Source: Lawsonibacter sp.
Lineage (GTDB): Bacteria > Bacillota > Clostridia > Oscillospirales > Oscillospiraceae
Direction of reading: 5' to 3'
Length of the DNA stretch: 49,968 bases
NCBI GenBank assembly: GCA_045604585.1
Contig: JAZUOI010000065.1
Span: 1 to 49,968 of the forward strand
This document shows, piece by piece, positions 1 through 49,968 of this stretch (position 1 is its first letter; every line of letters begins with the position of its first letter). Made by a program: the position numbers and the translations under genes. Below the pieces are notes generated by a model, which saw only the letters and a list, made by a program, of their open reading frames with translations, ran no database searches and had not been told where the DNA came from.

Positions 1-38
1 AGTGGCAAGCAACTTCTTGTCCTGCACCGAAGGAAGGC

Positions 39-143
39 CTTGGAAACCTTGGTTTCCAAGCTGACTTTTGGTTTCTTTTGTTCAGCGACAAAAGAAACCC
101 GCCGCCGGAGCGGCGGAACAACCCTCCCCGCCCCGCAGGGCGA
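39..143. repeat. multi-hairpin palindromic intergenic element (REP/MITE-like), possibly truncated by window start
   Basis: Perfect inverted repeats CTTGGAAACC/GGTTTCCAAG (39-60), GGTTTCTTTTGT/ACAAAAGAAACC (70-99), CCGCCGC/GCGGCGG (99-116) in tandem. Confidence 0.5.
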
Positions 144-220
144 AACAGAAAGACAAATCACAATTTGTCAACCGGTTTCCGCTTAAAAAACGCGCCCGTC
201 CATGGGGACGGGCACGGGTG

Positions 221-910
221 TTATTGAGGCTGGATGCTGTGTACGGTGAGGGTATCCTCCCCCACGGTGAATTGGACGTTGACGCCGGCAAAGGTCATAC
301 CGTACACCCGATTGGGGTCGCTGTGATAGGAGGGGCGGGGATCCTGTGCCAGCACGGCCAACAGCGCCGCCCGGCGGTGGTCGGGCAGGGGAGTGAGTAA
401 TTCTTCCGGACAGCAGACAGTAAGGGTGGCCTGCTTGGGTGTGCTTGCAAAACCGCCCAGAGCTTCCGGCTTGCAATCGGCGTAGGGGAGATAGGGCTTG
501 ATGTCGTAGATGGGCGTGCCGTCCATCAGGTCAGCCCCCGAGACATGGATGACCGGCCCAAGCTCCGGGTCGAGTTCCACCCCCCGCAGCTTCACGCAGG
601 ACAGACCGATGGGGTTGGGGCGGAAAGGGGAGCGGGTGGCAAACACGCCCATGCGCTCGTTTCCTCCCAACCGAGGCGGGCGCACGGTAGGTGACCAGTC
701 CTCCCGGACAGCTCGGGAAAACTGCCAGATAAGCCACAGGTGGGAAAAGTCCTCCAGCCCCCGCAGAGCGTCCGGATTACGAAAATCAGGCTCAAACACG
801 ATGGTGGCATTTAACTCCTCCACCAGACCGCTCTGGCGTGGGATGCCGAATTTTTCCGGAAACTCGCTTCGAATGCGGGCGATGATCTTTAATTGAGACA
901 GTTCGGTCAT
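221..910 (-). CDS. trmO: tRNA (N6-threonylcarbamoyladenosine(37)-N6)-methyltransferase TrmO/TsaA
   Basis: KFGIPRQ, GVFATRSPFRPNPIGLS, DGTPIYDIKPY and QDPRPSY motifs. Confidence 0.93.
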   Translation of the reverse strand: MTELSQLKIIARIRSEFPEKFGIPRQSGLVEELNATIVFEPDFRNPDALRGLEDFSHLWLIWQFSRAVREDWSPTVRPPRLGGNERMGVFATRSPFRPNPIGLSCVKLRGVELDPELGPVIHVSGADLMDGTPIYDIKPYLPYADCKPEALGGFASTPKQATLTVCCPEELLTPLPDHRRAALLAVLAQDPRPSYHSDPNRVYGMTFAGVNVQFTVGEDTLTVHSIQPQ

Positions 911-926
911 GGCGGGGCACTCCTTG

Positions 927-1598
927 TTACCAGATGTATGGGATCATGCGGTGCTTCACCCGGAGTTTATATTGGACGTAGCCGTCCAACTGCTGTTCCA
1001 GCACCTGTTCTTCGTTTCGGATGCGCGCGGCAATGAGGATGGGGTAGGGCAAGAATGCTGCAAAGGACACCCACGAGCCAAGAACCAGCGGCATGGACAA
1101 AAACAGCGGCACGGTGGCGGCGTACATGGGGTGGCGCACGAGGGCGTACAGCCCGGTGTCCACCACCTGCTGCCCCTGCTGCACCCCAACGGTGCGGGAC
1201 AGCCATGTGTTTTCCCGCAGCACCTCGGCATACAGAGTGTAAGCCACCAGAAAGATGACCACGGCGCACATATTCAGCCAGTGGGGCACGGCAGACCAGC
1301 CAAAGCGGAAGTCAAGACCCGCACCCACAAAGCCGCACAGGAACATCAGCCCGCTTAAAGCCACCACCCGCCGCTGCTCGCCTTGTTCTTCCCTTGCGTT
1401 CAGGCGGCGGCGGAGCAGGTCGGGGTTGACCACCAGAAGAACCAGCCCGGCCAGGAACATGGGGACGAACAAAAGCAGCAGGAGCCGTTGTCCGCCGGGA
1501 AAGTCCACCGTGCCGGCCGGAACAAAGAGCAGTGCCGCGGTACATACCAGTCCCAGGGCAAACTTGGAAAGGGCAGAAAAGAATAGCTTCATATCCAT
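927..1598 (-). CDS. isoprenylcysteine carboxyl methyltransferase (ICMT/PEMT) family membrane protein
   Basis: Multiple TM segments; VVDTGLYALVRHPMY and RIRNEEQVL motifs. Confidence 0.85.
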   Translation of the reverse strand: MDMKLFFSALSKFALGLVCTAALLFVPAGTVDFPGGQRLLLLLFVPMFLAGLVLLVVNPDLLRRRLNAREEQGEQRRVVALSGLMFLCGFVGAGLDFRFGWSAVPHWLNMCAVVIFLVAYTLYAEVLRENTWLSRTVGVQQGQQVVDTGLYALVRHPMYAATVPLFLSMPLVLGSWVSFAAFLPYPILIAARIRNEEQVLEQQLDGYVQYKLRVKHRMIPYIW

Positions 1599-1629
1599 GA
1601 ACGTTCCTCCCTTTGGTACGCAGTTGCAA

Positions 1630-1661
1630 AAACGCGGGAATGACTTGTCATTCCCGCGTTT
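1630..1661 (-). terminator. intrinsic terminator after ybaB
   Basis: AAACGCGGGAATGAC-TT-GTCATTCCCGCGTTT hairpin with T-run on minus strand. Confidence 0.75.
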
Positions 1662-1665
1662 GAGG

Positions 1666-2019
1666 TCAGAAAGGCAGACCCATGCCGCCGGTCAGCTTCT
1701 GCATGGAACTGCTGGCGTCGTCCTCCGCGGACTTGAGGGCGGAGTTGACGGCAACAACGATCATGTCCTGGAGCATCTCCACGTCGTCGGGATCCACGGC
1801 GTCGGGGGCGATGACCACGGCCTTGAGCTCCTTCTTTCCGGTCACGGTGGCGGTGACCACACCGCCGCCTGCCGTACCCTGAAACTCTTTGGTTTCCAGC
1901 TCCTGCTGCATGCGCAGCATCTCCTGCTGCATCTTCTGAGCCTGCTTGATCATGTTCATATTCATGCCGCCGCCCATGCCGCCCATGGACATGCCGCGGT
2001 TACCGTATCCTTTTGCCAT
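1666..2019 (-). CDS. ybaB: YbaB/EbfC nucleoid-associated protein
   Basis: MNMIKQAQKMQQ...AGGGVV...DPDDVEMLQDMIVVAVN; directly downstream of dnaX. Confidence 0.93.
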   Translation of the reverse strand: MAKGYGNRGMSMGGMGGGMNMNMIKQAQKMQQEMLRMQQELETKEFQGTAGGGVVTATVTGKKELKAVVIAPDAVDPDDVEMLQDMIVVAVNSALKSAEDDASSSMQKLTGGMGLPF

Positions 2020-2034
2020 ATCGCATCTCTCCTT

Positions 2035-3726
2035 TTATTCGATGGTGATGTTGTCAAACTTGCCGAAATCCATCAGGGCATCCAGTGCGTCCTCCTGTGG
2101 CTCGGGTGCAGGGGCGGAGACGGGAGCGGACGCTTCCGCCGGGGGCGTGCCGATGGAAAAGACCACCCGGGCGCTCTCCCCAAAGCGGGCGGAGGCCGCC
2201 TTGGCAAGCCCCTGGATGACAGCGGGCTTGTTGAGCATGGCCTTGGTAAACTCGTCCGTCACCCAGATGGTGAGCACGCCGCTGCGCCATGTGCCGGACA
2301 CGGCAGTTTTGTTCATCAGGTAGGGCAGGGCGGAGGGGGGGACGATGCCCCGCAGACCGGCGGAGAATTCCGCCCAGAAGCTGCCCGTGGGGGCGGAGGA
2401 AGCCGAGGGTGCGACCGGTTGAACGGGCGGAGCAGAAGGCTCCGGTGCGGGGGCTGCCTCCGGCTGGACAGGCGGGGGAGGTGGTTCCTGCTCCCAGGGG
2501 GGCAGGTCGTCTGCCGGGGCAGGTGCCTTTGGTGTGGGGGGAGTGACCGCTTTGGGTGCGGAGGGAGCGGGCGCGGGTACGCCGCTGCCCATCAGCTGCT
2601 CCAGCCGGGTCAGTCGGGCGGAAAGCCCGGTGAGGGAATCGTCCAAGGTCACATCGCACAGACGAATCAGGCACAGCTCGGCGGCGGTGCGCTGGTCGGC
2701 GCTCTGCTTCAGTTCGGTCAAGGTCTGCTGCAGCAGGGTGAGTATGTGGGTCAGCCGGGGAGCGGTGAAGCGCTCGCCCAGCGCGCGCATGGTGGCTTCG
2801 TCAAATCCGCCGGTCAAAAGGGCGGCTCCGCCCTGAGGGGCGGTGCGGCGCAGCAGCAGGTCGCGGGTCAGACCGGACAGCTCACCCAGTACGGCACCCA
2901 CATCCTTGCCCGCTGCGTACAAACGACCCAGCGTCTCCAGCGCCGCGGCGGTGTCCCCGGCGGCGATCTGCTCCATAAGAGCGGCGCTTTCCAGATTGCC
3001 GGCAAGCCCCAGGGTGTTGAGTACCTGCTGCTCGTCCACCCGTACCCGGGCGGCGGCGCATTGATCCAGCAGGGACATAGCGTCCCGCAGACCGCCGTCG
3101 GCCAACCGGGCCAGCAGGGCAGCGGCTTCCCCTGTCAAATCAATGCCTTCCTGCTGAGCCACATAGCTCAGTCGGTTGGCGATGTCACCGGGCAGGATGC
3201 GCTTGAAAGAGAATTGCTGGCAGCGGGATTTGATGGTGGCGGGTACTTTATGCAGTTCGGTGGTAGCCAGAATGAACATCAGATGTTCCGGCGGCTCCTC
3301 CAGAATTTTCAGCAGGGCATTGAAGGCGGAGGTGGACAGCATATGCACCTCGTCCACAATGTACACGCGCTTGCGCACAGCGGCGGGGGTGTACACCGCC
3401 TCGTCCCGCAGGGCGCGCACCTGATCCACGCCGTTGTTGGAGGCGGCGTCCAGCTCCAGCACGTCCAGAATAGCGCCGCTCTCGATGCCCAGACAGGAGG
3501 GGCATCGGTTGCAGGGACTGCCGTCCACCGGCTGCTGGCAGTTGACCGCTCGGGAAAGGATTTTGGCGCAGGTGGTCTTGCCCGTGCCCCGGGTGCCGGT
3601 GAACAGATAGGCGTGGGACAGCCGTCCGCCCGCCACCTGCCGGCGCAGGGTATCGGTGATATGGGCCTGTCCCACCACATCCTCAAAGGTGCGGGGGCGC
3701 CATTTGCGATACAGAGCCTGATACAT
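2035..3726 (-). CDS. dnaX: DNA polymerase III subunit gamma/tau
   Basis: Start MYQALYRKWRP (ATG 3726, GGAGG RBS); Walker A GTRGTGKT, DEVHML, SRCQ; Pro/Ala-rich linker. Confidence 0.96.
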   Translation of the reverse strand: MYQALYRKWRPRTFEDVVGQAHITDTLRRQVAGGRLSHAYLFTGTRGTGKTTCAKILSRAVNCQQPVDGSPCNRCPSCLGIESGAILDVLELDAASNNGVDQVRALRDEAVYTPAAVRKRVYIVDEVHMLSTSAFNALLKILEEPPEHLMFILATTELHKVPATIKSRCQQFSFKRILPGDIANRLSYVAQQEGIDLTGEAAALLARLADGGLRDAMSLLDQCAAARVRVDEQQVLNTLGLAGNLESAALMEQIAAGDTAAALETLGRLYAAGKDVGAVLGELSGLTRDLLLRRTAPQGGAALLTGGFDEATMRALGERFTAPRLTHILTLLQQTLTELKQSADQRTAAELCLIRLCDVTLDDSLTGLSARLTRLEQLMGSGVPAPAPSAPKAVTPPTPKAPAPADDLPPWEQEPPPPPVQPEAAPAPEPSAPPVQPVAPSASSAPTGSFWAEFSAGLRGIVPPSALPYLMNKTAVSGTWRSGVLTIWVTDEFTKAMLNKPAVIQGLAKAASARFGESARVVFSIGTPPAEASAPVSAPAPEPQEDALDALMDFGKFDNITIE

Positions 3727-3813
3727 GGCAAACCTCCATAACTCCATAAGATCCATAAGAAAAAGCGGAGGATGCGTTGGCAACCTCCGTTTTTGTTGCC
3801 CGATCCGGGGCAA

Positions 3814-4082
3814 GACCGCACACCGGCCTTTGAAGCGCAAACTATACCCGTTACCGGCTCAGCCGGCTCAGAAACGGCATCCCCACGGCACACGGGAAGA
3901 TCCGCTTAGTGCTGCTTGGTTCCCCACCTGACACGGTTCACGGCATCCCGTTGCGCGGGACCGGTCCATCATCGCTGCTTAAGACGGTCAGACGGTACAG
4001 TATGCGTCCGGGGGCCGGGATTCATCCCTGCTGCAGCGGGTTGCAGGTACAGGGCACCGCTAACTCCCCGACTAGTGCGGCC
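3814..4082 (-). ncRNA. ffs: signal recognition particle RNA, large bacterial type (scRNA)
   Basis: Minus strand has Alu-like GGGGAGTTAGCGGTGCCCTGTACCTGCAACCCGC and domain IV GTCAGGTGGGGAACCAAGCAGC; paired ends; upstream of dnaX as in Bacillus; promoter TTGATA-17-TAAAAT at 4143-4115. Confidence 0.9.
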
Positions 4083-4175
4083 TTGCCCCATACCGGGGAA
4101 AGCCATTACACCGTATTTTACTATACATTTGAAAAATTATCAACGGCTTATTCAAAAAATATCCCAAAAACACTC

Positions 4176-4204
4176 TTTACAAATCGGGGGATTTGCTTTA
4201 TAAT
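4176..4204 (+). promoter_or_regulatory. sigma-A promoter of tRNA-Ala
   Basis: TTTACA-17-TATAAT. Confidence 0.7.
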
Positions 4205-4217
4205 GTAGCGTGCATTT

Positions 4218-4293
4218 GGGCCTATAGCTCAGCTGGGAGAGCGTACGGTTCGCATCCGTAAGGTCGTCGGTTCGATCCCGATTAGGTCCACCA
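4218..4293 (+). tRNA. tRNA-Ala(CGC)
   Basis: 76-nt cloverleaf, anticodon arm TACGG-TTCGCAT-CCGTA, G3:U70, GGTTCGATCCC T-arm, encoded CCA. Confidence 0.96.
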
Positions 4294-4302
4294 CTTCAAG
4301 AG

Positions 4303-4336
4303 AAATCACCGCCAAATTGGCGGTGATTTTTTCTTT
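4303..4336 (+). terminator. intrinsic terminator after tRNA-Ala
   Basis: AAATCACCGCCA/TGGCGGTGATTT stem plus T-tract. Confidence 0.8.
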
Positions 4337-4354
4337 GGCCGCAGCCTGCGAAAA

Positions 4355-4383
4355 TTGACACAGGAGCGGCGTTGTGATATAAT
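4355..4383 (+). promoter_or_regulatory. consensus sigma-A promoter of GNAT gene
   Basis: TTGACA-17-TATAAT with extended -10 TG. Confidence 0.8.
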
Positions 4384-4421
4384 CAAGGCAAACAAAAAAG
4401 CCTGAAAAAAGAGGCAATGTT

Positions 4422-4982
4422 ATGCAACTGAAAATGTGGCGTCCGGGCGATGCGCCGATTCCGGAATATCCGCTGTACGAAGGCTTTACTATCCGCACCA
4501 TGCGCGAGGGAGAGGAAGCGGACTGGGCGTACTGCTGTCTGGGTGAATTCGGTGTCGATACGGCCACTGCGGATCAATTTATCAAGCGTTACAAGGATTT
4601 TCCCATCGACCACGTGTTTTTCGCCTGCAAGGATGACAAGCCTGTTGGCACGGCGTCGGCTCGGGTCGCTGACGAAAACCAGCCCTTCCTGCACTACATT
4701 GCCGTAAACCCGGAATACCGCGGGTTCAAGCTTGCAAAGCCGCTCATGGAGCGTGTGCTGCGCTGCCACATCGCCGAAGGACGCAATGGATGCTTCCTGA
4801 CCACCGACGATGAGCGCATCCCCGCCATCAAGAGCTATCTGACCCTTGGATACGTCCCGGTTCTTTGGAGTGATGACGCCCGGGAACGCTGGGAGAAGGC
4901 ACTGGCGGCCGTCGGGATCGAGCGTGTTGCGGCGTATATGCCCGACCTCACCCGCGCGGAGGACATTGTGGCGCGGAAGTAA
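4422..4982 (+). CDS. GNAT family N-acetyltransferase
   Basis: LHYIAVNPEYRGFKLAKPLM motif A; AIKSYLTLGY. Confidence 0.85.
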   Translation: MQLKMWRPGDAPIPEYPLYEGFTIRTMREGEEADWAYCCLGEFGVDTATADQFIKRYKDFPIDHVFFACKDDKPVGTASARVADENQPFLHYIAVNPEYRGFKLAKPLMERVLRCHIAEGRNGCFLTTDDERIPAIKSYLTLGYVPVLWSDDARERWEKALAAVGIERVAAYMPDLTRAEDIVARK

Positions 4983-5040
4983 ATGGTTTCTTCCTTGCGT
5001 TATCTGCCTGCAAAGGAGAAACAACCCGGAAAAAGGAACG

Positions 5041-5080
5041 AAAAAACCCCTGCGGCCATTGTGGTCGCAGGGGTTTCTTT
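5041..5080. terminator. bidirectional terminator
   Basis: AAACCCCTGCGGCCA/TGGTCGCAGGGGTTT between convergent genes, A/T tracts both sides. Confidence 0.75.
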
Positions 5081-5085
5081 GTGAA

Positions 5086-6222
5086 TTACCAGTCAAAATT
5101 CAGTTCAATGTCGGGATAGGGATTGATCTGCAGATGCTCGGCCAGAGCCAGTCCCGCCCGGGCCCGATCCATAAAGTCTAAAAAGGCCTCGAAATCGGGC
5201 AAAGCGTGCCGATGCACACCGGGCCGGAACCATGCGCCTGCATGATCCTCGCAGCCCAGGTATCGATAGCACTGCTTCACCGCCGCAAAATTCTGCCAGG
5301 CGCCGATGGGGTTGATCCAGTAATCCTGCATTCCCTCGTTCTGAAGGTAATACCGGGGCGCGATCAGCGCGCCGAAATAGTGCATGTCGTAAGGCAGATC
5401 CTGCTCCCGGTCGATATAATCGGCCAGCTTGGGACCCATCCAGGTGGGGAACATCTCAAACATGGAGCGGATCCGCTCATTTTTGGAACCCCACTGCTTC
5501 TCGCTGTCCCCCTGTCCGGTGACGACGCAGCGGTGGGAGGCCGCACCGTGGCAGCCGCTGTTGTTGGGACAGACGTACTTGATGCGTTCATCCACCGCCC
5601 CGGCCAGCAGCACTGTTTTGCCGCCACGGGAGTGGCCGGTGATGCCTACTTCGGTTTCGTCGGCGAAGGAGATTTGCTCCAACGCGTCCATGCACACCTG
5701 ATAGCCCCAGGCCCAGGCGGAAATGTCCGTAAAGGTCATGCCGGGATACACGTCATACAAACCGCCCTCACGGCTGCCCTTCACGTCGTTGGCCAGTTCA
5801 AGCCGGTTGAACCGGGCGGTCACATAGCCTCTTGCCCGGGCCGCCTGCACCACATCCAGTTCCATGTTGCGAAAGCAGCCGTCCCCCGTCAGCAACACGG
5901 GATACTTCTCATCCTCCCGCAAAGGCGCGCCGGGGGAGCCGGGCGCGGGAAGCATAAATTCCAGCAGGAAGGACAGTTGCCGCTGCTTGGAGCCGGCCGT
6001 GACGCGATACCACAGAGCTGCCGTTCCCCGACCGTTTCCGTCGCACAGCGGCTCAACCTTCACTACTTCCGGTCGAGGGGGCATTCCGCCGTACTCAAAG
6101 TCCACCACAAAGTCCCGCAGCTGCTTTTTGTGCTCCGGCCATTCCTCCGGGGATACCCGGGTGCCGTCTTTGCGCAAAAACGGATCCGGCAGCTTGCCCA
6201 AAAAGTTCACTTCGCGTTTCAT
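5086..6222 (-). CDS. CE15/glucuronoyl-esterase-like alpha/beta hydrolase
   Basis: LPDPF N-terminus, ISAWAWG, nucleophile motif GHSRGGK, ALIAPR; no signal peptide seen. Confidence 0.75.
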   Translation of the reverse strand: MKREVNFLGKLPDPFLRKDGTRVSPEEWPEHKKQLRDFVVDFEYGGMPPRPEVVKVEPLCDGNGRGTAALWYRVTAGSKQRQLSFLLEFMLPAPGSPGAPLREDEKYPVLLTGDGCFRNMELDVVQAARARGYVTARFNRLELANDVKGSREGGLYDVYPGMTFTDISAWAWGYQVCMDALEQISFADETEVGITGHSRGGKTVLLAGAVDERIKYVCPNNSGCHGAASHRCVVTGQGDSEKQWGSKNERIRSMFEMFPTWMGPKLADYIDREQDLPYDMHYFGALIAPRYYLQNEGMQDYWINPIGAWQNFAAVKQCYRYLGCEDHAGAWFRPGVHRHALPDFEAFLDFMDRARAGLALAEHLQINPYPDIELNFDW

Positions 6223-6271
6223 TTTTCTCGCTCCTTACAGAACCCTTCGATTTGTCTGTATGGTGCCCTTT

Positions 6272-7234
6272 TTACGGTTGCAGAACGGTTTTGATTTCCG
6301 CGGCCAGCCGCTTGCTCAGGTCTTTGCAGGTGTCACGCAGAGGATGGGTAGGGTCAGGGGTCGTCCATCCGGTGGTGTTGATGTGGTGTATGCTGTCGTT
6401 ATATTTGCGGTTGTGTTCCAGAACCACGTCCCGCGTTTCCTGATTGAGGAAGCCGCAGAACGGGGCAATACAGAAGATCACCGCATCCTTGTTTCGCGCG
6501 CGGACGCTGGCCAGAAAACTGGCATAGGCCGGTTTGAACGCTTCGCCGCCGCTTCGGTTGTCATTTGTTCCGTGGTTGATCACGATCACGTCGGCATTCG
6601 CACAGGGCATGGGATGATCTTGAAAATAAAACGGATAGGATTGCTCCGCGGGAGGGACTCCGCCATTCCCCTCAACGGTTGTTCCCAAGCGACCGTAGCC
6701 CATGGTAACCGGGCGCATATTCAGCAGTTTTGCCGTGCGCCACGCATATCCGGACAGGGAATCGTTCATGTAGATCAGCTGTTCAGGCGTCCAGCCGTCC
6801 TCACCGTCCACCAAAGTGCCCTCGGTAATGGAGTCGCCGATGAACTCAATGATGGGGCGGTCATCGGGAGGGAGGGGGAGAAACCCGTCGGCTTCGATCC
6901 CTGTAATGCCCACCTTTGCCACAAGCGGTTCGACCCAGCGGTTTTGAAACTCCAGCGAGCTTTTCAAAACAAGCTGTACGGTGTGGGTGCCGGGCTCGGC
7001 GCTGATGCGCAGACGTTCATCAATGGGCGCTTCTATATAGGCACCCGCATCCACGCAGATATACACGTGGGGGAACGGCCGCTGGCAATGCTGGGTATTG
7101 AAATGGATCACCGAGGTATCACCAACAAAACAATACTCCAAATAATTGCCGTTGGCCGTGGAGGAGACCTCCTCCGGGGTGGTATACCAGCGACCGGTGT
7201 AGCGAATCAGGGTATGGTCGGCAGATAAAAGCAT
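6272..7234 (-). CDS. SGNH/GDSL esterase (CE2-like)
   Basis: YTGRW N-terminal domain, IEFIGDSITEG, GTND, DPTHP. Confidence 0.8.
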   Translation of the reverse strand: MLLSADHTLIRYTGRWYTTPEEVSSTANGNYLEYCFVGDTSVIHFNTQHCQRPFPHVYICVDAGAYIEAPIDERLRISAEPGTHTVQLVLKSSLEFQNRWVEPLVAKVGITGIEADGFLPLPPDDRPIIEFIGDSITEGTLVDGEDGWTPEQLIYMNDSLSGYAWRTAKLLNMRPVTMGYGRLGTTVEGNGGVPPAEQSYPFYFQDHPMPCANADVIVINHGTNDNRSGGEAFKPAYASFLASVRARNKDAVIFCIAPFCGFLNQETRDVVLEHNRKYNDSIHHINTTGWTTPDPTHPLRDTCKDLSKRLAAEIKTVLQP

Positions 7235-7464
7235 AGAACGGCTTCCTTTCGGATGGGTTTCTTCTGTTTGACAGTGTACCCCTTTTTTTGAATGGTTTCA
7301 AGGAAATAATCAGCCGAATCTTTGGTTGCGCCTTCAATCGTTTTGTCGGGCAAAGGCAGACGCGGGAGCAACCAGCGGATGGTTGGAACGGGACAAAGCG
7401 CCTTGTCCCAATCATACTTCCGGGTACCTTCAGCCACAAAAAGCGGGTCCGCCCCGTTTCTGAC

Positions 7465-9543
7465 TTACCCTTTGATGCTCCACTCGAACTCTCCGGTGTA
7501 TTCCGGAAGCAGGGTTTTTTGCAGCAGCTGTCCGCTGTGGGGATCATACGCCTTGATGGTATAGGGATCTCCCTTCACCACCTTGGACACGCCGGACAGA
7601 ACATCGTCGCGGCAGCTCACCTGTACCAGATCCGCAGCGCCCTGAGTAATATGCCGCGAGGTGGATACCAACTGCAGCTGATCTGTCTTTTTCCGAATGG
7701 ACAAAACAGCGGTCGCACAGGCAGGGAGCGTGACGGTAAGGGAGCCGGAGACTACGCCGTGGAAGGTATCGCTCCAGTACTCATGCACCAGATACTCTCC
7801 GTCCTCCAGACCAAGATCTTTGGCAAAGTCCACCGTGATCACCCGCTCCTCGTTGGCGAAATTGAATACACCGGCCACATTCCAGCGCTCAAAGGGACGA
7901 TTGACCAGCAGGTTTACGATCAGGGAATCCGAGTTCATATCCAGCTCGCGGATCTCCATGGGGTGGATATCAAGCACAGGAAGGCCTCTGCGCAGCAGCT
8001 CCATACGCTCCATGGGCAGCTGGCGCAGGTCGTCGCCGAAGGTGGTGGGCAGACCCAGCAAAGCCACGATGGAAATACGGGTGCGCGCCTGATGCAGATC
8101 GTTGAACTCCGGGCGCAAAACCACGTTATCCGGATCGCAGTACATCACGGTGTTGTGATAGGGATACAACCGCAGCACACGGGCGACCAGCGATGCCTTG
8201 AACTCATCCCATTCAAAGATATCGCCGCCGATGCGCGCCCCGTCAAAAATATCGCAGGCGCTGAGCAGATGGCTGTCGTTGGAGCCGGAGCAGGACAGCA
8301 TATAGAAGTCCTCGCCCAGAATGTCTCTGCCGATCTGCATGACCTTGCGGAAGGACTGCTCGGTGGAGCTTTCCGAATCGTACATCCTTGCGTGCATGCG
8401 GTCGGCGTAGATCATGGTAAAGGGCAGACAGTCCCATTTCAACGCCTTGTAACCCCAAGCGGGCACCTGTCGGATGGCTCTGGGCAGATAGTCCTCCAAG
8501 AACTTGGGATGGGTGATGTCAAAGAAGAACCGTCCGCACCAGATCACACGATCCACCAGCACCATATCCGGGTTCTGACGGATGTATTCCGTCTCGATGG
8601 GCTCGTGGGTGGGTGCGATCCAAAGGGCCGGCACAAAGCCCGCCTTCTCGATTTCCTTGGCGACATACTCCAATCCGTTGGGATAGCGGTTGGGATCGGG
8701 CTGGAAATAGCTGACCTCCGGGGTCATGTCCTCTTTAAAACCGTTGTGATACCATTCCCAATCTACCCAGATCGTGTCCGCACCGTAGTCGGCCAGCAAC
8801 TCTTGTTGCAGCCGGGTGTTCTCCAGAACCGCCTCTTCACAGGCGTCAAACTTGACGGCATACCAGGTCATCCAGCCGGAAGGCGGCACGGCATAGCCGT
8901 TGGTTTTGCACACAGGACGGTAGTTGATCAGGAAACGGTCCTCGTAGTAGTGGGGATAGGCCTGCATGCCCATGTTTCCTTTGGCTTCAAAGGTGTAGCA
9001 GCCCTTTTCCCAAGACCAGTCCAGCTTCAGACCGATGGCGGCATCCAGGCGCACCACGCTGCCGTCCGCCCGATCCAGCAGAGCATCGTCCCATTTGGAC
9101 ACCGCAGGGCCAAGACCGCCACGCAGCCCATACCCCGGACGATCCAGACTCACCGCAAAGGTGCTGTGCTCGGGATCATCACCCCAACGGATATCACCGC
9201 AGACCACAAGAGTATAACCCGGGATCTCATCGCTCTCAAAAACAAAGTGATCCCGTCTGACCTTGAAGATCATGGCAAGCTCCGGTACGAGGGCAGGGCC
9301 GTCGCTCATGCGAATGGACAGCCCTTTGTAGGGTTGAGAGCTGTACGACTGCCACTCCACGACACGGGTCTTGAAATCCGAGGGATAGATCCGCTCCCCT
9401 CCGGCATTCTGCCAGTAGTATTGACAGTTGTGCAGAACAACGCCCTTTCCGTCATACTTGGTGCAGAAGGAACACAGATCGTCACTCAAAATAGCGGAGT
9501 AGCGAAAATAATTGATATAACGATCCAGCATCTCGGTGCTCAT
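7465..9543 (-). CDS. GH36/GH27-clan glycoside hydrolase (alpha-galactosidase-like)
   Basis: GWMTWY, IWVDWEWY, LKWDC nucleophile-like, ARIGGD acid/base-like; ATG 9543 follows GGAGG. Confidence 0.75.
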   Translation of the reverse strand: MSTEMLDRYINYFRYSAILSDDLCSFCTKYDGKGVVLHNCQYYWQNAGGERIYPSDFKTRVVEWQSYSSQPYKGLSIRMSDGPALVPELAMIFKVRRDHFVFESDEIPGYTLVVCGDIRWGDDPEHSTFAVSLDRPGYGLRGGLGPAVSKWDDALLDRADGSVVRLDAAIGLKLDWSWEKGCYTFEAKGNMGMQAYPHYYEDRFLINYRPVCKTNGYAVPPSGWMTWYAVKFDACEEAVLENTRLQQELLADYGADTIWVDWEWYHNGFKEDMTPEVSYFQPDPNRYPNGLEYVAKEIEKAGFVPALWIAPTHEPIETEYIRQNPDMVLVDRVIWCGRFFFDITHPKFLEDYLPRAIRQVPAWGYKALKWDCLPFTMIYADRMHARMYDSESSTEQSFRKVMQIGRDILGEDFYMLSCSGSNDSHLLSACDIFDGARIGGDIFEWDEFKASLVARVLRLYPYHNTVMYCDPDNVVLRPEFNDLHQARTRISIVALLGLPTTFGDDLRQLPMERMELLRRGLPVLDIHPMEIRELDMNSDSLIVNLLVNRPFERWNVAGVFNFANEERVITVDFAKDLGLEDGEYLVHEYWSDTFHGVVSGSLTVTLPACATAVLSIRKKTDQLQLVSTSRHITQGAADLVQVSCRDDVLSGVSKVVKGDPYTIKAYDPHSGQLLQKTLLPEYTGEFEWSIKG

Positions 9544-9550
9544 CGGTTGG

Positions 9551-10522
9551 TTACCTCCATCTGGCGTAGCCAAACAGCTCCATCATTTCCAGCATGATCT
9601 CAACAGCCTTGTCGGTGCAGTCTCTCATGTACGCGCGGGAATCCGCCGCGTCAAAGGAACCCTTGTTGATCTGCTCCATGCGCTCCACGACCTTCTGGGC
9701 GGCGTACTGACCGGCCTCGCGGGAAATTCTGGTCCACATATTCACACGGATGACACCGTCGTTAGGCAGGGTGTTCATCTGCTCCGGGGTCAGGCAAGAA
9801 GTGCCGTGCAGCACCAACATCTTCTTGCCAAGCTGCTCGGTGAGCATCTGGGCGCGCTCCTGATCGTAGAAAGAGTTGCCCACACTGGATGCCTGCTGCT
9901 CGGTGCCAAGATCCGCAACCAGGAAGTCAATGTTGGTCTTGCCGATAAAGTCCTTGGCCAGTTCGCAGTAGTTCTCGGAACGCAGGCTGGCGGCATCGGA
10001 CAGACCGCCCTCCACATTCGGCATCTCCATGATGCCTTCCACCAGCACATCGTCGCCGTAGGCCTTCACATAGTCCTTGGTCATTTCCACGTTTTTCTCG
10101 TAGGGGAAGCGCTGGGCGTCAAACATCACGCTGGAATAATACTGAGAACCCGCGGTCAGCGCCCAGTAGTCCCGCTCCGGATCGGCGTGATCCAGATGGG
10201 GCAGCACTGCCACGTGGGGATACATGGCATACTTGCTGCCGCACAGGGCGTTCAGGTGGGACATATGGGACAGCAGAGCGGTTTTCGGGTTGCCGCAGTA
10301 GAGCATGCGCTGAGCCTGAGGCATGTGTTCGTAAGTAAAGGTGTTGGACACCACCACCGGGATCTGGTCGATGCCGTAACGCTGGGCAAAGGTCTCGGCG
10401 GCGATCAGGGTCGCCTCGGTGTTCCAGTGGCTGGCGGTTCCGAAAATCGCGATTCCCACATTGTTTTCCGCTGCGCGGTCAAATATTTTTCTGGATTCTT
10501 TCCGATCGACAATAATGGACAT
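9551..10522 (-). CDS. class II (metal-dependent) aldolase, fructose/tagatose-bisphosphate aldolase family, variant
   Basis: PHLDHA, SSVMFDA, VLHGTS motifs. Confidence 0.75.
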   Translation of the reverse strand: MSIIVDRKESRKIFDRAAENNVGIAIFGTASHWNTEATLIAAETFAQRYGIDQIPVVVSNTFTYEHMPQAQRMLYCGNPKTALLSHMSHLNALCGSKYAMYPHVAVLPHLDHADPERDYWALTAGSQYYSSVMFDAQRFPYEKNVEMTKDYVKAYGDDVLVEGIMEMPNVEGGLSDAASLRSENYCELAKDFIGKTNIDFLVADLGTEQQASSVGNSFYDQERAQMLTEQLGKKMLVLHGTSCLTPEQMNTLPNDGVIRVNMWTRISREAGQYAAQKVVERMEQINKGSFDAADSRAYMRDCTDKAVEIMLEMMELFGYARWR

Positions 10523-10552
10523 AGTTATTCACTCCTGTTTTCTGTTTCCTGA

Positions 10553-11947
10553 TTAGAGCATGGGAATCTCGCGATAGCCCAGATACTTCACAAAGGCCTC
10601 GCGCACCACGTTGGCCACATGGTTGGGGGTGATCAGCGCGTGGTGACGGAAACCGGCCATGGCGATATTGTGCATTTTCTGCTGCAGGTTCTCCGCCTGC
10701 AGAACGCCGCCCGTACCGAAGAATGCCTCTTCGATGGGATCATCGGTGATTCGACCCTGATCCACGTAGAACTGGATCTCGCCCGCTTCCGTTCTTCCAC
10801 CGGCATAAGTGATCTCGCCCGGCTTGACCTGGGCGATATTCACGCCCCAGCTGCAGTTCGGACCCGAGGTCTTCACAAACATCTTGTGCTCCTCGATGAC
10901 ACCGGGCTTGACCATGAGATCCATGGGCAGGGGACCGCAGTGGAACACGATGCACTTATCCTCCGCGTCGCCGTAGTTGTTGTTCAGATCCAGACAGCCG
11001 GACGGACGGTTGCCCGCCAGGGTCAGACCCAGCATGGGGATAACATTGGATACGTCGGTCTCGCAGGCGATAGGAATCAGCGCCTGGTTGAACAGACCCA
11101 TGACCGCGCAGGGGGTAATGGAAAACTCCGCCTGCAGTTCACTCCAGCAACGAATGGCAAGAGCGTCCAGGCTGTTCTCTTTGATCAGATCATCCATCGC
11201 CGCGGCAAGGCAGCCGATGCGGACAAACTGCTCCTTGGGCACGTCGCGGAAATCGGATGTCTCCAGCAGCCGATCCTGCCACAGCTTGACCTCTGCCTCG
11301 GTGCCGTTGCGCTTGCGCACCGCCGCAAACAGCGAGGACATATCATAGCTCTCCACGTCAATGCCGTGACGTTCCAGAGCCATTTCATCATAACGCACGC
11401 TCTTGAAGGCCGTGGTACGCGCGCCCAATGCGCCGATTCGCGCATGCTTCATGGTACGCACGATGCGGCAGATGCCGGCGAAGTCCAGCAGCTGCTGGTG
11501 GAATCTGGGATCGGAAGGATGGATAGTAAAGGGCGTAAAGGTCGTGTAACGCACACCCATCTGCTTAAACACGCTACACAATGCCATTTTACCGCAGAAC
11601 GCGTCGCGCCGGTTTGCAAAGTCCATTTTGCCGATCTCGTCCGGATAGGCCTGCAGCAGGATGGGAACCTGCACATCCCGGATGGCTTCCTTGATTCCGT
11701 TTTCATCACCGAAGTTGGGCAGACAGATGACCACACCATCGTATTCACCGTCGTGCTCCTTCAGGAACTGCGCGTAAATACGCCCTTCCTGCATGGTCTC
11801 CACCGCACCGTATTTGGTGCGCTCCACTTCCATGTCCAGACACTCCACACCGGCCTTGGTAAAAGCCGCTTTCATCTCCTCGCGGGCAGACTGAATCACT
11901 GTACTGGGGAAAAACCCACGATTGGCAACAAGCAACGCAAATTTCAT
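10553..11947 (-). CDS. L-fucose/L-arabinose isomerase-like protein
   Basis: MKFALLVANRGFF start with GGAGG; NFGDE, RRDAFCGK, IACETD, FHCG, GFRHH. Confidence 0.8.
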   Translation of the reverse strand: MKFALLVANRGFFPSTVIQSAREEMKAAFTKAGVECLDMEVERTKYGAVETMQEGRIYAQFLKEHDGEYDGVVICLPNFGDENGIKEAIRDVQVPILLQAYPDEIGKMDFANRRDAFCGKMALCSVFKQMGVRYTTFTPFTIHPSDPRFHQQLLDFAGICRIVRTMKHARIGALGARTTAFKSVRYDEMALERHGIDVESYDMSSLFAAVRKRNGTEAEVKLWQDRLLETSDFRDVPKEQFVRIGCLAAAMDDLIKENSLDALAIRCWSELQAEFSITPCAVMGLFNQALIPIACETDVSNVIPMLGLTLAGNRPSGCLDLNNNYGDAEDKCIVFHCGPLPMDLMVKPGVIEEHKMFVKTSGPNCSWGVNIAQVKPGEITYAGGRTEAGEIQFYVDQGRITDDPIEEAFFGTGGVLQAENLQQKMHNIAMAGFRHHALITPNHVANVVREAFVKYLGYREIPML

Positions 11948-12098
11948 GTTATGGCCTCCTATTCTTTTTTTGCTTTTTGGTGTACGCACACACACGTTCA
12001 GCACGTGTGCATTCTCTATAAAAAAGATATCAATTCCGCAGCAAATCGTCCATTGACAAATAGCAACCATGTATGGCAAAATCATAACTGAGGAGGCG

Positions 12099-12902
12099 AT
12101 GTTTGTGCCGTTGACCTATCACTTTTTTCCGTGTGATGAGCTGCCCCTTCCCCGTATCTCTTCCATGGGGTTTGCCACGGATCCCGCCGAAACGAAATAC
12201 GGCCCGGCCCGACGCAATCGATACTTGATCCACTATGTTTTTTCGGGAAAGGGCTACTTTAACGACACCCCCGTAACGCGTGGACAGGGCTTTTTGACTA
12301 CCCCCGGCATTTTTGAGCATTATTATTCGGACAAAGAGGATCCATGGCACTATCTCTGGGTCATCTTCGACGATCCGGCGGCAGCGCCCTATTACCCTCT
12401 GCACAACGCGGATCCGAACACTGGCGTGTTCTCCTATTGCAACGTCAACGTTGTCGAGGATGCGGTGCAGCGGATGCGTTCTGCCCGGGACCGTGGCTTT
12501 TTCTCTTCTGTCCAGCTGACGGAACTGTTCCTGCGGATTTTCAACCGCTGCGTGTGCCCGACCCCAAACAACACCAAAACCAATGAAAAATTCTATGTGG
12601 ACTATTGCATGAACTTCATTCAAACCAGTCTGCATCTGCCCATCACGGTAGATGCTCTGTGTCAGAAGCTGGGGATCTCGCAGACTTATCTGTGCCGCAT
12701 TTTTCAAAAAAATCTTCACTGTTCCCCAAAACAGTATCTGTCCCAATGCCGCCTGCTGCAGGCACAAAAGCTGCTGCTGGAAACGGATCTTTCTATATCG
12801 GACGTTGCCGCCGCGGTGGGCTACAGCGATGTGCTGTCCTTTTCCAGATTCTTTTCCGGAAAACGAAATATGTCTCCCACGGAATACAGAAAGCAAATAT
12901 AA
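12099..12902 (+). CDS. AraC family transcriptional regulator
   Basis: Cupin N-domain (YLIHYVFSGKG) and C-terminal double HTH (VGYSDVLSFSRFF); AGGAGG RBS before ATG 12099. Confidence 0.9.
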   Translation: MFVPLTYHFFPCDELPLPRISSMGFATDPAETKYGPARRNRYLIHYVFSGKGYFNDTPVTRGQGFLTTPGIFEHYYSDKEDPWHYLWVIFDDPAAAPYYPLHNADPNTGVFSYCNVNVVEDAVQRMRSARDRGFFSSVQLTELFLRIFNRCVCPTPNNTKTNEKFYVDYCMNFIQTSLHLPITVDALCQKLGISQTYLCRIFQKNLHCSPKQYLSQCRLLQAQKLLLETDLSISDVAAAVGYSDVLSFSRFFSGKRNMSPTEYRKQI

Positions 12903-12975
12903 TTCTGCGGGTTTCGTGCCCGGGAAGGGGAGGGAAACGCGAAGCCTGATTGGCGTATCGTGACGCAGAACGAAA

Positions 12976-13298
12976 AAAAGACCCGCCACCCGAGTGGGTG
13001 ACAGGATGGGGACCCCGCACGAGCCCAACGAAGTGGGTCGTGTGGGGAAAGGACGAGCGGCAGAATGAATGAACGTCCGCATTTATGCGGATGTGAACGA
13101 TATGCCGCCCGCGAGGACGCGGCACGCCCGAAGGGACGCAGCCGCTTGCGCGTCTGCCGTCCTTGCGGCATAGCCGCTGCGGACTTCGCGGCGCATGGCA
13201 TGCCCCCGGCATGCCATGTGACCGCCGCTCACCCTCTCAGGGTTCGGGCCCCTTCGTGCGAGAAGAACAAAAGACCCGCCACCCGAGTGGGTGACAGG
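12976..13298. repeat. tRNA-linked repeat block
   Basis: 30-bp direct repeat AAAAGACCCGCCACCCGAGTGGGTGACAGG at 12976-13005 and 13269-13298; 17-bp extra copy of tRNA-Arg 3' end at 13121-13137; inverted T-arm copy at 13240-13260. Confidence 0.8.
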
Positions 13299-13300
13299 TC

Positions 13301-13348
13301 TTTTGGCACGCCCGAAGGGACTCGAACCCCCAACTTTCAGAACCGGAA
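13301..13348 (-). repeat. att site: duplicated 3' end of tRNA-Arg(CCG)
   Basis: 48-bp exact match to 25611-25658. Confidence 0.95.
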
Positions 13349-13390
13349 GCAGGGCAGAATGAAACGGCGTATCCATTGCGGCTGTAGTTA

Positions 13391-14497
13391 TCAGCCGCTT
13401 TTTTCTTTCTCGTTTCCACCGGACTTTCCACCAGTCCCGTCCAAAAGGGCAATGCCGGCATGGAGTGTACCGCTGTCCCGGTGGGTATAGATGTTGGCAG
13501 TGGTCTGGATGTCGGAGTGGCCCATCAGCTCCTTGGCCACATTGAGGGGAACGCCGGCGCGCTGCAGGTCGGTGCAGAAGGTGTGCCGCAGGCAGTAGGG
13601 AGTTAGATCCGGGGCGACCTTGCTCTCAGTGATCTTGTTCCGCTCCAGCTTAGCCCCAAGGTAAATGTCCAGATCGCGCTTAAAGCCTGTCCACAGGCGG
13701 CGCATGCTGTTTTCGTTCTGACGGTTTCCAGCCTGCGTGGGAAAGACAGGGGAGAAGGGCCGTCCCTGGGCCTCTCTGAGCCTCCAGGCAAGGTCAGAGT
13801 GTATGGGGATGTCCCGAACCCCTGCGGCCGTCTTGGGGCCTTTAATGGCCGTGGAGCCGCTTTCTTTGGCGGCGTGTATGTGGATCTCGTTGTGGGCGAA
13901 GTCAACATCAGCCCAGGTCAAAGCCGCCGTCTCACCCGGTCTCATGCCGGTGTAGAGTAAAGTCAAGATCCAGAGACCGGAGCGGTGATGCTCTGCCACG
14001 GCCAGGATTGCCTTGCGTTCCTCCTCTGTGATAGATCTCCGGCGTCCCTCTGTGACGGTGGGTAGTTCCAGTGTCTCTGCCGGATCGTAGATGATAAGCC
14101 GGGACTGTCTGGCACGCTTGAACATCTCCTGCAGTACCATGCGGATCTTCTTCACATGGGAGACAGAGCGGCCGGCCTGTTGGTTGAGGATCTTCTGAAG
14201 GTGGGCATCCCTTACGTCTCTCAGCTTCATGTGGCCCACCCTGGGCTTGATGTACTTGGTGTACTTCTCGTCATACATCCCCAGAGATTTGGCGGTCAGG
14301 CCTTTTGGCTCTTTGTAGAGGGTTTTCCACTGTTTGTACCAGGTGTCCACGCTCATGGAGCCAGAGATCGTTTCCTCGCCACGCTTGGCAGCGGCCAGCT
14401 TCTCTGCCAGCTTGGTCATAGCCTCCAACTCGGTCTTGCCGGTGGCCTCGTACTTCTTGCCGTTGTACCGGGCAGTCTTTCGGATATAGTTTGCCAC
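13391..14497 (-). CDS. tyrosine recombinase/integrase
   Basis: YTGMRPGE (R), PKT (K), YCLRHTF, MGHSDIQTTANIY (H,Y); GTG start with AAGGAG RBS; adjacent to att. Confidence 0.95.
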   Translation of the reverse strand: MANYIRKTARYNGKKYEATGKTELEAMTKLAEKLAAAKRGEETISGSMSVDTWYKQWKTLYKEPKGLTAKSLGMYDEKYTKYIKPRVGHMKLRDVRDAHLQKILNQQAGRSVSHVKKIRMVLQEMFKRARQSRLIIYDPAETLELPTVTEGRRRSITEEERKAILAVAEHHRSGLWILTLLYTGMRPGETAALTWADVDFAHNEIHIHAAKESGSTAIKGPKTAAGVRDIPIHSDLAWRLREAQGRPFSPVFPTQAGNRQNENSMRRLWTGFKRDLDIYLGAKLERNKITESKVAPDLTPYCLRHTFCTDLQRAGVPLNVAKELMGHSDIQTTANIYTHRDSGTLHAGIALLDGTGGKSGGNEKEKSG

Positions 14498-14515
14498 GTT
14501 TGTCTCCTTTCGTAT

Positions 14516-14635
14516 TTGACACCGTGGCCCGGAAAGGATATAATAATGGGCGCACTGGTGCCGTATGATTTGATCGTCTGTGGTATTTGTGCATCGCCGC
14601 CTTCGGTGTTGGTAGCACCGGGGGCGGTTTTCTTA
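14516..14635 (+). ncRNA. candidate antisense small RNA unit (promoter plus ~85-nt transcript plus terminator)
   Basis: TTGACA-17-TATAAT (14516-14544) followed by hairpin CCGCCTTCGGTG/CACCGGGGGCGG and T-tract; no ORF between. Confidence 0.55.
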
Positions 14636-14637
14636 TT

Positions 14638-14958
14638 TTAGGCAAATTCGGTATGCAGGGTCTTCCACTTTTTCAGTTTGATGCTCAGCCAAAAACCGTA
14701 GATTCCAAAAGTGATGATTGTCAGAACAAACCACTTGATCCAGTTTCCGAACAGCTGCAGGGCGGTGCCGGTGAACTTCAGTCTCTGGCCGTTGATCACG
14801 GTATGCTTGATTTCCCAATTGTAAATCATGCAGCATGCCCAAGGGTAGCAGATTCCGAGCGTACAGACGGTAACGAGTGCGCCTAAGATTCCCCAACCGA
14901 TTAACTGCAGCAGGCCTCCGTCGAAGTATGATTTTTGGGTTTCTACTTTGATTTCCAT
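14638..14958 (-). CDS. small membrane protein, DUF898/YjgN-like
   Basis: Two internal repeats (FDGGLLQLIGW..TLGI.YPW / FTGTALQLFGNW..TFGIYGFW); GAGGAG RBS. Confidence 0.7.
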   Translation of the reverse strand: MEIKVETQKSYFDGGLLQLIGWGILGALVTVCTLGICYPWACCMIYNWEIKHTVINGQRLKFTGTALQLFGNWIKWFVLTIITFGIYGFWLSIKLKKWKTLHTEFA

Positions 14959-15013
14959 AAATGCATTTCTCCTCTCTATATTTCCGCCTCCGATGCCAGA
15001 GGCGGTTTTTGAT

Positions 15014-15889
15014 TTATTCGTCCACAGGGAGCTTGAGCTGATTGTGCATGTAATTCAGCTCCCGAGCGCCCTTGCTCTCTGAGAGCGTTTTCATCTGATA
15101 GACCACGGTTTCGCGCAACTTTTGAAGGCGTGCTTGCTGAGGAACACCTTGCTCAATGAGGAAGGCATTGAGGTTTTCCAGGTTGGTCAGCACAAGCAGC
15201 TGCTCAATGGTGGCATAGTCCCGCATATTGCCCTTCACGCCGGGATTTTCTGCGCGCCATTGCTTGGCGGTTTTTCCGAACAGCGCTACATTCAGCACAT
15301 CGGCCTCATCGGCATAGACATAACCCTGCTGTGGCTTGGGCAGCTCCGGCAGGATCAGGTTGTCCTTGATGGCATCAGTGTGAATTCGATAGTTCGTGCT
15401 GGCCAGAATGCGCTTGACGTTCCAATCCAGTGCGAGCCGGTGGCTCTCATCACCCTTTAAGCGCTGGTAGTCCTTGATGATATACAGCTTGAACTCCGGG
15501 GAGATCCAGGAGGCGAATTCAAAGGCAATATCCTTGTGTGCCAGAGTGGCGGCGTATCGGCCTTGCTTTGAGGTAATGCCAATGGCCTGCGTATCGTGAA
15601 TCCATTTCTTGGGGGTCATGGCAAAACTGTTTGCACCGGAGGCATCTCTAATTGCCTCGAATTCGATGCAATTAAAATTCGGGTTGTTGAGCTGCTCCCA
15701 TAGCCCTAAGAATTCTATGGTTCCCCGGTTACGCATCCAGTTCTGAATGACATATCCCGGTAGTTCGGGATTATGGTACTTGGCAATATCGGTCAGCGAA
15801 ATATAGTCGTCTTCGCTGCCAACTGTGGTGACAACGGCAATTTCTACACCGCTTGCGTGGATGATACTCTCTACTTTTTTAGCACTCAT
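15014..15889 (-). CDS. KilA-N domain DNA-binding protein
   Basis: DYISLTDIAK, NWMRNRGTIEFLGLWE, AHKDIAFEFASWISPEF; ATG 15889 after AAGGAG. Confidence 0.85.
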   Translation of the reverse strand: MSAKKVESIIHASGVEIAVVTTVGSEDDYISLTDIAKYHNPELPGYVIQNWMRNRGTIEFLGLWEQLNNPNFNCIEFEAIRDASGANSFAMTPKKWIHDTQAIGITSKQGRYAATLAHKDIAFEFASWISPEFKLYIIKDYQRLKGDESHRLALDWNVKRILASTNYRIHTDAIKDNLILPELPKPQQGYVYADEADVLNVALFGKTAKQWRAENPGVKGNMRDYATIEQLLVLTNLENLNAFLIEQGVPQQARLQKLRETVVYQMKTLSESKGARELNYMHNQLKLPVDE

Positions 15890-15943
15890 ATGCGGCACTC
15901 CTTTCTGCCCTGGGCTTGCGCCTGGGGCGTTTTTTGATGGGTC

Positions 15944-16543
15944 TTAGTTATTCAGCGCATCGGGATACACCACAGATTCAATGACATCATTAGATGCGGC
16001 GTCGATAATCTGAATATCGCAGTGAGCCTCCACGTTGGCAAACATCTGATAGATTGCAGCTTGCAGGTACACACCGAACGGGACAAACGCAGCAGCGAAC
16101 CCGGCGGCATCATATCCTGCCTTATCAACACTGATTTTGACGGAAGTAAAGTCCTTCGAATAGTCGATTGCGGTAATGTAGGGGGTATCCTCGGCCTTGA
16201 CCATACCGTCAAAGGCATCGGTGACCGTCTTGGCTGTTTCGGCCATGATTTCCTTATGCTTGGCCTTGGACATGGTCACTTTGATGGAGCCATCCTCGTT
16301 GACAACGGCCTTCTTAAAGCCCTGCTCTGCGGCATAGGCTTCAGGGTCAAAGGTAGACATATCCGTACCCTCAAAGAAAGACGCAGGCATCGTAATCTCC
16401 ACAGAGAGCAGGCTTTCGTCCACCTCAACTCCGCCACCGGAACTGGAAGCGGAACTTTGGGCGTTGTTGCCGCCACCGCACCCAGACAGGGACAGAAGCA
16501 ACATGGTGCTGGCGAGAGTGATAGAGATTGCGCGTTTGAACAT
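15944..16543 (-). CDS. lipoprotein of unknown function
   Basis: Signal peptide with lipobox LSGC then Gly/Ser linker. Confidence 0.8.
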   Translation of the reverse strand: MFKRAISITLASTMLLLSLSGCGGGNNAQSSASSSGGGVEVDESLLSVEITMPASFFEGTDMSTFDPEAYAAEQGFKKAVVNEDGSIKVTMSKAKHKEIMAETAKTVTDAFDGMVKAEDTPYITAIDYSKDFTSVKISVDKAGYDAAGFAAAFVPFGVYLQAAIYQMFANVEAHCDIQIIDAASNDVIESVVYPDALNN

Positions 16544-16588
16544 AATAGTATCCTCCTTTGCCCTGGCTCACGCCTGGGGCGTTTTTAT

Positions 16589-17038
16589 TTAGCTATTCAG
16601 TGCCAGATAGTTGTTATAAGCCAGCTCCTGAAGCATCTTGTACAGTCCCTGAATGTTATATTTTTTCGGGAACTCATATTTTTTGCTGCCGAGCTGCAGA
16701 TTGTGTGCCTTCATATTGGGCGTGATGATGTAATCAATGGTCAATTCGCTATCATCCAGGCCAAAGCCGGCGGTTTCGGCGGTAACATGGTAGACCGACC
16801 TAAGGTTAATTGAATCTACGCGCATTTTCTGGCCGGTGGCACCCTGCTTGTCAAAACTCATGATGCGCTTGTCGGTGATAATGACCACGTCACGGACCAG
16901 CTTGAAGCCGACTTGGATGGATTCGCCACTCATCAGATACATTCCGAATTCCTTTTCGAGAGCTGCTGGATCAACCTCGCTCATGTTGCCGAGCAATCCT
17001 TGAATGACGCTTCCGCCTAATTTGTCCATAATTCCCAT
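16589..17038 (-). CDS. bacterial PH-domain protein (bPH_1/YvbH-like)
   Basis: FKLVRDVVIITDKRIMSFDKQGATGQK, ETAGFGLDDSEL. Confidence 0.8.
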   Translation of the reverse strand: MGIMDKLGGSVIQGLLGNMSEVDPAALEKEFGMYLMSGESIQVGFKLVRDVVIITDKRIMSFDKQGATGQKMRVDSINLRSVYHVTAETAGFGLDDSELTIDYIITPNMKAHNLQLGSKKYEFPKKYNIQGLYKMLQELAYNNYLALNS

Positions 17039-17074
17039 AATATTTTCCTCCTTGTCCGGCTCCGGCCGGATTTT

Positions 17075-17503
17075 TTATTTGTCTTCGGTCTTCCGGTAGT
17101 CTGGGATCTTCGTCAGCTCCTCAACGCGTTCTACGGCCACTTGCTGGCCTTTGGGGTTGAGCTCGTCAAATGAAGCGAGAAGTTTAGATTGAGCGGAGTC
17201 GTTGCTTCGGTGTACTTCGTGGTTTTCGTCTTCAAGGATACGATCAAACCAAGGAAACAAGCTTTGGATGCCGTTGCTTACTTGGGCTCCCGACATACCA
17301 GCCAACCGGGCAAGACTCTGTAGTTCGTCTATGTCCACTTGCAGCACTAAGCACAAGCGAGCGAAAATCTCATCCCTTGGGATTCGCTGGTTGCTTTCAT
17401 ATCGACTAATTGCAGTTTTTGTTGTATAGACAGCAGCAGCAAGAGCTTCTTGCGTCATTCCTGCCCTTTTTCTTGCAGCTTTAAGCTGCTCGCCGAAGGT
17501 CAT
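17075..17503 (-). CDS. Xre/cI-like repressor
   Basis: FGEQLKAARKRAGMTQEALA...ISRYE HTH; C-terminal LNPKGQQVAVERVEEL; ATG 17503 with GAGGTG RBS. Confidence 0.88.
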   Translation of the reverse strand: MTFGEQLKAARKRAGMTQEALAAAVYTTKTAISRYESNQRIPRDEIFARLCLVLQVDIDELQSLARLAGMSGAQVSNGIQSLFPWFDRILEDENHEVHRSNDSAQSKLLASFDELNPKGQQVAVERVEELTKIPDYRKTEDK

Positions 17504-17524
17504 AATGCTCACCTCACAATGACT

Positions 17525-17620
17525 ATTATAGCCGATGTTACCACAAAGTCAACTTTTTTTCAAAAACCTGTTGACAAAAAGTTGCCGATATGGTTACAAT
17601 TGTGTTGCCGATGCGGTAAC
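17525..17620. promoter_or_regulatory. divergent switch promoters with three 17-bp operator-like palindromes
   Basis: Minus TTGACT-16-TATAAT; plus TTGACA-18-TACAAT; GTTACC-N5-GTCAAC (17537), GTTGCC-N5-GGTTAC (17581), GTTGCC-N5-GGTAAC (17604). Confidence 0.7.
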
Positions 17621-17639
17621 ACCGGGAGGAGGTGAAGAA

Positions 17640-17831
17640 GTGAGAATTAACCGAGAGCGCTTTGCGGTTGCCATGGTGCGGCACGATTTGAACGGCGAAA
17701 AACTGGCTTCGTTGTCTGGTGTGTCCCGGTACACCATCACGGCTGTCAAGAATGGCAAGAGCTGCAGCAAAGAGACAGCGGACAAGCTGGCGGCAGTCTT
17801 GGGCCGCAATATCATTGAAAAGGAGGATTGA
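17640..17831 (+). CDS. Cro-like HTH protein
   Basis: GTG start after GGAGGAGG; LASLSGVSRYTITAVKNG HTH; divergent from repressor. Confidence 0.8.
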   Translation: MRINRERFAVAMVRHDLNGEKLASLSGVSRYTITAVKNGKSCSKETADKLAAVLGRNIIEKED

Positions 17832-17834
17832 GCT

Positions 17835-18482
17835 TTGAGCAAAGTAATTGATTTGACAGGAATGCGGTTCGGTAGATTAACCGTGCTCGGTCGGGCAGAA
17901 AACAGGGATCGAAAGAGAGCTATGTGGCTTTGCAAGTGTGATTGTGGGGACGAAAAGATTGTATGGGGGTATTCATTACGGTCGGGGCGCACGGTTTCGT
18001 GCGGCTGCTACAACCGCGACAAATGCATTCGACAGCACACCACACACGGGCTGTCCTCCACACGAATTTATAATATCTGGACCGGAATGAAGGACAGGTG
18101 TATCAACAAATCCAATCCAAGGTGGAGGCATTACGGCGAATCTGGCGTTGAGGTGTGCAATGAGTGGAGGGAAGATTTTAAGGCGTTCTATGATTGGGCC
18201 GTATCTCACGGCTACCGGGACGATTTAACCATTGAGCGGATTGACGTCAGAAAGGGTTATAGTCCCGATAATTGCCGATGGGCGACATGGGCAGAACAGG
18301 CCGGAAACAAAAATAACAGCACGGCTGTTACTATCAATGGCGAAACACACACGGTTGCGGAATGGGCCAGAATTGCTGGCGTTTCGTATAATTATCTTTA
18401 CAAAAAATATGCGTCTTTCGCACGCGTAGCCTGTCCGGCGCTGGGCTGTGACCCGGCCGACATTCTGGAAGGAGGAAACTAA
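17835..18482 (+). CDS. phage HNH-like (beta-beta-alpha-metal) endonuclease family protein
   Basis: DLTGMRFGRLTV, WLCKCDCG, SCGC, LTIERID..YSPDNCRWAT. Confidence 0.7.
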   Translation: MSKVIDLTGMRFGRLTVLGRAENRDRKRAMWLCKCDCGDEKIVWGYSLRSGRTVSCGCYNRDKCIRQHTTHGLSSTRIYNIWTGMKDRCINKSNPRWRHYGESGVEVCNEWREDFKAFYDWAVSHGYRDDLTIERIDVRKGYSPDNCRWATWAEQAGNKNNSTAVTINGETHTVAEWARIAGVSYNYLYKKYASFARVACPALGCDPADILEGGN

Positions 18483-18713
18483 ATGGCAGCACTGTACGCA
18501 GAAATCCGCGAGAAGGAAGAGGAGATCTTCCGGCGGAACAAGAACAAGGCTACGCTATCCCGCGCCGCTCTGGCCAGGGAGCTGGGAGCCGGTGAGATCG
18601 TGGCTCAGAAGTGGGCGGAGGAGCGGGGGATAGGCATTCCTATCGGTGCTCGTGTCCGCTACGAGGTCCGGCAGGTGGCAAAGCACATCGTTCAAGAAAG
18701 GGGAATGTACTGA
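18483..18713 (+). CDS. small DNA-binding (wHTH/Xis-like) protein
   Basis: LSRAALARELG..RVRYEVRQVA; GGAGG RBS. Confidence 0.55.
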   Translation: MAALYAEIREKEEEIFRRNKNKATLSRAALARELGAGEIVAQKWAEERGIGIPIGARVRYEVRQVAKHIVQERGMY

Positions 18714-19000
18714 TGAAAACGGAATGGAACATCCAGGCAAGGGCGTTTCCTGTTACTGTCCACGACCACAGTACCGGGCAGGAGCGGGAGGAGCAGATCG
18801 TGCTGACAAAGGAGCAGCTGCAGGCTGCCCAAATCGTCGGCCAGAGCAGCAAGGAGCTGATTGGCCGTCTGTGTGAGCGTGCCGGCCTGACTGTGCTGGA
18901 GATTGGCAAACCGGAAAAGCGGGAGATCAGCCTGAACATGGAGGAACTGTTTAAGTTCCACGGTATCGCCATGGCAGGGAAGCGGGAGGCGGTCATGTGA
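18713..19000 (+). CDS. hypothetical protein
   Basis: MKTEWNIQ start overlapping upstream stop (TGATG); stop overlaps helicase start. Confidence 0.65.
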   Translation: MKTEWNIQARAFPVTVHDHSTGQEREEQIVLTKEQLQAAQIVGQSSKELIGRLCERAGLTVLEIGKPEKREISLNMEELFKFHGIAMAGKREAVM

Positions 19001-20430
19001 GCGAGAATGTTTCCATGAAACCCGCCGATTTTTCCGATGCCGGAAACGCCGCTGTATTTGTTCGGGAGTATCGAGATGATCTTATCTACACCGATTCCAT
19101 GGGCTGGCTCTGCTGGGACGGAAAGCGGTGGGAGCGCAACGAGCACAAGGCGCTGGAACTGGCCGAAGAGTTCTCACTGAAAATGCTGGAGGAGGCAAGC
19201 TCCTTAAACCGTGAGGCAGCGCACACTCTGGCGGATCTGACCGCAGATAAGGCGGAGGGAGAAAAGGATAACGAAGCATTGGAGCAGGCAAAGCGGGAAC
19301 AAAAGAGTGCTAAGGCATACCTCCAGCACGCTATGCTGACCCGGCGGGCCGCGCGGATCCGCGCCGTTCTCGATCTGGCAAGGCCATATATGGTCATACC
19401 CGGTAGCATGATGGACGCTGACCCGTGGGATCTAAATACACAGGCCGGGATCATCAACCTTGTTACCGGCGATTGGCGCATGAATGAGCGCGCCGCATAC
19501 TGCACGAAAATTACCAGTGCCGCCCGGAGTACAGAGGGTGCGGAGCTGTGGGAGCAATTTCTTGACACCATTACCTGTGAGGATAACAGCTTAAAAGGTT
19601 TCCTCCAACTGGTAATCGGAATGGCGATGTTCGGGAAGGTTTACCACGAAGGAGTCACTTTTGCCGTAGGTGACGGAAAAAATGGAAAAAGCACATTTTT
19701 CAATGCCGTTGGCAAGGTTTTGGGCGACTACACTGGGTACATAAACATTGATGTGATTACTACCAAGGGAGCGAACGACAAGGCGGCTCTGTCCACCCTG
19801 CGCGGCAAGCGGCTGGTGATCGCCGGAGAGCTGGAAGAAGGGCGGCGGCTATCTTCCGCCACCATTAAGAAGATCGCCAGCACAGACCCCTTCCAGGTGG
19901 AGGAAAAGTACAAGCAGCCGGAAACGGTAGTCCCGTCCCATACCTTGTGCCTGTTCACAAACCACTTGCCCCACGTCAGCGCCACGGATGATGGCACATG
20001 GCGGCGCATCATTGTGATACCCTTTAACGCTACGATCCCCAAGAACGAGGCAATTCAGAATTACGCCGATTATCTTGTTGAGAAAACTGGTGGCGCGATC
20101 CTTGCCTGGGCGGTAGAGGGGGCGCAGAACTTTGCTCGAAATAAATTCCATTTGACCATCCCGGACGCTGTGGCGGAGATCACGGATGCTTACCGGAGCC
20201 GGGAGAACTGGCTGACCAACTTTATCGATGACCGCTGTATTGTCGAAAAGGGCGCACGCATTGGTGCTCGGGAGCTGTATACAGCTTATAAGAATTGGGC
20301 GGCGGAGATGGGGGAGTATGTCCGTAGCGAAAAGGATTTTTCACACGAGATGGAGCGAAGCGGAGTGAAAAAGCTGTCATCACGGGGATCGAATTATTAT
20401 ATCGACCTTCGGTTATTGCTCTACTGTTGA
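18997..20430 (+). CDS. P4/D5-family primase-helicase C-terminal type protein (D5_N plus SF3 helicase)
   Basis: SDAGNA, WLCWDGKRW, Walker A GDGKNGKST, TNHLP, DDGTWRRI. Confidence 0.9.
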   Translation: MSENVSMKPADFSDAGNAAVFVREYRDDLIYTDSMGWLCWDGKRWERNEHKALELAEEFSLKMLEEASSLNREAAHTLADLTADKAEGEKDNEALEQAKREQKSAKAYLQHAMLTRRAARIRAVLDLARPYMVIPGSMMDADPWDLNTQAGIINLVTGDWRMNERAAYCTKITSAARSTEGAELWEQFLDTITCEDNSLKGFLQLVIGMAMFGKVYHEGVTFAVGDGKNGKSTFFNAVGKVLGDYTGYINIDVITTKGANDKAALSTLRGKRLVIAGELEEGRRLSSATIKKIASTDPFQVEEKYKQPETVVPSHTLCLFTNHLPHVSATDDGTWRRIIVIPFNATIPKNEAIQNYADYLVEKTGGAILAWAVEGAQNFARNKFHLTIPDAVAEITDAYRSRENWLTNFIDDRCIVEKGARIGARELYTAYKNWAAEMGEYVRSEKDFSHEMERSGVKKLSSRGSNYYIDLRLLLYC

Positions 20431-20515
20431 GTCTGTGGAGGCAAAAACCTAAACTTTTCCTAATACACTTTTATTTTGCTTTTGTGAAAAGTTATAGTAC
20501 AGGCTCCACAGACTC
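20429..20515. other. putative replication origin of the element
   Basis: Perfect 12-bp inverted repeat GAGTCTGTGGAG/CTCCACAGACTC flanking an AT-rich core with nested AACTTTTC/GAAAAGTT, directly after helicase gene. Confidence 0.6.
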
Positions 20516-20535
20516 CGCACCAACCCCGCAAACCA

Positions 20536-20808
20536 TTGCAAACGCTGAAAGGAGTTAAAACAATAAGGCACGATGAAATCACGCAGATTATCCCTGCACC
20601 TGCAGGTATGTATGCAAAACACGCAGGAGAGTACAACGGAGAAAAGTATGAATGCTATGTTCCGGTTGTCTGTCTTGCTCTTATGGAGAATCAGCTTGGC
20701 TCTCGCTATATCCTGCCCATGAGCATAGATGTGGATGGGTATATCGAGGAAGCTGGTAGGACTGATGACTTTAACGGTATCGTCTGGAGGGAGTACCCCA
20801 ATGAATAA
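20536..20808 (+). CDS. hypothetical protein (start uncertain)
   Basis: ORF in operon; AAGGAG sits before an in-frame ATA rather than ATG. Confidence 0.5.
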   Translation: MQTLKGVKTIRHDEITQIIPAPAGMYAKHAGEYNGEKYECYVPVVCLALMENQLGSRYILPMSIDVDGYIEEAGRTDDFNGIVWREYPNE

Positions 20809-20980
20809 CAAAATCTGTCCCCTGCTGTCTGCCTGTGACGCAGAAAGCAATCACTATTGCGAAGAAGGGCGCTGTGCTTGGTGGATACCGCCGCTCGGTC
20901 CCCGCAGTGAAGGCCGCTGTGCGAGCCAGATGTTGGGCGCGGCCATGCCGGAGCTGATAAAGGCGGTGAATGAGATTTGA
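20801..20980 (+). CDS. small Cys-rich hypothetical protein
   Basis: MNNKICPLL..C..C..CAWW; GGAGG RBS; overlaps neighbours. Confidence 0.6.
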   Translation: MNNKICPLLSACDAESNHYCEEGRCAWWIPPLGPRSEGRCASQMLGAAMPELIKAVNEI

Positions 20981-21162
20981 GTTACTACCGATCCTGTCCC
21001 ATCTGCGGGGCGAACCTGGACCCCGGCGAAGCCTGCGACTGCCGGGACGAAAAAACCGCCGCCGATGCTACGAACATCGACGACGGCAAGGCGGAACGGG
21101 ATTTGACAGCCCCTAATTCCGCCTCCAGTGTAAACGAAAACAAGGAGGAAAGTCAAGTATGA
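20977..21162 (+). CDS. small zinc-ribbon phage-type protein
   Basis: YYRSCPICGANLDPGEACDC. Confidence 0.7.
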   Translation: MSYYRSCPICGANLDPGEACDCRDEKTAADATNIDDGKAERDLTAPNSASSVNENKEESQV

Positions 21163-21416
21163 ATGAGCCGAATATTCAGCCTATCAATATGGATGGCGTG
21201 TGGTTTGAATTGCGGGGTCTGGTTGCTGTTCTTGAGATGATTAGCGTTGGTCTGAGCGATGATTGCGCACAGATTGACGGCAACGAGGAGTATCCGAAAG
21301 ATAGTTGGAGGCATATTTGCGTTGCCAATAACGCTAAGAATGTATACAGCCCCGCTCTGGATCACGTTCACGGTCAACTTCACGATCTCCTTGCCAGAGT
21401 GGGCGTATCAAAATGA
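21159..21416 (+). CDS. hypothetical protein
   Basis: AAGGAGG RBS, ATGA overlaps at both ends. Confidence 0.65.
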   Translation: MNEPNIQPINMDGVWFELRGLVAVLEMISVGLSDDCAQIDGNEEYPKDSWRHICVANNAKNVYSPALDHVHGQLHDLLARVGVSK

Positions 21417-21595
21417 AAGTCACGATTACGTATTTGCCCGAGGAGGAGCGAGAGGCCAGAATGGCAAAAGCCTTTATTCGCGAACTGTGCGACAATGTGA
21501 GATGCAAAGAACGCGACACCCACCCACCATATAAACACATCTACTTAGCGACCAAGAAACCCGGAAAATGTACAGATACAGAGGAAAATCATTGA
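21413..21595 (+). CDS. hypothetical protein
   Basis: ATGA overlap with upstream gene; MKVTITYLPEEE..PYKHIYL. Confidence 0.6.
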   Translation: MKVTITYLPEEEREARMAKAFIRELCDNVRCKERDTHPPYKHIYLATKKPGKCTDTEENH

Positions 21596-21720
21596 CTATA
21601 ACCTGTGTATGTGGTACACTTGTTCTAAAGATATAGGCATGAGTACCGCCCGCAAGGGTTAGCCGTCAACAGACAGGCATGGGAAACAGTTTTGACACTG
21701 TTCTCATGCCTGTTTTCTTT
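21592..21720 (+). promoter_or_regulatory. promoter plus structured leader/terminator (candidate sRNA or attenuator)
   Basis: TTGACT-17-TACACT with TG extension; hairpin ACAGGCATGGGAAACAG/CTGTTCTCATGCCTGT plus T-tract. Confidence 0.55.
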
Positions 21721-21804
21721 TCCCTGGGGCGGGGGCTTACTCCTCTCCTCCGCTCCGGGGAATCTCGTAACAAAAGAAGGAGTAAATAAAGGAGGAATAA
21801 AATT

Positions 21805-22482
21805 ATGAATCAGATCATCGCTGACAACCGGCACAAGATTGACACTGCCTGCCAGCTCTGCTTTTATGCGTTGGATAAGTACCACAAAGCCTGCCAGACG
21901 TTCAACGAGGAAAAGCGGAGGATCGCCGCTACTCCCTACATCCAGCAGGAACAGGAGCGCATGGTGAACAAGGCCGCAGAAACCCTGAGCAATGCCGCGA
22001 ACGGTCATTATGCAGAAATCAAGAAAGACCTGGGCATGATCCGGGAAGCGGCCAATGAGATGGAGGGGGTGCTGGACATTGGGGAGGATCTTCAGAACAC
22101 CCTTGCTGTGGTCAAGTCCCTGGGCAAAGATGCCCCCAATGAGATCCTGTGGAAGCTGGTGGAACAGTTCAAGGGCCAGCGTCAGGCACTCATCATCCTG
22201 AAGACCGCCTACGAGGCCGCCGGCGTCAATGCTGAGCATTATTTCAAAGGGACGATCTTCTCCGCGTCCAGCGTCCTGGACGACCTGGATGAACAGGCAT
22301 ACCGCATCGTGGTTCAGCCCGGAGATAATATTGCTGTGGCTGTAAGCTTTGGCGACCAGCTGGAGAAGCTTGCGGAATCCCTGGGCGTTCAGCCAACAAA
22401 GAAATTCAGAGACATCGTCGACACTTCTGATGCCTTTAATGCCCAGCTCCTGGCAGCTATGGGGCTGGGTACAGCTGATTGA
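21805..22482 (+). CDS. hypothetical alpha-helical protein
   Basis: 225-aa ORF, strong AAGGAGG RBS, coiled-coil-like composition. Confidence 0.8.
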   Translation: MNQIIADNRHKIDTACQLCFYALDKYHKACQTFNEEKRRIAATPYIQQEQERMVNKAAETLSNAANGHYAEIKKDLGMIREAANEMEGVLDIGEDLQNTLAVVKSLGKDAPNEILWKLVEQFKGQRQALIILKTAYEAAGVNAEHYFKGTIFSASSVLDDLDEQAYRIVVQPGDNIAVAVSFGDQLEKLAESLGVQPTKKFRDIVDTSDAFNAQLLAAMGLGTAD

Positions 22483-22564
22483 TTTTGTGGGCGCGTGGGA
22501 CATATCCTGCGCGCCCCTACTTTGCATTATATTTAGGTGATTTTTCTATATAAGGGGGAGTCAT

Positions 22565-23221
22565 ATGCAGCGGACACATGGGACGGTGGAGAACTGCGAG
22601 CGCATAGACTCCTTTGAAGCCATGCGCTGCTCAGAGGGCTGTGACGCAGGGATTTCTGCCGGTGATCTGTGGCTTGATTGCGATCATTATGTTCTCCAGC
22701 GGGGAGAGGATAAAAGAGAGATCGTGCATCTGTACTATCCCGGCAGCAGATGGAATCAGGAGCTGAGACTTGTCCGGATCGACAGCGGTTTTGGCGGCAC
22801 AAGGGCCTATTGGCTTTGTCCGGCGTGTGGGGAGCGGTTTCGTTATCTGTACTTCAACCGGCGCTTTCTCTGCCGCAAGTGCGCGGAGTTGAACTATAAG
22901 TGCCAGCAGGAAACACAGAACAGCCAGAGTGATCTCCGAAAGGGAATGAAGATAGCAGGGGAGCGTTTGGGGTGGTTTTCTCTCCGGCCTGTCTCTCGCA
23001 CGGAATTTGTGGGCCTGTTCCCGGCAAAGCCAAAGGGGATGCACTGGAAAACATATGTAAAGCACCTTGCGCGGCTTAGGAAATACCAGGATCAGTGCGG
23101 TGAAAAAGACACGCACACATTGCTGAAGGGGCTAAAATCCCTTGGGGGCTTTGGGTGGGTTCTTGACGGAATTACAGATTGTATGGTGGGAGGCTCACAT
23201 GGACTGGAAGACAACGACTAA
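22565..23221 (+). CDS. zinc-finger hypothetical protein
   Basis: GFGGTRAYWLCPAC, FLCRKC, KPKGMHWKTY; GGGGAG RBS. Confidence 0.7.
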   Translation: MQRTHGTVENCERIDSFEAMRCSEGCDAGISAGDLWLDCDHYVLQRGEDKREIVHLYYPGSRWNQELRLVRIDSGFGGTRAYWLCPACGERFRYLYFNRRFLCRKCAELNYKCQQETQNSQSDLRKGMKIAGERLGWFSLRPVSRTEFVGLFPAKPKGMHWKTYVKHLARLRKYQDQCGEKDTHTLLKGLKSLGGFGWVLDGITDCMVGGSHGLEDND

Positions 23222-23849
23222 CGAGGAATTGGCGCTGTTAATCCAAGCTGGGGAACGGGACAGGATACCGCAGCTATGGGAGCAGGTCCGCCGCTTTATC
23301 GAACGGCAGTCGAGACGGTGGGTTTACCATCTGGAAGGGAAGGGTGGCGTCACGGCGGAAGATCTGTCGCAGGCCGGTTTCTTTGCGCTCCTGCGAGCCG
23401 TAGAAAGCTTTGACCCAGCACAAGGATATAAGTTGCTCGCTTACCTCAAACTCCCGTTGAAGACGGAATTTAACCGCGCCACGGGGTATAAGACGAAACG
23501 TGACCGTCTGGACCCGCTTCAGGACTACATCAGTGCAGATGTGCTGGTGGGGGAGGAAGAGGACACGCCCTTGCTGGATCTGTTGGCTGACCCTGCGGCG
23601 GAACTGGGCTATGCTGAGATAGAGGAGAAAGATCGCAGGGCGGCAGTTCAAGAGTTGCTTTCGTGCCTTAGTGAGTCGCAGAGGAGCGTAATTCGGGCAA
23701 GGTATTGGTATGAACTCACCTTTGAGGAAACAGCCAAGTCGCTTGGCGTGGATAAAAAGGAGGCAGTAAAGTTGGAGCAGCAGGCCTTGCGCACGCTGCG
23801 CCATCCTGCGAACAGGGAGAAACTAATGAGATGTGGGTACTCCGCTTGA
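23199..23849 (+). CDS. sigma-70 family alternative sigma factor
   Basis: TNEELA, region 2 EDLSQAGFFALLRAVESFDP, region 4 LTFEETAKSLGV..EQQALRTLR; GGAGG RBS. Confidence 0.85.
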   Translation: MDWKTTTNEELALLIQAGERDRIPQLWEQVRRFIERQSRRWVYHLEGKGGVTAEDLSQAGFFALLRAVESFDPAQGYKLLAYLKLPLKTEFNRATGYKTKRDRLDPLQDYISADVLVGEEEDTPLLDLLADPAAELGYAEIEEKDRRAAVQELLSCLSESQRSVIRARYWYELTFEETAKSLGVDKKEAVKLEQQALRTLRHPANREKLMRCGYSA

Positions 23850-23870
23850 CCTGTTCCACTGCAGCGCAAA

Positions 23871-24473
23871 TTGGAACGTGCCATCCGCACCCAGAAACGC
23901 CGCATATTGACCGCCGAGGCAACTGGGGATAAAGAGACGCTTTCGGTCGCGCAAACGCGCTTGCAGGTTCTCAGGCAGGAATACAGCCAGTTTTCTAAGG
24001 TTGCTGGACTGCGGACGGAAAACGAGCGTGCGCAAGTGGCTGGGTTTGGGCGAAAACAAGCAGCAAAAGCAAGCGCTTCAGTTAAATCCATTGAAAAGCA
24101 GAGACATTTGGAGTATAATAGAAAGCAAGAAGAAACCCGCGTTCTGATCTTCTCGGACAAAACAGTCAAGACGATCAACACTGGGCATCAGAACAAACAC
24201 ATCAAGACCTCGAAAGGGTATATCCCTGGTCGCAGCTATATTTACGGCGATGTGGAAACAGCCCAGCGTCTGGTGGATAAATACCATGGGACGGGGCAGC
24301 TCGTTTTCAACAGAAAGGGCGAATGGGCCAAAAGAGAGACGGTTACACACGACAGTGCAATCGGTGTCTGTGTTGACCCGTCCACTCTGGCCGAAATGGT
24401 GACCCGGAGATTTACCATCCATTATGGCAAGAACGGATCGCACATAGTACCTGCGAAGGAGTTGGAAGCATGA
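23871..24473 (+). CDS. N-terminally truncated phage minor-capsid protein with polymorphic toxin type 50 (Ntox50) domain
   Basis: ERAIR..KR..EYSQFSKVAGLR..ERAQV resembles minor capsid C-terminus; QNKHI..GRSY..LVDKYHGTG..FTIHYGKNGSHIVP resembles Ntox50; no clear RBS. Confidence 0.7.
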   Translation: MERAIRTQKRRILTAEATGDKETLSVAQTRLQVLRQEYSQFSKVAGLRTENERAQVAGFGRKQAAKASASVKSIEKQRHLEYNRKQEETRVLIFSDKTVKTINTGHQNKHIKTSKGYIPGRSYIYGDVETAQRLVDKYHGTGQLVFNRKGEWAKRETVTHDSAIGVCVDPSTLAEMVTRRFTIHYGKNGSHIVPAKELEA

Positions 24474-24679
24474 ATTTGAGAGAAAGCGCAAATCTGAATT
24501 GGTGCAAGCTCGTTCGCGTAACAATGACGGACGGAGAACTGCAGATGGGAAAGCTGGTTGGTTATACATCCGCATTGGACAACGAGCCTGACCCCGAGAG
24601 CATCACGCTCGAAAAGGAGCGCGGAATGCTCGTAGAGCTGTATGCCGATGAGATTGCCGCCGTTGTGACAGATGGTTGA
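24470..24679 (+). CDS. putative immunity protein for the Ntox50 toxin
   Basis: Small acidic ORF, ATGA overlap with toxin stop, AAGGAG RBS; YTSALDNEPDPESI. Confidence 0.6.
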   Translation: MNLRESANLNWCKLVRVTMTDGELQMGKLVGYTSALDNEPDPESITLEKERGMLVELYADEIAAVVTDG

Positions 24680-24691
24680 TGGGGGTGCGCC

Positions 24692-24814
24692 ATGACAGAG
24701 GCCACCATCAAGGCCATCGAAGCCATCCTTGCCAAGGACGACCGGGTTGAACTGATCCCCACCCGGGACGGCGTCAAGGTCGTCCGCATCAAGAGGGAGC
24801 CGATAAAAACTTAA
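24692..24814 (+). CDS. 40-aa phage-type hypothetical protein
   Basis: MTEATIKAIEAILAKDDRVELIPTRDGVKVVRIKREPIKT after GGGGGTG; below ORF-track cutoff. Confidence 0.55.
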   Translation: MTEATIKAIEAILAKDDRVELIPTRDGVKVVRIKREPIKT

Positions 24815-24854
24815 TATGTACCTCGCCCTAAGTGGTGGGCGGGAAGAGCTAAGT

Positions 24855-24897
24855 GGAGCTGACCATCTGGAATTTCCGGATAGTTGGCTCCTTTTTT
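24855..24897 (+). terminator. intrinsic terminator ending rightward operon
   Basis: GGAGCTGAC..GTTGGCTCC stem followed by T7. Confidence 0.6.
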
Positions 24898-24975
24898 GTT
24901 GATTTCAGGCCGTTGCCTGTTTTCATACCATCTTTGACCGGTCCATGTCGAGAAACTGGGCGCCGGTGACGCTCC

Positions 24976-25239
24976 TCACTTCGGTGTAACGCCGTGGTAT
25001 TCGATGCCAAAGGCTTCACACAACTGTCGGTCATTGAAATAACGTTGTGCCAGGACACGCACCTCCGCAACTGTAAACGTACTTGGCTCCTTGATGCGGC
25101 GGTAATAGGTTCGCTGGCAGCCAGGGAATATCTGAGCTGTGTCGATGTCCTTTTCGCCTCTCATGGTCTGACCGAAGCGTAGTGCTGCCAAAAGCGCCCG
25201 ATCCTGCCTCTGGGCAGCGGTTAAAGTTACTCTGGGCAT
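24976..25239 (-). CDS. small HTH-like phage protein
   Basis: MPRVTL..RTYYRRIKEPSTFTVAEVR; AAGGAG RBS. Confidence 0.65.
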   Translation of the reverse strand: MPRVTLTAAQRQDRALLAALRFGQTMRGEKDIDTAQIFPGCQRTYYRRIKEPSTFTVAEVRVLAQRYFNDRQLCEAFGIEYHGVTPK

Positions 25240-25243
25240 GAGG

Positions 25244-25462
25244 TTATCTCCTTTCCTTTTTTGTAGCGGCCCTTCCGACTTCTGCATTCATTTCAAACTC
25301 CACCAGGTCAGACAGCCGGAATACATACGGTCCATTACGTTGGCCACCGAGATTCAGTGCGGTCATTCGTCCTTGGCGCACCCAGTGCTGCACGGTGCCT
25401 GTAGCCACTCGATAGCGCTTGGCCACTTCTTCGGTTGTATACACAGGTTCGTTGAAGTTCAT
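25244..25462 (-). CDS. excisionase-like (MerR/HTH_17) protein
   Basis: YTTEEVAKRYRVATGTVQHWVRQGRM..YVFRLSDL; AAGGAGG RBS; next to att. Confidence 0.8.
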   Translation of the reverse strand: MNFNEPVYTTEEVAKRYRVATGTVQHWVRQGRMTALNLGGQRNGPYVFRLSDLVEFEMNAEVGRAATKKERR

Positions 25463-25613
25463 GGTGTCACCTCCTTCCAAGATTTTTTCCACCACCATTT
25501 CCACCACCGAAACGTCCGAAACAGGGCAAAAACGGAATTGTTTTCCATGCTGGCAGACGCAACAAAAAACCCCGGAAGCCTTATAAATCAAGGTTTCCGA
25601 GGTTTTTCTGTTT

Positions 25614-25689
25614 TGGCACGCCCGAAGGGACTCGAACCCCCAACTTTCAGAACCGGAATCTGACGCTCTATCCATTGAACTACGGACGC
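25614..25689 (-). tRNA. tRNA-Arg(CCG)
   Basis: GCGTCCG..CGGGCGT-GCCA acceptor, anticodon arm TCAGA-TTCCGGT-TCTGA, GGTTCGAGTCC; promoter TTTACT-17-TATAAT at 25743-25715. Confidence 0.96.
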
Positions 25690-25771
25690 ATGGGGCGCTC
25701 ATCAGCGCCAAGTCATTATAGCAGGAACGAGAAGAAAAGTAAAGAGGAAAAAACGCGCTTTTTTTGACACC

Positions 25772-25984
25772 TCAAAGGGCGAAATCCTCCGCTGTCAATT
25801 TGGAGAAATCCGCTTTGGTAGGGCGGGGTGGGGTACGGCGGAGGGGATCGTATTTGAATGCGGAGCAGTGAGAGCCCGCATCCATCACACCTTTTTTGGG
25901 GCAGGCCACCTGCTCCTGTGACAGGGGACGGCTGTGGGCACAGTAGGCACAGCGCGGCTCGATCTTGCGTTGAAACAAGGACAT
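25772..25984 (-). CDS. small Cys-rich hypothetical protein
   Basis: CAYC..C..C..FKYDPLRR; GGAGG RBS. Confidence 0.7.
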   Translation of the reverse strand: MSLFQRKIEPRCAYCAHSRPLSQEQVACPKKGVMDAGSHCSAFKYDPLRRTPPRPTKADFSKLTAEDFAL

Positions 25985-26025
25985 AACGGTCCCTCCCTTG
26001 TGGTTTTGGGATGTTTGTGCCCCTA

Positions 26026-27213
26026 TTATACCTGATTTCTTCCTGCTTTTCCACCACTTTTTTTCTTTCTTCGGTCAACGTAAACGGTCAGCGAAAAAAA
26101 CAGCAGGAATAACAGCCACGCACACACCATGCACAGGACGAACACGTGGGGGAACTCCAGTCCGGACAGCCCGGACACCTCCTGCGCCAGATAACCGGAC
26201 ACCGGCTTGGGGAGTGGGAACAGGTGGGTCAGGATCCCGGTGAACAGGGCACACAGCGCCCCATGGACGGCCTTTCCGGCCAGATAGGTGCCGGAGGACA
26301 AATCGCTGTCGGACAAAAAAGAAAGCACCTGACAATGCACGCTCAAGCCCGCCCAGCCCAGCATAAAGGCGGCCATGGACACGTGAGCCGGAGTACCGGA
26401 AGACAGGGAGGTGACCCCCGAGGTCATTTCCAGCAGACCGGACAGAAGCAGCCGTGCCTGTCGTTCGTCCACACCCATGGGGTGCAGCAGCAGGGTCAGC
26501 AGCCGGGCGGGGAGGGTCAGCGCGCCGGACAGGGAAAGCAGCCGCAGCACCACGGCAAAGAGCACCACGAAGGCGCAGATGCTCAATACGGAGCTGACGG
26601 CCTGTGCCACAGCGGTGGTAAACGCGCCGGAAAAACGAACAGTGCGAACGGTAGTGCGGCCGGAGGGGCGCTGGTGCTCCGCCTCCTGCCCACCGTAAAA
26701 ACGAAACAGCACACCCACGCACAGGGAGGCGGCCATGTGTACCAGATACAGCAGCAATCCCACCCGGCTGCTGGAAAATACCCCCGCGCCCACCACGCCC
26801 AGAATGAAAGCGGGGCCGGAGTTGTTGCAGAAGGCCAGCAGACGCTGGGTCTGAACGCGGGAAAGCTGTCCGGAGCGGTACAGGCTGATGGCGGTACGCG
26901 CACCCACGGGGTAGCCGCCTACAAAGCCAAGCACCAGTGCGCAGGCACCCGCTCCGTCCACTCGGAACAGGGGGCGCATCACGCCCTCCAACAGTCGTCC
27001 CAGCTGTTGCGCCATACCCAGTTCTACCGCCAGTGCGGACAGCACGAAGAAGGGGAACAGGGAGGGGACGATCACATTGGCGCACAGGGCAAGTCCGTCC
27101 CGGGCAGCCTGCAGGGCGCTTTGGGGGAAGAGCAGCAGGGCGGCGGCGGCACACAGCAGTGCGGCTCCCAGCAGCATATCTCGATACTTTGTGCAGACTA
27201 GTGTTTTGAGCAA
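26026..27213 (-). CDS. ylbJ: sporulation integral membrane protein YlbJ
   Basis: VPSLFPF, GYPVGA, FCNNSGPAFILG, GLLEMTSG, GLSVHCQ. Confidence 0.88.
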   Translation of the reverse strand: MLKTLVCTKYRDMLLGAALLCAAAALLLFPQSALQAARDGLALCANVIVPSLFPFFVLSALAVELGMAQQLGRLLEGVMRPLFRVDGAGACALVLGFVGGYPVGARTAISLYRSGQLSRVQTQRLLAFCNNSGPAFILGVVGAGVFSSSRVGLLLYLVHMAASLCVGVLFRFYGGQEAEHQRPSGRTTVRTVRFSGAFTTAVAQAVSSVLSICAFVVLFAVVLRLLSLSGALTLPARLLTLLLHPMGVDERQARLLLSGLLEMTSGVTSLSSGTPAHVSMAAFMLGWAGLSVHCQVLSFLSDSDLSSGTYLAGKAVHGALCALFTGILTHLFPLPKPVSGYLAQEVSGLSGLEFPHVFVLCMVCAWLLFLLFFSLTVYVDRRKKKSGGKAGRNQV

Positions 27214-27300
27214 GCCGATCCCCCCTCGGAGGATATCTATGCGCCGGCGGGCAAAAAAAGCACGCAGCCTTTGGCTGCGTGCTTTTGAGGGGATATGTAC

Positions 27301-28662
27301 TTATCGGCGTCTGCGGCCGGTGTAATTGCGGCGGTAGGAGCCGCTTCGGCGGGATTTATAGCGCCGGCGGGGACGCTTGAGCATCAGGCGCACCACGACG
27401 ATGACGAGCACCCCAAGGGCGAGAATGCCCAGCAGCTTGAACACGGGGTTGCTGAAAAATGCCTTGATCTGGGTCAGCCGGTACAGGAGCACGGAGCGCT
27501 CCGCCCCGCTGACTGCCACCAGATCCACGGTGCCCAGCGTTTTGTCCTCGTAGGTCAGGGTGAGGGAACCCAGCACCTGTCCCTCGGTCACCGGGGCCTC
27601 CACCGTTTCGCTGGTCAGGGTGACCTCCTGCCGGATGTCGCTCAGATCCGCGTCCACAGGCAGGGTGCATTCCAGCTGAGCGGCCGGACGCACCAGCACG
27701 TGGTCGGTCTTGGACAGGGTGACGGAAACCTGCGCCAGCGGGGTATGGGTGTCCACCACCTCTGCGCGCTTGAAGTTGTCAAAACCCCACTGGAGCAGCG
27801 CTTTGGACTCGGAGAACTGCCGGCGGTCGGTGGGCGCGCCCTCGGTGCGCACGATCTCGGCATTGAGTACCACGCAGATCAGATACGTATCCGCATCTTC
27901 GGCGGCGGACAGCAGGCAGTAGCCTCCCTCGTCCGTGGTGCCGGTCTTGATGCCGATGGCCTTGTCGTAGAGGTAGCTTTCCACGTAGTGCCAGGTGACC
28001 AGCAGGGCGTTGGTGCTGTAGAACACCCGCTCGTCGCTGAGGTTGGTGGCGGGGATCTCGTACCGCTTGGTGGCCACGATGGTGCGGAAGGTGTCGTTTT
28101 CCATGGCGGCGCGGGCGATGAGATACATGTCGTGAGCTGTGGTATAATGGTCGCTGTCATGCAGACCGTGGGCGTTGGCGAAATGAGTGCCCTCGCAGCC
28201 CAGTTCCGCGGCGCGCCGGTTCATCTGCTCCACAAAGGCGGCGGTGGTGCCGCTGACCTGCTGGGCAAGGATGTTGCCCGCCTCGTTGGCGGAAGCCACC
28301 AGCAGGCAGTACAGCAGATCGCGTACGGACAGCTGTTCTCCTGCCTTGATGTTCTGGGAAGAGCCGTAAATGGACAACCCTTCGGAGAAGGTGGTGCTGG
28401 CGGTGACCACTTGGTCAAGCGTCAACTGACCGGCGTCAATGGCTTCCAGCACCAGCAGGGCGGTCATCACCTTGGTCAGGCTGGCGGGGTACATCTTCTG
28501 GTGGGCGTTTTTCTCGTAAAGTACCTCGTCGTGCTCGGCGTCCATGAGCAGGGCGGCGCCGGCGGTGATGTTGGGGGCGGGGGCTGCGTGAGCCGCGGGC
28601 GCGAGCACCGCTGCCACCAGCAGCAGGGAGAGAAAAAGCGATGTGAAACGATATTTTTTCAT
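27301..28662 (-). CDS. D-alanyl-D-alanine carboxypeptidase (peptidase S11)
   Basis: Signal peptide, PASLTK, SAN, KTG motifs, C-terminal TM anchor. Confidence 0.92.
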   Translation of the reverse strand: MKKYRFTSLFLSLLLVAAVLAPAAHAAPAPNITAGAALLMDAEHDEVLYEKNAHQKMYPASLTKVMTALLVLEAIDAGQLTLDQVVTASTTFSEGLSIYGSSQNIKAGEQLSVRDLLYCLLVASANEAGNILAQQVSGTTAAFVEQMNRRAAELGCEGTHFANAHGLHDSDHYTTAHDMYLIARAAMENDTFRTIVATKRYEIPATNLSDERVFYSTNALLVTWHYVESYLYDKAIGIKTGTTDEGGYCLLSAAEDADTYLICVVLNAEIVRTEGAPTDRRQFSESKALLQWGFDNFKRAEVVDTHTPLAQVSVTLSKTDHVLVRPAAQLECTLPVDADLSDIRQEVTLTSETVEAPVTEGQVLGSLTLTYEDKTLGTVDLVAVSGAERSVLLYRLTQIKAFFSNPVFKLLGILALGVLVIVVVRLMLKRPRRRYKSRRSGSYRRNYTGRRRR

Positions 28663-28819
28663 AGCCGATCCCTCGCAGTCGTAATAAAACGGTTATTTTA
28701 TTATAACAGAAGTCGACTTGTCGTGCAATGGGGAAATGCAGCGGCACGACGACGGTGTACTTAGGTAGACCAATAATGTCAATAATCACTCTAAAATAAG
28801 CGTAAAGTTACGTGAACGA

Positions 28820-29071
28820 GTGGTGATGATGTTGCGGTTGAATGAGGCAGTCAGCAAGAGAATATTAGAGTTGTTAAAAGACAGGAATATGACCCAATAT
28901 CAGTTGTTTAAGAGAACGGGTGTACCAAAAGCTACGATCAGTAGTGTTGTAAATTGCCGCCATCCTTCGGTCAAATTGCGCATCATCCATGAGATCTGTC
29001 AGGGGTTCGAAATAAGTATTGCGGAATTCTTTCATTCGCCCTTGTTTGATGAAGACAATCTGGAACCATAA
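28820..29071 (+). CDS. Xre family HTH regulator
   Basis: RILELLKDRNMTQYQLFKRTGVPKATISS; exact start uncertain. Confidence 0.8.
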   Translation: MVMMLRLNEAVSKRILELLKDRNMTQYQLFKRTGVPKATISSVVNCRHPSVKLRIIHEICQGFEISIAEFFHSPLFDEDNLEP

Positions 29072-29143
29072 CCAACTCCGGTGCCGCCCTGCGCGCACCG
29101 GAGTTCTGCTTTGGTCAACCGAAGAAAGAGAGTGGAAGAATGC

Positions 29144-29539
29144 ATGGAGAAAGGAACAAAATTTGACCGGGCGGTGCTGGCGCTGACAGCGCTGTTTGTA
29201 CTGTGTGCCGGGGTGTTTCTGGCGGTGCGCTTGCGCTGCGGAGGGGAGTGGTTGGTGCAGACGGAGCGGGAGGACATCGGCCAGGTCGGCTTCGAGATGG
29301 AAGAAACCGGCTGGCCGGACAGCCTGCTTCCGGGGGAAATGATCGATTTGAACACGGCTTCCGCCGCTGATTTGGAGCGCCTGCCCGACATCGGGAGCGA
29401 ACGGGCGGCAGATATCGTCGCCTACCGGCAGAAACACGGCGGCTTTCCAACTGTGGACGAGCTGGAGGCGGTCAAGGGTATTGGCTCGGCGACGCTGGAA
29501 CGTCTGCGTCCCTACGTAACAGCGAGTGGCGGGGGTTGA
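29144..29539 (+). CDS. comEA: ComEA-like helix-hairpin-helix DNA-binding protein
   Basis: N-terminal TM; IDLNTAS..LERLPDIG..A..IV.YR..GGF..VKGIG. Confidence 0.85.
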   Translation: MEKGTKFDRAVLALTALFVLCAGVFLAVRLRCGGEWLVQTEREDIGQVGFEMEETGWPDSLLPGEMIDLNTASAADLERLPDIGSERAADIVAYRQKHGGFPTVDELEAVKGIGSATLERLRPYVTASGGG

Positions 29540-29635
29540 AGCGCCTGCTGTGTGGTGGTATAATAGAGTGCGGATATGTCCCGTGCGGGGAAGAACCGTT
29601 TGCCGCTGATTATGAATGAAAAGGACTGGGGTAAT

Positions 29636-30595
29636 ATGAAACGAAGGATCGCTGCACTGCTGGTCGGAGCCATTTGCGCCGCGACGTTGGGTTTGTACGC
29701 GCAGGCGGCTCAAAATAAAGCCCTGGCGGCCTGCTCGGTGGGGCAGTTTGCCGACGCGAATACCATCAGCAACACCCACGCCGTGGCGGTTACGGCGGGC
29801 ATGGGACTGTTTGCCGGCGATACCGCGGGGAACTTTGCGCCCAAAGGGCAGGTCACTCGTGCCCAGATGGCCACCATCATCGTAAAGATGCTCAAAGGCA
29901 GCCGTTTCAATGCCGACAGCTACAAGGGAGGAGAAAACCCCTTTACCGACACAGCGGGTTTTGAAGGCGGATGGGCAGAGGGCTACATTTCCGCCTGCCA
30001 CGCCATGGGCGTGGTGGCCGGCTATGGTGACGGCACGTTTCGCCCCGGGCAGCCGGTGAACACGGCGGAAGCTCTGACCATGCTTATCAATGCAATGAAG
30101 GTGGATGCAGGTGCGGGGCAGTGGCCGGATACCGTGATGTCCAAAGCCCAGCGGCTGGGACTGTATGGCACGCTGTCGCCCCGCCCGGACACCTACGACA
30201 AGTTGGTGCGAGACCAGTTGGCCGTGCTGGTGTACGAGGGCGTGTGCTGCACGCCGGAAAAGCAGCCCCTTTATCAAATCCAAGGGAGCGATGCCGCCTA
30301 TGCCACCCTGGAACAGGCGGCTGCCGCCAATGGCGGAAGGGAACAGGGCGTCAAGCGTATGGTGGACGCGGACACGCTGGCGGCCAAGGTGTACGGACTG
30401 AACGAGATTTCCTTTTCCCATGCGTGGGATTCCGGAAAAGTGACCACCCCGGCGACCACCGCAAAGCAGGGGGTGAAGACCTATACCTGCACCGCCTGCG
30501 GTCAGATCAGAACAGAGGAACTGCCCAAACTCAGTGGCGGCTCGGGAGGAAGCGGTACCCCGTCACCCGGAAAGAACGAGACGCCCATTGGATAA
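29636..30595 (+). CDS. S-layer homology (SLH) domain protein
   Basis: Signal peptide; FAPKGQVTRAQMA, GYGDGTFRP; C-terminal WDSGKVTTPAT..TYTCTACG repeat. Confidence 0.85.
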   Translation: MKRRIAALLVGAICAATLGLYAQAAQNKALAACSVGQFADANTISNTHAVAVTAGMGLFAGDTAGNFAPKGQVTRAQMATIIVKMLKGSRFNADSYKGGENPFTDTAGFEGGWAEGYISACHAMGVVAGYGDGTFRPGQPVNTAEALTMLINAMKVDAGAGQWPDTVMSKAQRLGLYGTLSPRPDTYDKLVRDQLAVLVYEGVCCTPEKQPLYQIQGSDAAYATLEQAAAANGGREQGVKRMVDADTLAAKVYGLNEISFSHAWDSGKVTTPATTAKQGVKTYTCTACGQIRTEELPKLSGGSGGSGTPSPGKNETPIG

Positions 30596-30755
30596 ACCGG
30601 AATCCACTTCTTTGACCCGGATGGGGCTTTTGCGGCAGACAAGAAAACGCAGTGGGATATCTTGACAAAATACAGCCGCAATTGTAATCTTATCTATTAT
30701 TGGTGTCTTTCTGCGCGCGGATGGGCGCGCATTTACAACAAAGGAGTAATGGAAC

Positions 30756-32039
30756 ATGAGCGAGTATAAAATCTCTACCAACTGTCTGCATGCGGGCTAT
30801 CGTCCGGAAAACGGGGAGCCTCGCAACTTCCCCATCGTGCAGTCTACCACCTTCCGCTACGAGACCAGCGAGGATATGGGTAAGCTGTTCGATCTGGAGG
30901 CCAGCGGCTATTTCTATACCCGCCTGCAGAACCCCACCAACGACTATACGGCGGCCAAGATCTGCGCCCTGGAGGGCGGCACGGCCGCCATGCTGACCTC
31001 TTCCGGTCAGGCGGCCAACTTCTACGCCGTGTTCAACATCGCCTCCTGCGGCGACCATGTGGTGGCCTCCTCTGCCATCTACGGCGGCACCTACAACCTG
31101 TTTGCTGTTACCATGAAGCGCATGGGCATCGAGTTTACCTTTGTGGAGCCCGACTGCTCCGATGCGGAATTGGCGGCCGCCTTCCGTCCCAATACCAAGG
31201 CGGTTTTTGGTGAGACCATTGCCAACCCCGCTCTGTCCGTGCTGGATATCGAGAAGTTTGCCAATGCCGCCCACGCCCATGGCGTGCCCCTGATCATTGA
31301 CAATACCTTCCCCACCCCCGTGAACTGCCGTCCCTTTGAGTGGGGCGCGGACATCGTGACCCATTCCACCACCAAGTACATGGACGGCCACGCCAATGCC
31401 GTGGGCGGTGCCATCGTGGACAGCGGCAAGTTCGACTGGACGAAGTATCCCGACAAGTTTGCCGGCCTGTGCACCCCGGACGAGAGCTATCACGGCGTGA
31501 CCTATACCGAGCGGTTTGGACTGGAGGGTGCGTTTATCACCAAGTGCACCGCTCAGCTCATGCGTGACTTTGGTTCCATTCCTGCCCCCATGAACGCCTA
31601 CCTGCTCAACGTGGGTTTGGAGACCCTGCCCCTGCGCATGGCCAAACACTGCGACAATGCGCTGGCTGTGGCCAAGTTCCTGAAGGCCCATCCTAAGGTG
31701 GCGTGGGTGCGTTTCCCCGGCCTGGAGGGGGACAGCCAGTACGAGTTGGCCAAGAAGTATATGCCCAACGGCACTTGCGGCGTGGTCTCCTTCGGTGTGA
31801 AGGGCGGGCGCAAGGCGGCGGAGACCTTTATGGCCGGACTGAAGCTGGCCTCCATCGCCACCCACGTGGCCGACGCCAAAACCTGCGTGCTCCATCCCGC
31901 CTCCGCCACCCACCGTCAGATGAACGACGCGGAGCTGGCCGCCGCGGGCATTTCCCCTGATCTGGTGCGCTTCTCCGTGGGCATTGAGGATGCCGCGGAC
32001 ATCATTGCCGACATTGAAAACGCCCTTGCCGGGGTATAA
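30756..32039 (+). CDS. metY: O-acetylhomoserine aminocarboxypropyltransferase/cysteine synthase
   Basis: YTRLQNPT, LEGG, DNTF, HSTTKYMDGH PLP lysine, HPASATHRQ. Confidence 0.92.
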   Translation: MSEYKISTNCLHAGYRPENGEPRNFPIVQSTTFRYETSEDMGKLFDLEASGYFYTRLQNPTNDYTAAKICALEGGTAAMLTSSGQAANFYAVFNIASCGDHVVASSAIYGGTYNLFAVTMKRMGIEFTFVEPDCSDAELAAAFRPNTKAVFGETIANPALSVLDIEKFANAAHAHGVPLIIDNTFPTPVNCRPFEWGADIVTHSTTKYMDGHANAVGGAIVDSGKFDWTKYPDKFAGLCTPDESYHGVTYTERFGLEGAFITKCTAQLMRDFGSIPAPMNAYLLNVGLETLPLRMAKHCDNALAVAKFLKAHPKVAWVRFPGLEGDSQYELAKKYMPNGTCGVVSFGVKGGRKAAETFMAGLKLASIATHVADAKTCVLHPASATHRQMNDAELAAAGISPDLVRFSVGIEDAADIIADIENALAGV

Positions 32040-32047
32040 TCAAACGA

Positions 32048-32082
32048 AAAAAGCTCCCTTGCCAATGGCAAGGGAGCTTTTT
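32048..32082. terminator. bidirectional terminator
   Basis: AAAAAGCTCCCTTGCCA/TGGCAAGGGAGCTTTTT between convergent genes. Confidence 0.85.
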
Positions 32083-32087
32083 GTGTC

Positions 32088-32663
32088 TCAATAGGTGTGG
32101 TCGCAAACCTCGCGGATTTTGGCTTGCAGAGCTTTCAGATCTTCAAAGGCCTCCGGCTTGCGGCGGGGGTCGCGGAGCAGGGCGGCGGGGTGGAAGAAGG
32201 CGGTGGTCCAAACGCCGTTCTTTTCAAACCACTGTCCGTGCTCCTGGGAGATCTTGAAGTCGGGCTTGATGATGCGCATGGCGGCGATGCGACCAAGACA
32301 CACGATGATCTTGGGGCGGATGAGAGCAACCTGATTGCGTAAATAATCAATGCAGGCATCCTGCTCCGTGTTCAGTGGGTCACGGTTTTTGGGCGGACGG
32401 CACTTGACCATGTTGGCGATGTAGATGTTTTTCTCCCGGCTCAGGTCGATGATCTCCAGCATCTCGTCCAGCAGTTTGCCGCCCCGGCCCACAAAGGGCT
32501 CGCCCTGCAGGTCCTCGTTCTCACCGGGGCCCTCTCCAACGAACAGCACCTCCGCGTCCCGGGGACCCACCCCGAAGACCACGTTGGTGCGCTCCTGACA
32601 CAGGGCGCATTTGCGGCAGGACATACACGCCTGTTCCAGCTCCTGCCAGTTCAGCATAGCCAT
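32088..32663 (-). CDS. uracil-DNA glycosylase family 4
   Basis: CRKCAL Fe-S cysteines, GEGPG, PFVG, KCRPPKNRDP, HPAALLR; start at ATG 32663. Confidence 0.92.
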   Translation of the reverse strand: MAMLNWQELEQACMSCRKCALCQERTNVVFGVGPRDAEVLFVGEGPGENEDLQGEPFVGRGGKLLDEMLEIIDLSREKNIYIANMVKCRPPKNRDPLNTEQDACIDYLRNQVALIRPKIIVCLGRIAAMRIIKPDFKISQEHGQWFEKNGVWTTAFFHPAALLRDPRRKPEAFEDLKALQAKIREVCDHTY

Positions 32664-32801
32664 ACCCTCTCCTCCAAATGATGAATGTACCCACAGTATA
32701 CCACGGAATTGACACGGAGGGAAGAAAAAAGTCGAAGGACAGCCCTTTGAACAATGAGGGAGGATGGTGTATAATAAGAAAAAACGACAGGGAGGTGAGG
32801 G

Positions 32802-34235
32802 ATGATGAAGTGGGAAACGGTCATTGGACTTGAGACCCACGTGGAGCTGGCCACCCAAAGCAAGTTGTTCTGCTCCTGCTCCGCCGCTTTTGGCGCGCCC
32901 CCCAACCAAAATTGCTGTCCGTTGTGCATGGGGGTGCCGGGGGCACGGCCTGTGCTTAACGAAAAAGCGGTGGAGCTGGCGGTGCGCGGTGCGCTGGCGC
33001 TGGGATGCCGGGTGGAGACGGTCAGTGCCTTTGACCGAAAGCATTATTCCTCTCCCGACCTGCCCCGGGGCTATCAAATCACCCAGTTCTACCGGCCTCT
33101 TGCCCGGGATGGCGCGGTGCGGTTTACTCCGGAGGACGGGCAGGAGCGTACCGTGCGCATCGCGGAGCTTCATCTGGAGGACGATGCGGGCAGGCAGTTC
33201 CACGACCGGGAGGGCGGCTGCACGCGCGTTGACTTCAACCGCAGCGGCGTGCCCCTGATCGAGATCGTCACCCGGCCGGATTTCTCCACCGGGGACGAGG
33301 TGGTGGCCTATTTGGAACAGCTCAAGTCCATTCTGACCTATCTTGGGGTGTCCGACTGCAAGCTGCAGGAGGGCTCCCTGCGCTGTGATGTGAACTTGTC
33401 GGTGCGCCCAGTGGGCAGTACCGAATTGGGCACACGCACGGAAATGAAAAACCTCGGCTCATTCCGTGCCATCCGCAAGGCGGTGGCATTCGAGCGGGAA
33501 CGGCAGATCCGTCTGCTGGAGTCCGGCGGGCGGGTGGTGCAGGAGACCCGCCGCTGGGACGAGGACGGGGAGCAGAGCCTGCCCATGCGAGCCAAGGAGG
33601 ATGCCCGGGACTACCGCTATATCCCCGAACCCGACCTGCCCGAACTGGTGTTGTCCGGGGAATGGGTGGAGCGCCTGCGGAGCGAACAGCCGGAGCTGGC
33701 GGCGCAAAAGCGCGAGCGCTATATGGAACGATTCGGCCTTTCTGCCTATGAGGCGGATACCCTGACTCACCAGCGACCGCTGGCGGAGTACTTTGAACAG
33801 ACGGTGGCCCAGGGAGCGCCGCCCAAACAGGCGGCGGCGTGGATCATGGGTCAGGTACTGCGCCGGATGTCCCAGCAGGGGGTGACTGCGGAACAGATCT
33901 CCTTGCCGCCGGCAATGCTGGCTCGGATCATTGAACTGGTGGAGCGGGGCAGAGTCAACCGGAACACGGCAGTAGAGGTGTTTGATGCCGTGTTTGAGGG
34001 GGGAGACCCGGATGAGTATATCGCCGCCCATGGGCTGGAACAGGTGTCGGACGCGGATGCGGTGCGCGCGGCGGTGGACCAGGTGCTCCACCAGCACCCG
34101 CAGGTGGTGCGGGAGTTCCGGGAGGGAAAGGAAAAGGCCTTCGGTTTCCTTGTGGGACAGACCATGCGTGCCCTGCGGGGTAGGGCAGACCCTTCACTGG
34201 TCAATCGGCTTCTGAGAGAGAAAATGGCACAATGA
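32802..34235 (+). CDS. gatB: Asp-tRNA(Asn)/Glu-tRNA(Gln) amidotransferase subunit B
   Basis: GLETHVEL..SKLFC, DFNRSGVPLIEIVT, EGSLRCDVN, QETRRWD, YRYIPEPDLP; own promoter TTGAAC-17-TATAAT at 32747-32775. Confidence 0.92.
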   Translation: MMKWETVIGLETHVELATQSKLFCSCSAAFGAPPNQNCCPLCMGVPGARPVLNEKAVELAVRGALALGCRVETVSAFDRKHYSSPDLPRGYQITQFYRPLARDGAVRFTPEDGQERTVRIAELHLEDDAGRQFHDREGGCTRVDFNRSGVPLIEIVTRPDFSTGDEVVAYLEQLKSILTYLGVSDCKLQEGSLRCDVNLSVRPVGSTELGTRTEMKNLGSFRAIRKAVAFERERQIRLLESGGRVVQETRRWDEDGEQSLPMRAKEDARDYRYIPEPDLPELVLSGEWVERLRSEQPELAAQKRERYMERFGLSAYEADTLTHQRPLAEYFEQTVAQGAPPKQAAAWIMGQVLRRMSQQGVTAEQISLPPAMLARIIELVERGRVNRNTAVEVFDAVFEGGDPDEYIAAHGLEQVSDADAVRAAVDQVLHQHPQVVREFREGKEKAFGFLVGQTMRALRGRADPSLVNRLLREKMAQ

Positions 34236-34395
34236 CACAAGATGTTGTGCCTGTCGAAAAAGGTAAAACAATAGCTTGTGCACACGAGAAAAAACGCCGG
34301 AAAACGAGGGCATCGAACATACGTTTTAATACCAAAAACCGTGGATTTCAAAGGAAATCCACGGTTTTTTCTTTAAAAAAAAGTATAAAAAACAC

Positions 34396-34479
34396 TTGAT
34401 TTTTGGACGGGACAATCGTATACTTAGGTCAGGTGGAGCGAAGTGGAGTAAATCGCCCATAAAAGGGAAGAAAGTGGAG
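34396..34479 (+). promoter_or_regulatory. dcw promoter with MraZ-binding repeats
   Basis: TTGATT-17-TATACT; GTGGAG at 34433, 34443 and 34474. Confidence 0.75.
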
Positions 34480-34490
34480 GAGGTGAGGGC

Positions 34491-34910
34491 ATGATCGGCA
34501 CATACGAACACAGCATCGACGGCAAGGGACGCCTGATCATTCCCTCCCGTCTGAAAGAAGAACTGGGGGACTGTTTCCACATCGGTCCCGGCTTTGACCG
34601 CTACCTGACCATCTATCCCGCCGCTGCGTGGGAGACGGTGTGTCAGCGGGCGCAGGAGCTGGAGGACGAGGAGGAGCTGGACACCATGGAGGCCTTCTTC
34701 TCCCAGTGCTTCCCCTGCACCGTGGACAGCCAGAACCGCATCGTCATTCCCCCGTTCCTGCGGGAGAAAGCGGGACTGGAAAAGGATGTGGCCATCGTCG
34801 GTGCCAACACCGTAGCCCGCATCTGGGATGCCGCCACCTGGAACAAGAAGATGAGCGCCGAGCTGGCACCCGAGCGTTTGAAGTCCGTGGCTCGTAAGGT
34901 GCGCCTGTAA
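34491..34910 (+). CDS. mraZ: division/cell-wall cluster regulator MraZ
   Basis: GTYEHSIDGKGRLIIP and VDSQNRIVIP. Confidence 0.95.
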   Translation: MIGTYEHSIDGKGRLIIPSRLKEELGDCFHIGPGFDRYLTIYPAAAWETVCQRAQELEDEEELDTMEAFFSQCFPCTVDSQNRIVIPPFLREKAGLEKDVAIVGANTVARIWDAATWNKKMSAELAPERLKSVARKVRL

Positions 34911-34924
34911 GGGCGGAGGGGAAC

Positions 34925-35863
34925 ATGACCTTTACCCATTACTCTGTGCTTCTTGAGGAGTGCATCGAGGCGTTGAACATTCGTCCGGACGGTATCTATC
35001 TGGACGGCACGCTGGGTCGGGCGGGTCATTCCCGCCGCATTGCTCAGCAGCTGACCGACGGCGGACGGCTGATTTGCGTAGACCGCGATCAGGCCGCTCT
35101 GGACGCCGCTCAGGAGCGGTTGGCCCAGTGGATGGACCGGGTGACGCTGGTACACAGCAACTTTTCGGAAATCGATGCCATCCTGGACGGCCTTGGCGTG
35201 GATAAGGTGGACGGGATGCTCTTTGACCTTGGGGTCAGCTCCCCCCAGCTGGATGATGCCGGACGGGGTTTTTCCTATATGGCGGACGCCCCGCTGGATA
35301 TGCGTATGGATCAAAGCGAGAGCCTGACTGCCGCCGATGTGGTCAACGGCTGGAGCCAGGACGAGCTGCGGCGCATCCTGCTGCAATACGGGGAGGAACG
35401 GTACGCCGGACTGATCGCCGCGGCCATCGTTCGCCGCAGAGCGGACAAGCCCATTGAAACAACGCTGGAACTGGTGGACGTGATCAAAGGCGCCATGCCC
35501 GCCAAAGCCCTCAAGGAGAAGCAGCACCCGGCCAAGCGCAGCTTTCAGGCCATCCGCATCGCCGTCAACGACGAACTGACCGCGGTGGACAAAATGATTT
35601 GCGCGGCGGTTCCCCGACTGAACAAAGGGGGGCGGCTGGCGGTGATCTCCTTTCACTCCGGTGAAGACCGGCTGGTGAAAAACGGGCTGGCCGCCTTTGC
35701 CAAAGGCTGCACCTGCCCGCCGGACTTTCCTGTATGTGTGTGTGGAAAAACGCCGGATATCCGGCTGGTCAGTAAAAAACCCATCCTGCCCGGAGCGCAG
35801 GAGCTGGAAGAAAATCCCCGTTCCCGCAGCGCCAAGCTGCGTGTGGCGGAGAAGCTGAAGTAA
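34925..35863 (+). CDS. rsmH: 16S rRNA (C1402-N4)-methyltransferase
   Basis: DGTLGRAGHS, DLGVSSPQLD, PLDMRMD, NPRSRSAKLR. Confidence 0.97.
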   Translation: MTFTHYSVLLEECIEALNIRPDGIYLDGTLGRAGHSRRIAQQLTDGGRLICVDRDQAALDAAQERLAQWMDRVTLVHSNFSEIDAILDGLGVDKVDGMLFDLGVSSPQLDDAGRGFSYMADAPLDMRMDQSESLTAADVVNGWSQDELRRILLQYGEERYAGLIAAAIVRRRADKPIETTLELVDVIKGAMPAKALKEKQHPAKRSFQAIRIAVNDELTAVDKMICAAVPRLNKGGRLAVISFHSGEDRLVKNGLAAFAKGCTCPPDFPVCVCGKTPDIRLVSKKPILPGAQELEENPRSRSAKLRVAEKLK

Positions 35864-35892
35864 CAGACGAGAGAGAAACGGGAGGAACAACC

Positions 35893-36438
35893 ATGGCTGC
35901 ACGAAACAGAAGTATGTATCGAGCCGGCGCAAGTGCCGCCTATGCCCCCGTTTATGACGGAAACGCCGTGCGCGTGACCCGCCGGCAGGAGGAACAGCGC
36001 ACCGTTACCCGCCGACGCACCGAACAGCTGGAACAGACCCGTCCTGACCCCCGTGTGCGGCAGGCCGGCGCGGTGGCACCCATGGCGGTGACCGGTGCGG
36101 TGTGTCTGCTGATGATGGCGGCGCTGCTGCTGGTCAGCAGCCTGCAGCTGTACCGGGTGACCAGTTCCGTAGGCAGCCTGCGAAATGAGCTGAGCGTTTT
36201 GCAGGAGGACAACGCGGCGCTGAACGTGAAGTACGAGCAGGTGTTTGACGTGGAATACCTGCAGGCGATGGTGGGCGACACCATGGTGCGCCCCACCAAC
36301 GAGCAGGTGACCTACATCGATATGTCCCAGCCCGACAGCGTGGTTGTGTACAGCAAAATGCCCCGGACCCAGGGCGTTGCCGGTGCGGCACAGGGCGTGC
36401 GGGAGATTTTTACCGGCGTAGTCGAATATTTCCGCTGA
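35893..36438 (+). CDS. ftsL: FtsL-like cell division protein
   Basis: Single TM plus coiled coil; position after rsmH. Confidence 0.65.
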   Translation: MAARNRSMYRAGASAAYAPVYDGNAVRVTRRQEEQRTVTRRRTEQLEQTRPDPRVRQAGAVAPMAVTGAVCLLMMAALLLVSSLQLYRVTSSVGSLRNELSVLQEDNAALNVKYEQVFDVEYLQAMVGDTMVRPTNEQVTYIDMSQPDSVVVYSKMPRTQGVAGAAQGVREIFTGVVEYFR

Positions 36439-36535
36439 GCCGGCACATATAGTAAGACCGGATATATTGCTCAACTCAAGGGCGCAAGAAACGTTTCTTG
36501 CGCCCTTTTGACGATAACGGAGGGAGGAACGGATC

Positions 36536-38992
36536 ATGGCCGAACGCGCCGCGCGCAGACAAAGCAAAGAACAGCGTGTGCTTCAGGAACAGCAGACCAA
36601 ACAGACCATCCTGCTGCGTACGGTGATCCTGGCGGTGTGCTTTGGTGTGCTCACGTTCCTGCTGCTGGGGTGGAAATTGTGGGATGTGGCCATCGTCCAC
36701 CACGAGGAATACCGGGACTACCAGCTGCGTCAGTCCACCCGGGACATCACCGTGCGGGCCAACCGGGGTGCCATCTATGACACCAACGGAAACAAACTGG
36801 CACTGTCCGCCACAGTGTATAACGTGATCCTTTCCCCGGCGGGAATCGAGAACCACTTTAACGATGCCCGGTACGAGAAAAAGGACGGGACCATTGACCG
36901 GGAAAAACAGGAAAAAGAGAAAGGCGAAACGGTTGATGCGGTCATGGACGTGTTGACCGGTCTGCTGGAACTGGATCGGGAGACGGTGGAAAAACACCTG
37001 GGTAAGACCAAGTCCTGGCATGAGGTCGTGTACCGGGGACTGGAGAACGAGCAGTATAAGCAGCTCAAGCAGGCCATCAGCGAGAACAAGCTGACCATGG
37101 CGCTGGAACTGGAGCCGGACAGCAAACGCTATTATCCCTATAACGGCGTGGCGGCCCACGTGGTGGGATTTGTCAACAGCATGGGCGGTGCCTACGGCGT
37201 GGAAGCGGCCTATCAGGATGTGCTGGAGGGTACGCCCGGGCGCATCATCCACTCCCGAGCCAACGGCGGCGCGGAGATCCACAACGGATATTCCGACTAT
37301 ATACAGGCTCAGGACGGCAGTAATATCACCCTGACCATTGATGCCAATATCCAGCGCATGGCCGAGCAGGTTCTGGCTGCCGGCATTGAAAAGTACGATG
37401 TGCGCAACGGGGGTATCTGCATCGTCATGCAGCCCAAGACCGGCGCGGTGCTGGCTATGGCCAATTCGCCCACTTACGACCCCAATGACTACGGCACGGT
37501 GCAGGACCCCATTCTCAATGAGAAAGCGGCGGCCGACAAGCAGACCTATTACCAGCAGATGAAAGAGGAGGGCGCCCGGAACGACAAGGGAGAACCGCTC
37601 ACCGACGAGGAGCTGTGGAAGCAGGCAGGCAATGCCGCGGTGCGTGACGCCCTGAGCCAGCAATGGCGAAGCAAGGTGCTCAACGACACCTACGAGCCGG
37701 GTTCCACCTTCAAATCCGTGGTGCTGGCCGCGGCGTTGGAGGCGGGGGTCATTTCCGACCGGGACACCTTCTATTGCCCGGGCTACTACGTGGTCAACGG
37801 GCGAACCATCCACTGCTCCGACCGTAAGGGACACGGCTCTCAGACGCTGGCGGAGGCGGTGCAGAACTCCTGCAACCCGGCCTTTATGATGATTGGTCAG
37901 AAGCTGGGCGCGGATAAATTTTACGACTATTTGGAAGCCTTTGGCGTGAAAGACCCCACCGGTATCGACCTGCCCGGCGAGGGAAAGGGTCTGCTGTGGA
38001 GCCGGGACTACTTCACCAGTGCTGAGGGCTACCAGTCCCTGGCCACCGCTTCCTTTGGACAGCGCTTTACCGTCAGCCCCCTGCAGCTGCTCACCGCCTT
38101 TTCCGCTACCATCAACGGCGGCTATCTCATGCAGCCCTACGTGCTGCAGACGGTCACCGACCAGAGCGGTGCGGTGCTGGAGCAGAGTGAGCCCGTGGCA
38201 GTGCGGCAGGTGGTCAGTGAACAGACCAGCCAGCGAGTGGCGCAGATTTTGGAAAGCGTCGTGTCCGAGGGCACGGGACGAAATGCCTACGTGGCCGGCT
38301 ATCGCATTGGCGGCAAGACCGGTACGGCAGAGACCGAAGTGACGGACGAGGAGATCGTTTCCTTCGTGGGCTTTGCACCGGCCGACGACCCGGAGGTCAT
38401 TGTGTTGCTGTATTTCGACACCCCACGTCATGCCTCGCCCGGCAGCAAATACGGCTCTACCGGCTATTACATCAGCGGCGGCCAGATGGTCGCGCCGCTG
38501 GCCGGTCAGCTCATCGCTGACGTGCTGGACTACATGGGCGTGGAGCGACAGTATACCAGAGAAGAAGCCAATGCAGCGGACGTGACCGTTCCCAAGGTGG
38601 AGGGCTATGACCTTTCCACCGCGGAGGCGGCACTGAAAAAGAAAAATCTGACCTACCGTACGGTGGGTACAGGCGATGTGGTCACCGGCCAGATCCCGGC
38701 TGTGGGTGCGGTTATTCCGGGCAACAGCACCGTGATCCTCTACATGGGGGATCAGGCGCCCACCGACCAGGTGGCAGTGCCTGACCTGCGGGGTTTGACC
38801 TTCGACCAGGCGAAAGAGCGGCTCAATGCCAGGGGGCTGTACATGCGGGCCTCCGGCGTGTCCTATTTCAGTGCCGTGACCAAGGCACAGGATCAGAGCA
38901 ATGGTCCGGGTGAAATGGTGGATCGTGGCACGGTGGTATCCGTGCGCTTTATCGACACCAGTGTAAACGATTCCTATACCCCGTTGGAGTAA
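36536..38992 (+). CDS. class B penicillin-binding protein (FtsI/SpoVD) with two PASTA domains
   Basis: RGAIYD, EPGSTFK, SCN, KTG; C-terminal VP repeats. Confidence 0.93.
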   Translation: MAERAARRQSKEQRVLQEQQTKQTILLRTVILAVCFGVLTFLLLGWKLWDVAIVHHEEYRDYQLRQSTRDITVRANRGAIYDTNGNKLALSATVYNVILSPAGIENHFNDARYEKKDGTIDREKQEKEKGETVDAVMDVLTGLLELDRETVEKHLGKTKSWHEVVYRGLENEQYKQLKQAISENKLTMALELEPDSKRYYPYNGVAAHVVGFVNSMGGAYGVEAAYQDVLEGTPGRIIHSRANGGAEIHNGYSDYIQAQDGSNITLTIDANIQRMAEQVLAAGIEKYDVRNGGICIVMQPKTGAVLAMANSPTYDPNDYGTVQDPILNEKAAADKQTYYQQMKEEGARNDKGEPLTDEELWKQAGNAAVRDALSQQWRSKVLNDTYEPGSTFKSVVLAAALEAGVISDRDTFYCPGYYVVNGRTIHCSDRKGHGSQTLAEAVQNSCNPAFMMIGQKLGADKFYDYLEAFGVKDPTGIDLPGEGKGLLWSRDYFTSAEGYQSLATASFGQRFTVSPLQLLTAFSATINGGYLMQPYVLQTVTDQSGAVLEQSEPVAVRQVVSEQTSQRVAQILESVVSEGTGRNAYVAGYRIGGKTGTAETEVTDEEIVSFVGFAPADDPEVIVLLYFDTPRHASPGSKYGSTGYYISGGQMVAPLAGQLIADVLDYMGVERQYTREEANAADVTVPKVEGYDLSTAEAALKKKNLTYRTVGTGDVVTGQIPAVGAVIPGNSTVILYMGDQAPTDQVAVPDLRGLTFDQAKERLNARGLYMRASGVSYFSAVTKAQDQSNGPGEMVDRGTVVSVRFIDTSVNDSYTPLE

Positions 38993-39027
38993 TACGGGAA
39001 CAAAGAGAATGAAACCGCCCTTAAGGG

Positions 39028-40158
39028 GTGTGTCTCTTGAAGACGGATTCGCACATGCTGCGCCGTTCCGGGCGCGGCGTTCCCTCCGGTGCTTCCATGC
39101 AGTGTGTGGTGGTGACCGGGAACGGGGATGCAGAACTTGTGACCCACCTGCTTTCTCAGGTGCTCAACGCCCGACCCCACACCCGCGCGCGGGTGGTTGA
39201 ACCGGGGGAGGGAGAGACTCCGGAGGGCGTGCTGGCCGGACTGGCGCGGGAGCGCTGCACCCATGCGCTGCTGCGAGCAGAGCAGAAGCACTTGCTCCGG
39301 CCGGAATGGAAGAATCTCCATCCGGGACTGTGTGTGCTTACCGGAACGCCGGGGGAGAGTGTGGAACTGGCTCGACGCAGCCGGTACGTGGTATACAGTC
39401 CGGATGAGCCGGGCTGGCAGCAGGCGTGGACACCGCCCCATCCGGGTGCGGTCACCTACGCCCAGCAGGATATGCGCGCAAACCTCACCGCCCGGAACCT
39501 GCGGCTATTTCCCAGCCATGTGGAATTTGAGGCGGTGACTACCGGCCGCATCCAGCGCATCTTCTTGCCGGTGGCCGGTGGATTTACCTTCTATCATGGG
39601 CTGTGCGTGCTGGCCTGCGGCCTGTGCCTGGGGCTGGACTGGGAAGGAATGGGGCGCGCGCTGCGCAGTGCTCACGGACCGGTTGGCCGCATGGAGATAC
39701 TGCCCATTTCAGCGGCCTGCTCCGTGGTGCTGGACCGGGCGGAAACAGTGCCTGAGGTAGAACGGCTGCTTACTTGTGCCCGGGAATTCACCGCCGGGCG
39801 GCTGATTTGTCTGCTCAGCTGTCCCAGTCGGGCGGACGGGCAGACGCTGGGTCGGCTGGGCGGCGTGGCCGAACAGTTGGCGGATGAGGTGATCCTCACC
39901 GGGGACGGAGCCGCGACCGACACTGTGCTGACCGCCATGGGACGAGTGCGGCAAGGGATGACCGGCGTGGCCGGGCAGATGCCCGAGCGTGATGAGGCCA
40001 TTGACCGGGCATTGCACTCCGCCGGTGCGGGTGACGTGATCGTGCTGGCCGGAACCCGGGCGGGGGAGTGCCCCCCGGTATTTGCCCGGGAACGGGCACG
40101 TATTATGGCGTATTTTACCGGCACGCGCGCGCAGAAAAACAGCTGCCGCGGCCGTTGA
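39028..40158 (+). CDS. degenerate MurE-like Mur ligase homologue (start uncertain)
   Basis: murE position; residual GRME, GRLIC, LADEVILT, R.EAI..A..GDVIVLAG, but catalytic motifs altered. Confidence 0.65.
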   Translation: MCLLKTDSHMLRRSGRGVPSGASMQCVVVTGNGDAELVTHLLSQVLNARPHTRARVVEPGEGETPEGVLAGLARERCTHALLRAEQKHLLRPEWKNLHPGLCVLTGTPGESVELARRSRYVVYSPDEPGWQQAWTPPHPGAVTYAQQDMRANLTARNLRLFPSHVEFEAVTTGRIQRIFLPVAGGFTFYHGLCVLACGLCLGLDWEGMGRALRSAHGPVGRMEILPISAACSVVLDRAETVPEVERLLTCAREFTAGRLICLLSCPSRADGQTLGRLGGVAEQLADEVILTGDGAATDTVLTAMGRVRQGMTGVAGQMPERDEAIDRALHSAGAGDVIVLAGTRAGECPPVFARERARIMAYFTGTRAQKNSCRGR

Positions 40159-40187
40159 AAAGAGAGAAACCACCGATACGGGAGGAA

Positions 40188-41180
40188 ATGAACATGGTTT
40201 TGATGATGAGTATGGTGATCGCTTTTGCTGTGAGCTGGCTGCTGGGGCGGCTGCTGATCCCGGCGCTGCGGGCGCTGAAAGCGGGGCAGTCCATCAAGGA
40301 GATCGGCCCCAACTGGCATATGTCCAAGCAGGGCACGCCTACCATGGGCGGGCTGATGTTTATCGGCGGCATTGCCCTTGCGGTGCTGCTGGCCGGTTGG
40401 GAGCAGATGATGGCGGGGGACTATACCCATCTCGTGGTATTTGCATTTGCGTTTGTGTTTGGCATCATCGGCTACATTGATGATTTTCAGAAGGTGCGCC
40501 GCCGCAAGAACACCGGACTGAGCGCCATTCAGAAGTTCCTGCTGCAGCTGGCTGCCTCCGTGGCCTTTGTTGTGATACTGCGGGATATGGGACTGCTCAA
40601 CCCGAACCTGTATATTCCTTTCCTCGGCACGGAACTGATCCTGTCCTGGCCGGCGTACATGGTCTTTGCCGCCTTTGCCATGGTGGCTACGGTCAACGCG
40701 GTCAATCTGACCGACGGCGTAGACGGCCTGGCCACCGGTGTGACACTGCCCGTGGCGCTGTTCTATGTGGCGGTAGCGGTGTGGTTCGGACAGACGAAAC
40801 TTGGCATCTTCCCGGCGGCGCTCACCGGCGGACTGGCCGCGTTCCTGCTTTATAACTACCACCCGGCCAAGGTGTTCATGGGTGATACCGGTTCCCTGTT
40901 TTTGGGTGGAGCGGTGTGCGGCATGGCCTTTGTGCTGGATCTGCCGCTGGTTATCCCCTTCATTGGTTTGATTTACGTGGCAGAGGTGCTGTCTGATGTG
41001 ATTCAGGTGACCTACTATAAACTTTCTCACGGAAAGCGCGTGTTCCGCATGGCTCCTCTGCACCACCATCTGGAACTGGGTGGTTGGAGTGAAGTGAAGC
41101 TTTTTTGGGTGTTCAGCGCCGTCACAGCCACCATGTGCTTTGCCGTGTTTCTGGGCATAATCGACCGCGTAGCTGTGTGA
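40188..41180 (+). CDS. mraY: phospho-N-acetylmuramoyl-pentapeptide transferase
   Basis: KQGTPTMGG, NAVNLTDGVDGL, FMGDTGS, MAPLHHHLE. Confidence 0.96.
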   Translation: MNMVLMMSMVIAFAVSWLLGRLLIPALRALKAGQSIKEIGPNWHMSKQGTPTMGGLMFIGGIALAVLLAGWEQMMAGDYTHLVVFAFAFVFGIIGYIDDFQKVRRRKNTGLSAIQKFLLQLAASVAFVVILRDMGLLNPNLYIPFLGTELILSWPAYMVFAAFAMVATVNAVNLTDGVDGLATGVTLPVALFYVAVAVWFGQTKLGIFPAALTGGLAAFLLYNYHPAKVFMGDTGSLFLGGAVCGMAFVLDLPLVIPFIGLIYVAEVLSDVIQVTYYKLSHGKRVFRMAPLHHHLELGGWSEVKLFWVFSAVTATMCFAVFLGIIDRVAV

Positions 41181-41227
41181 TGCTCCCGGCTGCAGACCGG
41201 AACAAATAAGACAGAGGAGGCTGTACC

Positions 41228-42427
41228 ATGGCCGGAAGAAGACGGGCAAAACGGGATTTATCCCCAGGCGAGCTTGCTGCCCGCGGCCCCATTGACCTGC
41301 CCTACCTGATGCTGATGCTGCTGTTGCTGGGTATGGGTGTACTTATGGTGATGTCGGCCTCCTATGCCGTGGGAGGGGAGAACCCTCTTGCCATGGCGCT
41401 GGATCAGGCCAAATATGCCCTGGGTGGCCTGGTGATCATGTACGCCATCTCCCGTTATGACTATCAGAAGCTGCGGTTTTGGTCCATTGTGCTGCTGGCG
41501 GGGTCGCTTGTTTTGCTGGTGCTGGTGCTCACACCTATCGGTGTGGAACGAAACGGTGCCCAGCGCTGGCTGCGTATGCTGCTGTTTGCGGGACCCACCT
41601 ATCAGCCCTCCGAGATCGCCAAAGTGGCCATCATTCTGTTTTTCGCCACCAGTCTCTCCACCCGGGAAAGCCGTAAGCCCCGCCGGTTTACCAAGCGTAC
41701 CCGCTGGGGCAGAACCCTCAATCTGGCCGAGCGGTGGGGGCTGATCGAGCTGAGCTACTACGTGGCGATTTTGGGCGTATTCGCCCTGCTGATGCTGTTT
41801 GAACCCCATATGTCGGGTACGGTGCTGCTGTTCGTGGGCGCGGCGGCGGTGATGTTCGTGTCGGGCATCTCCATGAAGCTGCTGCTCTCGCTGGCTGGCA
41901 TAGGCGTGGGCGGGCTGCTGCTCATTATCCTCAGTCAGCCCTACATGCGCGCCCGTCTGCTGGGCGTGCTTGACACCAACATACAGGACATGGGCTACCA
42001 GATCAAGCAGTCCTTGCTGGGCATCGGCTCGGGCGGCCTGCTGGGTCTGGGGCTGGGCAACAGCCGGCAGAAGTACCAGTTCCTGCCCGAGGCAGAGAAT
42101 GACTTCATCTTCTCCATCGTGGTGGAGGAACTGGGCTTCGTGGGCGGCATGCTCATTCTGATTTTGTTTGCCCTGTTCATCCTGCGCGGCTACTGGATCG
42201 CGCTGCACGCCCGGGATCGCTTCGGTGCCATGGTGGCGGTGGGTATCACCACGCTGTTTGCCGTGCAGGTGTTTCTGAATGTGGGCGTGGTCACCGCGCT
42301 GCTGCCCAACACGGGCATCTCTCTGCCGTTCTTCAGTTATGGCGGCACGGCGCTGATCATGCAGCTGGCCCAGGCGGGTATTATGCTGAGCATATCCAGA
42401 CAAATACCTACGCCGAAACAGGACTGA
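41228..42427 (+). CDS. ftsW: SEDS peptidoglycan glycosyltransferase FtsW/SpoVE
   Basis: GAQRW, QPSEIAK, LPEAENDFIF, LPFFSYGG. Confidence 0.92.
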   Translation: MAGRRRAKRDLSPGELAARGPIDLPYLMLMLLLLGMGVLMVMSASYAVGGENPLAMALDQAKYALGGLVIMYAISRYDYQKLRFWSIVLLAGSLVLLVLVLTPIGVERNGAQRWLRMLLFAGPTYQPSEIAKVAIILFFATSLSTRESRKPRRFTKRTRWGRTLNLAERWGLIELSYYVAILGVFALLMLFEPHMSGTVLLFVGAAAVMFVSGISMKLLLSLAGIGVGGLLLIILSQPYMRARLLGVLDTNIQDMGYQIKQSLLGIGSGGLLGLGLGNSRQKYQFLPEAENDFIFSIVVEELGFVGGMLILILFALFILRGYWIALHARDRFGAMVAVGITTLFAVQVFLNVGVVTALLPNTGISLPFFSYGGTALIMQLAQAGIMLSISRQIPTPKQD

Positions 42428-42517
42428 TTTGGCTGCGTGTCCAATCCGCAGCCCGACAGCACCGAGAGCGGGGATACGCGCATAAGGAGATAAACGCAAC
42501 GGAGAGGGGAACGAGAG

Positions 42518-43642
42518 ATGAATATTCTGTTCACCTGCGGCGGCACTGCGGGGCACGTGAATCCTGCGGTGGGTCTGGCGCGCATTTTTCAGCAGAAGCA
42601 TCCGGGCTGCAAGGTGCTGTTCGTCGGTGCGGACGGCGGGATGGAGACACGGCTGGTGCCCAAGGAGGGGTACGAGATCAAAACAGTTACCATCACCAGC
42701 TTCCGGCGCTCCTTCTCACCCAAAGGAATTGCCCATAACGTGGGTACGGCGTATAATATGCTTCGCTCCCGCCGGCAGGCGGCGAAGATTTTGCGTGACT
42801 TTCGTCCTGATCTTGTGGTGGGGACGGGGGGGTATGCCTCCTATCCTGTGGTGCGGCAGGCCGCGCGCATGGGAATTCCCACCGCGGTGCATGAATCCAA
42901 CGCCCTCCCCGGCCTGACCACCCGAGCCCTTGCCAAGGTGGTGGATCGGGTGATGGTGGGCTTTGAGGAGAGCCGGCGCTGTTATGACCATCCGGACAAA
43001 GTGGTGGTCACCGGTACTCCGGTGCGTACCGACTTTTTCCGCTATACCCGCCAGCAGGCCCGGGAGAAGCTGGGGCTGCGGGACGAGCGGCCGCTGCTGC
43101 TGTCCTACTGGGGGTCGCTGGGGGCACAGGTGATGAACGGACACACGGTGCAGCTGATAAAGCTGGAGCAGGAAAAGGGCTGTCCCTTTCATCATATCCA
43201 CAGCGCGGGCCGGGACTATAAAATGGTGATGACGGCGTTGGACAGACTGGGTGTGGATGCCCGGTCGGGCGCGCTGCAGGTGCGGGAATACATTTACGAT
43301 ATGCCGCTGGTGATGGCGGCGGCGGATGTGGTGGTGTGCCGGGCCGGCGCGTCTACCATTTCCGAACTGACGGCCATCGCCAAGCCCTCTGTCCTGGTGC
43401 CGTCCCCCAATGTGACGGCCAATCATCAGGAGAAAAATGCCCGGGTGCTGGAACAGCAGGGAGCGGCGACGGTGCTGCTGGAGCCGGATTGCTCCGGCTC
43501 GGTGCTGTTTGAAACTGTGTCCTGTCTGTTGAGCGACGAGACCCGCCGGGAAAATATGGCCCGCGCCGCCGGCGCGGCAGGAGCTCCGGATGCGGGCGAA
43601 CGCATTTACCGGGTGTTAGCGGAGCTTTTGAACAAGGGATAA
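42518..43642 (+). CDS. murG: undecaprenyl-PP-MurNAc-pentapeptide GlcNAc transferase
   Basis: GGTAGHVNP, GTGGY, HESN, RAGASTISE, HQEKNA. Confidence 0.96.
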   Translation: MNILFTCGGTAGHVNPAVGLARIFQQKHPGCKVLFVGADGGMETRLVPKEGYEIKTVTITSFRRSFSPKGIAHNVGTAYNMLRSRRQAAKILRDFRPDLVVGTGGYASYPVVRQAARMGIPTAVHESNALPGLTTRALAKVVDRVMVGFEESRRCYDHPDKVVVTGTPVRTDFFRYTRQQAREKLGLRDERPLLLSYWGSLGAQVMNGHTVQLIKLEQEKGCPFHHIHSAGRDYKMVMTALDRLGVDARSGALQVREYIYDMPLVMAAADVVVCRAGASTISELTAIAKPSVLVPSPNVTANHQEKNARVLEQQGAATVLLEPDCSGSVLFETVSCLLSDETRRENMARAAGAAGAPDAGERIYRVLAELLNKG

Positions 43643-43701
43643 ACCAAACGGAGCAAAGTTGCATAGGATAGCCTGAAAACAAGAGGTCTGGAGGCTATCC
43701 C

Positions 43702-45051
43702 ATGAGTTTTTTGACGATTACCGGCCGCCGGCCGCTGTCCGGCAGTCTGACGGTACAGGGGGCGAAAAACAGCGTACTGCCCATCCTTGCCGCCTGCATT
43801 TTGGTGCCGGGAGAGTGTGTGCTGCACAACTGTCCCGACCTGTCTGACGTGCGAGCCACGCTGGCCATTCTGCGAGGACTTGGCTGTCGGGTGAGCCGGC
43901 AGGGGAACACCGTGCGGGTGGATGCCGCGGGGGTGAACTGCGGGGCTATCCCGGCGGAATGGATGCGGCAGATGCGCTCCTCCTTCATCTTCTTTGGGGC
44001 GATTCTCGGTCGGGTGGGGGAAGCGGCGTTAAGCTACCCCGGCGGCTGTGAGCTGGGTCCCAGACCCATCGACCTGCACCTGGACGCGCTGCGCCGGCTG
44101 GGCGCGGATATTTGGGAAGAGGATGGGACAGTATACGGCCGGGGCGGACGTTTTCTGCGGGGGTGCGCGCTGCACCTGCCTTTTCCCAGTGTGGGTGCCA
44201 CGGAAAATGCCATGCTGGCCGCCTGTGCCTGCACAGGGGAGACTGTTATTACCGGAGCGGCGCGGGAACCGGAGATCGAGGATCTGCAAGCATTTCTCAA
44301 CGCTGCCGGCGCATGGGTGCGCGGCGCGGGCAGCGATACGATTATGGTGCGCGGCGGACAACGCCTGCACTCGGCAGAGCACCGGGTAATGGGTGACCGC
44401 ATCGTGGCGGCCACCTGCCTTGCGGCGGTGGGCGCGGCGGGCGGTCGGGCAGAATTGCGGGGCGTGCAGGGGCGCTGGCTGACACCGGTGATCCGGTCGC
44501 TGGAACGCGCCGGCTGTGTTATTGACGAAAGCGAAAACGCTCTGTTGGTCTGTGCAAATAAACCATTGAGTGGTGGCGGGGATATCTGTACCGCACCCTA
44601 TCCCGGCTTTCCCACCGATGCCCAGGCGGTGGTTATGGCGGCGCTGGCCACGGGAATGGGAGAGAGCCGCTTTGAAGAGACCATGTTTCAAAGCCGCTAC
44701 CGTCATGTGCCGGAATTGCTGCGCATGGGGGCGGACATCCAAGTGGACGGACGCAGGGCACTGGTGCGCGGCCGGGCGCTGCATGAGGCGCAGGTGGAAA
44801 GCACCGACCTGCGCGGCGGCGCGGCTCTGGTGGTGGCGGCGTTGGCTGCCGAGGGGACCAGTCGGGTGGGAGCTCTGCACCACATCGACCGGGGCTATGA
44901 ATGTGTGGAAAGGATCTTCTCCCAACTGGGCGCGAGGATCTGCCGAATAAACGAAGGAGAGAGGGTGGCGCTGTGTCAGCTGCCAGAAGAAAACGCAACC
45001 GCTACCGCAGACGCGGCCGTTTCGGCTTCATCTATAAGCTGCTGGCCATAA
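43702..45051 (+). CDS. murA: UDP-N-acetylglucosamine 1-carboxyvinyltransferase
   Basis: GAKNS, PGGCELGPRPIDLH, SVGATEN, PGFPTD, DLRGGA, HIDRGY. Confidence 0.94.
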   Translation: MSFLTITGRRPLSGSLTVQGAKNSVLPILAACILVPGECVLHNCPDLSDVRATLAILRGLGCRVSRQGNTVRVDAAGVNCGAIPAEWMRQMRSSFIFFGAILGRVGEAALSYPGGCELGPRPIDLHLDALRRLGADIWEEDGTVYGRGGRFLRGCALHLPFPSVGATENAMLAACACTGETVITGAAREPEIEDLQAFLNAAGAWVRGAGSDTIMVRGGQRLHSAEHRVMGDRIVAATCLAAVGAAGGRAELRGVQGRWLTPVIRSLERAGCVIDESENALLVCANKPLSGGGDICTAPYPGFPTDAQAVVMAALATGMGESRFEETMFQSRYRHVPELLRMGADIQVDGRRALVRGRALHEAQVESTDLRGGAALVVAALAAEGTSRVGALHHIDRGYECVERIFSQLGARICRINEGERVALCQLPEENATATADAAVSASSISCWP

Positions 45052-45731
45052 TCGCGGTGGTCGCCGCGCTGATCGTGGGCGCCACGGTCTTTTTTCGGGT
45101 ACAGAACATCACGGTGACCGGGGCGCAGCGGTACAGTACCCAGCAGGTCATCGATGCCTCCGGCGCGGTGCAGGGGGCGAACCTGTTTGCGCTGAACAAG
45201 TTTGATATGGCGGCGCAGATCCGCCGTCAGCTGCCCTATGTGGAGGGCGTGAATATCCGCCGTGCGCTGCCGGATACGCTGCTGATCACCGTTACCGAGA
45301 CCGGGGCGGCAGCGGCGGTGGACAGCGCGGTGGGGCGCTGGCTTATCAGCCGTTCGGGCAAGGTGCTGGAACGGGCAGACGAGGAGAGCGGGGTCATTTC
45401 GGTGATTGGGCTGACCGCGGTGGAGCCTCAGATAGGAGAGATGTTGCTGGTGCAGGAGGAGGACAGTTCCCGGCGGGATAGCCTGCAGGCACTGCTCAAG
45501 TCGTTGGATGGGTGTGGTCTGCTGGGGGAAGTGACCTCCCTTGATTTGCGCTCGGCGGCCTATATCATCATGCAGGTGGGAGAGCGCTTTACCGTCAAGC
45601 TGCCCGGAACCGGGGACTTCGACTATCTTCTGGGCGCAATGAACGCCACCATAGAGAAGCTGGAACCCTATGAAGCCGGAACGCTGGATCTTACGGCCAA
45701 AGATTATACCGTGGTATTCAGTCCTGCATAA
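44973..45731 (+). CDS. ftsQ: cell division protein FtsQ/DivIB
   Basis: GTG start, basic N-tail, TM, POTRA (LPYVEGVNIRRALPDTLLITVTE). Confidence 0.85.
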   Translation: MSAARRKRNRYRRRGRFGFIYKLLAIIAVVAALIVGATVFFRVQNITVTGAQRYSTQQVIDASGAVQGANLFALNKFDMAAQIRRQLPYVEGVNIRRALPDTLLITVTETGAAAAVDSAVGRWLISRSGKVLERADEESGVISVIGLTAVEPQIGEMLLVQEEDSSRRDSLQALLKSLDGCGLLGEVTSLDLRSAAYIIMQVGERFTVKLPGTGDFDYLLGAMNATIEKLEPYEAGTLDLTAKDYTVVFSPA

Positions 45732-45847
45732 CAGCAAGACCCGTGTCCACCGGACACGGGTCTTGTTCTTTGTAACCCCTTACTGGAATATATTGCGGTT
45801 TTTTGGAGGGGTACGGGGATTTTTCGAAGAAAATTCACCGCCAGCAC

Positions 45848-45876
45848 TTGACCTGCTGAAAAAAGAGAGATACAAT
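45848..45876 (+). promoter_or_regulatory. sigma-A promoter of ftsZ
   Basis: TTGACC-17-TACAAT, downstream of a hairpin at 45735-45765. Confidence 0.65.
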
Positions 45877-45947
45877 GATTTATACGTGTCTAATAGAATA
45901 ACGGGGCATCTGCCCGCGTTGTGAACTGTACTTAGGAGGAAACGAAT

Positions 45948-47096
45948 ATGGCTTTTGGTTTGGAGACCGGAACGGAAAGCGTCGTCAACATTAAGGTAGT
46001 TGGCGTGGGCGGCGGCGGCGGAAACGTAGTCAACCGCATGGTCAAGTCCGGTGCACAGAACGTGGACTTCATCAGCATCAATACCGACAAGCAGGCGTTG
46101 GTCGTTTCCAGCGCAACGCATACGATCCAAATCGGTGAGAAGCTGACCAACGGTCAGGGCGCCGGTTCCGATCCCGATGTGGGCCGCAAGTCCGCCGAGG
46201 AAAACCGCGCCCAGATTGCCAAGGCTCTGCAAGATGCCGACATGGTCTTCATCACCGCCGGCATGGGCGGCGGCACCGGCACCGGCGCGGCCCCCATCGT
46301 GGCCGACATCGCCAAGGAGCTGGGTGTGCTCACCGTGGGCGTGGTCACCAAGCCCTTCCGCTTTGAGGGCGGTCGCCGTATGGCCCGCGCTGAGGAGGGT
46401 ATCCGTGAGCTGGGCGCCGTGGTGGACGCGTTGGTCATCATCCCCAACGAGCGGCTGAAGCTGGCCACCGACCAGAAGATCACCCTGCTCAACGCCTTTG
46501 AGATCGCGGACGACGTGCTGCAGCAGGCTGTCCAGTCCATTTCTGATCTGATCCGGGATACCGGCCTGATCAATCTGGACTTTGCCGACGTGACTGCCGT
46601 TATGAAGGACGCCGGCCGTGGCCACATGGGTGTGGGTCGTGCCGCCGGCAAGGGCAAGGCGGAGGAAGCCGCCCGTATGGCCATTTCCAGCCCCCTGCTG
46701 GAGACCTCCATCGACGGCGCCAAGGGCGTGCTGATCAATGTCACCGGCTCGATGGACATCGGCCTGGAAGAGGTGGAGACCGCTGCCGATCTGGTGCAGC
46801 AGGCCGCTCACCCCGACGCCAACATTATCTTCGGCGCCACCTTCGACGAGACCATGGAGGACGAGATCCGCGTTACCGTCATCGCCACCGGCTTTGACGA
46901 GGGTGCGGGCAAGCTGAAGCTGGAGCCCTTTACCACCGCCCGAGCCAAGGTAGAGGAGCAGGCTGCTCCCGCCGAAGCGGAAGCGGCGCAGGAGGAAGCC
47001 GCCGCGGAGGAGGCTCCCGCCGAGGAGACCCAGCCCCGTGAGGGCACCATCCCCGACTCCACGTGGGAGAGCCTTGTGGGCATCTTCAAGAAGTAA
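45948..47096 (+). CDS. ftsZ: cell division protein FtsZ
   Basis: VVGVGGGGGN, GMGGGTGTG, INLDFADV. Confidence 0.98.
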   Translation: MAFGLETGTESVVNIKVVGVGGGGGNVVNRMVKSGAQNVDFISINTDKQALVVSSATHTIQIGEKLTNGQGAGSDPDVGRKSAEENRAQIAKALQDADMVFITAGMGGGTGTGAAPIVADIAKELGVLTVGVVTKPFRFEGGRRMARAEEGIRELGAVVDALVIIPNERLKLATDQKITLLNAFEIADDVLQQAVQSISDLIRDTGLINLDFADVTAVMKDAGRGHMGVGRAAGKGKAEEAARMAISSPLLETSIDGAKGVLINVTGSMDIGLEEVETAADLVQQAAHPDANIIFGATFDETMEDEIRVTVIATGFDEGAGKLKLEPFTTARAKVEEQAAPAEAEAAQEEAAAEEAPAEETQPREGTIPDSTWESLVGIFKK

Positions 47097-47105
47097 TTAC
47101 AGATG

Positions 47106-47187
47106 AAATGAGGCAGGACGATGTCCTGCCTCATTTTTATTGGGTATAAAACGCACCGGCGCAGCAATGCTGCGCCGGTGCGTTTCA
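47106..47187. terminator. two hairpin terminators between convergent ftsZ and uraA
   Basis: AAATGAGGCAGGAC/GTCCTGCCTCATTTT and AAACGCACCGGCGCAGCA/TGCTGCGCCGGTGCGTTT. Confidence 0.8.
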
Positions 47188-47202
47188 TCTTTGTATGAAT
47201 GA

Positions 47203-48552
47203 TCAGTGATGGATGCCGCGGTTCTGGTCGCCCTCAGGATTGGTACCGAACTCGTAGTCGTTGCCGGGCAGGATGGCGTTGAGCACCACACCGGCGATAG
47301 CGGCGATGGCCAGACCGGTCAGGGTGATGGGAGTGCCGGCCACGGTGAAGGTCAGACCGCCGGAGAAGCCCAGACCGCACACCAGGATAACGGCGGCGAT
47401 GATCAGGTTGCGGGAGTTGGTGAAGTCCACCTTATTCTCCACGATGTTGCGCACGCCGATGGCGGAGATCATACCGTACAGGATGAAGGACACGCCGCCC
47501 ACGATGGCGGAGGGCATGGAGCCGATCACTTCAGCCATCTTGGGGATGAAGCCCAGCACGATGGCGAACACGGCGGCCAGACGTACCACCTTGGGATCGT
47601 GAACGTTGGACAGAACCAGCACACCGGTGTTCTCACCGTAGGTGGTGTTGGCAGGGCCGCCGAACATGGCGGACAGGGAGGTGGCCAGACCGTCGCCGAT
47701 CAGGGTACGGTGCAGGCCGGGATCGCTCATAAAGGGTTGCTCGGTGGTGGCGGAAATGGCGGACATATCGCCGATGTGCTCCATCATGGTAGCCAGAGCG
47801 ATGGGAGCCATGACCAGAATGGCGGTGATGTCAAACTTGGCCAGGGTGAAGGGGGGCAGGCCAACCCAGTTGGCGGAAGCCACACCGGCGAAGTTCAGGA
47901 TGGCAGAACCGTCGGCATTGGTCATGCCGCAGGCATTCATGATCATGGCGGCCACATAGGAGATGATCACGCCCATGAGGATGGGGATGATCTTGAACAT
48001 GCCCTTGCCCCAGATGTTGAAGATGACGATGGTGGCCAGAGCAATCAGAGCCAGCAGCCAGTTGCTGGAAGCGTTGGTCACAGCGGAGGGGGCCAGAGAC
48101 AGACCGATGCAGATGATGATGGGGCCGGTGACCGGGGGGGGCAGGAAGCGCATGACCTTCTTCACGCCCACGGCCTTGATAATGGCGGCCAGCACCAGGT
48201 ACACAAGACCGGCGATAACCACACCGCCCAGGGCGTAGGCCAGCTTCTCCTCAGCGGCCATGCCCTCATAGATGCCGGAGGTCATGGCGCCCATGGTGGC
48301 AAAGCCACCCAGGAAGGCGAAGGAGGAGCCCAGGAAGGCGGGTACCTTCATCTTGGCGCAGATGTGGAAGAACAGCGTGCCGATGCCGGCAAAGAACAGG
48401 GTGGTCTGGATGTTCAGGGGCAGACCGTAGCTCTGGACCAGAATGGGGACCAGAATGGTGGCGCCAAACATGGCGAACATGTGCTGCAGACCCAGAATAA
48501 TCATCTTGGGAATGCCCAGCGTACGCGCGTCGCGGATAGGTGCGTTGTTCAT
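47203..48552 (-). CDS. uraA: uracil permease (NCS2 family)
   Basis: GLQHMFAMFGATILVP, LGSSFAF, EHIGD, TTYGENTG signature; ATG 48552. Confidence 0.9.
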   Translation of the reverse strand: MNNAPIRDARTLGIPKMIILGLQHMFAMFGATILVPILVQSYGLPLNIQTTLFFAGIGTLFFHICAKMKVPAFLGSSFAFLGGFATMGAMTSGIYEGMAAEEKLAYALGGVVIAGLVYLVLAAIIKAVGVKKVMRFLPPPVTGPIIICIGLSLAPSAVTNASSNWLLALIALATIVIFNIWGKGMFKIIPILMGVIISYVAAMIMNACGMTNADGSAILNFAGVASANWVGLPPFTLAKFDITAILVMAPIALATMMEHIGDMSAISATTEQPFMSDPGLHRTLIGDGLATSLSAMFGGPANTTYGENTGVLVLSNVHDPKVVRLAAVFAIVLGFIPKMAEVIGSMPSAIVGGVSFILYGMISAIGVRNIVENKVDFTNSRNLIIAAVILVCGLGFSGGLTFTVAGTPITLTGLAIAAIAGVVLNAILPGNDYEFGTNPEGDQNRGIHH

Positions 48553-48604
48553 AGTGTTTCTCTCCCTTTCTTTTTTTGATCTGTCATTCGACAGCAGATC
48601 ACAT

Positions 48605-48759
48605 AAAAAAAGACAATCACCCGACGGCAATTGTCATAACAAAGAGAAAAAGGGAATAGAAGACCGTGGAAATGAAGCGACTGTGCATCATCCCAAAGCG
48701 CATCTCCCATCCTCCTCTCACTTGACACCTATCATAGCAGATTGCGCCGGCGGGTGCAA
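48605..48759 (-). promoter_or_regulatory. uraA promoter and candidate attenuator leader (28-codon leader ORF 48703-48617 plus terminator)
   Basis: TTGCAC-17-TATGAT; GGAGG-N7-ATG; U-rich ORF ending inside hairpin GACAATTGCC/GGTGATTGTC followed by T7. Confidence 0.65.
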
Positions 48760-48905
48760 GTGTAAAATGCATAAAAGGTCGAAATTTTCACAAACGGCAA
48801 AAGGCGGTGCGGCGGGGATGGATGCCTTGGCGGTTGTGATGATTGACAATCCGTGGGAAAATCGTTACACTTGTAAATGATTTTCCTTTATAAGGAGTGG
48901 ACACC

Positions 48906-49968
48906 ATGAAGAAGACATTTGTCAACAAACAACAGCTGGAGCGCATCGCGCAGGACTATCCCACACCGTTCTATCTGTACGATGAGCAGGGTATCCGGGA
49001 AAATGCCCGGGCGCTGAACAAGGCCTTTGGCTGGAATCCCGGCTTCAAGGAGTATTTTGCCGTCAAAGCCACCCCCAACCCCCAAATTCTGAAGATCCTG
49101 CATGAGGAGGGGTGCGGCACCGACTGCTCCTCTCTTACCGAGCTGATCATGTCTGACCGATGCGGCTTCCAGGGTGGGGAGATCATGTTCTCCTCCAACG
49201 ATACCCCGGCCGAGGAGTTCAAGCTGGCCGCCGAACTGGGCGCCACCATCAATCTGGATGACATCACCCATATTGATTTTCTCAAGGATACCATCGGCTA
49301 TATCCCCAAGAAGATCTGCTGCCGTTTTAATCCCGGCGGCGTGTTCACCCTGGGCGAGAGCAAAGAGGGGTTCCAGGTCATGGACAACCCCGGTGATGCC
49401 AAGTACGGCATGACCCGTGCCCAGATCTCCGAAGCTTATAAGCGGCTGAAAGAATTGGGGGCGGAGGAATTCGGCATCCACGCCTTCCTCGCTTCCAACA
49501 CCCTGTCCAACGACTACTATCCCGAGCTGGCCCGAATCCTGTTCCAACTGGCGGTGGAATTAAAAGAAGAGACGGGCTGTCACATCACCTTCATCAACCT
49601 GTCCGGCGGCGTGGGCGTGCCTTACCGCCCCGAGCAGAGTGCCAATGACATTGCGGTCATCGGCGAGGGAGTGCGCAATGCTTATGAGGAAGTGTTGGTG
49701 CCCGCGGGCATGGACGATGTATCCATCTGCACCGAACTAGGTCGCTTTATGCTGGCCCCCTATGGCGTGCTGGTCACCCGGGCTACCCATGAGAAGCATA
49801 CTTATAAAGAATACATCGGTGTAGATGCCTGCGCCTCCAACTTGATGCGTCCTGGCATTTACGGTGCCTACCATCACATCACGGTCATGGGCAAGGAGAA
49901 CGAGCCCTGTGACCACAAGTACGACGTGACCGGTGCCCTGTGCGAAAACTGCGACAAGTTCGCTGTGG
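48906..49968 (+). CDS. lysA: diaminopimelate decarboxylase (3' partial, runs off window)
   Basis: PTPFYLYDE, FAVKA PLP lysine, AKYG, NLSGGVG, ELGRF, GALCENCDKFA; promoter TTGACA-17-TACACT at 48843-48871. Confidence 0.93.
   Translation, partial: MKKTFVNKQQLERIAQDYPTPFYLYDEQGIRENARALNKAFGWNPGFKEYFAVKATPNPQILKILHEEGCGTDCSSLTELIMSDRCGFQGGEIMFSSNDTPAEEFKLAAELGATINLDDITHIDFLKDTIGYIPKKICCRFNPGGVFTLGESKEGFQVMDNPGDAKYGMTRAQISEAYKRLKELGAEEFGIHAFLASNTLSNDYYPELARILFQLAVELKEETGCHITFINLSGGVGVPYRPEQSANDIAVIGEGVRNAYEEVLVPAGMDDVSICTELGRFMLAPYGVLVTRATHEKHTYKEYIGVDACASNLMRPGIYGAYHHITVMGKENEPCDHKYDVTGALCENCDKFAV

Follow-up and report, generated by a model that had tools for sequence, protein, structure and literature searches.

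A candidate PICI-like satellite in tRNA-Arg(CCG) of Lawsonibacter, with a captured phage block predicted to express a toxin-immunity protein only

The first-pass annotation of the window (the whole stretch of 49,968 nucleotides analysed, from a Lawsonibacter contig) described a 12.3-kb phage satellite without intact virion or packaging genes, possibly of an undescribed family. The locus raises the question of what kind of element occupies this tRNA gene and how it travels. Exact 48-bp att repeats in a tRNA-Arg(CCG) had been claimed, and the repeat pair, the intact tRNA and an empty integration site in another genome of the genus (G008) bear this out.

13301-13348, no strand: att repeat on the integrase side, adjoining the integrase and carrying the displaced tRNA-Arg 3' end
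25611-25658, no strand: att repeat on the tRNA side, overlapping the intact tRNA
25614-25689, minus strand: tRNA-Arg(CCG), the integration target

The two copies lie 12,310 bp apart and consist of the final 45 nt of the tRNA, starting in the anticodon loop, plus 3 nt; base shuffling of window positions 10000-30000 (20 copies) gave exact repeats of at most 16 bp. GC content is 52.5% in the element and 57.9/60.1% in the flanks. The element is almost certainly mobile and integrative. No attP or empty-site joint stands among the joints listed in two comparisons with assembled contigs (shares 0.05-0.11). The uncovered parts of these comparisons are uninformative on excision.

A sister element (G089) has the identical 48-bp att at the same site and measures 12,818 bp; its ends are 90% identical in DNA to those of our element, whereas the replication gene and cargo differ. 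A 44-kb prophage (G025) uses the same tRNA and attB. Both serve for comparison in the following gene list.

13391-14497, minus: tyrosine integrase, 368 aa
14516-14633, plus: 12/12 sigma-70 promoter and terminator of a predicted short RNA, transcribed divergently from int
14638-14958, minus: DUF898-like membrane protein, accessory, missing in the sister
15014-15898, minus: KilA-N protein, matching the PADLOC candidate defence model PDC-S22
15944-16543, minus: putative lipoprotein, accessory, no family match (Pfam, PHROGs, NCBIfam)
16589-17038, minus: bacterial PH-domain protein, accessory
17075-17512, minus: cI/Stl-like repressor (HTH_3; Pfam, PHROGs)
17525-17600, no strand: cI-cro intergenic region with divergent 11/12 promoters and an inverted repeat
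17640-17831, plus: Cro-like HTH protein
17835-18482, plus: HNH endonuclease, missing in the sister
18483-18713, plus: 76-aa protein, 99% in the sister, 38% in the 44-kb prophage
18713-19000, plus: 95-aa protein, a family marker, in 10 of 111 other genomes of the genus
18997-20430, plus: D5/P4-family helicase (Pfam, PHROGs, NCBIfam)
20444-20499, no strand: AT-rich stretch 3' of the helicase, candidate origin by composition only
20536-21595, plus: five small ORFs, including a Zn-ribbon ORF (20977-21162) and a 60-aa ORF (21413-21595)
21050-21156, minus: promoter and terminator of a predicted short RNA that runs antisense to the Zn-ribbon ORF
24976-25239, minus: 87-aa ORF, 93-94% in the sister
25244-25462, minus: HTH_17 excisionase-like gene (Pfam, NCBIfam)

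Profiles from Pfam, PHROGs and NCBIfam confirm the integrase, the cI/cro switch, the Xis-like gene, the sigma-70 factor and the toxin (Ntox50) domain of the first-pass annotation. Its pairing of a helicase with an origin stands for the helicase, which scores above the cut-off for TIGR01613 (P4-family primase C-terminal domain) and lacks a primase domain (aligned to PHROG 1883 positions 267-747 of 756), but not for the origin, where composition (the element's most AT-rich 56-bp window) is the sole basis. The integrase is 98% identical to that of the sister, with 72 synonymous and 8 non-synonymous codon differences. The HNH endonuclease is likely a homing insertion, the 76-aa protein may, from its position, be a second excisionase, and the Zn-ribbon and 60-aa ORFs are common to related elements. 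The short-RNA motif beside int is found at 17 other loci, and its terminator is related to that of the antisense short RNA; promoter calls here and below are consensus matches only. Both short-RNA motifs were tried as family markers and rejected (the hairpins also occur in a full provirus). Covariation in terminators is expected of any terminator.

Downstream of the small ORFs lie a putative late slot and the sigma gene.

21805-22482, plus: all-helical protein, 225 aa, member of a large unannotated family
22565-23221, plus: CxxC Zn-finger protein, 21 homologues
23199-23849, plus: sigma-70-family factor; its clade is characteristic of such elements

The helical protein has no match in Pfam or NCBIfam, and no PHROG family matched more than 1/105 or 1/11 members of its family. 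Sequence searching of PDB yielded no match under E 0.002 and Foldseek none at E 0.001 against PDB or BFVD; VIA-align returned generic helical bundles only, the best of them designed proteins (Z 13.4 and 11.2). Its Atlas neighbours are all hypothetical, and no link to streptococcal satellite proteins was found by tblastn in the phage collection. The Zn-finger assignment comes from CxxC motifs and a weak FYVE match under the Pfam cut-off; no known family matched. The sigma clade is present in 19 of 400 genomes drawn from the host family, and a scan of IMG/VR with the 95-aa protein gave no match.

Virion genes are where satellite and prophage part. Among the 25 ORFs scanned with Pfam, PHROGs and NCBIfam none matches a capsid, portal, terminase, tail or lysis gene, the head, tail and lysis modules of a complete prophage are absent (Pfam, PHROGs), and no pac/cos feature, terminase or capsid-remodelling gene was identified in the element. 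The claim that no intact virion or packaging gene is present holds with one qualification: a broken virion gene is present, because the gene read as a toxin corresponds to the 3' portion of a MuF2 minor head gene. With phage head DNA inside it, the element might be the left part of a full prophage that lost most of its late region, an outcome named beforehand as one to check. The 44-kb prophage shares the attB, an 81-82% identical integrase and a homologue of the 76-aa protein, and there are weaker sigma homologues in fuller phages and HK97 head clusters, those in larger phage contigs standing at 28-35%. However, none of the 95-aa, helical and sigma markers is present in that prophage, and among 50,697 phage records these markers match none or small records only; in the sister, ends and size are the same but the middle is different; and the element has no early or replication gene DNA in common with the provirus that matches the captured head DNA. 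The check did not refute the satellite reading. The element is not a one-off prophage remnant, and descent by deletion, largely refuted, is very improbable.

A search for syntenic elements, suggested at the outset, found the sister and 13 related elements with tRNA-anchored att pairs (5.6-16.2 kb, 10 tRNA types). The relatives come from 52 genomic stretches (29 + 23), of which 14 had an exact repeat at the 3' end of a tRNA and were tallied; the others were truncated at contig ends or by the fetch limit, were flanks, or lacked such a repeat. They keep an integrase-repressor-replication-sigma backbone and swap late-gene cargo (terminase, capsid, portal, tape measure). The sister carries TerS, protease and portal; some relatives carry scaffold and capsid; others hold fragments, namely capsid pieces (G006, G009, L079) and a MuF piece (G024). 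At least one virion or packaging gene is found in 7 of the 11 delimited sigma-bearing relatives and a full set in none, while in 4/11 no packaging gene was recognised; a tape measure protein occurs in 4/11 and is absent from the element itself (PHROGs). The lack of a recognisable TerS or capsid-remodelling gene, as first claimed, is borne out for this member (Pfam, PHROGs, NCBIfam); TerS, capsid or tape-measure genes are frequent in relatives, so their lack is a trait of this member and not of the family. The capsid proteins borne by the elements are 53-99% identical to one another against 25-30% to the donor phage capsid, and therefore at least some of the cargo has been long kept.

Sigma-marked IMG/VR contigs have a median length of 11,496 bp (66/79 at most 20 kb), many of them being fragments. 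Seven, of 8.3-10.2 kb, have terminal repeats, and two of these circles hold a single 45-bp tRNA 3' end by the integrase and no whole tRNA, as attP circles should; the circles belong to relatives and not to the element, and IMG/VR is silent on encapsidation. The proposal of an undescribed satellite family is upheld in part, in that a family of small att-flanked elements exists and no description of it was found in the literature searched (mostly without subscription journals).

The region 3' of the sigma gene is of a different origin.

23860-24965, plus: captured 1.1-kb block of phage head-region origin, 94% identity to IMG/VR L067/L068
23871-24473, plus: headless MuF2-Ntox50 stub, beginning at about codon 313 of a 516-codon phage gene
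24091-24119, plus: 11/12 sigma-70 promoter within the stub, pointing to the immunity gene
24470-24679, plus: immunity-position gene, intact, 69 aa, strong Shine-Dalgarno site, PHROG 1865
24692-24814, plus: 40-aa phage ORF
24819-24866, plus: gut-2 RNA, Rfam RF02990 (48.3 bits, gathering 39.8)

The donor-type provirus, a full prophage, shares with the element only this block and two 45-50-bp hairpins. The block sits between two backbone genes; its right junction is spanned by a contig from an independent run and its left junction by 30 letters only, and the same junctions recur in other runs at ~95% identity. As a whole it is absent from 111 other genomes of the genus, which give 4 short matches, and no MuF-type prophage was found in the source genome (80% complete).

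The stub covers Phage_min_cap2 positions 324-364 of 366 and PHROG 581 positions 325-512 of 564. It is an open 200-codon frame directly 3' of the sigma gene, with an intact Ntox50 domain, 2 non-synonymous and 15 synonymous differences from the phage gene, and an opening TTG where the phage has CTG. These features would suit a translated toxin that forms a toxin-antitoxin or abortive-infection module with the immunity protein. Yet a Shine-Dalgarno site is absent: all 7 in-frame starts checked pair weakly, no stronger than -3.5 kcal/mol, whereas 13/13 control genes range from -8.1 to -13.2 kcal/mol. The first in-frame start past the internal promoter falls within the toxin domain, and the conservation of the stub may go back to the period when it was part of the phage. 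We regard a translated stub as the least probable of the readings; the toxin is probably untranslated.

The internal promoter is found at the same place in 6/6 Ntox50-type MuF genes scanned, in 0/3 other MuF genes and in 0/15 neighbouring long genes. The 69-aa gene, whose immunity function is assigned from position, differs from the phage copy by 5 synonymous and 5 non-synonymous changes, with no sign of purifying selection. A stub without a ribosome-binding site, a conserved internal promoter and an intact immunity gene together make an orphan immunity unit likely, judged from sequence; whether it is expressed and protective we put at even chances. What had been annotated as a toxin/immunity pair does contain an Ntox50 domain and an immunity-position gene, but as a captured phage fragment and probably not as a working pair. 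Neither a satellite carrying a MuF immunity gene nor a promoter inside muf is described in the literature searched (mostly without subscription journals).

The block also bears on how the element moves. It could be neutral recombination debris from a co-infecting phage, left in an excisable, perhaps self-replicating island that lacks packaging cargo and moves by general transduction or free-DNA uptake only. Packaging genes are indeed absent here and unrecognised in 4/11 sigma-bearing relatives, several relatives hold fragments, and the available part of one study has satellites of S. thermophilus moved by natural competence (PMC13376191). Against this, the block lies between two backbone genes with a complete promoter-immunity unit within, the same junctions recur in other runs at ~95% identity, and the capsid cargo of relatives forms a long-diverged group of its own; such an island is unlikely. 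The host's own GTA-like particles might instead of a helper phage carry the element. In one contig of the source genome (C113), a head-tail cluster resembling that of a phage lies amid housekeeping genes (labels by eye), with a terminase 53% identical to the donor phage terminase, and GTA-like packaging is reported in Oscillospiraceae. The fragments given for named taxa in the accessible text of that report are 4.6-8.9 kb, shorter than 12.3 kb (PMC12946183), and the captured DNA derives from a prophage and not from the C113 cluster, which leaves GTA carriage only a slim chance.

Carriage in phage particles is quite likely, and we infer packaging by a helper. Our preferred reading, somewhat favoured overall, is a PICI-like satellite in tRNA-Arg(CCG) whose captured block is predicted to express the toxin-immunity protein only. 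The cI-like repressor would keep the element silent; derepression would turn on the cro operon, whereupon the element would excise at its att core; the resulting circle would be replicated by the D5-type helicase, with a primase from host or helper; and the element's own sigma factor would turn on the late slot (helical protein, Zn-finger). A temperate siphophage of MuF2 head type would then package it, using the helper terminase because this member has none. The internal promoter would drive the immunity gene and protect the carrier against the phage's MuF-Ntox50 toxin, with the stub untranslated, and the block would be retained for this reason. More tentatively, the family may be one of gut Clostridia satellites with its own sigma factor, a dedicated helical family and a plug-in late slot filled with genes of helper phages, a member of which pirates the helper's MuF immunity unit together with its promoter, so that carriers are immune to the virion-delivered toxin.

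The cataloguing of gut Clostridia satellites is poor. With 3/5 core genes, this element would be passed over by current models, which would also reject those relatives that have portal or tail genes; the 95-aa protein, the helical family and the sigma clade are three markers for finding such elements. The captured block points to a candidate helper type and offers a direct test of the hypothesis, still open, that infecting phages inject MuF toxins along with their DNA. A promoter conserved within Ntox50-type muf genes would also account for the expression of immunity in lysogens whose late genes are silent. If true, the pirated immunity would be a means by which a satellite counters a polymorphic toxin carried by a phage, and a natural experiment on whether infection delivers MuF toxins.

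Set against the PICI model, the integrase with att-flanked chromosomal insertion is present, as is the regulation module (alpA, merR or stl homologue) in the divergent cI-like/cro-like pair and the HTH_17/MerR-like gene (Pfam, PHROGs). The primase-replicase module is present via TIGR01613, as the helicase part only. No small terminase subunit was found (Pfam, PHROGs, NCBIfam), though a divergent TerS is possible; the excisionase-like gene has a marginal TerS HTH match (E 0.0099, no passing stretch). No profile matches a capsid morphogenesis gene, for which the helical protein, whose fold searches gave generic bundles, is a candidate by position only. Tail, holin and portal genes are absent, as the model requires. 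By sequence the element fits a PICI-like variant with 3/5 core components and not a wholly new class; in the part of the SatelliteFinder paper available, 3/5-core PICIs are Type C and excluded from its analysis (PMC10085698). According to the same partial text, it resembles Gram-positive, SaPI-like PICIs in size, att-flanked integration, lack of tail and holin genes, and gene order (integrase, divergent regulators, replication, accessory region). Unlike PICIs, it has no TerS or known capsid-remodelling gene and has its own sigma-70 factor and an unannotated helical family, and portal, TerL, capsid or tape-measure genes occur in its relatives, some of these genes being forbidden in that model (PMC10085698). 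The cf-PICIs, so far as the available text describes them, resemble it in the same left arm and resemble relatives with TerS, protease and portal (G089) or scaffold and capsid (PMC10085698), but the element lacks capsid, portal, TerL and head-tail genes of its own and no delimited relative has a full head set.

Streptococcal satellite prophages, or StCIs, are similar as described in the accessible parts of two sources (7-20 kb, att repeats, integrase, regulation and replication genes, no structural genes; PMC13376191, PMC6813308). The likeness is one of description, with no sequence link found here, and a captured toxin-immunity block and a swappable late slot are not among the StCI features in the accessible part of PMC13376191. 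EPIPs of Mycolicibacterium are ~11-kb satellites with a tape-measure gene, as in many relatives of the element; they differ in phylum, serine integrase, TerS and head-tail genes, and the element itself has no tape-measure gene (PMC12822802). With the MuF polymorphic toxins of temperate phages, in the portion of PMC5576092 at hand, the block shares the order of MuF2 C-terminus, Ntox50 tip and immunity-position gene. Unlike those loci, the stub has no N-terminal MuF domain, adjoining portal gene or translation start (PMC5576092), and the immunity half alone looks usable, here on a satellite-like element.

The 12.3-kb element in tRNA-Arg(CCG) is real. Features of the element and its surroundings are as follows.

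12972-13298, left host flank, with a 34-bp repeat pair
13121-13137, within that flank, 17-bp copy of the tRNA 3' end
13301-13348 and 25611-25658, identical 48-bp repeats
13391-14497, integrase
14516-14633, plus strand, promoter-terminator unit
18713-19000, 95-aa marker protein
21050-21156, minus strand, promoter-terminator unit
21413-21595, 60-aa marker ORF
21805-22482, 225-aa helical marker protein
23199-23849, sigma factor, a marker clade
23860-24965, captured phage block
23871-24473, headless MuF2-Ntox50 gene (the stub)
24470-24679, putative immunity gene, 69 aa
25244-25462, excisionase-like gene
25614-25689, minus strand, tRNA-Arg(CCG)

The 48-bp repeats, against which the longest chance repeat in a shuffled control (n = 20) is 16 bp, form the 3' part of the tRNA, and the GC content is 52.5% in the element versus 57.9 and 60.1% in the flanks. 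The same-genus genome G008 has an empty site, in which an intact tRNA joins the sequence found outside the left repeat, with the right-flank genes of the element upstream of the tRNA; this site is flanked by sequence similar to 12972-13298. Profile searches identify an integrase, cI-like and cro-like regulators, an HNH nuclease, a sigma-70 factor, a D5-type helicase (without a primase domain), an Ntox50 domain and an excisionase-like gene; they give zero matches for capsid, portal, terminase, tail or lysis proteins. The att repeats, tRNA target and main genes proposed in the first-pass annotation, including the lack of intact virion or packaging genes, are thus verified. The excisionase-like gene and the integrase lie at opposite ends; in the circular form the former would follow int directly, with both on one strand. 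Two close relatives occur in Oscillospiraceae bacterium and Faecousia sp. records.

Genome G089 holds a sister element of 12,818 bp at the same site with identical att. Its integrase is 98% identical (72 synonymous and 8 non-synonymous codon differences) and its end genes 93-99% identical; the middle differs in its helicase and in its cargo (here TerS, prohead protease and portal). A HicAB-like toxin-antitoxin pair, so labelled by eye, sits in the slot of the captured block (L035:10123-10776). Genome G025 has a 44-kb full prophage at the same tRNA with an integrase 81-82% identical to that of the element, and therefore the integration module is common to phages and elements; element and full prophage compete for one tRNA site. 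That relatives might reveal the left part of a deleted prophage had been raised in the first-pass annotation. Such a remnant is very unlikely, since the G089 sister keeps site, att and ends yet has a different middle, and the G025 prophage lacks the 95-aa, helical and sigma markers.

The captured block matches, at 94% identity, the head region of a siphophage-type provirus (L067, L068). It comprises the final 40% of the 516-codon MuF2-Ntox50 gene, the 69-aa gene downstream of it, a 40-aa ORF and a leader that stops ~50 bp before the provirus scaffold gene, and includes a gut-2 RNA; the rest of the 27.9-kb provirus record matches the element solely in two short hairpins. On the left the block adjoins the stop codon of the sigma gene, and on the right a backbone gene common to G089, whose corresponding slot has other genes. 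The right junction is spanned by a contig of sequencing run X3. In run X2, a 7.8-kb contig that has a different replication gene extends from the sigma gene over the first 30 letters of the block (one below the bridging threshold), and in run X1 a contig switches at 23856 from the sigma gene to different DNA. Because of these contigs, the capture is no assembly artefact; strains ~5% apart have it in common, but it is not universal. The element's own genome (80% complete) yielded no MuF prophage.

For the seven in-frame starts checked in the stub, Shine-Dalgarno pairing reaches -3.5 kcal/mol at best, compared with -8.1 to -13.2 kcal/mol in the controls (n = 13 genes, including the immunity gene). 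The proposed toxin/immunity pair stands in so far as the Ntox50 domain and downstream gene are present, but the toxin is a stub of a captured muf gene, and its translation as part of a toxin module is, given this weak pairing, extremely improbable. The stub contains an 11/12 promoter. A promoter at codons 383-391 recurs in 6/6 Ntox50-type muf genes scanned (three nearly identical) and in 0/3 other muf genes and 0/15 neighbouring long genes; the literature searched has no mention of promoters inside muf genes. In the muf genes of L068-L073 it is near-consensus sigma-70 and directed at the immunity gene.

The two promoter-terminator units have hairpins related to each other, are conserved in 17 (14516-14633) and 13 (21050-21156) other loci, occur also in a full provirus and have no Rfam match; they are predicted to be short regulatory RNAs.

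We favour, with moderate confidence, a PICI-like satellite packaged by a MuF2-type temperate phage and carrying a stolen promoter-immunity unit. The element would excise, be replicated by its own helicase, have its late slot switched on by its own sigma factor and be packaged by the phage, with the promoter-immunity unit travelling as cargo. Orphan immunity would be useful because MuF toxins, by the hypothesis of Jamet et al. (PMC5576092), enter with phage DNA. The immunity gene differs from the phage copy by five synonymous and five non-synonymous changes, without synonymous excess. A passively moved or decaying island, its captured block neutral debris, is rather unlikely. It is highly doubtful that the element is carried by the host's GTA-like cluster; packaging of this kind is reported in the Oscillospiraceae (PMC12946183). 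That cluster, a phage-like head-tail region with terminase amid housekeeping genes (G000:C113:33-12835; labels by eye except TerL), resembles a GTA-like locus.

Close homologues of the helical protein number 58, the protein itself not counted, and almost all are 223-226 aa long; the family has 228 clusters at 50% identity. Some relatives fill this slot with a second, paralogous helical family (hhalign 95.7%, E 1e-8), and the two families combined are found at 41 loci among those with called genes scanned (2,261 proteins), often adjoining TerL or tape measure, a position that suggests a role in virion assembly. Both are predicted to fold as a long hairpin-and-bundle (pLDDT 86.5 and 78.1), and in fold searches three uncharacterised viral proteins come out near the top for both, with no match reaching E 0.001. 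A cassette that combines a small HTH gene with TerL and a helical-family protein, and in some cases tape measure, and that lacks capsid recurs in L119, L122, L125, L126, L127, L132, L159, L016 and L030.

The 95-aa gene is present in 10 of 111 other genomes of the genus, and among 400 family genomes the sigma clade is found in 19 (E 1e-38) and the helical-protein profile in 13 (several matches weak). Fifty-two related stretches were examined; the 14 with an exact repeat at a tRNA 3' end are 13 small elements (5.6-16.2 kb) and the G025 prophage, which with the element use 10 tRNA types. Replication genes vary among relatives (D5, VirE-type, primase-polymerase, DnaC/DnaD, DnaB). At least one virion or packaging gene is carried by 7 of 11 delimited sigma-bearing relatives and none by four; cargo includes tape measure (4), capsid (2) and TerS-portal-protease (1), and 0/11 has the full set. 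The first-pass view that no TerS or capsid-remodelling protein is recognisable holds for this element, but absence of TerS, capsid and tape-measure genes is not general among its relatives. Undelimited relatives additionally carry TerL, neck, MuF, head decoration, baseplate hub and endolysin. L079 (G433:C2) has two tandem sigma-TerS modules separated by 6.7 kb.

The best 80 of 167 IMG/VR sigma matches, on 79 contigs, have a median contig size of 11,496 bp (66/79 <=20 kb; 9/79 >25 kb). Seven whole contigs among the best matches (8.3-10.2 kb) have terminal repeats. One, L117, has the 95-aa and 60-aa markers, scaffold, capsid and tape measure; L113 and L140 show the pattern predicted for attP circles, a single 45-bp tRNA 3' end adjoining the integrase but no whole tRNA, and the other 5/7 have no tRNA match. 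Element-borne capsids are 53-99% identical to one another and 25-30% to the donor phage capsid. A scaffold-capsid pair without portal or terminase is found in L033, L036, L041, L081, L085, L087, L102, L117, L170 and L179, small elements and circles whose capsids form their own group; these are candidate capsid-redirecting satellites. The family boundary is blurred by weaker sigma homologues in HK97 head clusters and fuller phages. Searches of the GenBank phage collection with the markers give either no match or only faecal records of 6.3-11.5 kb.

Neither this element family nor a satellite with MuF immunity is described in the literature searched. With 13 small related elements, this agrees with the undescribed satellite family first proposed, but the layout is PICI-like, with 3/5 core components by the SatelliteFinder definition (PMC10085698). 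As TerS was looked for by profile and not found, the element is not filed as a PICI member. The marine VEIMEs, in the sections consulted of PMC9618062, have only general features in common with it. Tape-measure satellites have been described as EPIPs (PMC12822802), and part of a mouse-gut preprint (10.64898/2026.07.08.737213) reports unclassified satellite-like elements in related families.

Follow-up and report, generated by a model that had tools for sequence, protein, structure and literature searches.

We analysed a window of 49,968 nucleotides (Lawsonibacter sp., contig JAZUOI010000065.1). It contains an integrated element whose main features are as follows.

13301..25658 (no strand): integrated satellite-like element of 12,358 bp (~12.4 kb), between two 48-bp direct repeats
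13301–13348 and 25611–25658: the direct repeats, 48 bp each and identical, which are the element ends at tRNA-Arg(CCG)
13391–14497 (– strand): integrase
18997–20430: P4/D5 primase-helicase
23199..23849 (+ strand): sigma-70-family gene of 216 aa, complete, with a native TGA and a strong SD
25244–25495 (– strand): excisionase-like gene
25614–25689: tRNA-Arg gene, which adjoins the right repeat

Besides the sigma gene, the element has two divergent HTH regulators and an HNH gene. PICIs and related satellites are about 12 kb long and have att repeats at a tRNA, an integrase, divergent regulators, a primase-helicase, an excisionase-like gene and cargo at the end; toxins and anti-phage systems are on record as cargo of PICIs. 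The element is like them in size, in its att repeats at a tRNA, in its gene set and in its end-placed cargo, and all entries of a PICI-like feature list (integrase, att repeats at a tRNA, 10–15 kb, divergent regulators, primase-helicase) were found. It appears to differ from PICIs in that profile searches identified no capsid or terminase gene in this copy, whereas some sister elements have one. No portal or terminase match was found on this contig. A 225-aa ORF at 21805–22482 gave a sub-threshold TerS match (E 0.003) and no Atlas entry, and its slot holds capsid-like genes in some sister elements. Sister elements were found solely among Logan contigs and in the protein collection. There were no close sisters in viral contigs, GTDB contigs or 60 relatives, and JGI metagenomes contained sigma homologues of only 23–36% identity, none with the block described below. 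Where the records of relatives are named, they are Oscillospiraceae, Oscillibacter or Lawsonibacter.

The DNA behind the sigma gene derives from a phage.

23850..24056 (+ strand): tail of a MuF2 (Phage_min_cap2) domain
23860..24965 (+ strand): phage-derived block of 1,106 bp (1,107 alignment columns), 93.9% identical (1039/1107) to phage contigs L001 and L002
24091..24119 (+ strand): predicted sigma-70 promoter, TTGAAA-17-TATAAT (11/12), in the capsid–toxin linker and also in the donor
24174..24473 (+ strand): Ntox50 domain with the BECR fold, a YxiD-like predicted tRNase whose frame is intact
24470..24679 (+ strand): predicted immunity protein of 69 aa (PHROG 1865), with an ATGA overlap with the toxin stop
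24692..24814 (+ strand): 40-aa phage gene (PHROG 29211) with an SD
24819..24866 (+ strand): gut-2 RNA motif (RF02990), 48.3 bits (cut-off 39.8)
24855..24897 (+ strand): predicted intrinsic terminator, a long hairpin and then U6
24910..24965 (+ strand): 5' part of the leader of a phage scaffold gene, cut after GGCGCCG

Both viral contigs carry a 94%-identical version of the toxin piece and have one block in common with the window, and the content of this block is far beyond a chance match. The donor context in L002 is a head module with terminase, portal, a 516-aa minor capsid–toxin gene, scaffold and major capsid. Relative to L002, the block holds the last 204 codons of the 516-aa gene, the 69-aa gene, the 40-aa gene and the scaffold leader, and the first 312 codons of the 516-aa gene are absent. 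The left break coincides with an ATG inside the donor gene, a codon that is CTG here, and the right end lies about 50 nt before the scaffold ATG of the donor. The block was captured from a phage head module. An earlier note made from the sequence alone had proposed such a capture by a satellite and had placed the cassette at 23847..24679; the toxin–immunity pair is there, but the captured unit is longer and reaches 24965. The same note took the first part to be the C-terminal part of a phage minor capsid protein, which agrees with the profile matches. Residues 5–48 match the last 44 positions of Phage_min_cap2 (profile positions 321–364 of 366; E 7e-6 and 25.6 bits, just under the cut-off of 26.3), and PHROG 581, 'minor head protein', spans residues 5–204. 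The complete N-terminal PF06152 domain is absent here and present in the donor.

As a comparison, the MuF2 toxins of temperate phages are described in the main text of Jamet et al. (2017; PMC5576092) as a PF06152 capsid domain joined to a toxin domain, Ntox50 being one of those named, with a small ORF downstream; 96% of muf genes are placed in prophages or remnants. By these features the L002 donor gene belongs fully to this group. The block has the C-terminal toxin domain and a small (<150 aa) ORF behind it, here of 69 aa and ATGA-coupled. It differs in being without 312 of the 516 codons, a portal or a terminase, and the missing head excludes it from the MuF toxin family. A cognate toxin had been proposed as something to look for in co-resident prophages; this genome (80% complete, 172 contigs) revealed no helper prophage with one, and the assembly yielded no second copy of the capsid–toxin locus and no full-length toxin gene.

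As first noticed, the sigma frame continues past its TGA (23847–23849); it stays open for 207 codons, up to the TGA at 24471–24473. This continuous frame had led to the idea that read-through of the UGA makes a sigma–toxin fusion, which would be 424 aa long. The context at the sigma stop is UGA followed by C, which is leaky in E. coli. However, the stop is native. The sister element in sequencing run X1, which is without the block, matches the locus up to 23856 and then continues into other DNA, and a block-less sister sigma, P0058, on a contig of the same length as that of the X1 sister (1,628 bp), terminates at the same stop and residue. Because these sisters end there without the block, the stop is older than the insertion, and continuity of frame across the junction is therefore a 1-in-3 event. 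An in-frame junction arises by chance with that frequency, so the shared frame of sigma gene and toxin piece is weak evidence in itself. There were also 0 fused homologues among 5,338 longer candidates, which is a weak argument, and the related capsid–toxin gene of genome G460 described below has a ribosome site of its own. We regard read-through as very improbable. We also rejected a nonsense mutation in a former sigma–toxin fusion, the stop being native in P0058, and a truncated sigma gene, its homologues terminating at about the same place.

In a Pfam profile search, residues 109–201 matched the whole Ntox50 model (E 2e-31). The Ntox50-like domain and its histidines reported before are thus confirmed, and both models suggested for such a search, Phage_min_cap2 and Ntox50, found a match, the former just under its cut-off. 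YxiD of Bacillus subtilis 6633 is a tRNase whose residues K446, H447, H521, K524 and H528 are needed for toxicity, as stated in passages of PMC12700104. All five active-site residues are kept here, as K116, H117, H191, K194 and H198, and the HxVP motif is also present; a Lys conserved in the family is Arg162 both here and in the donor. A model of the toxin tip (pLDDT 97.7) matched YxiD-CTD (PDB 9V8I) with a Z of 15.7, an rmsd of 2.0 Å and 36% identity over 99 aligned residues, and MafB2-CT (PDB 8HHJ) with a Z of 12.6. By profile, modelled fold and residues the domain is a predicted Ntox50/YxiD-type BECR tRNase, for which tRNA cleavage is the expected activity. YxiD differs in that PMC12700104, in the passages concerned, gives it as predicted to be exported by a T7SS and not as capsid-fused. 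The relevant passage of a BECR preprint (10.64898/2026.08.28.747851) leaves Ntox50 unmentioned. NCBIfam and PADLOC gave no match for the toxin, the immunity gene or the 40-aa gene.

The small gene behind the toxin had been credited with a good ribosome site and ATGA coupling. Both are there: its SD pairs at –8.3 kcal/mol and its ORF overlaps the toxin stop. In the Atlas, the model of a 93%-identical homologue (P0063) is LSM/Hfq-like, with a TM of 0.77 to an LSM-domain cluster. The predicted complex of toxin and immunity protein scored 0.80, versus 0.01 for the best of three controls, and the mark for this score is one that 51 of 78 solved pairs and 2 of 108 mismatched pairs reach. Model runs agreed in 100% of contacts, which include K116, H117 and S129, and the partner pLDDT was 90. 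The score may owe to likeness with solved Ntox50–immunity complexes. These predictions give an Sm-like fold that covers the toxin active site, and in silico the 69-aa protein behaves as a cognate immunity protein. YxxD, the immunity protein of YxiD, has an Sm-like fold and blocks YxiD according to PMC12700104 (in part), so YxiD–YxxD and MafB2-CT/MafI2 resemble our pair in the toxin fold and YxxD in the fold predicted for its partner. YxxD differs in its length of 109 aa and has no sequence match to the 69-aa protein, which in a PDB sequence search matched nothing at E 0.1, YxxD included. A profile search of the 69-aa protein showed no DNA-binding domain.

No in-frame ATG occurs between the sigma stop and His113, and the eight in-frame GTG, TTG or CTG codons there have a best SD pairing of –4.0 kcal/mol, which bears out the observation that no RBS precedes the toxin. 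From the internal promoter to the first catalytic His there is no in-frame ATG, GTG or TTG in either the block or the donor. Because no start with a ribosome site precedes the catalytic histidines, the toxin domain is likely to be untranslated or barely translated. This bears on the possibility that the block is an addiction or abortive module, in which re-initiation at CTG 23859 or TTG 23871, or some weak start further inside, would give a little Ntox50 that the immunity protein would restrain until the element is lost or a phage shuts off the host. The distance from the sigma stop is 10 nt for CTG 23859 and 22 nt for TTG 23871, the toxin has an unbroken frame and keeps all five essential residues, and three similar pieces from other genomes (L066, L086 and L210) have breaks upstream of the toxin tip but none within it. 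The same slot of one sister element holds what we take to be a HicAB-type pair. By contrast, no candidate toxin start has an SD, the tract between promoter and first catalytic His offers no start, PADLOC recognized no such system, and the KD of about 9.4 nM reported in part of PMC12700104 for YxiD–YxxD is tight, as in immunity and not as in labile antitoxins. The intact Ntox50 frame itself fits a recent capture or a translated toxin equally well. We think it unlikely that the block acts in addiction and, judging by its start signals, it would not be a type II TA system, as there is no toxin start between promoter and His113 and no SD.

The promoter at 24091–24119 is the sole promoter-like site in 22400–25700. 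Taken singly it proves little, because 1.9 sites are expected by chance at a weaker threshold. The terminator hairpin has a folding z of –4.5 for 24812–24905, and a pattern scan missed it. The earlier note had overlooked the promoter, the 40-aa gene, the gut-2 RNA and the terminator. Because the stretch runs from promoter to terminator without an in-frame start before the catalytic His, the captured DNA is predicted to be a complete transcription unit for the immunity gene. Such a unit likely yields immunity and not toxin.

We also surveyed promoters in intact capsid-plus-extension genes, of which 47 reduced to 29 non-redundant ones, counting sense-strand sites of at least 10/12. The C-terminal extension held such a promoter in 16 of the 29 genes, in 11 of them within 100 nt of the tail. 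On the antisense strand the count was 1/29. Shuffled sequences gave means of 1.5 and 1.4 and maxima of 5 and 7, and 0 of 500 shuffles reached 16. Density was 17 sites in 13,518 nt of extension versus 2 in 30,450 nt of coding DNA for the capsid domain. The counts are not independent, because the genes surveyed are related. Promoters are enriched in this part of capsid–toxin genes.

To examine the junctions, contigs from 6 of 24 listed sequencing runs were compared with the locus. None of the listed runs is of RNA, which has no bearing on expression. In run X9 the left junction is crossed by a 151-nt record (45 letters on one side, 106 on the other, 5 differences). In run X6, a 7,794-bp contig extends 30 letters beyond this junction (19 differences in 390), one letter short of our bridging rule, and the X6 element enters the block at the same place. 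Variants of the left junction thus recur in two other runs. Run X4 has the form found in the phage. Among the runs compared, no contig spans the right junction (24965), and the genome is fragmented (172 contigs), as might be the case if assembly had joined the element to a co-occurring phage. However, the X9 and X6 records cover or pass the left junction and the element closes with a perfect att repeat, and we find a chimera extremely unlikely.

Behind the junction, the tail alleles of X6 are 89–92% identical, and no contig lies over the Ntox50 domain or the immunity gene; since the filter can drop records, the gap in cover (24171–24597) is not proof of absence. One X6 contig links 24058 to 24691 through about 595 other letters and so has another tip between the same flanks. 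This suggests that the X6 element carries another toxin tip. The observation also fits the idea that the block is a recombination template, a silent cassette that trades tips with helper phages by way of its conserved ends (the tail on one side, the 40-aa gene and gut-2 on the other). Toxin tips vary widely behind one capsid tail, and cassette swapping is on record for polymorphic toxins (PMC3482391, in part). Yet the swapped X6 contig may be phage (depth 20.6 vs 11.2), the locus is without a full-length toxin gene, and the element gains nothing unless immunity is expressed. A template role seems to us improbable.

We then asked how often such pieces occur elsewhere. Capsid-tail searches matched 31 GTDB loci, 11 of which are headless pieces among non-phage genes. 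By comparison, 79 of 80 viral loci have the full upstream frame and one begins at a contig edge. With the whole capsid domain as query against 400 genomes of the family, 35 matches lay outside this genome and eight of these were C-terminal-only pieces with no portal or terminase nearby. No N-terminal-only piece outside a prophage was among the 35, but the 8:0 count is biased because the N-terminal part is less conserved. In a portal control, 24 of 25 matches had frames of at least 450 aa. Headless capsid pieces (8/35) versus portal fragments (1/25) gave a Fisher p of 0.067, which is not significant. Terminase was uninformative as a control, a resident terminase gene being present in 209 of 401 genomes.

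Islets with a headless toxin–immunity pair among non-phage genes, picked by eye, numbered 20 in related genomes. This count includes the near-duplicates L059/L066, L087/L088 and L207/L210, leaves out L085 (contig ends) and L037 and L204 (inside a prophage), and was made after duplicates had been dropped (L028=L207, L029=L211, L034=L210, L036=L208). With the present one included, 21/21 keep a small coupled ORF behind the toxin, one of them doubtful. The promoter is kept in 14/21, which is no commoner than in intact genes (16/29). The 11 GTDB islets are all from bins or MAGs and four isolate records are intact prophages; 0 of the 20 islets came from a record titled as an isolate. Three islets (L059, L070, L200) touch CRISPR repeats, where assemblers can mis-join, and L199 and L211, at tRNA genes, may be decayed prophages. 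Searches for empty sites of two islets (G110 and G106) found distant relatives only.

A second satellite, at tRNA-Leu in genome G460 (L280), has eight genes in common with this element. Directly behind its sigma gene lies a whole 560-aa capsid–toxin gene with another tip, followed by a 59-aa ORF. A ribosome site of its own serves this gene 26 nt behind the sigma stop. The capture is without portal or scaffold and terminates at the same GGCGCCG in the scaffold leader. The DNA compared downstream of 21 homologous sigma genes, from 20 further genomes of the genus (mostly about 1.4 kb, less than 0.7 kb in five loci), contained such a block in no case, and capsid–toxin cargo is thus rare.

These results bear on whether the block is a neutral passenger, brought by illegitimate recombination into a variable cargo slot or left by deletion from a G460-like capture, and of no benefit to the element even if its immunity gene is expressed. 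Sister elements have unrelated cargo behind their sigma genes, X1 has other DNA there, and the block is rare among relatives. A comparison with L002 reveals no stop codon or frameshift; the pN/pS ratio is 0.14 for the capsid tail, 0.04 for Ntox50 and 0.29 for the 69-aa gene, and non-synonymous changes affect 6 of 147 sites in the tail and 2 of 232 in Ntox50 (p 0.06). Because the changes are mostly synonymous even in the useless capsid tail, most divergence from the phage predates capture. It gives no date for the capture, and selection after capture is not apparent. On the other hand, variants in two other runs carry the left junction, the G460 satellite likewise captured this region into the slot behind its sigma gene and with an identical right end, and the islets retain the immunity side and not the portal side. 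We consider a passenger rather unlikely. If it is one, a well-mapped recombination event and the promoter observation remain.

Of the three functions that the earlier note offered, immunity is the best fit: the immunity gene lies between a predicted promoter and a predicted terminator and has a ribosome site, whereas the toxin is without an SD-led start; a sigma–toxin fusion is unsupported, and for addiction no toxin-translation signal was found. We put the probability that the block is acquired immunity of the element against a virion-borne Ntox50 toxin at about 0.5. Host housekeeping polymerase would start near 24126, from the promoter in the headless toxin gene, and transcribe the immunity gene, the 40-aa gene and gut-2 as far as the terminator at 24897. 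The immunity protein would be made from its own SD and is predicted to bind and block the Ntox50 nuclease, so that a cell with the element would already be immune when a phage head delivered Ntox50. This would benefit a satellite travelling in, or competing with, such phages. Since the promoter sits within the toxin gene itself, ahead of the toxin domain, the toxin sequence would have come along with it. Exchange of toxin–immunity pairs with related phages may be possible through the phage-like ends of the block. In the phage, the promoter would provide for immunity in a lysogen, or from newly injected DNA, when the late head genes are off; this would explain how a lysogen's immunity gene could be expressed although its late operon is silent.

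A wider reading is that the host-type promoter built into MuF toxin genes makes their 3' end a portable immunity unit, repeatedly captured by clostridial satellites and chromosomes as acquired immunity, and that satellites capture exchangeable toxin–immunity pairs at a fixed slot behind sigma. We advance this tentatively. If true, this would add a new layer to phage defence and provide the first footprint, at the genome level, of MuF toxins being injected and doing harm to cells. If non-phage elements gain from the promoter–immunity end, then MuF toxins act on prophage-less cells. Injection from the phage head is a hypothesis of PMC5576092, and PMC11699363 describes the role of MuF toxins as unknown; that role would then become testable with small constructs.

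In its probable function the block most resembles an acquired immunity cassette. Characterised MuF toxin–immunity pairs are reported in sections of PMC12226406 and PMC11699363. Headless cassettes and polyimmunity loci of polymorphic toxins have been interpreted as templates for swaps or as protection against the toxins of others (PMC3482391, Zhang et al. 2012, in part). The orphan cassettes, too, have a headless tip, an immunity gene and upstream homology to a full toxin. They differ in lying in the toxin's own locus, as far as that part of the paper describes them, and its polyimmunity loci are without toxin cassettes, whereas the present pair sits outside the phage, in a satellite, and has a predicted promoter and terminator of its own. 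The sections of PMC3482391 in question list no immunity family for Ntox50. The main text of PMC5576092 does not mention promoter, truncated, orphan or satellite, and literature searches that covered main texts and few subscription journals returned nothing on point about capture by a satellite, an orphan MuF immunity gene or a promoter inside the toxin gene. Capture of a phage capsid–toxin module by a satellite, a further difference from PICIs, was not found in the literature searches either, nor was any literature on the gut-2 RNA motif. A prior description is possible, for example in Jamet's tables, and novelty rests mainly on the internal promoter and the recurrence. The family of the 69-aa protein, PHROG 1865, gains a predicted function as Ntox50 immunity.

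The right ends of the two satellite captures are identical. In both the element and L280, the locus of a second satellite with a whole capsid-toxin gene behind its sigma gene, the captured piece ends at GGCGCCG in the scaffold-gene leader (window 24965; L280 about 12480). Among the intact loci compared, this type of scaffold leader is found only in the donor-type phage on contigs L001/L002. Headless capsid-toxin pieces with a small immunity-type ORF also occur as islets among non-phage genes. One such islet was observed at two different chromosomal sites (L059:1567 and L066:6086) with 92% identity across 1,094 nt, and the right ends of these copies are nearly the same and lie inside the scaffold gene. 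At L210:6690-8620, a tandem pair of headless toxin-immunity cassettes is surrounded by host genes.

At three loci, CRISPR-like repeats flank or adjoin phage capsid-toxin islets:

L070:4510-6360, islet at CRISPR-like repeats
L059:370-1600, islet at CRISPR-like repeats
L200:5655-7260, islet at CRISPR-like repeats

At L070, a 1.8-kb phage piece is flanked by two such repeats and resembles a giant spacer. The placement of islets at these repeats reflects either spacer-guided recombination or mis-assembly.

In related elements, the slot that holds a 225-aa ORF in this element is occupied by terminase-like genes or a major-capsid-like gene (L315; L284, L285, L289, L297, L298), and the element family covers several packaging layouts. 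Upstream of the 225-aa gene, the element's leader (window 21690-21720) has a short T-rich motif that also occurs in the scaffold leader of the phage, and in the sister element L284 this motif precedes a capsid-like gene. The motif is possibly a late promoter recognised by the phage or satellite sigma factor.

A close terminase homologue is present in 209 of the 401 family genomes, mostly as a single copy. In the element's own genome it lies in the following region:

G000:C113:36-12835, phage-like gene cluster that includes the terminase homologue; glycogen genes are only a few kb away

This cluster is possibly an element of the PBSX or GTA kind that has been domesticated.

The left cargo of the element includes a PADLOC match to the candidate defence system PDC-S22 (E 3e-128):

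15014-15898, minus strand, KilA-N protein gene (PADLOC PDC-S22)

Further repeats lie left of attL: at 13121 there is another att-like sequence, a partial one of 17 nt (window 13121-13348), and a 34-nt repeat pair is found at 12972 and 13265. These repeats suggest that an earlier insertion took place at tRNA-Arg.
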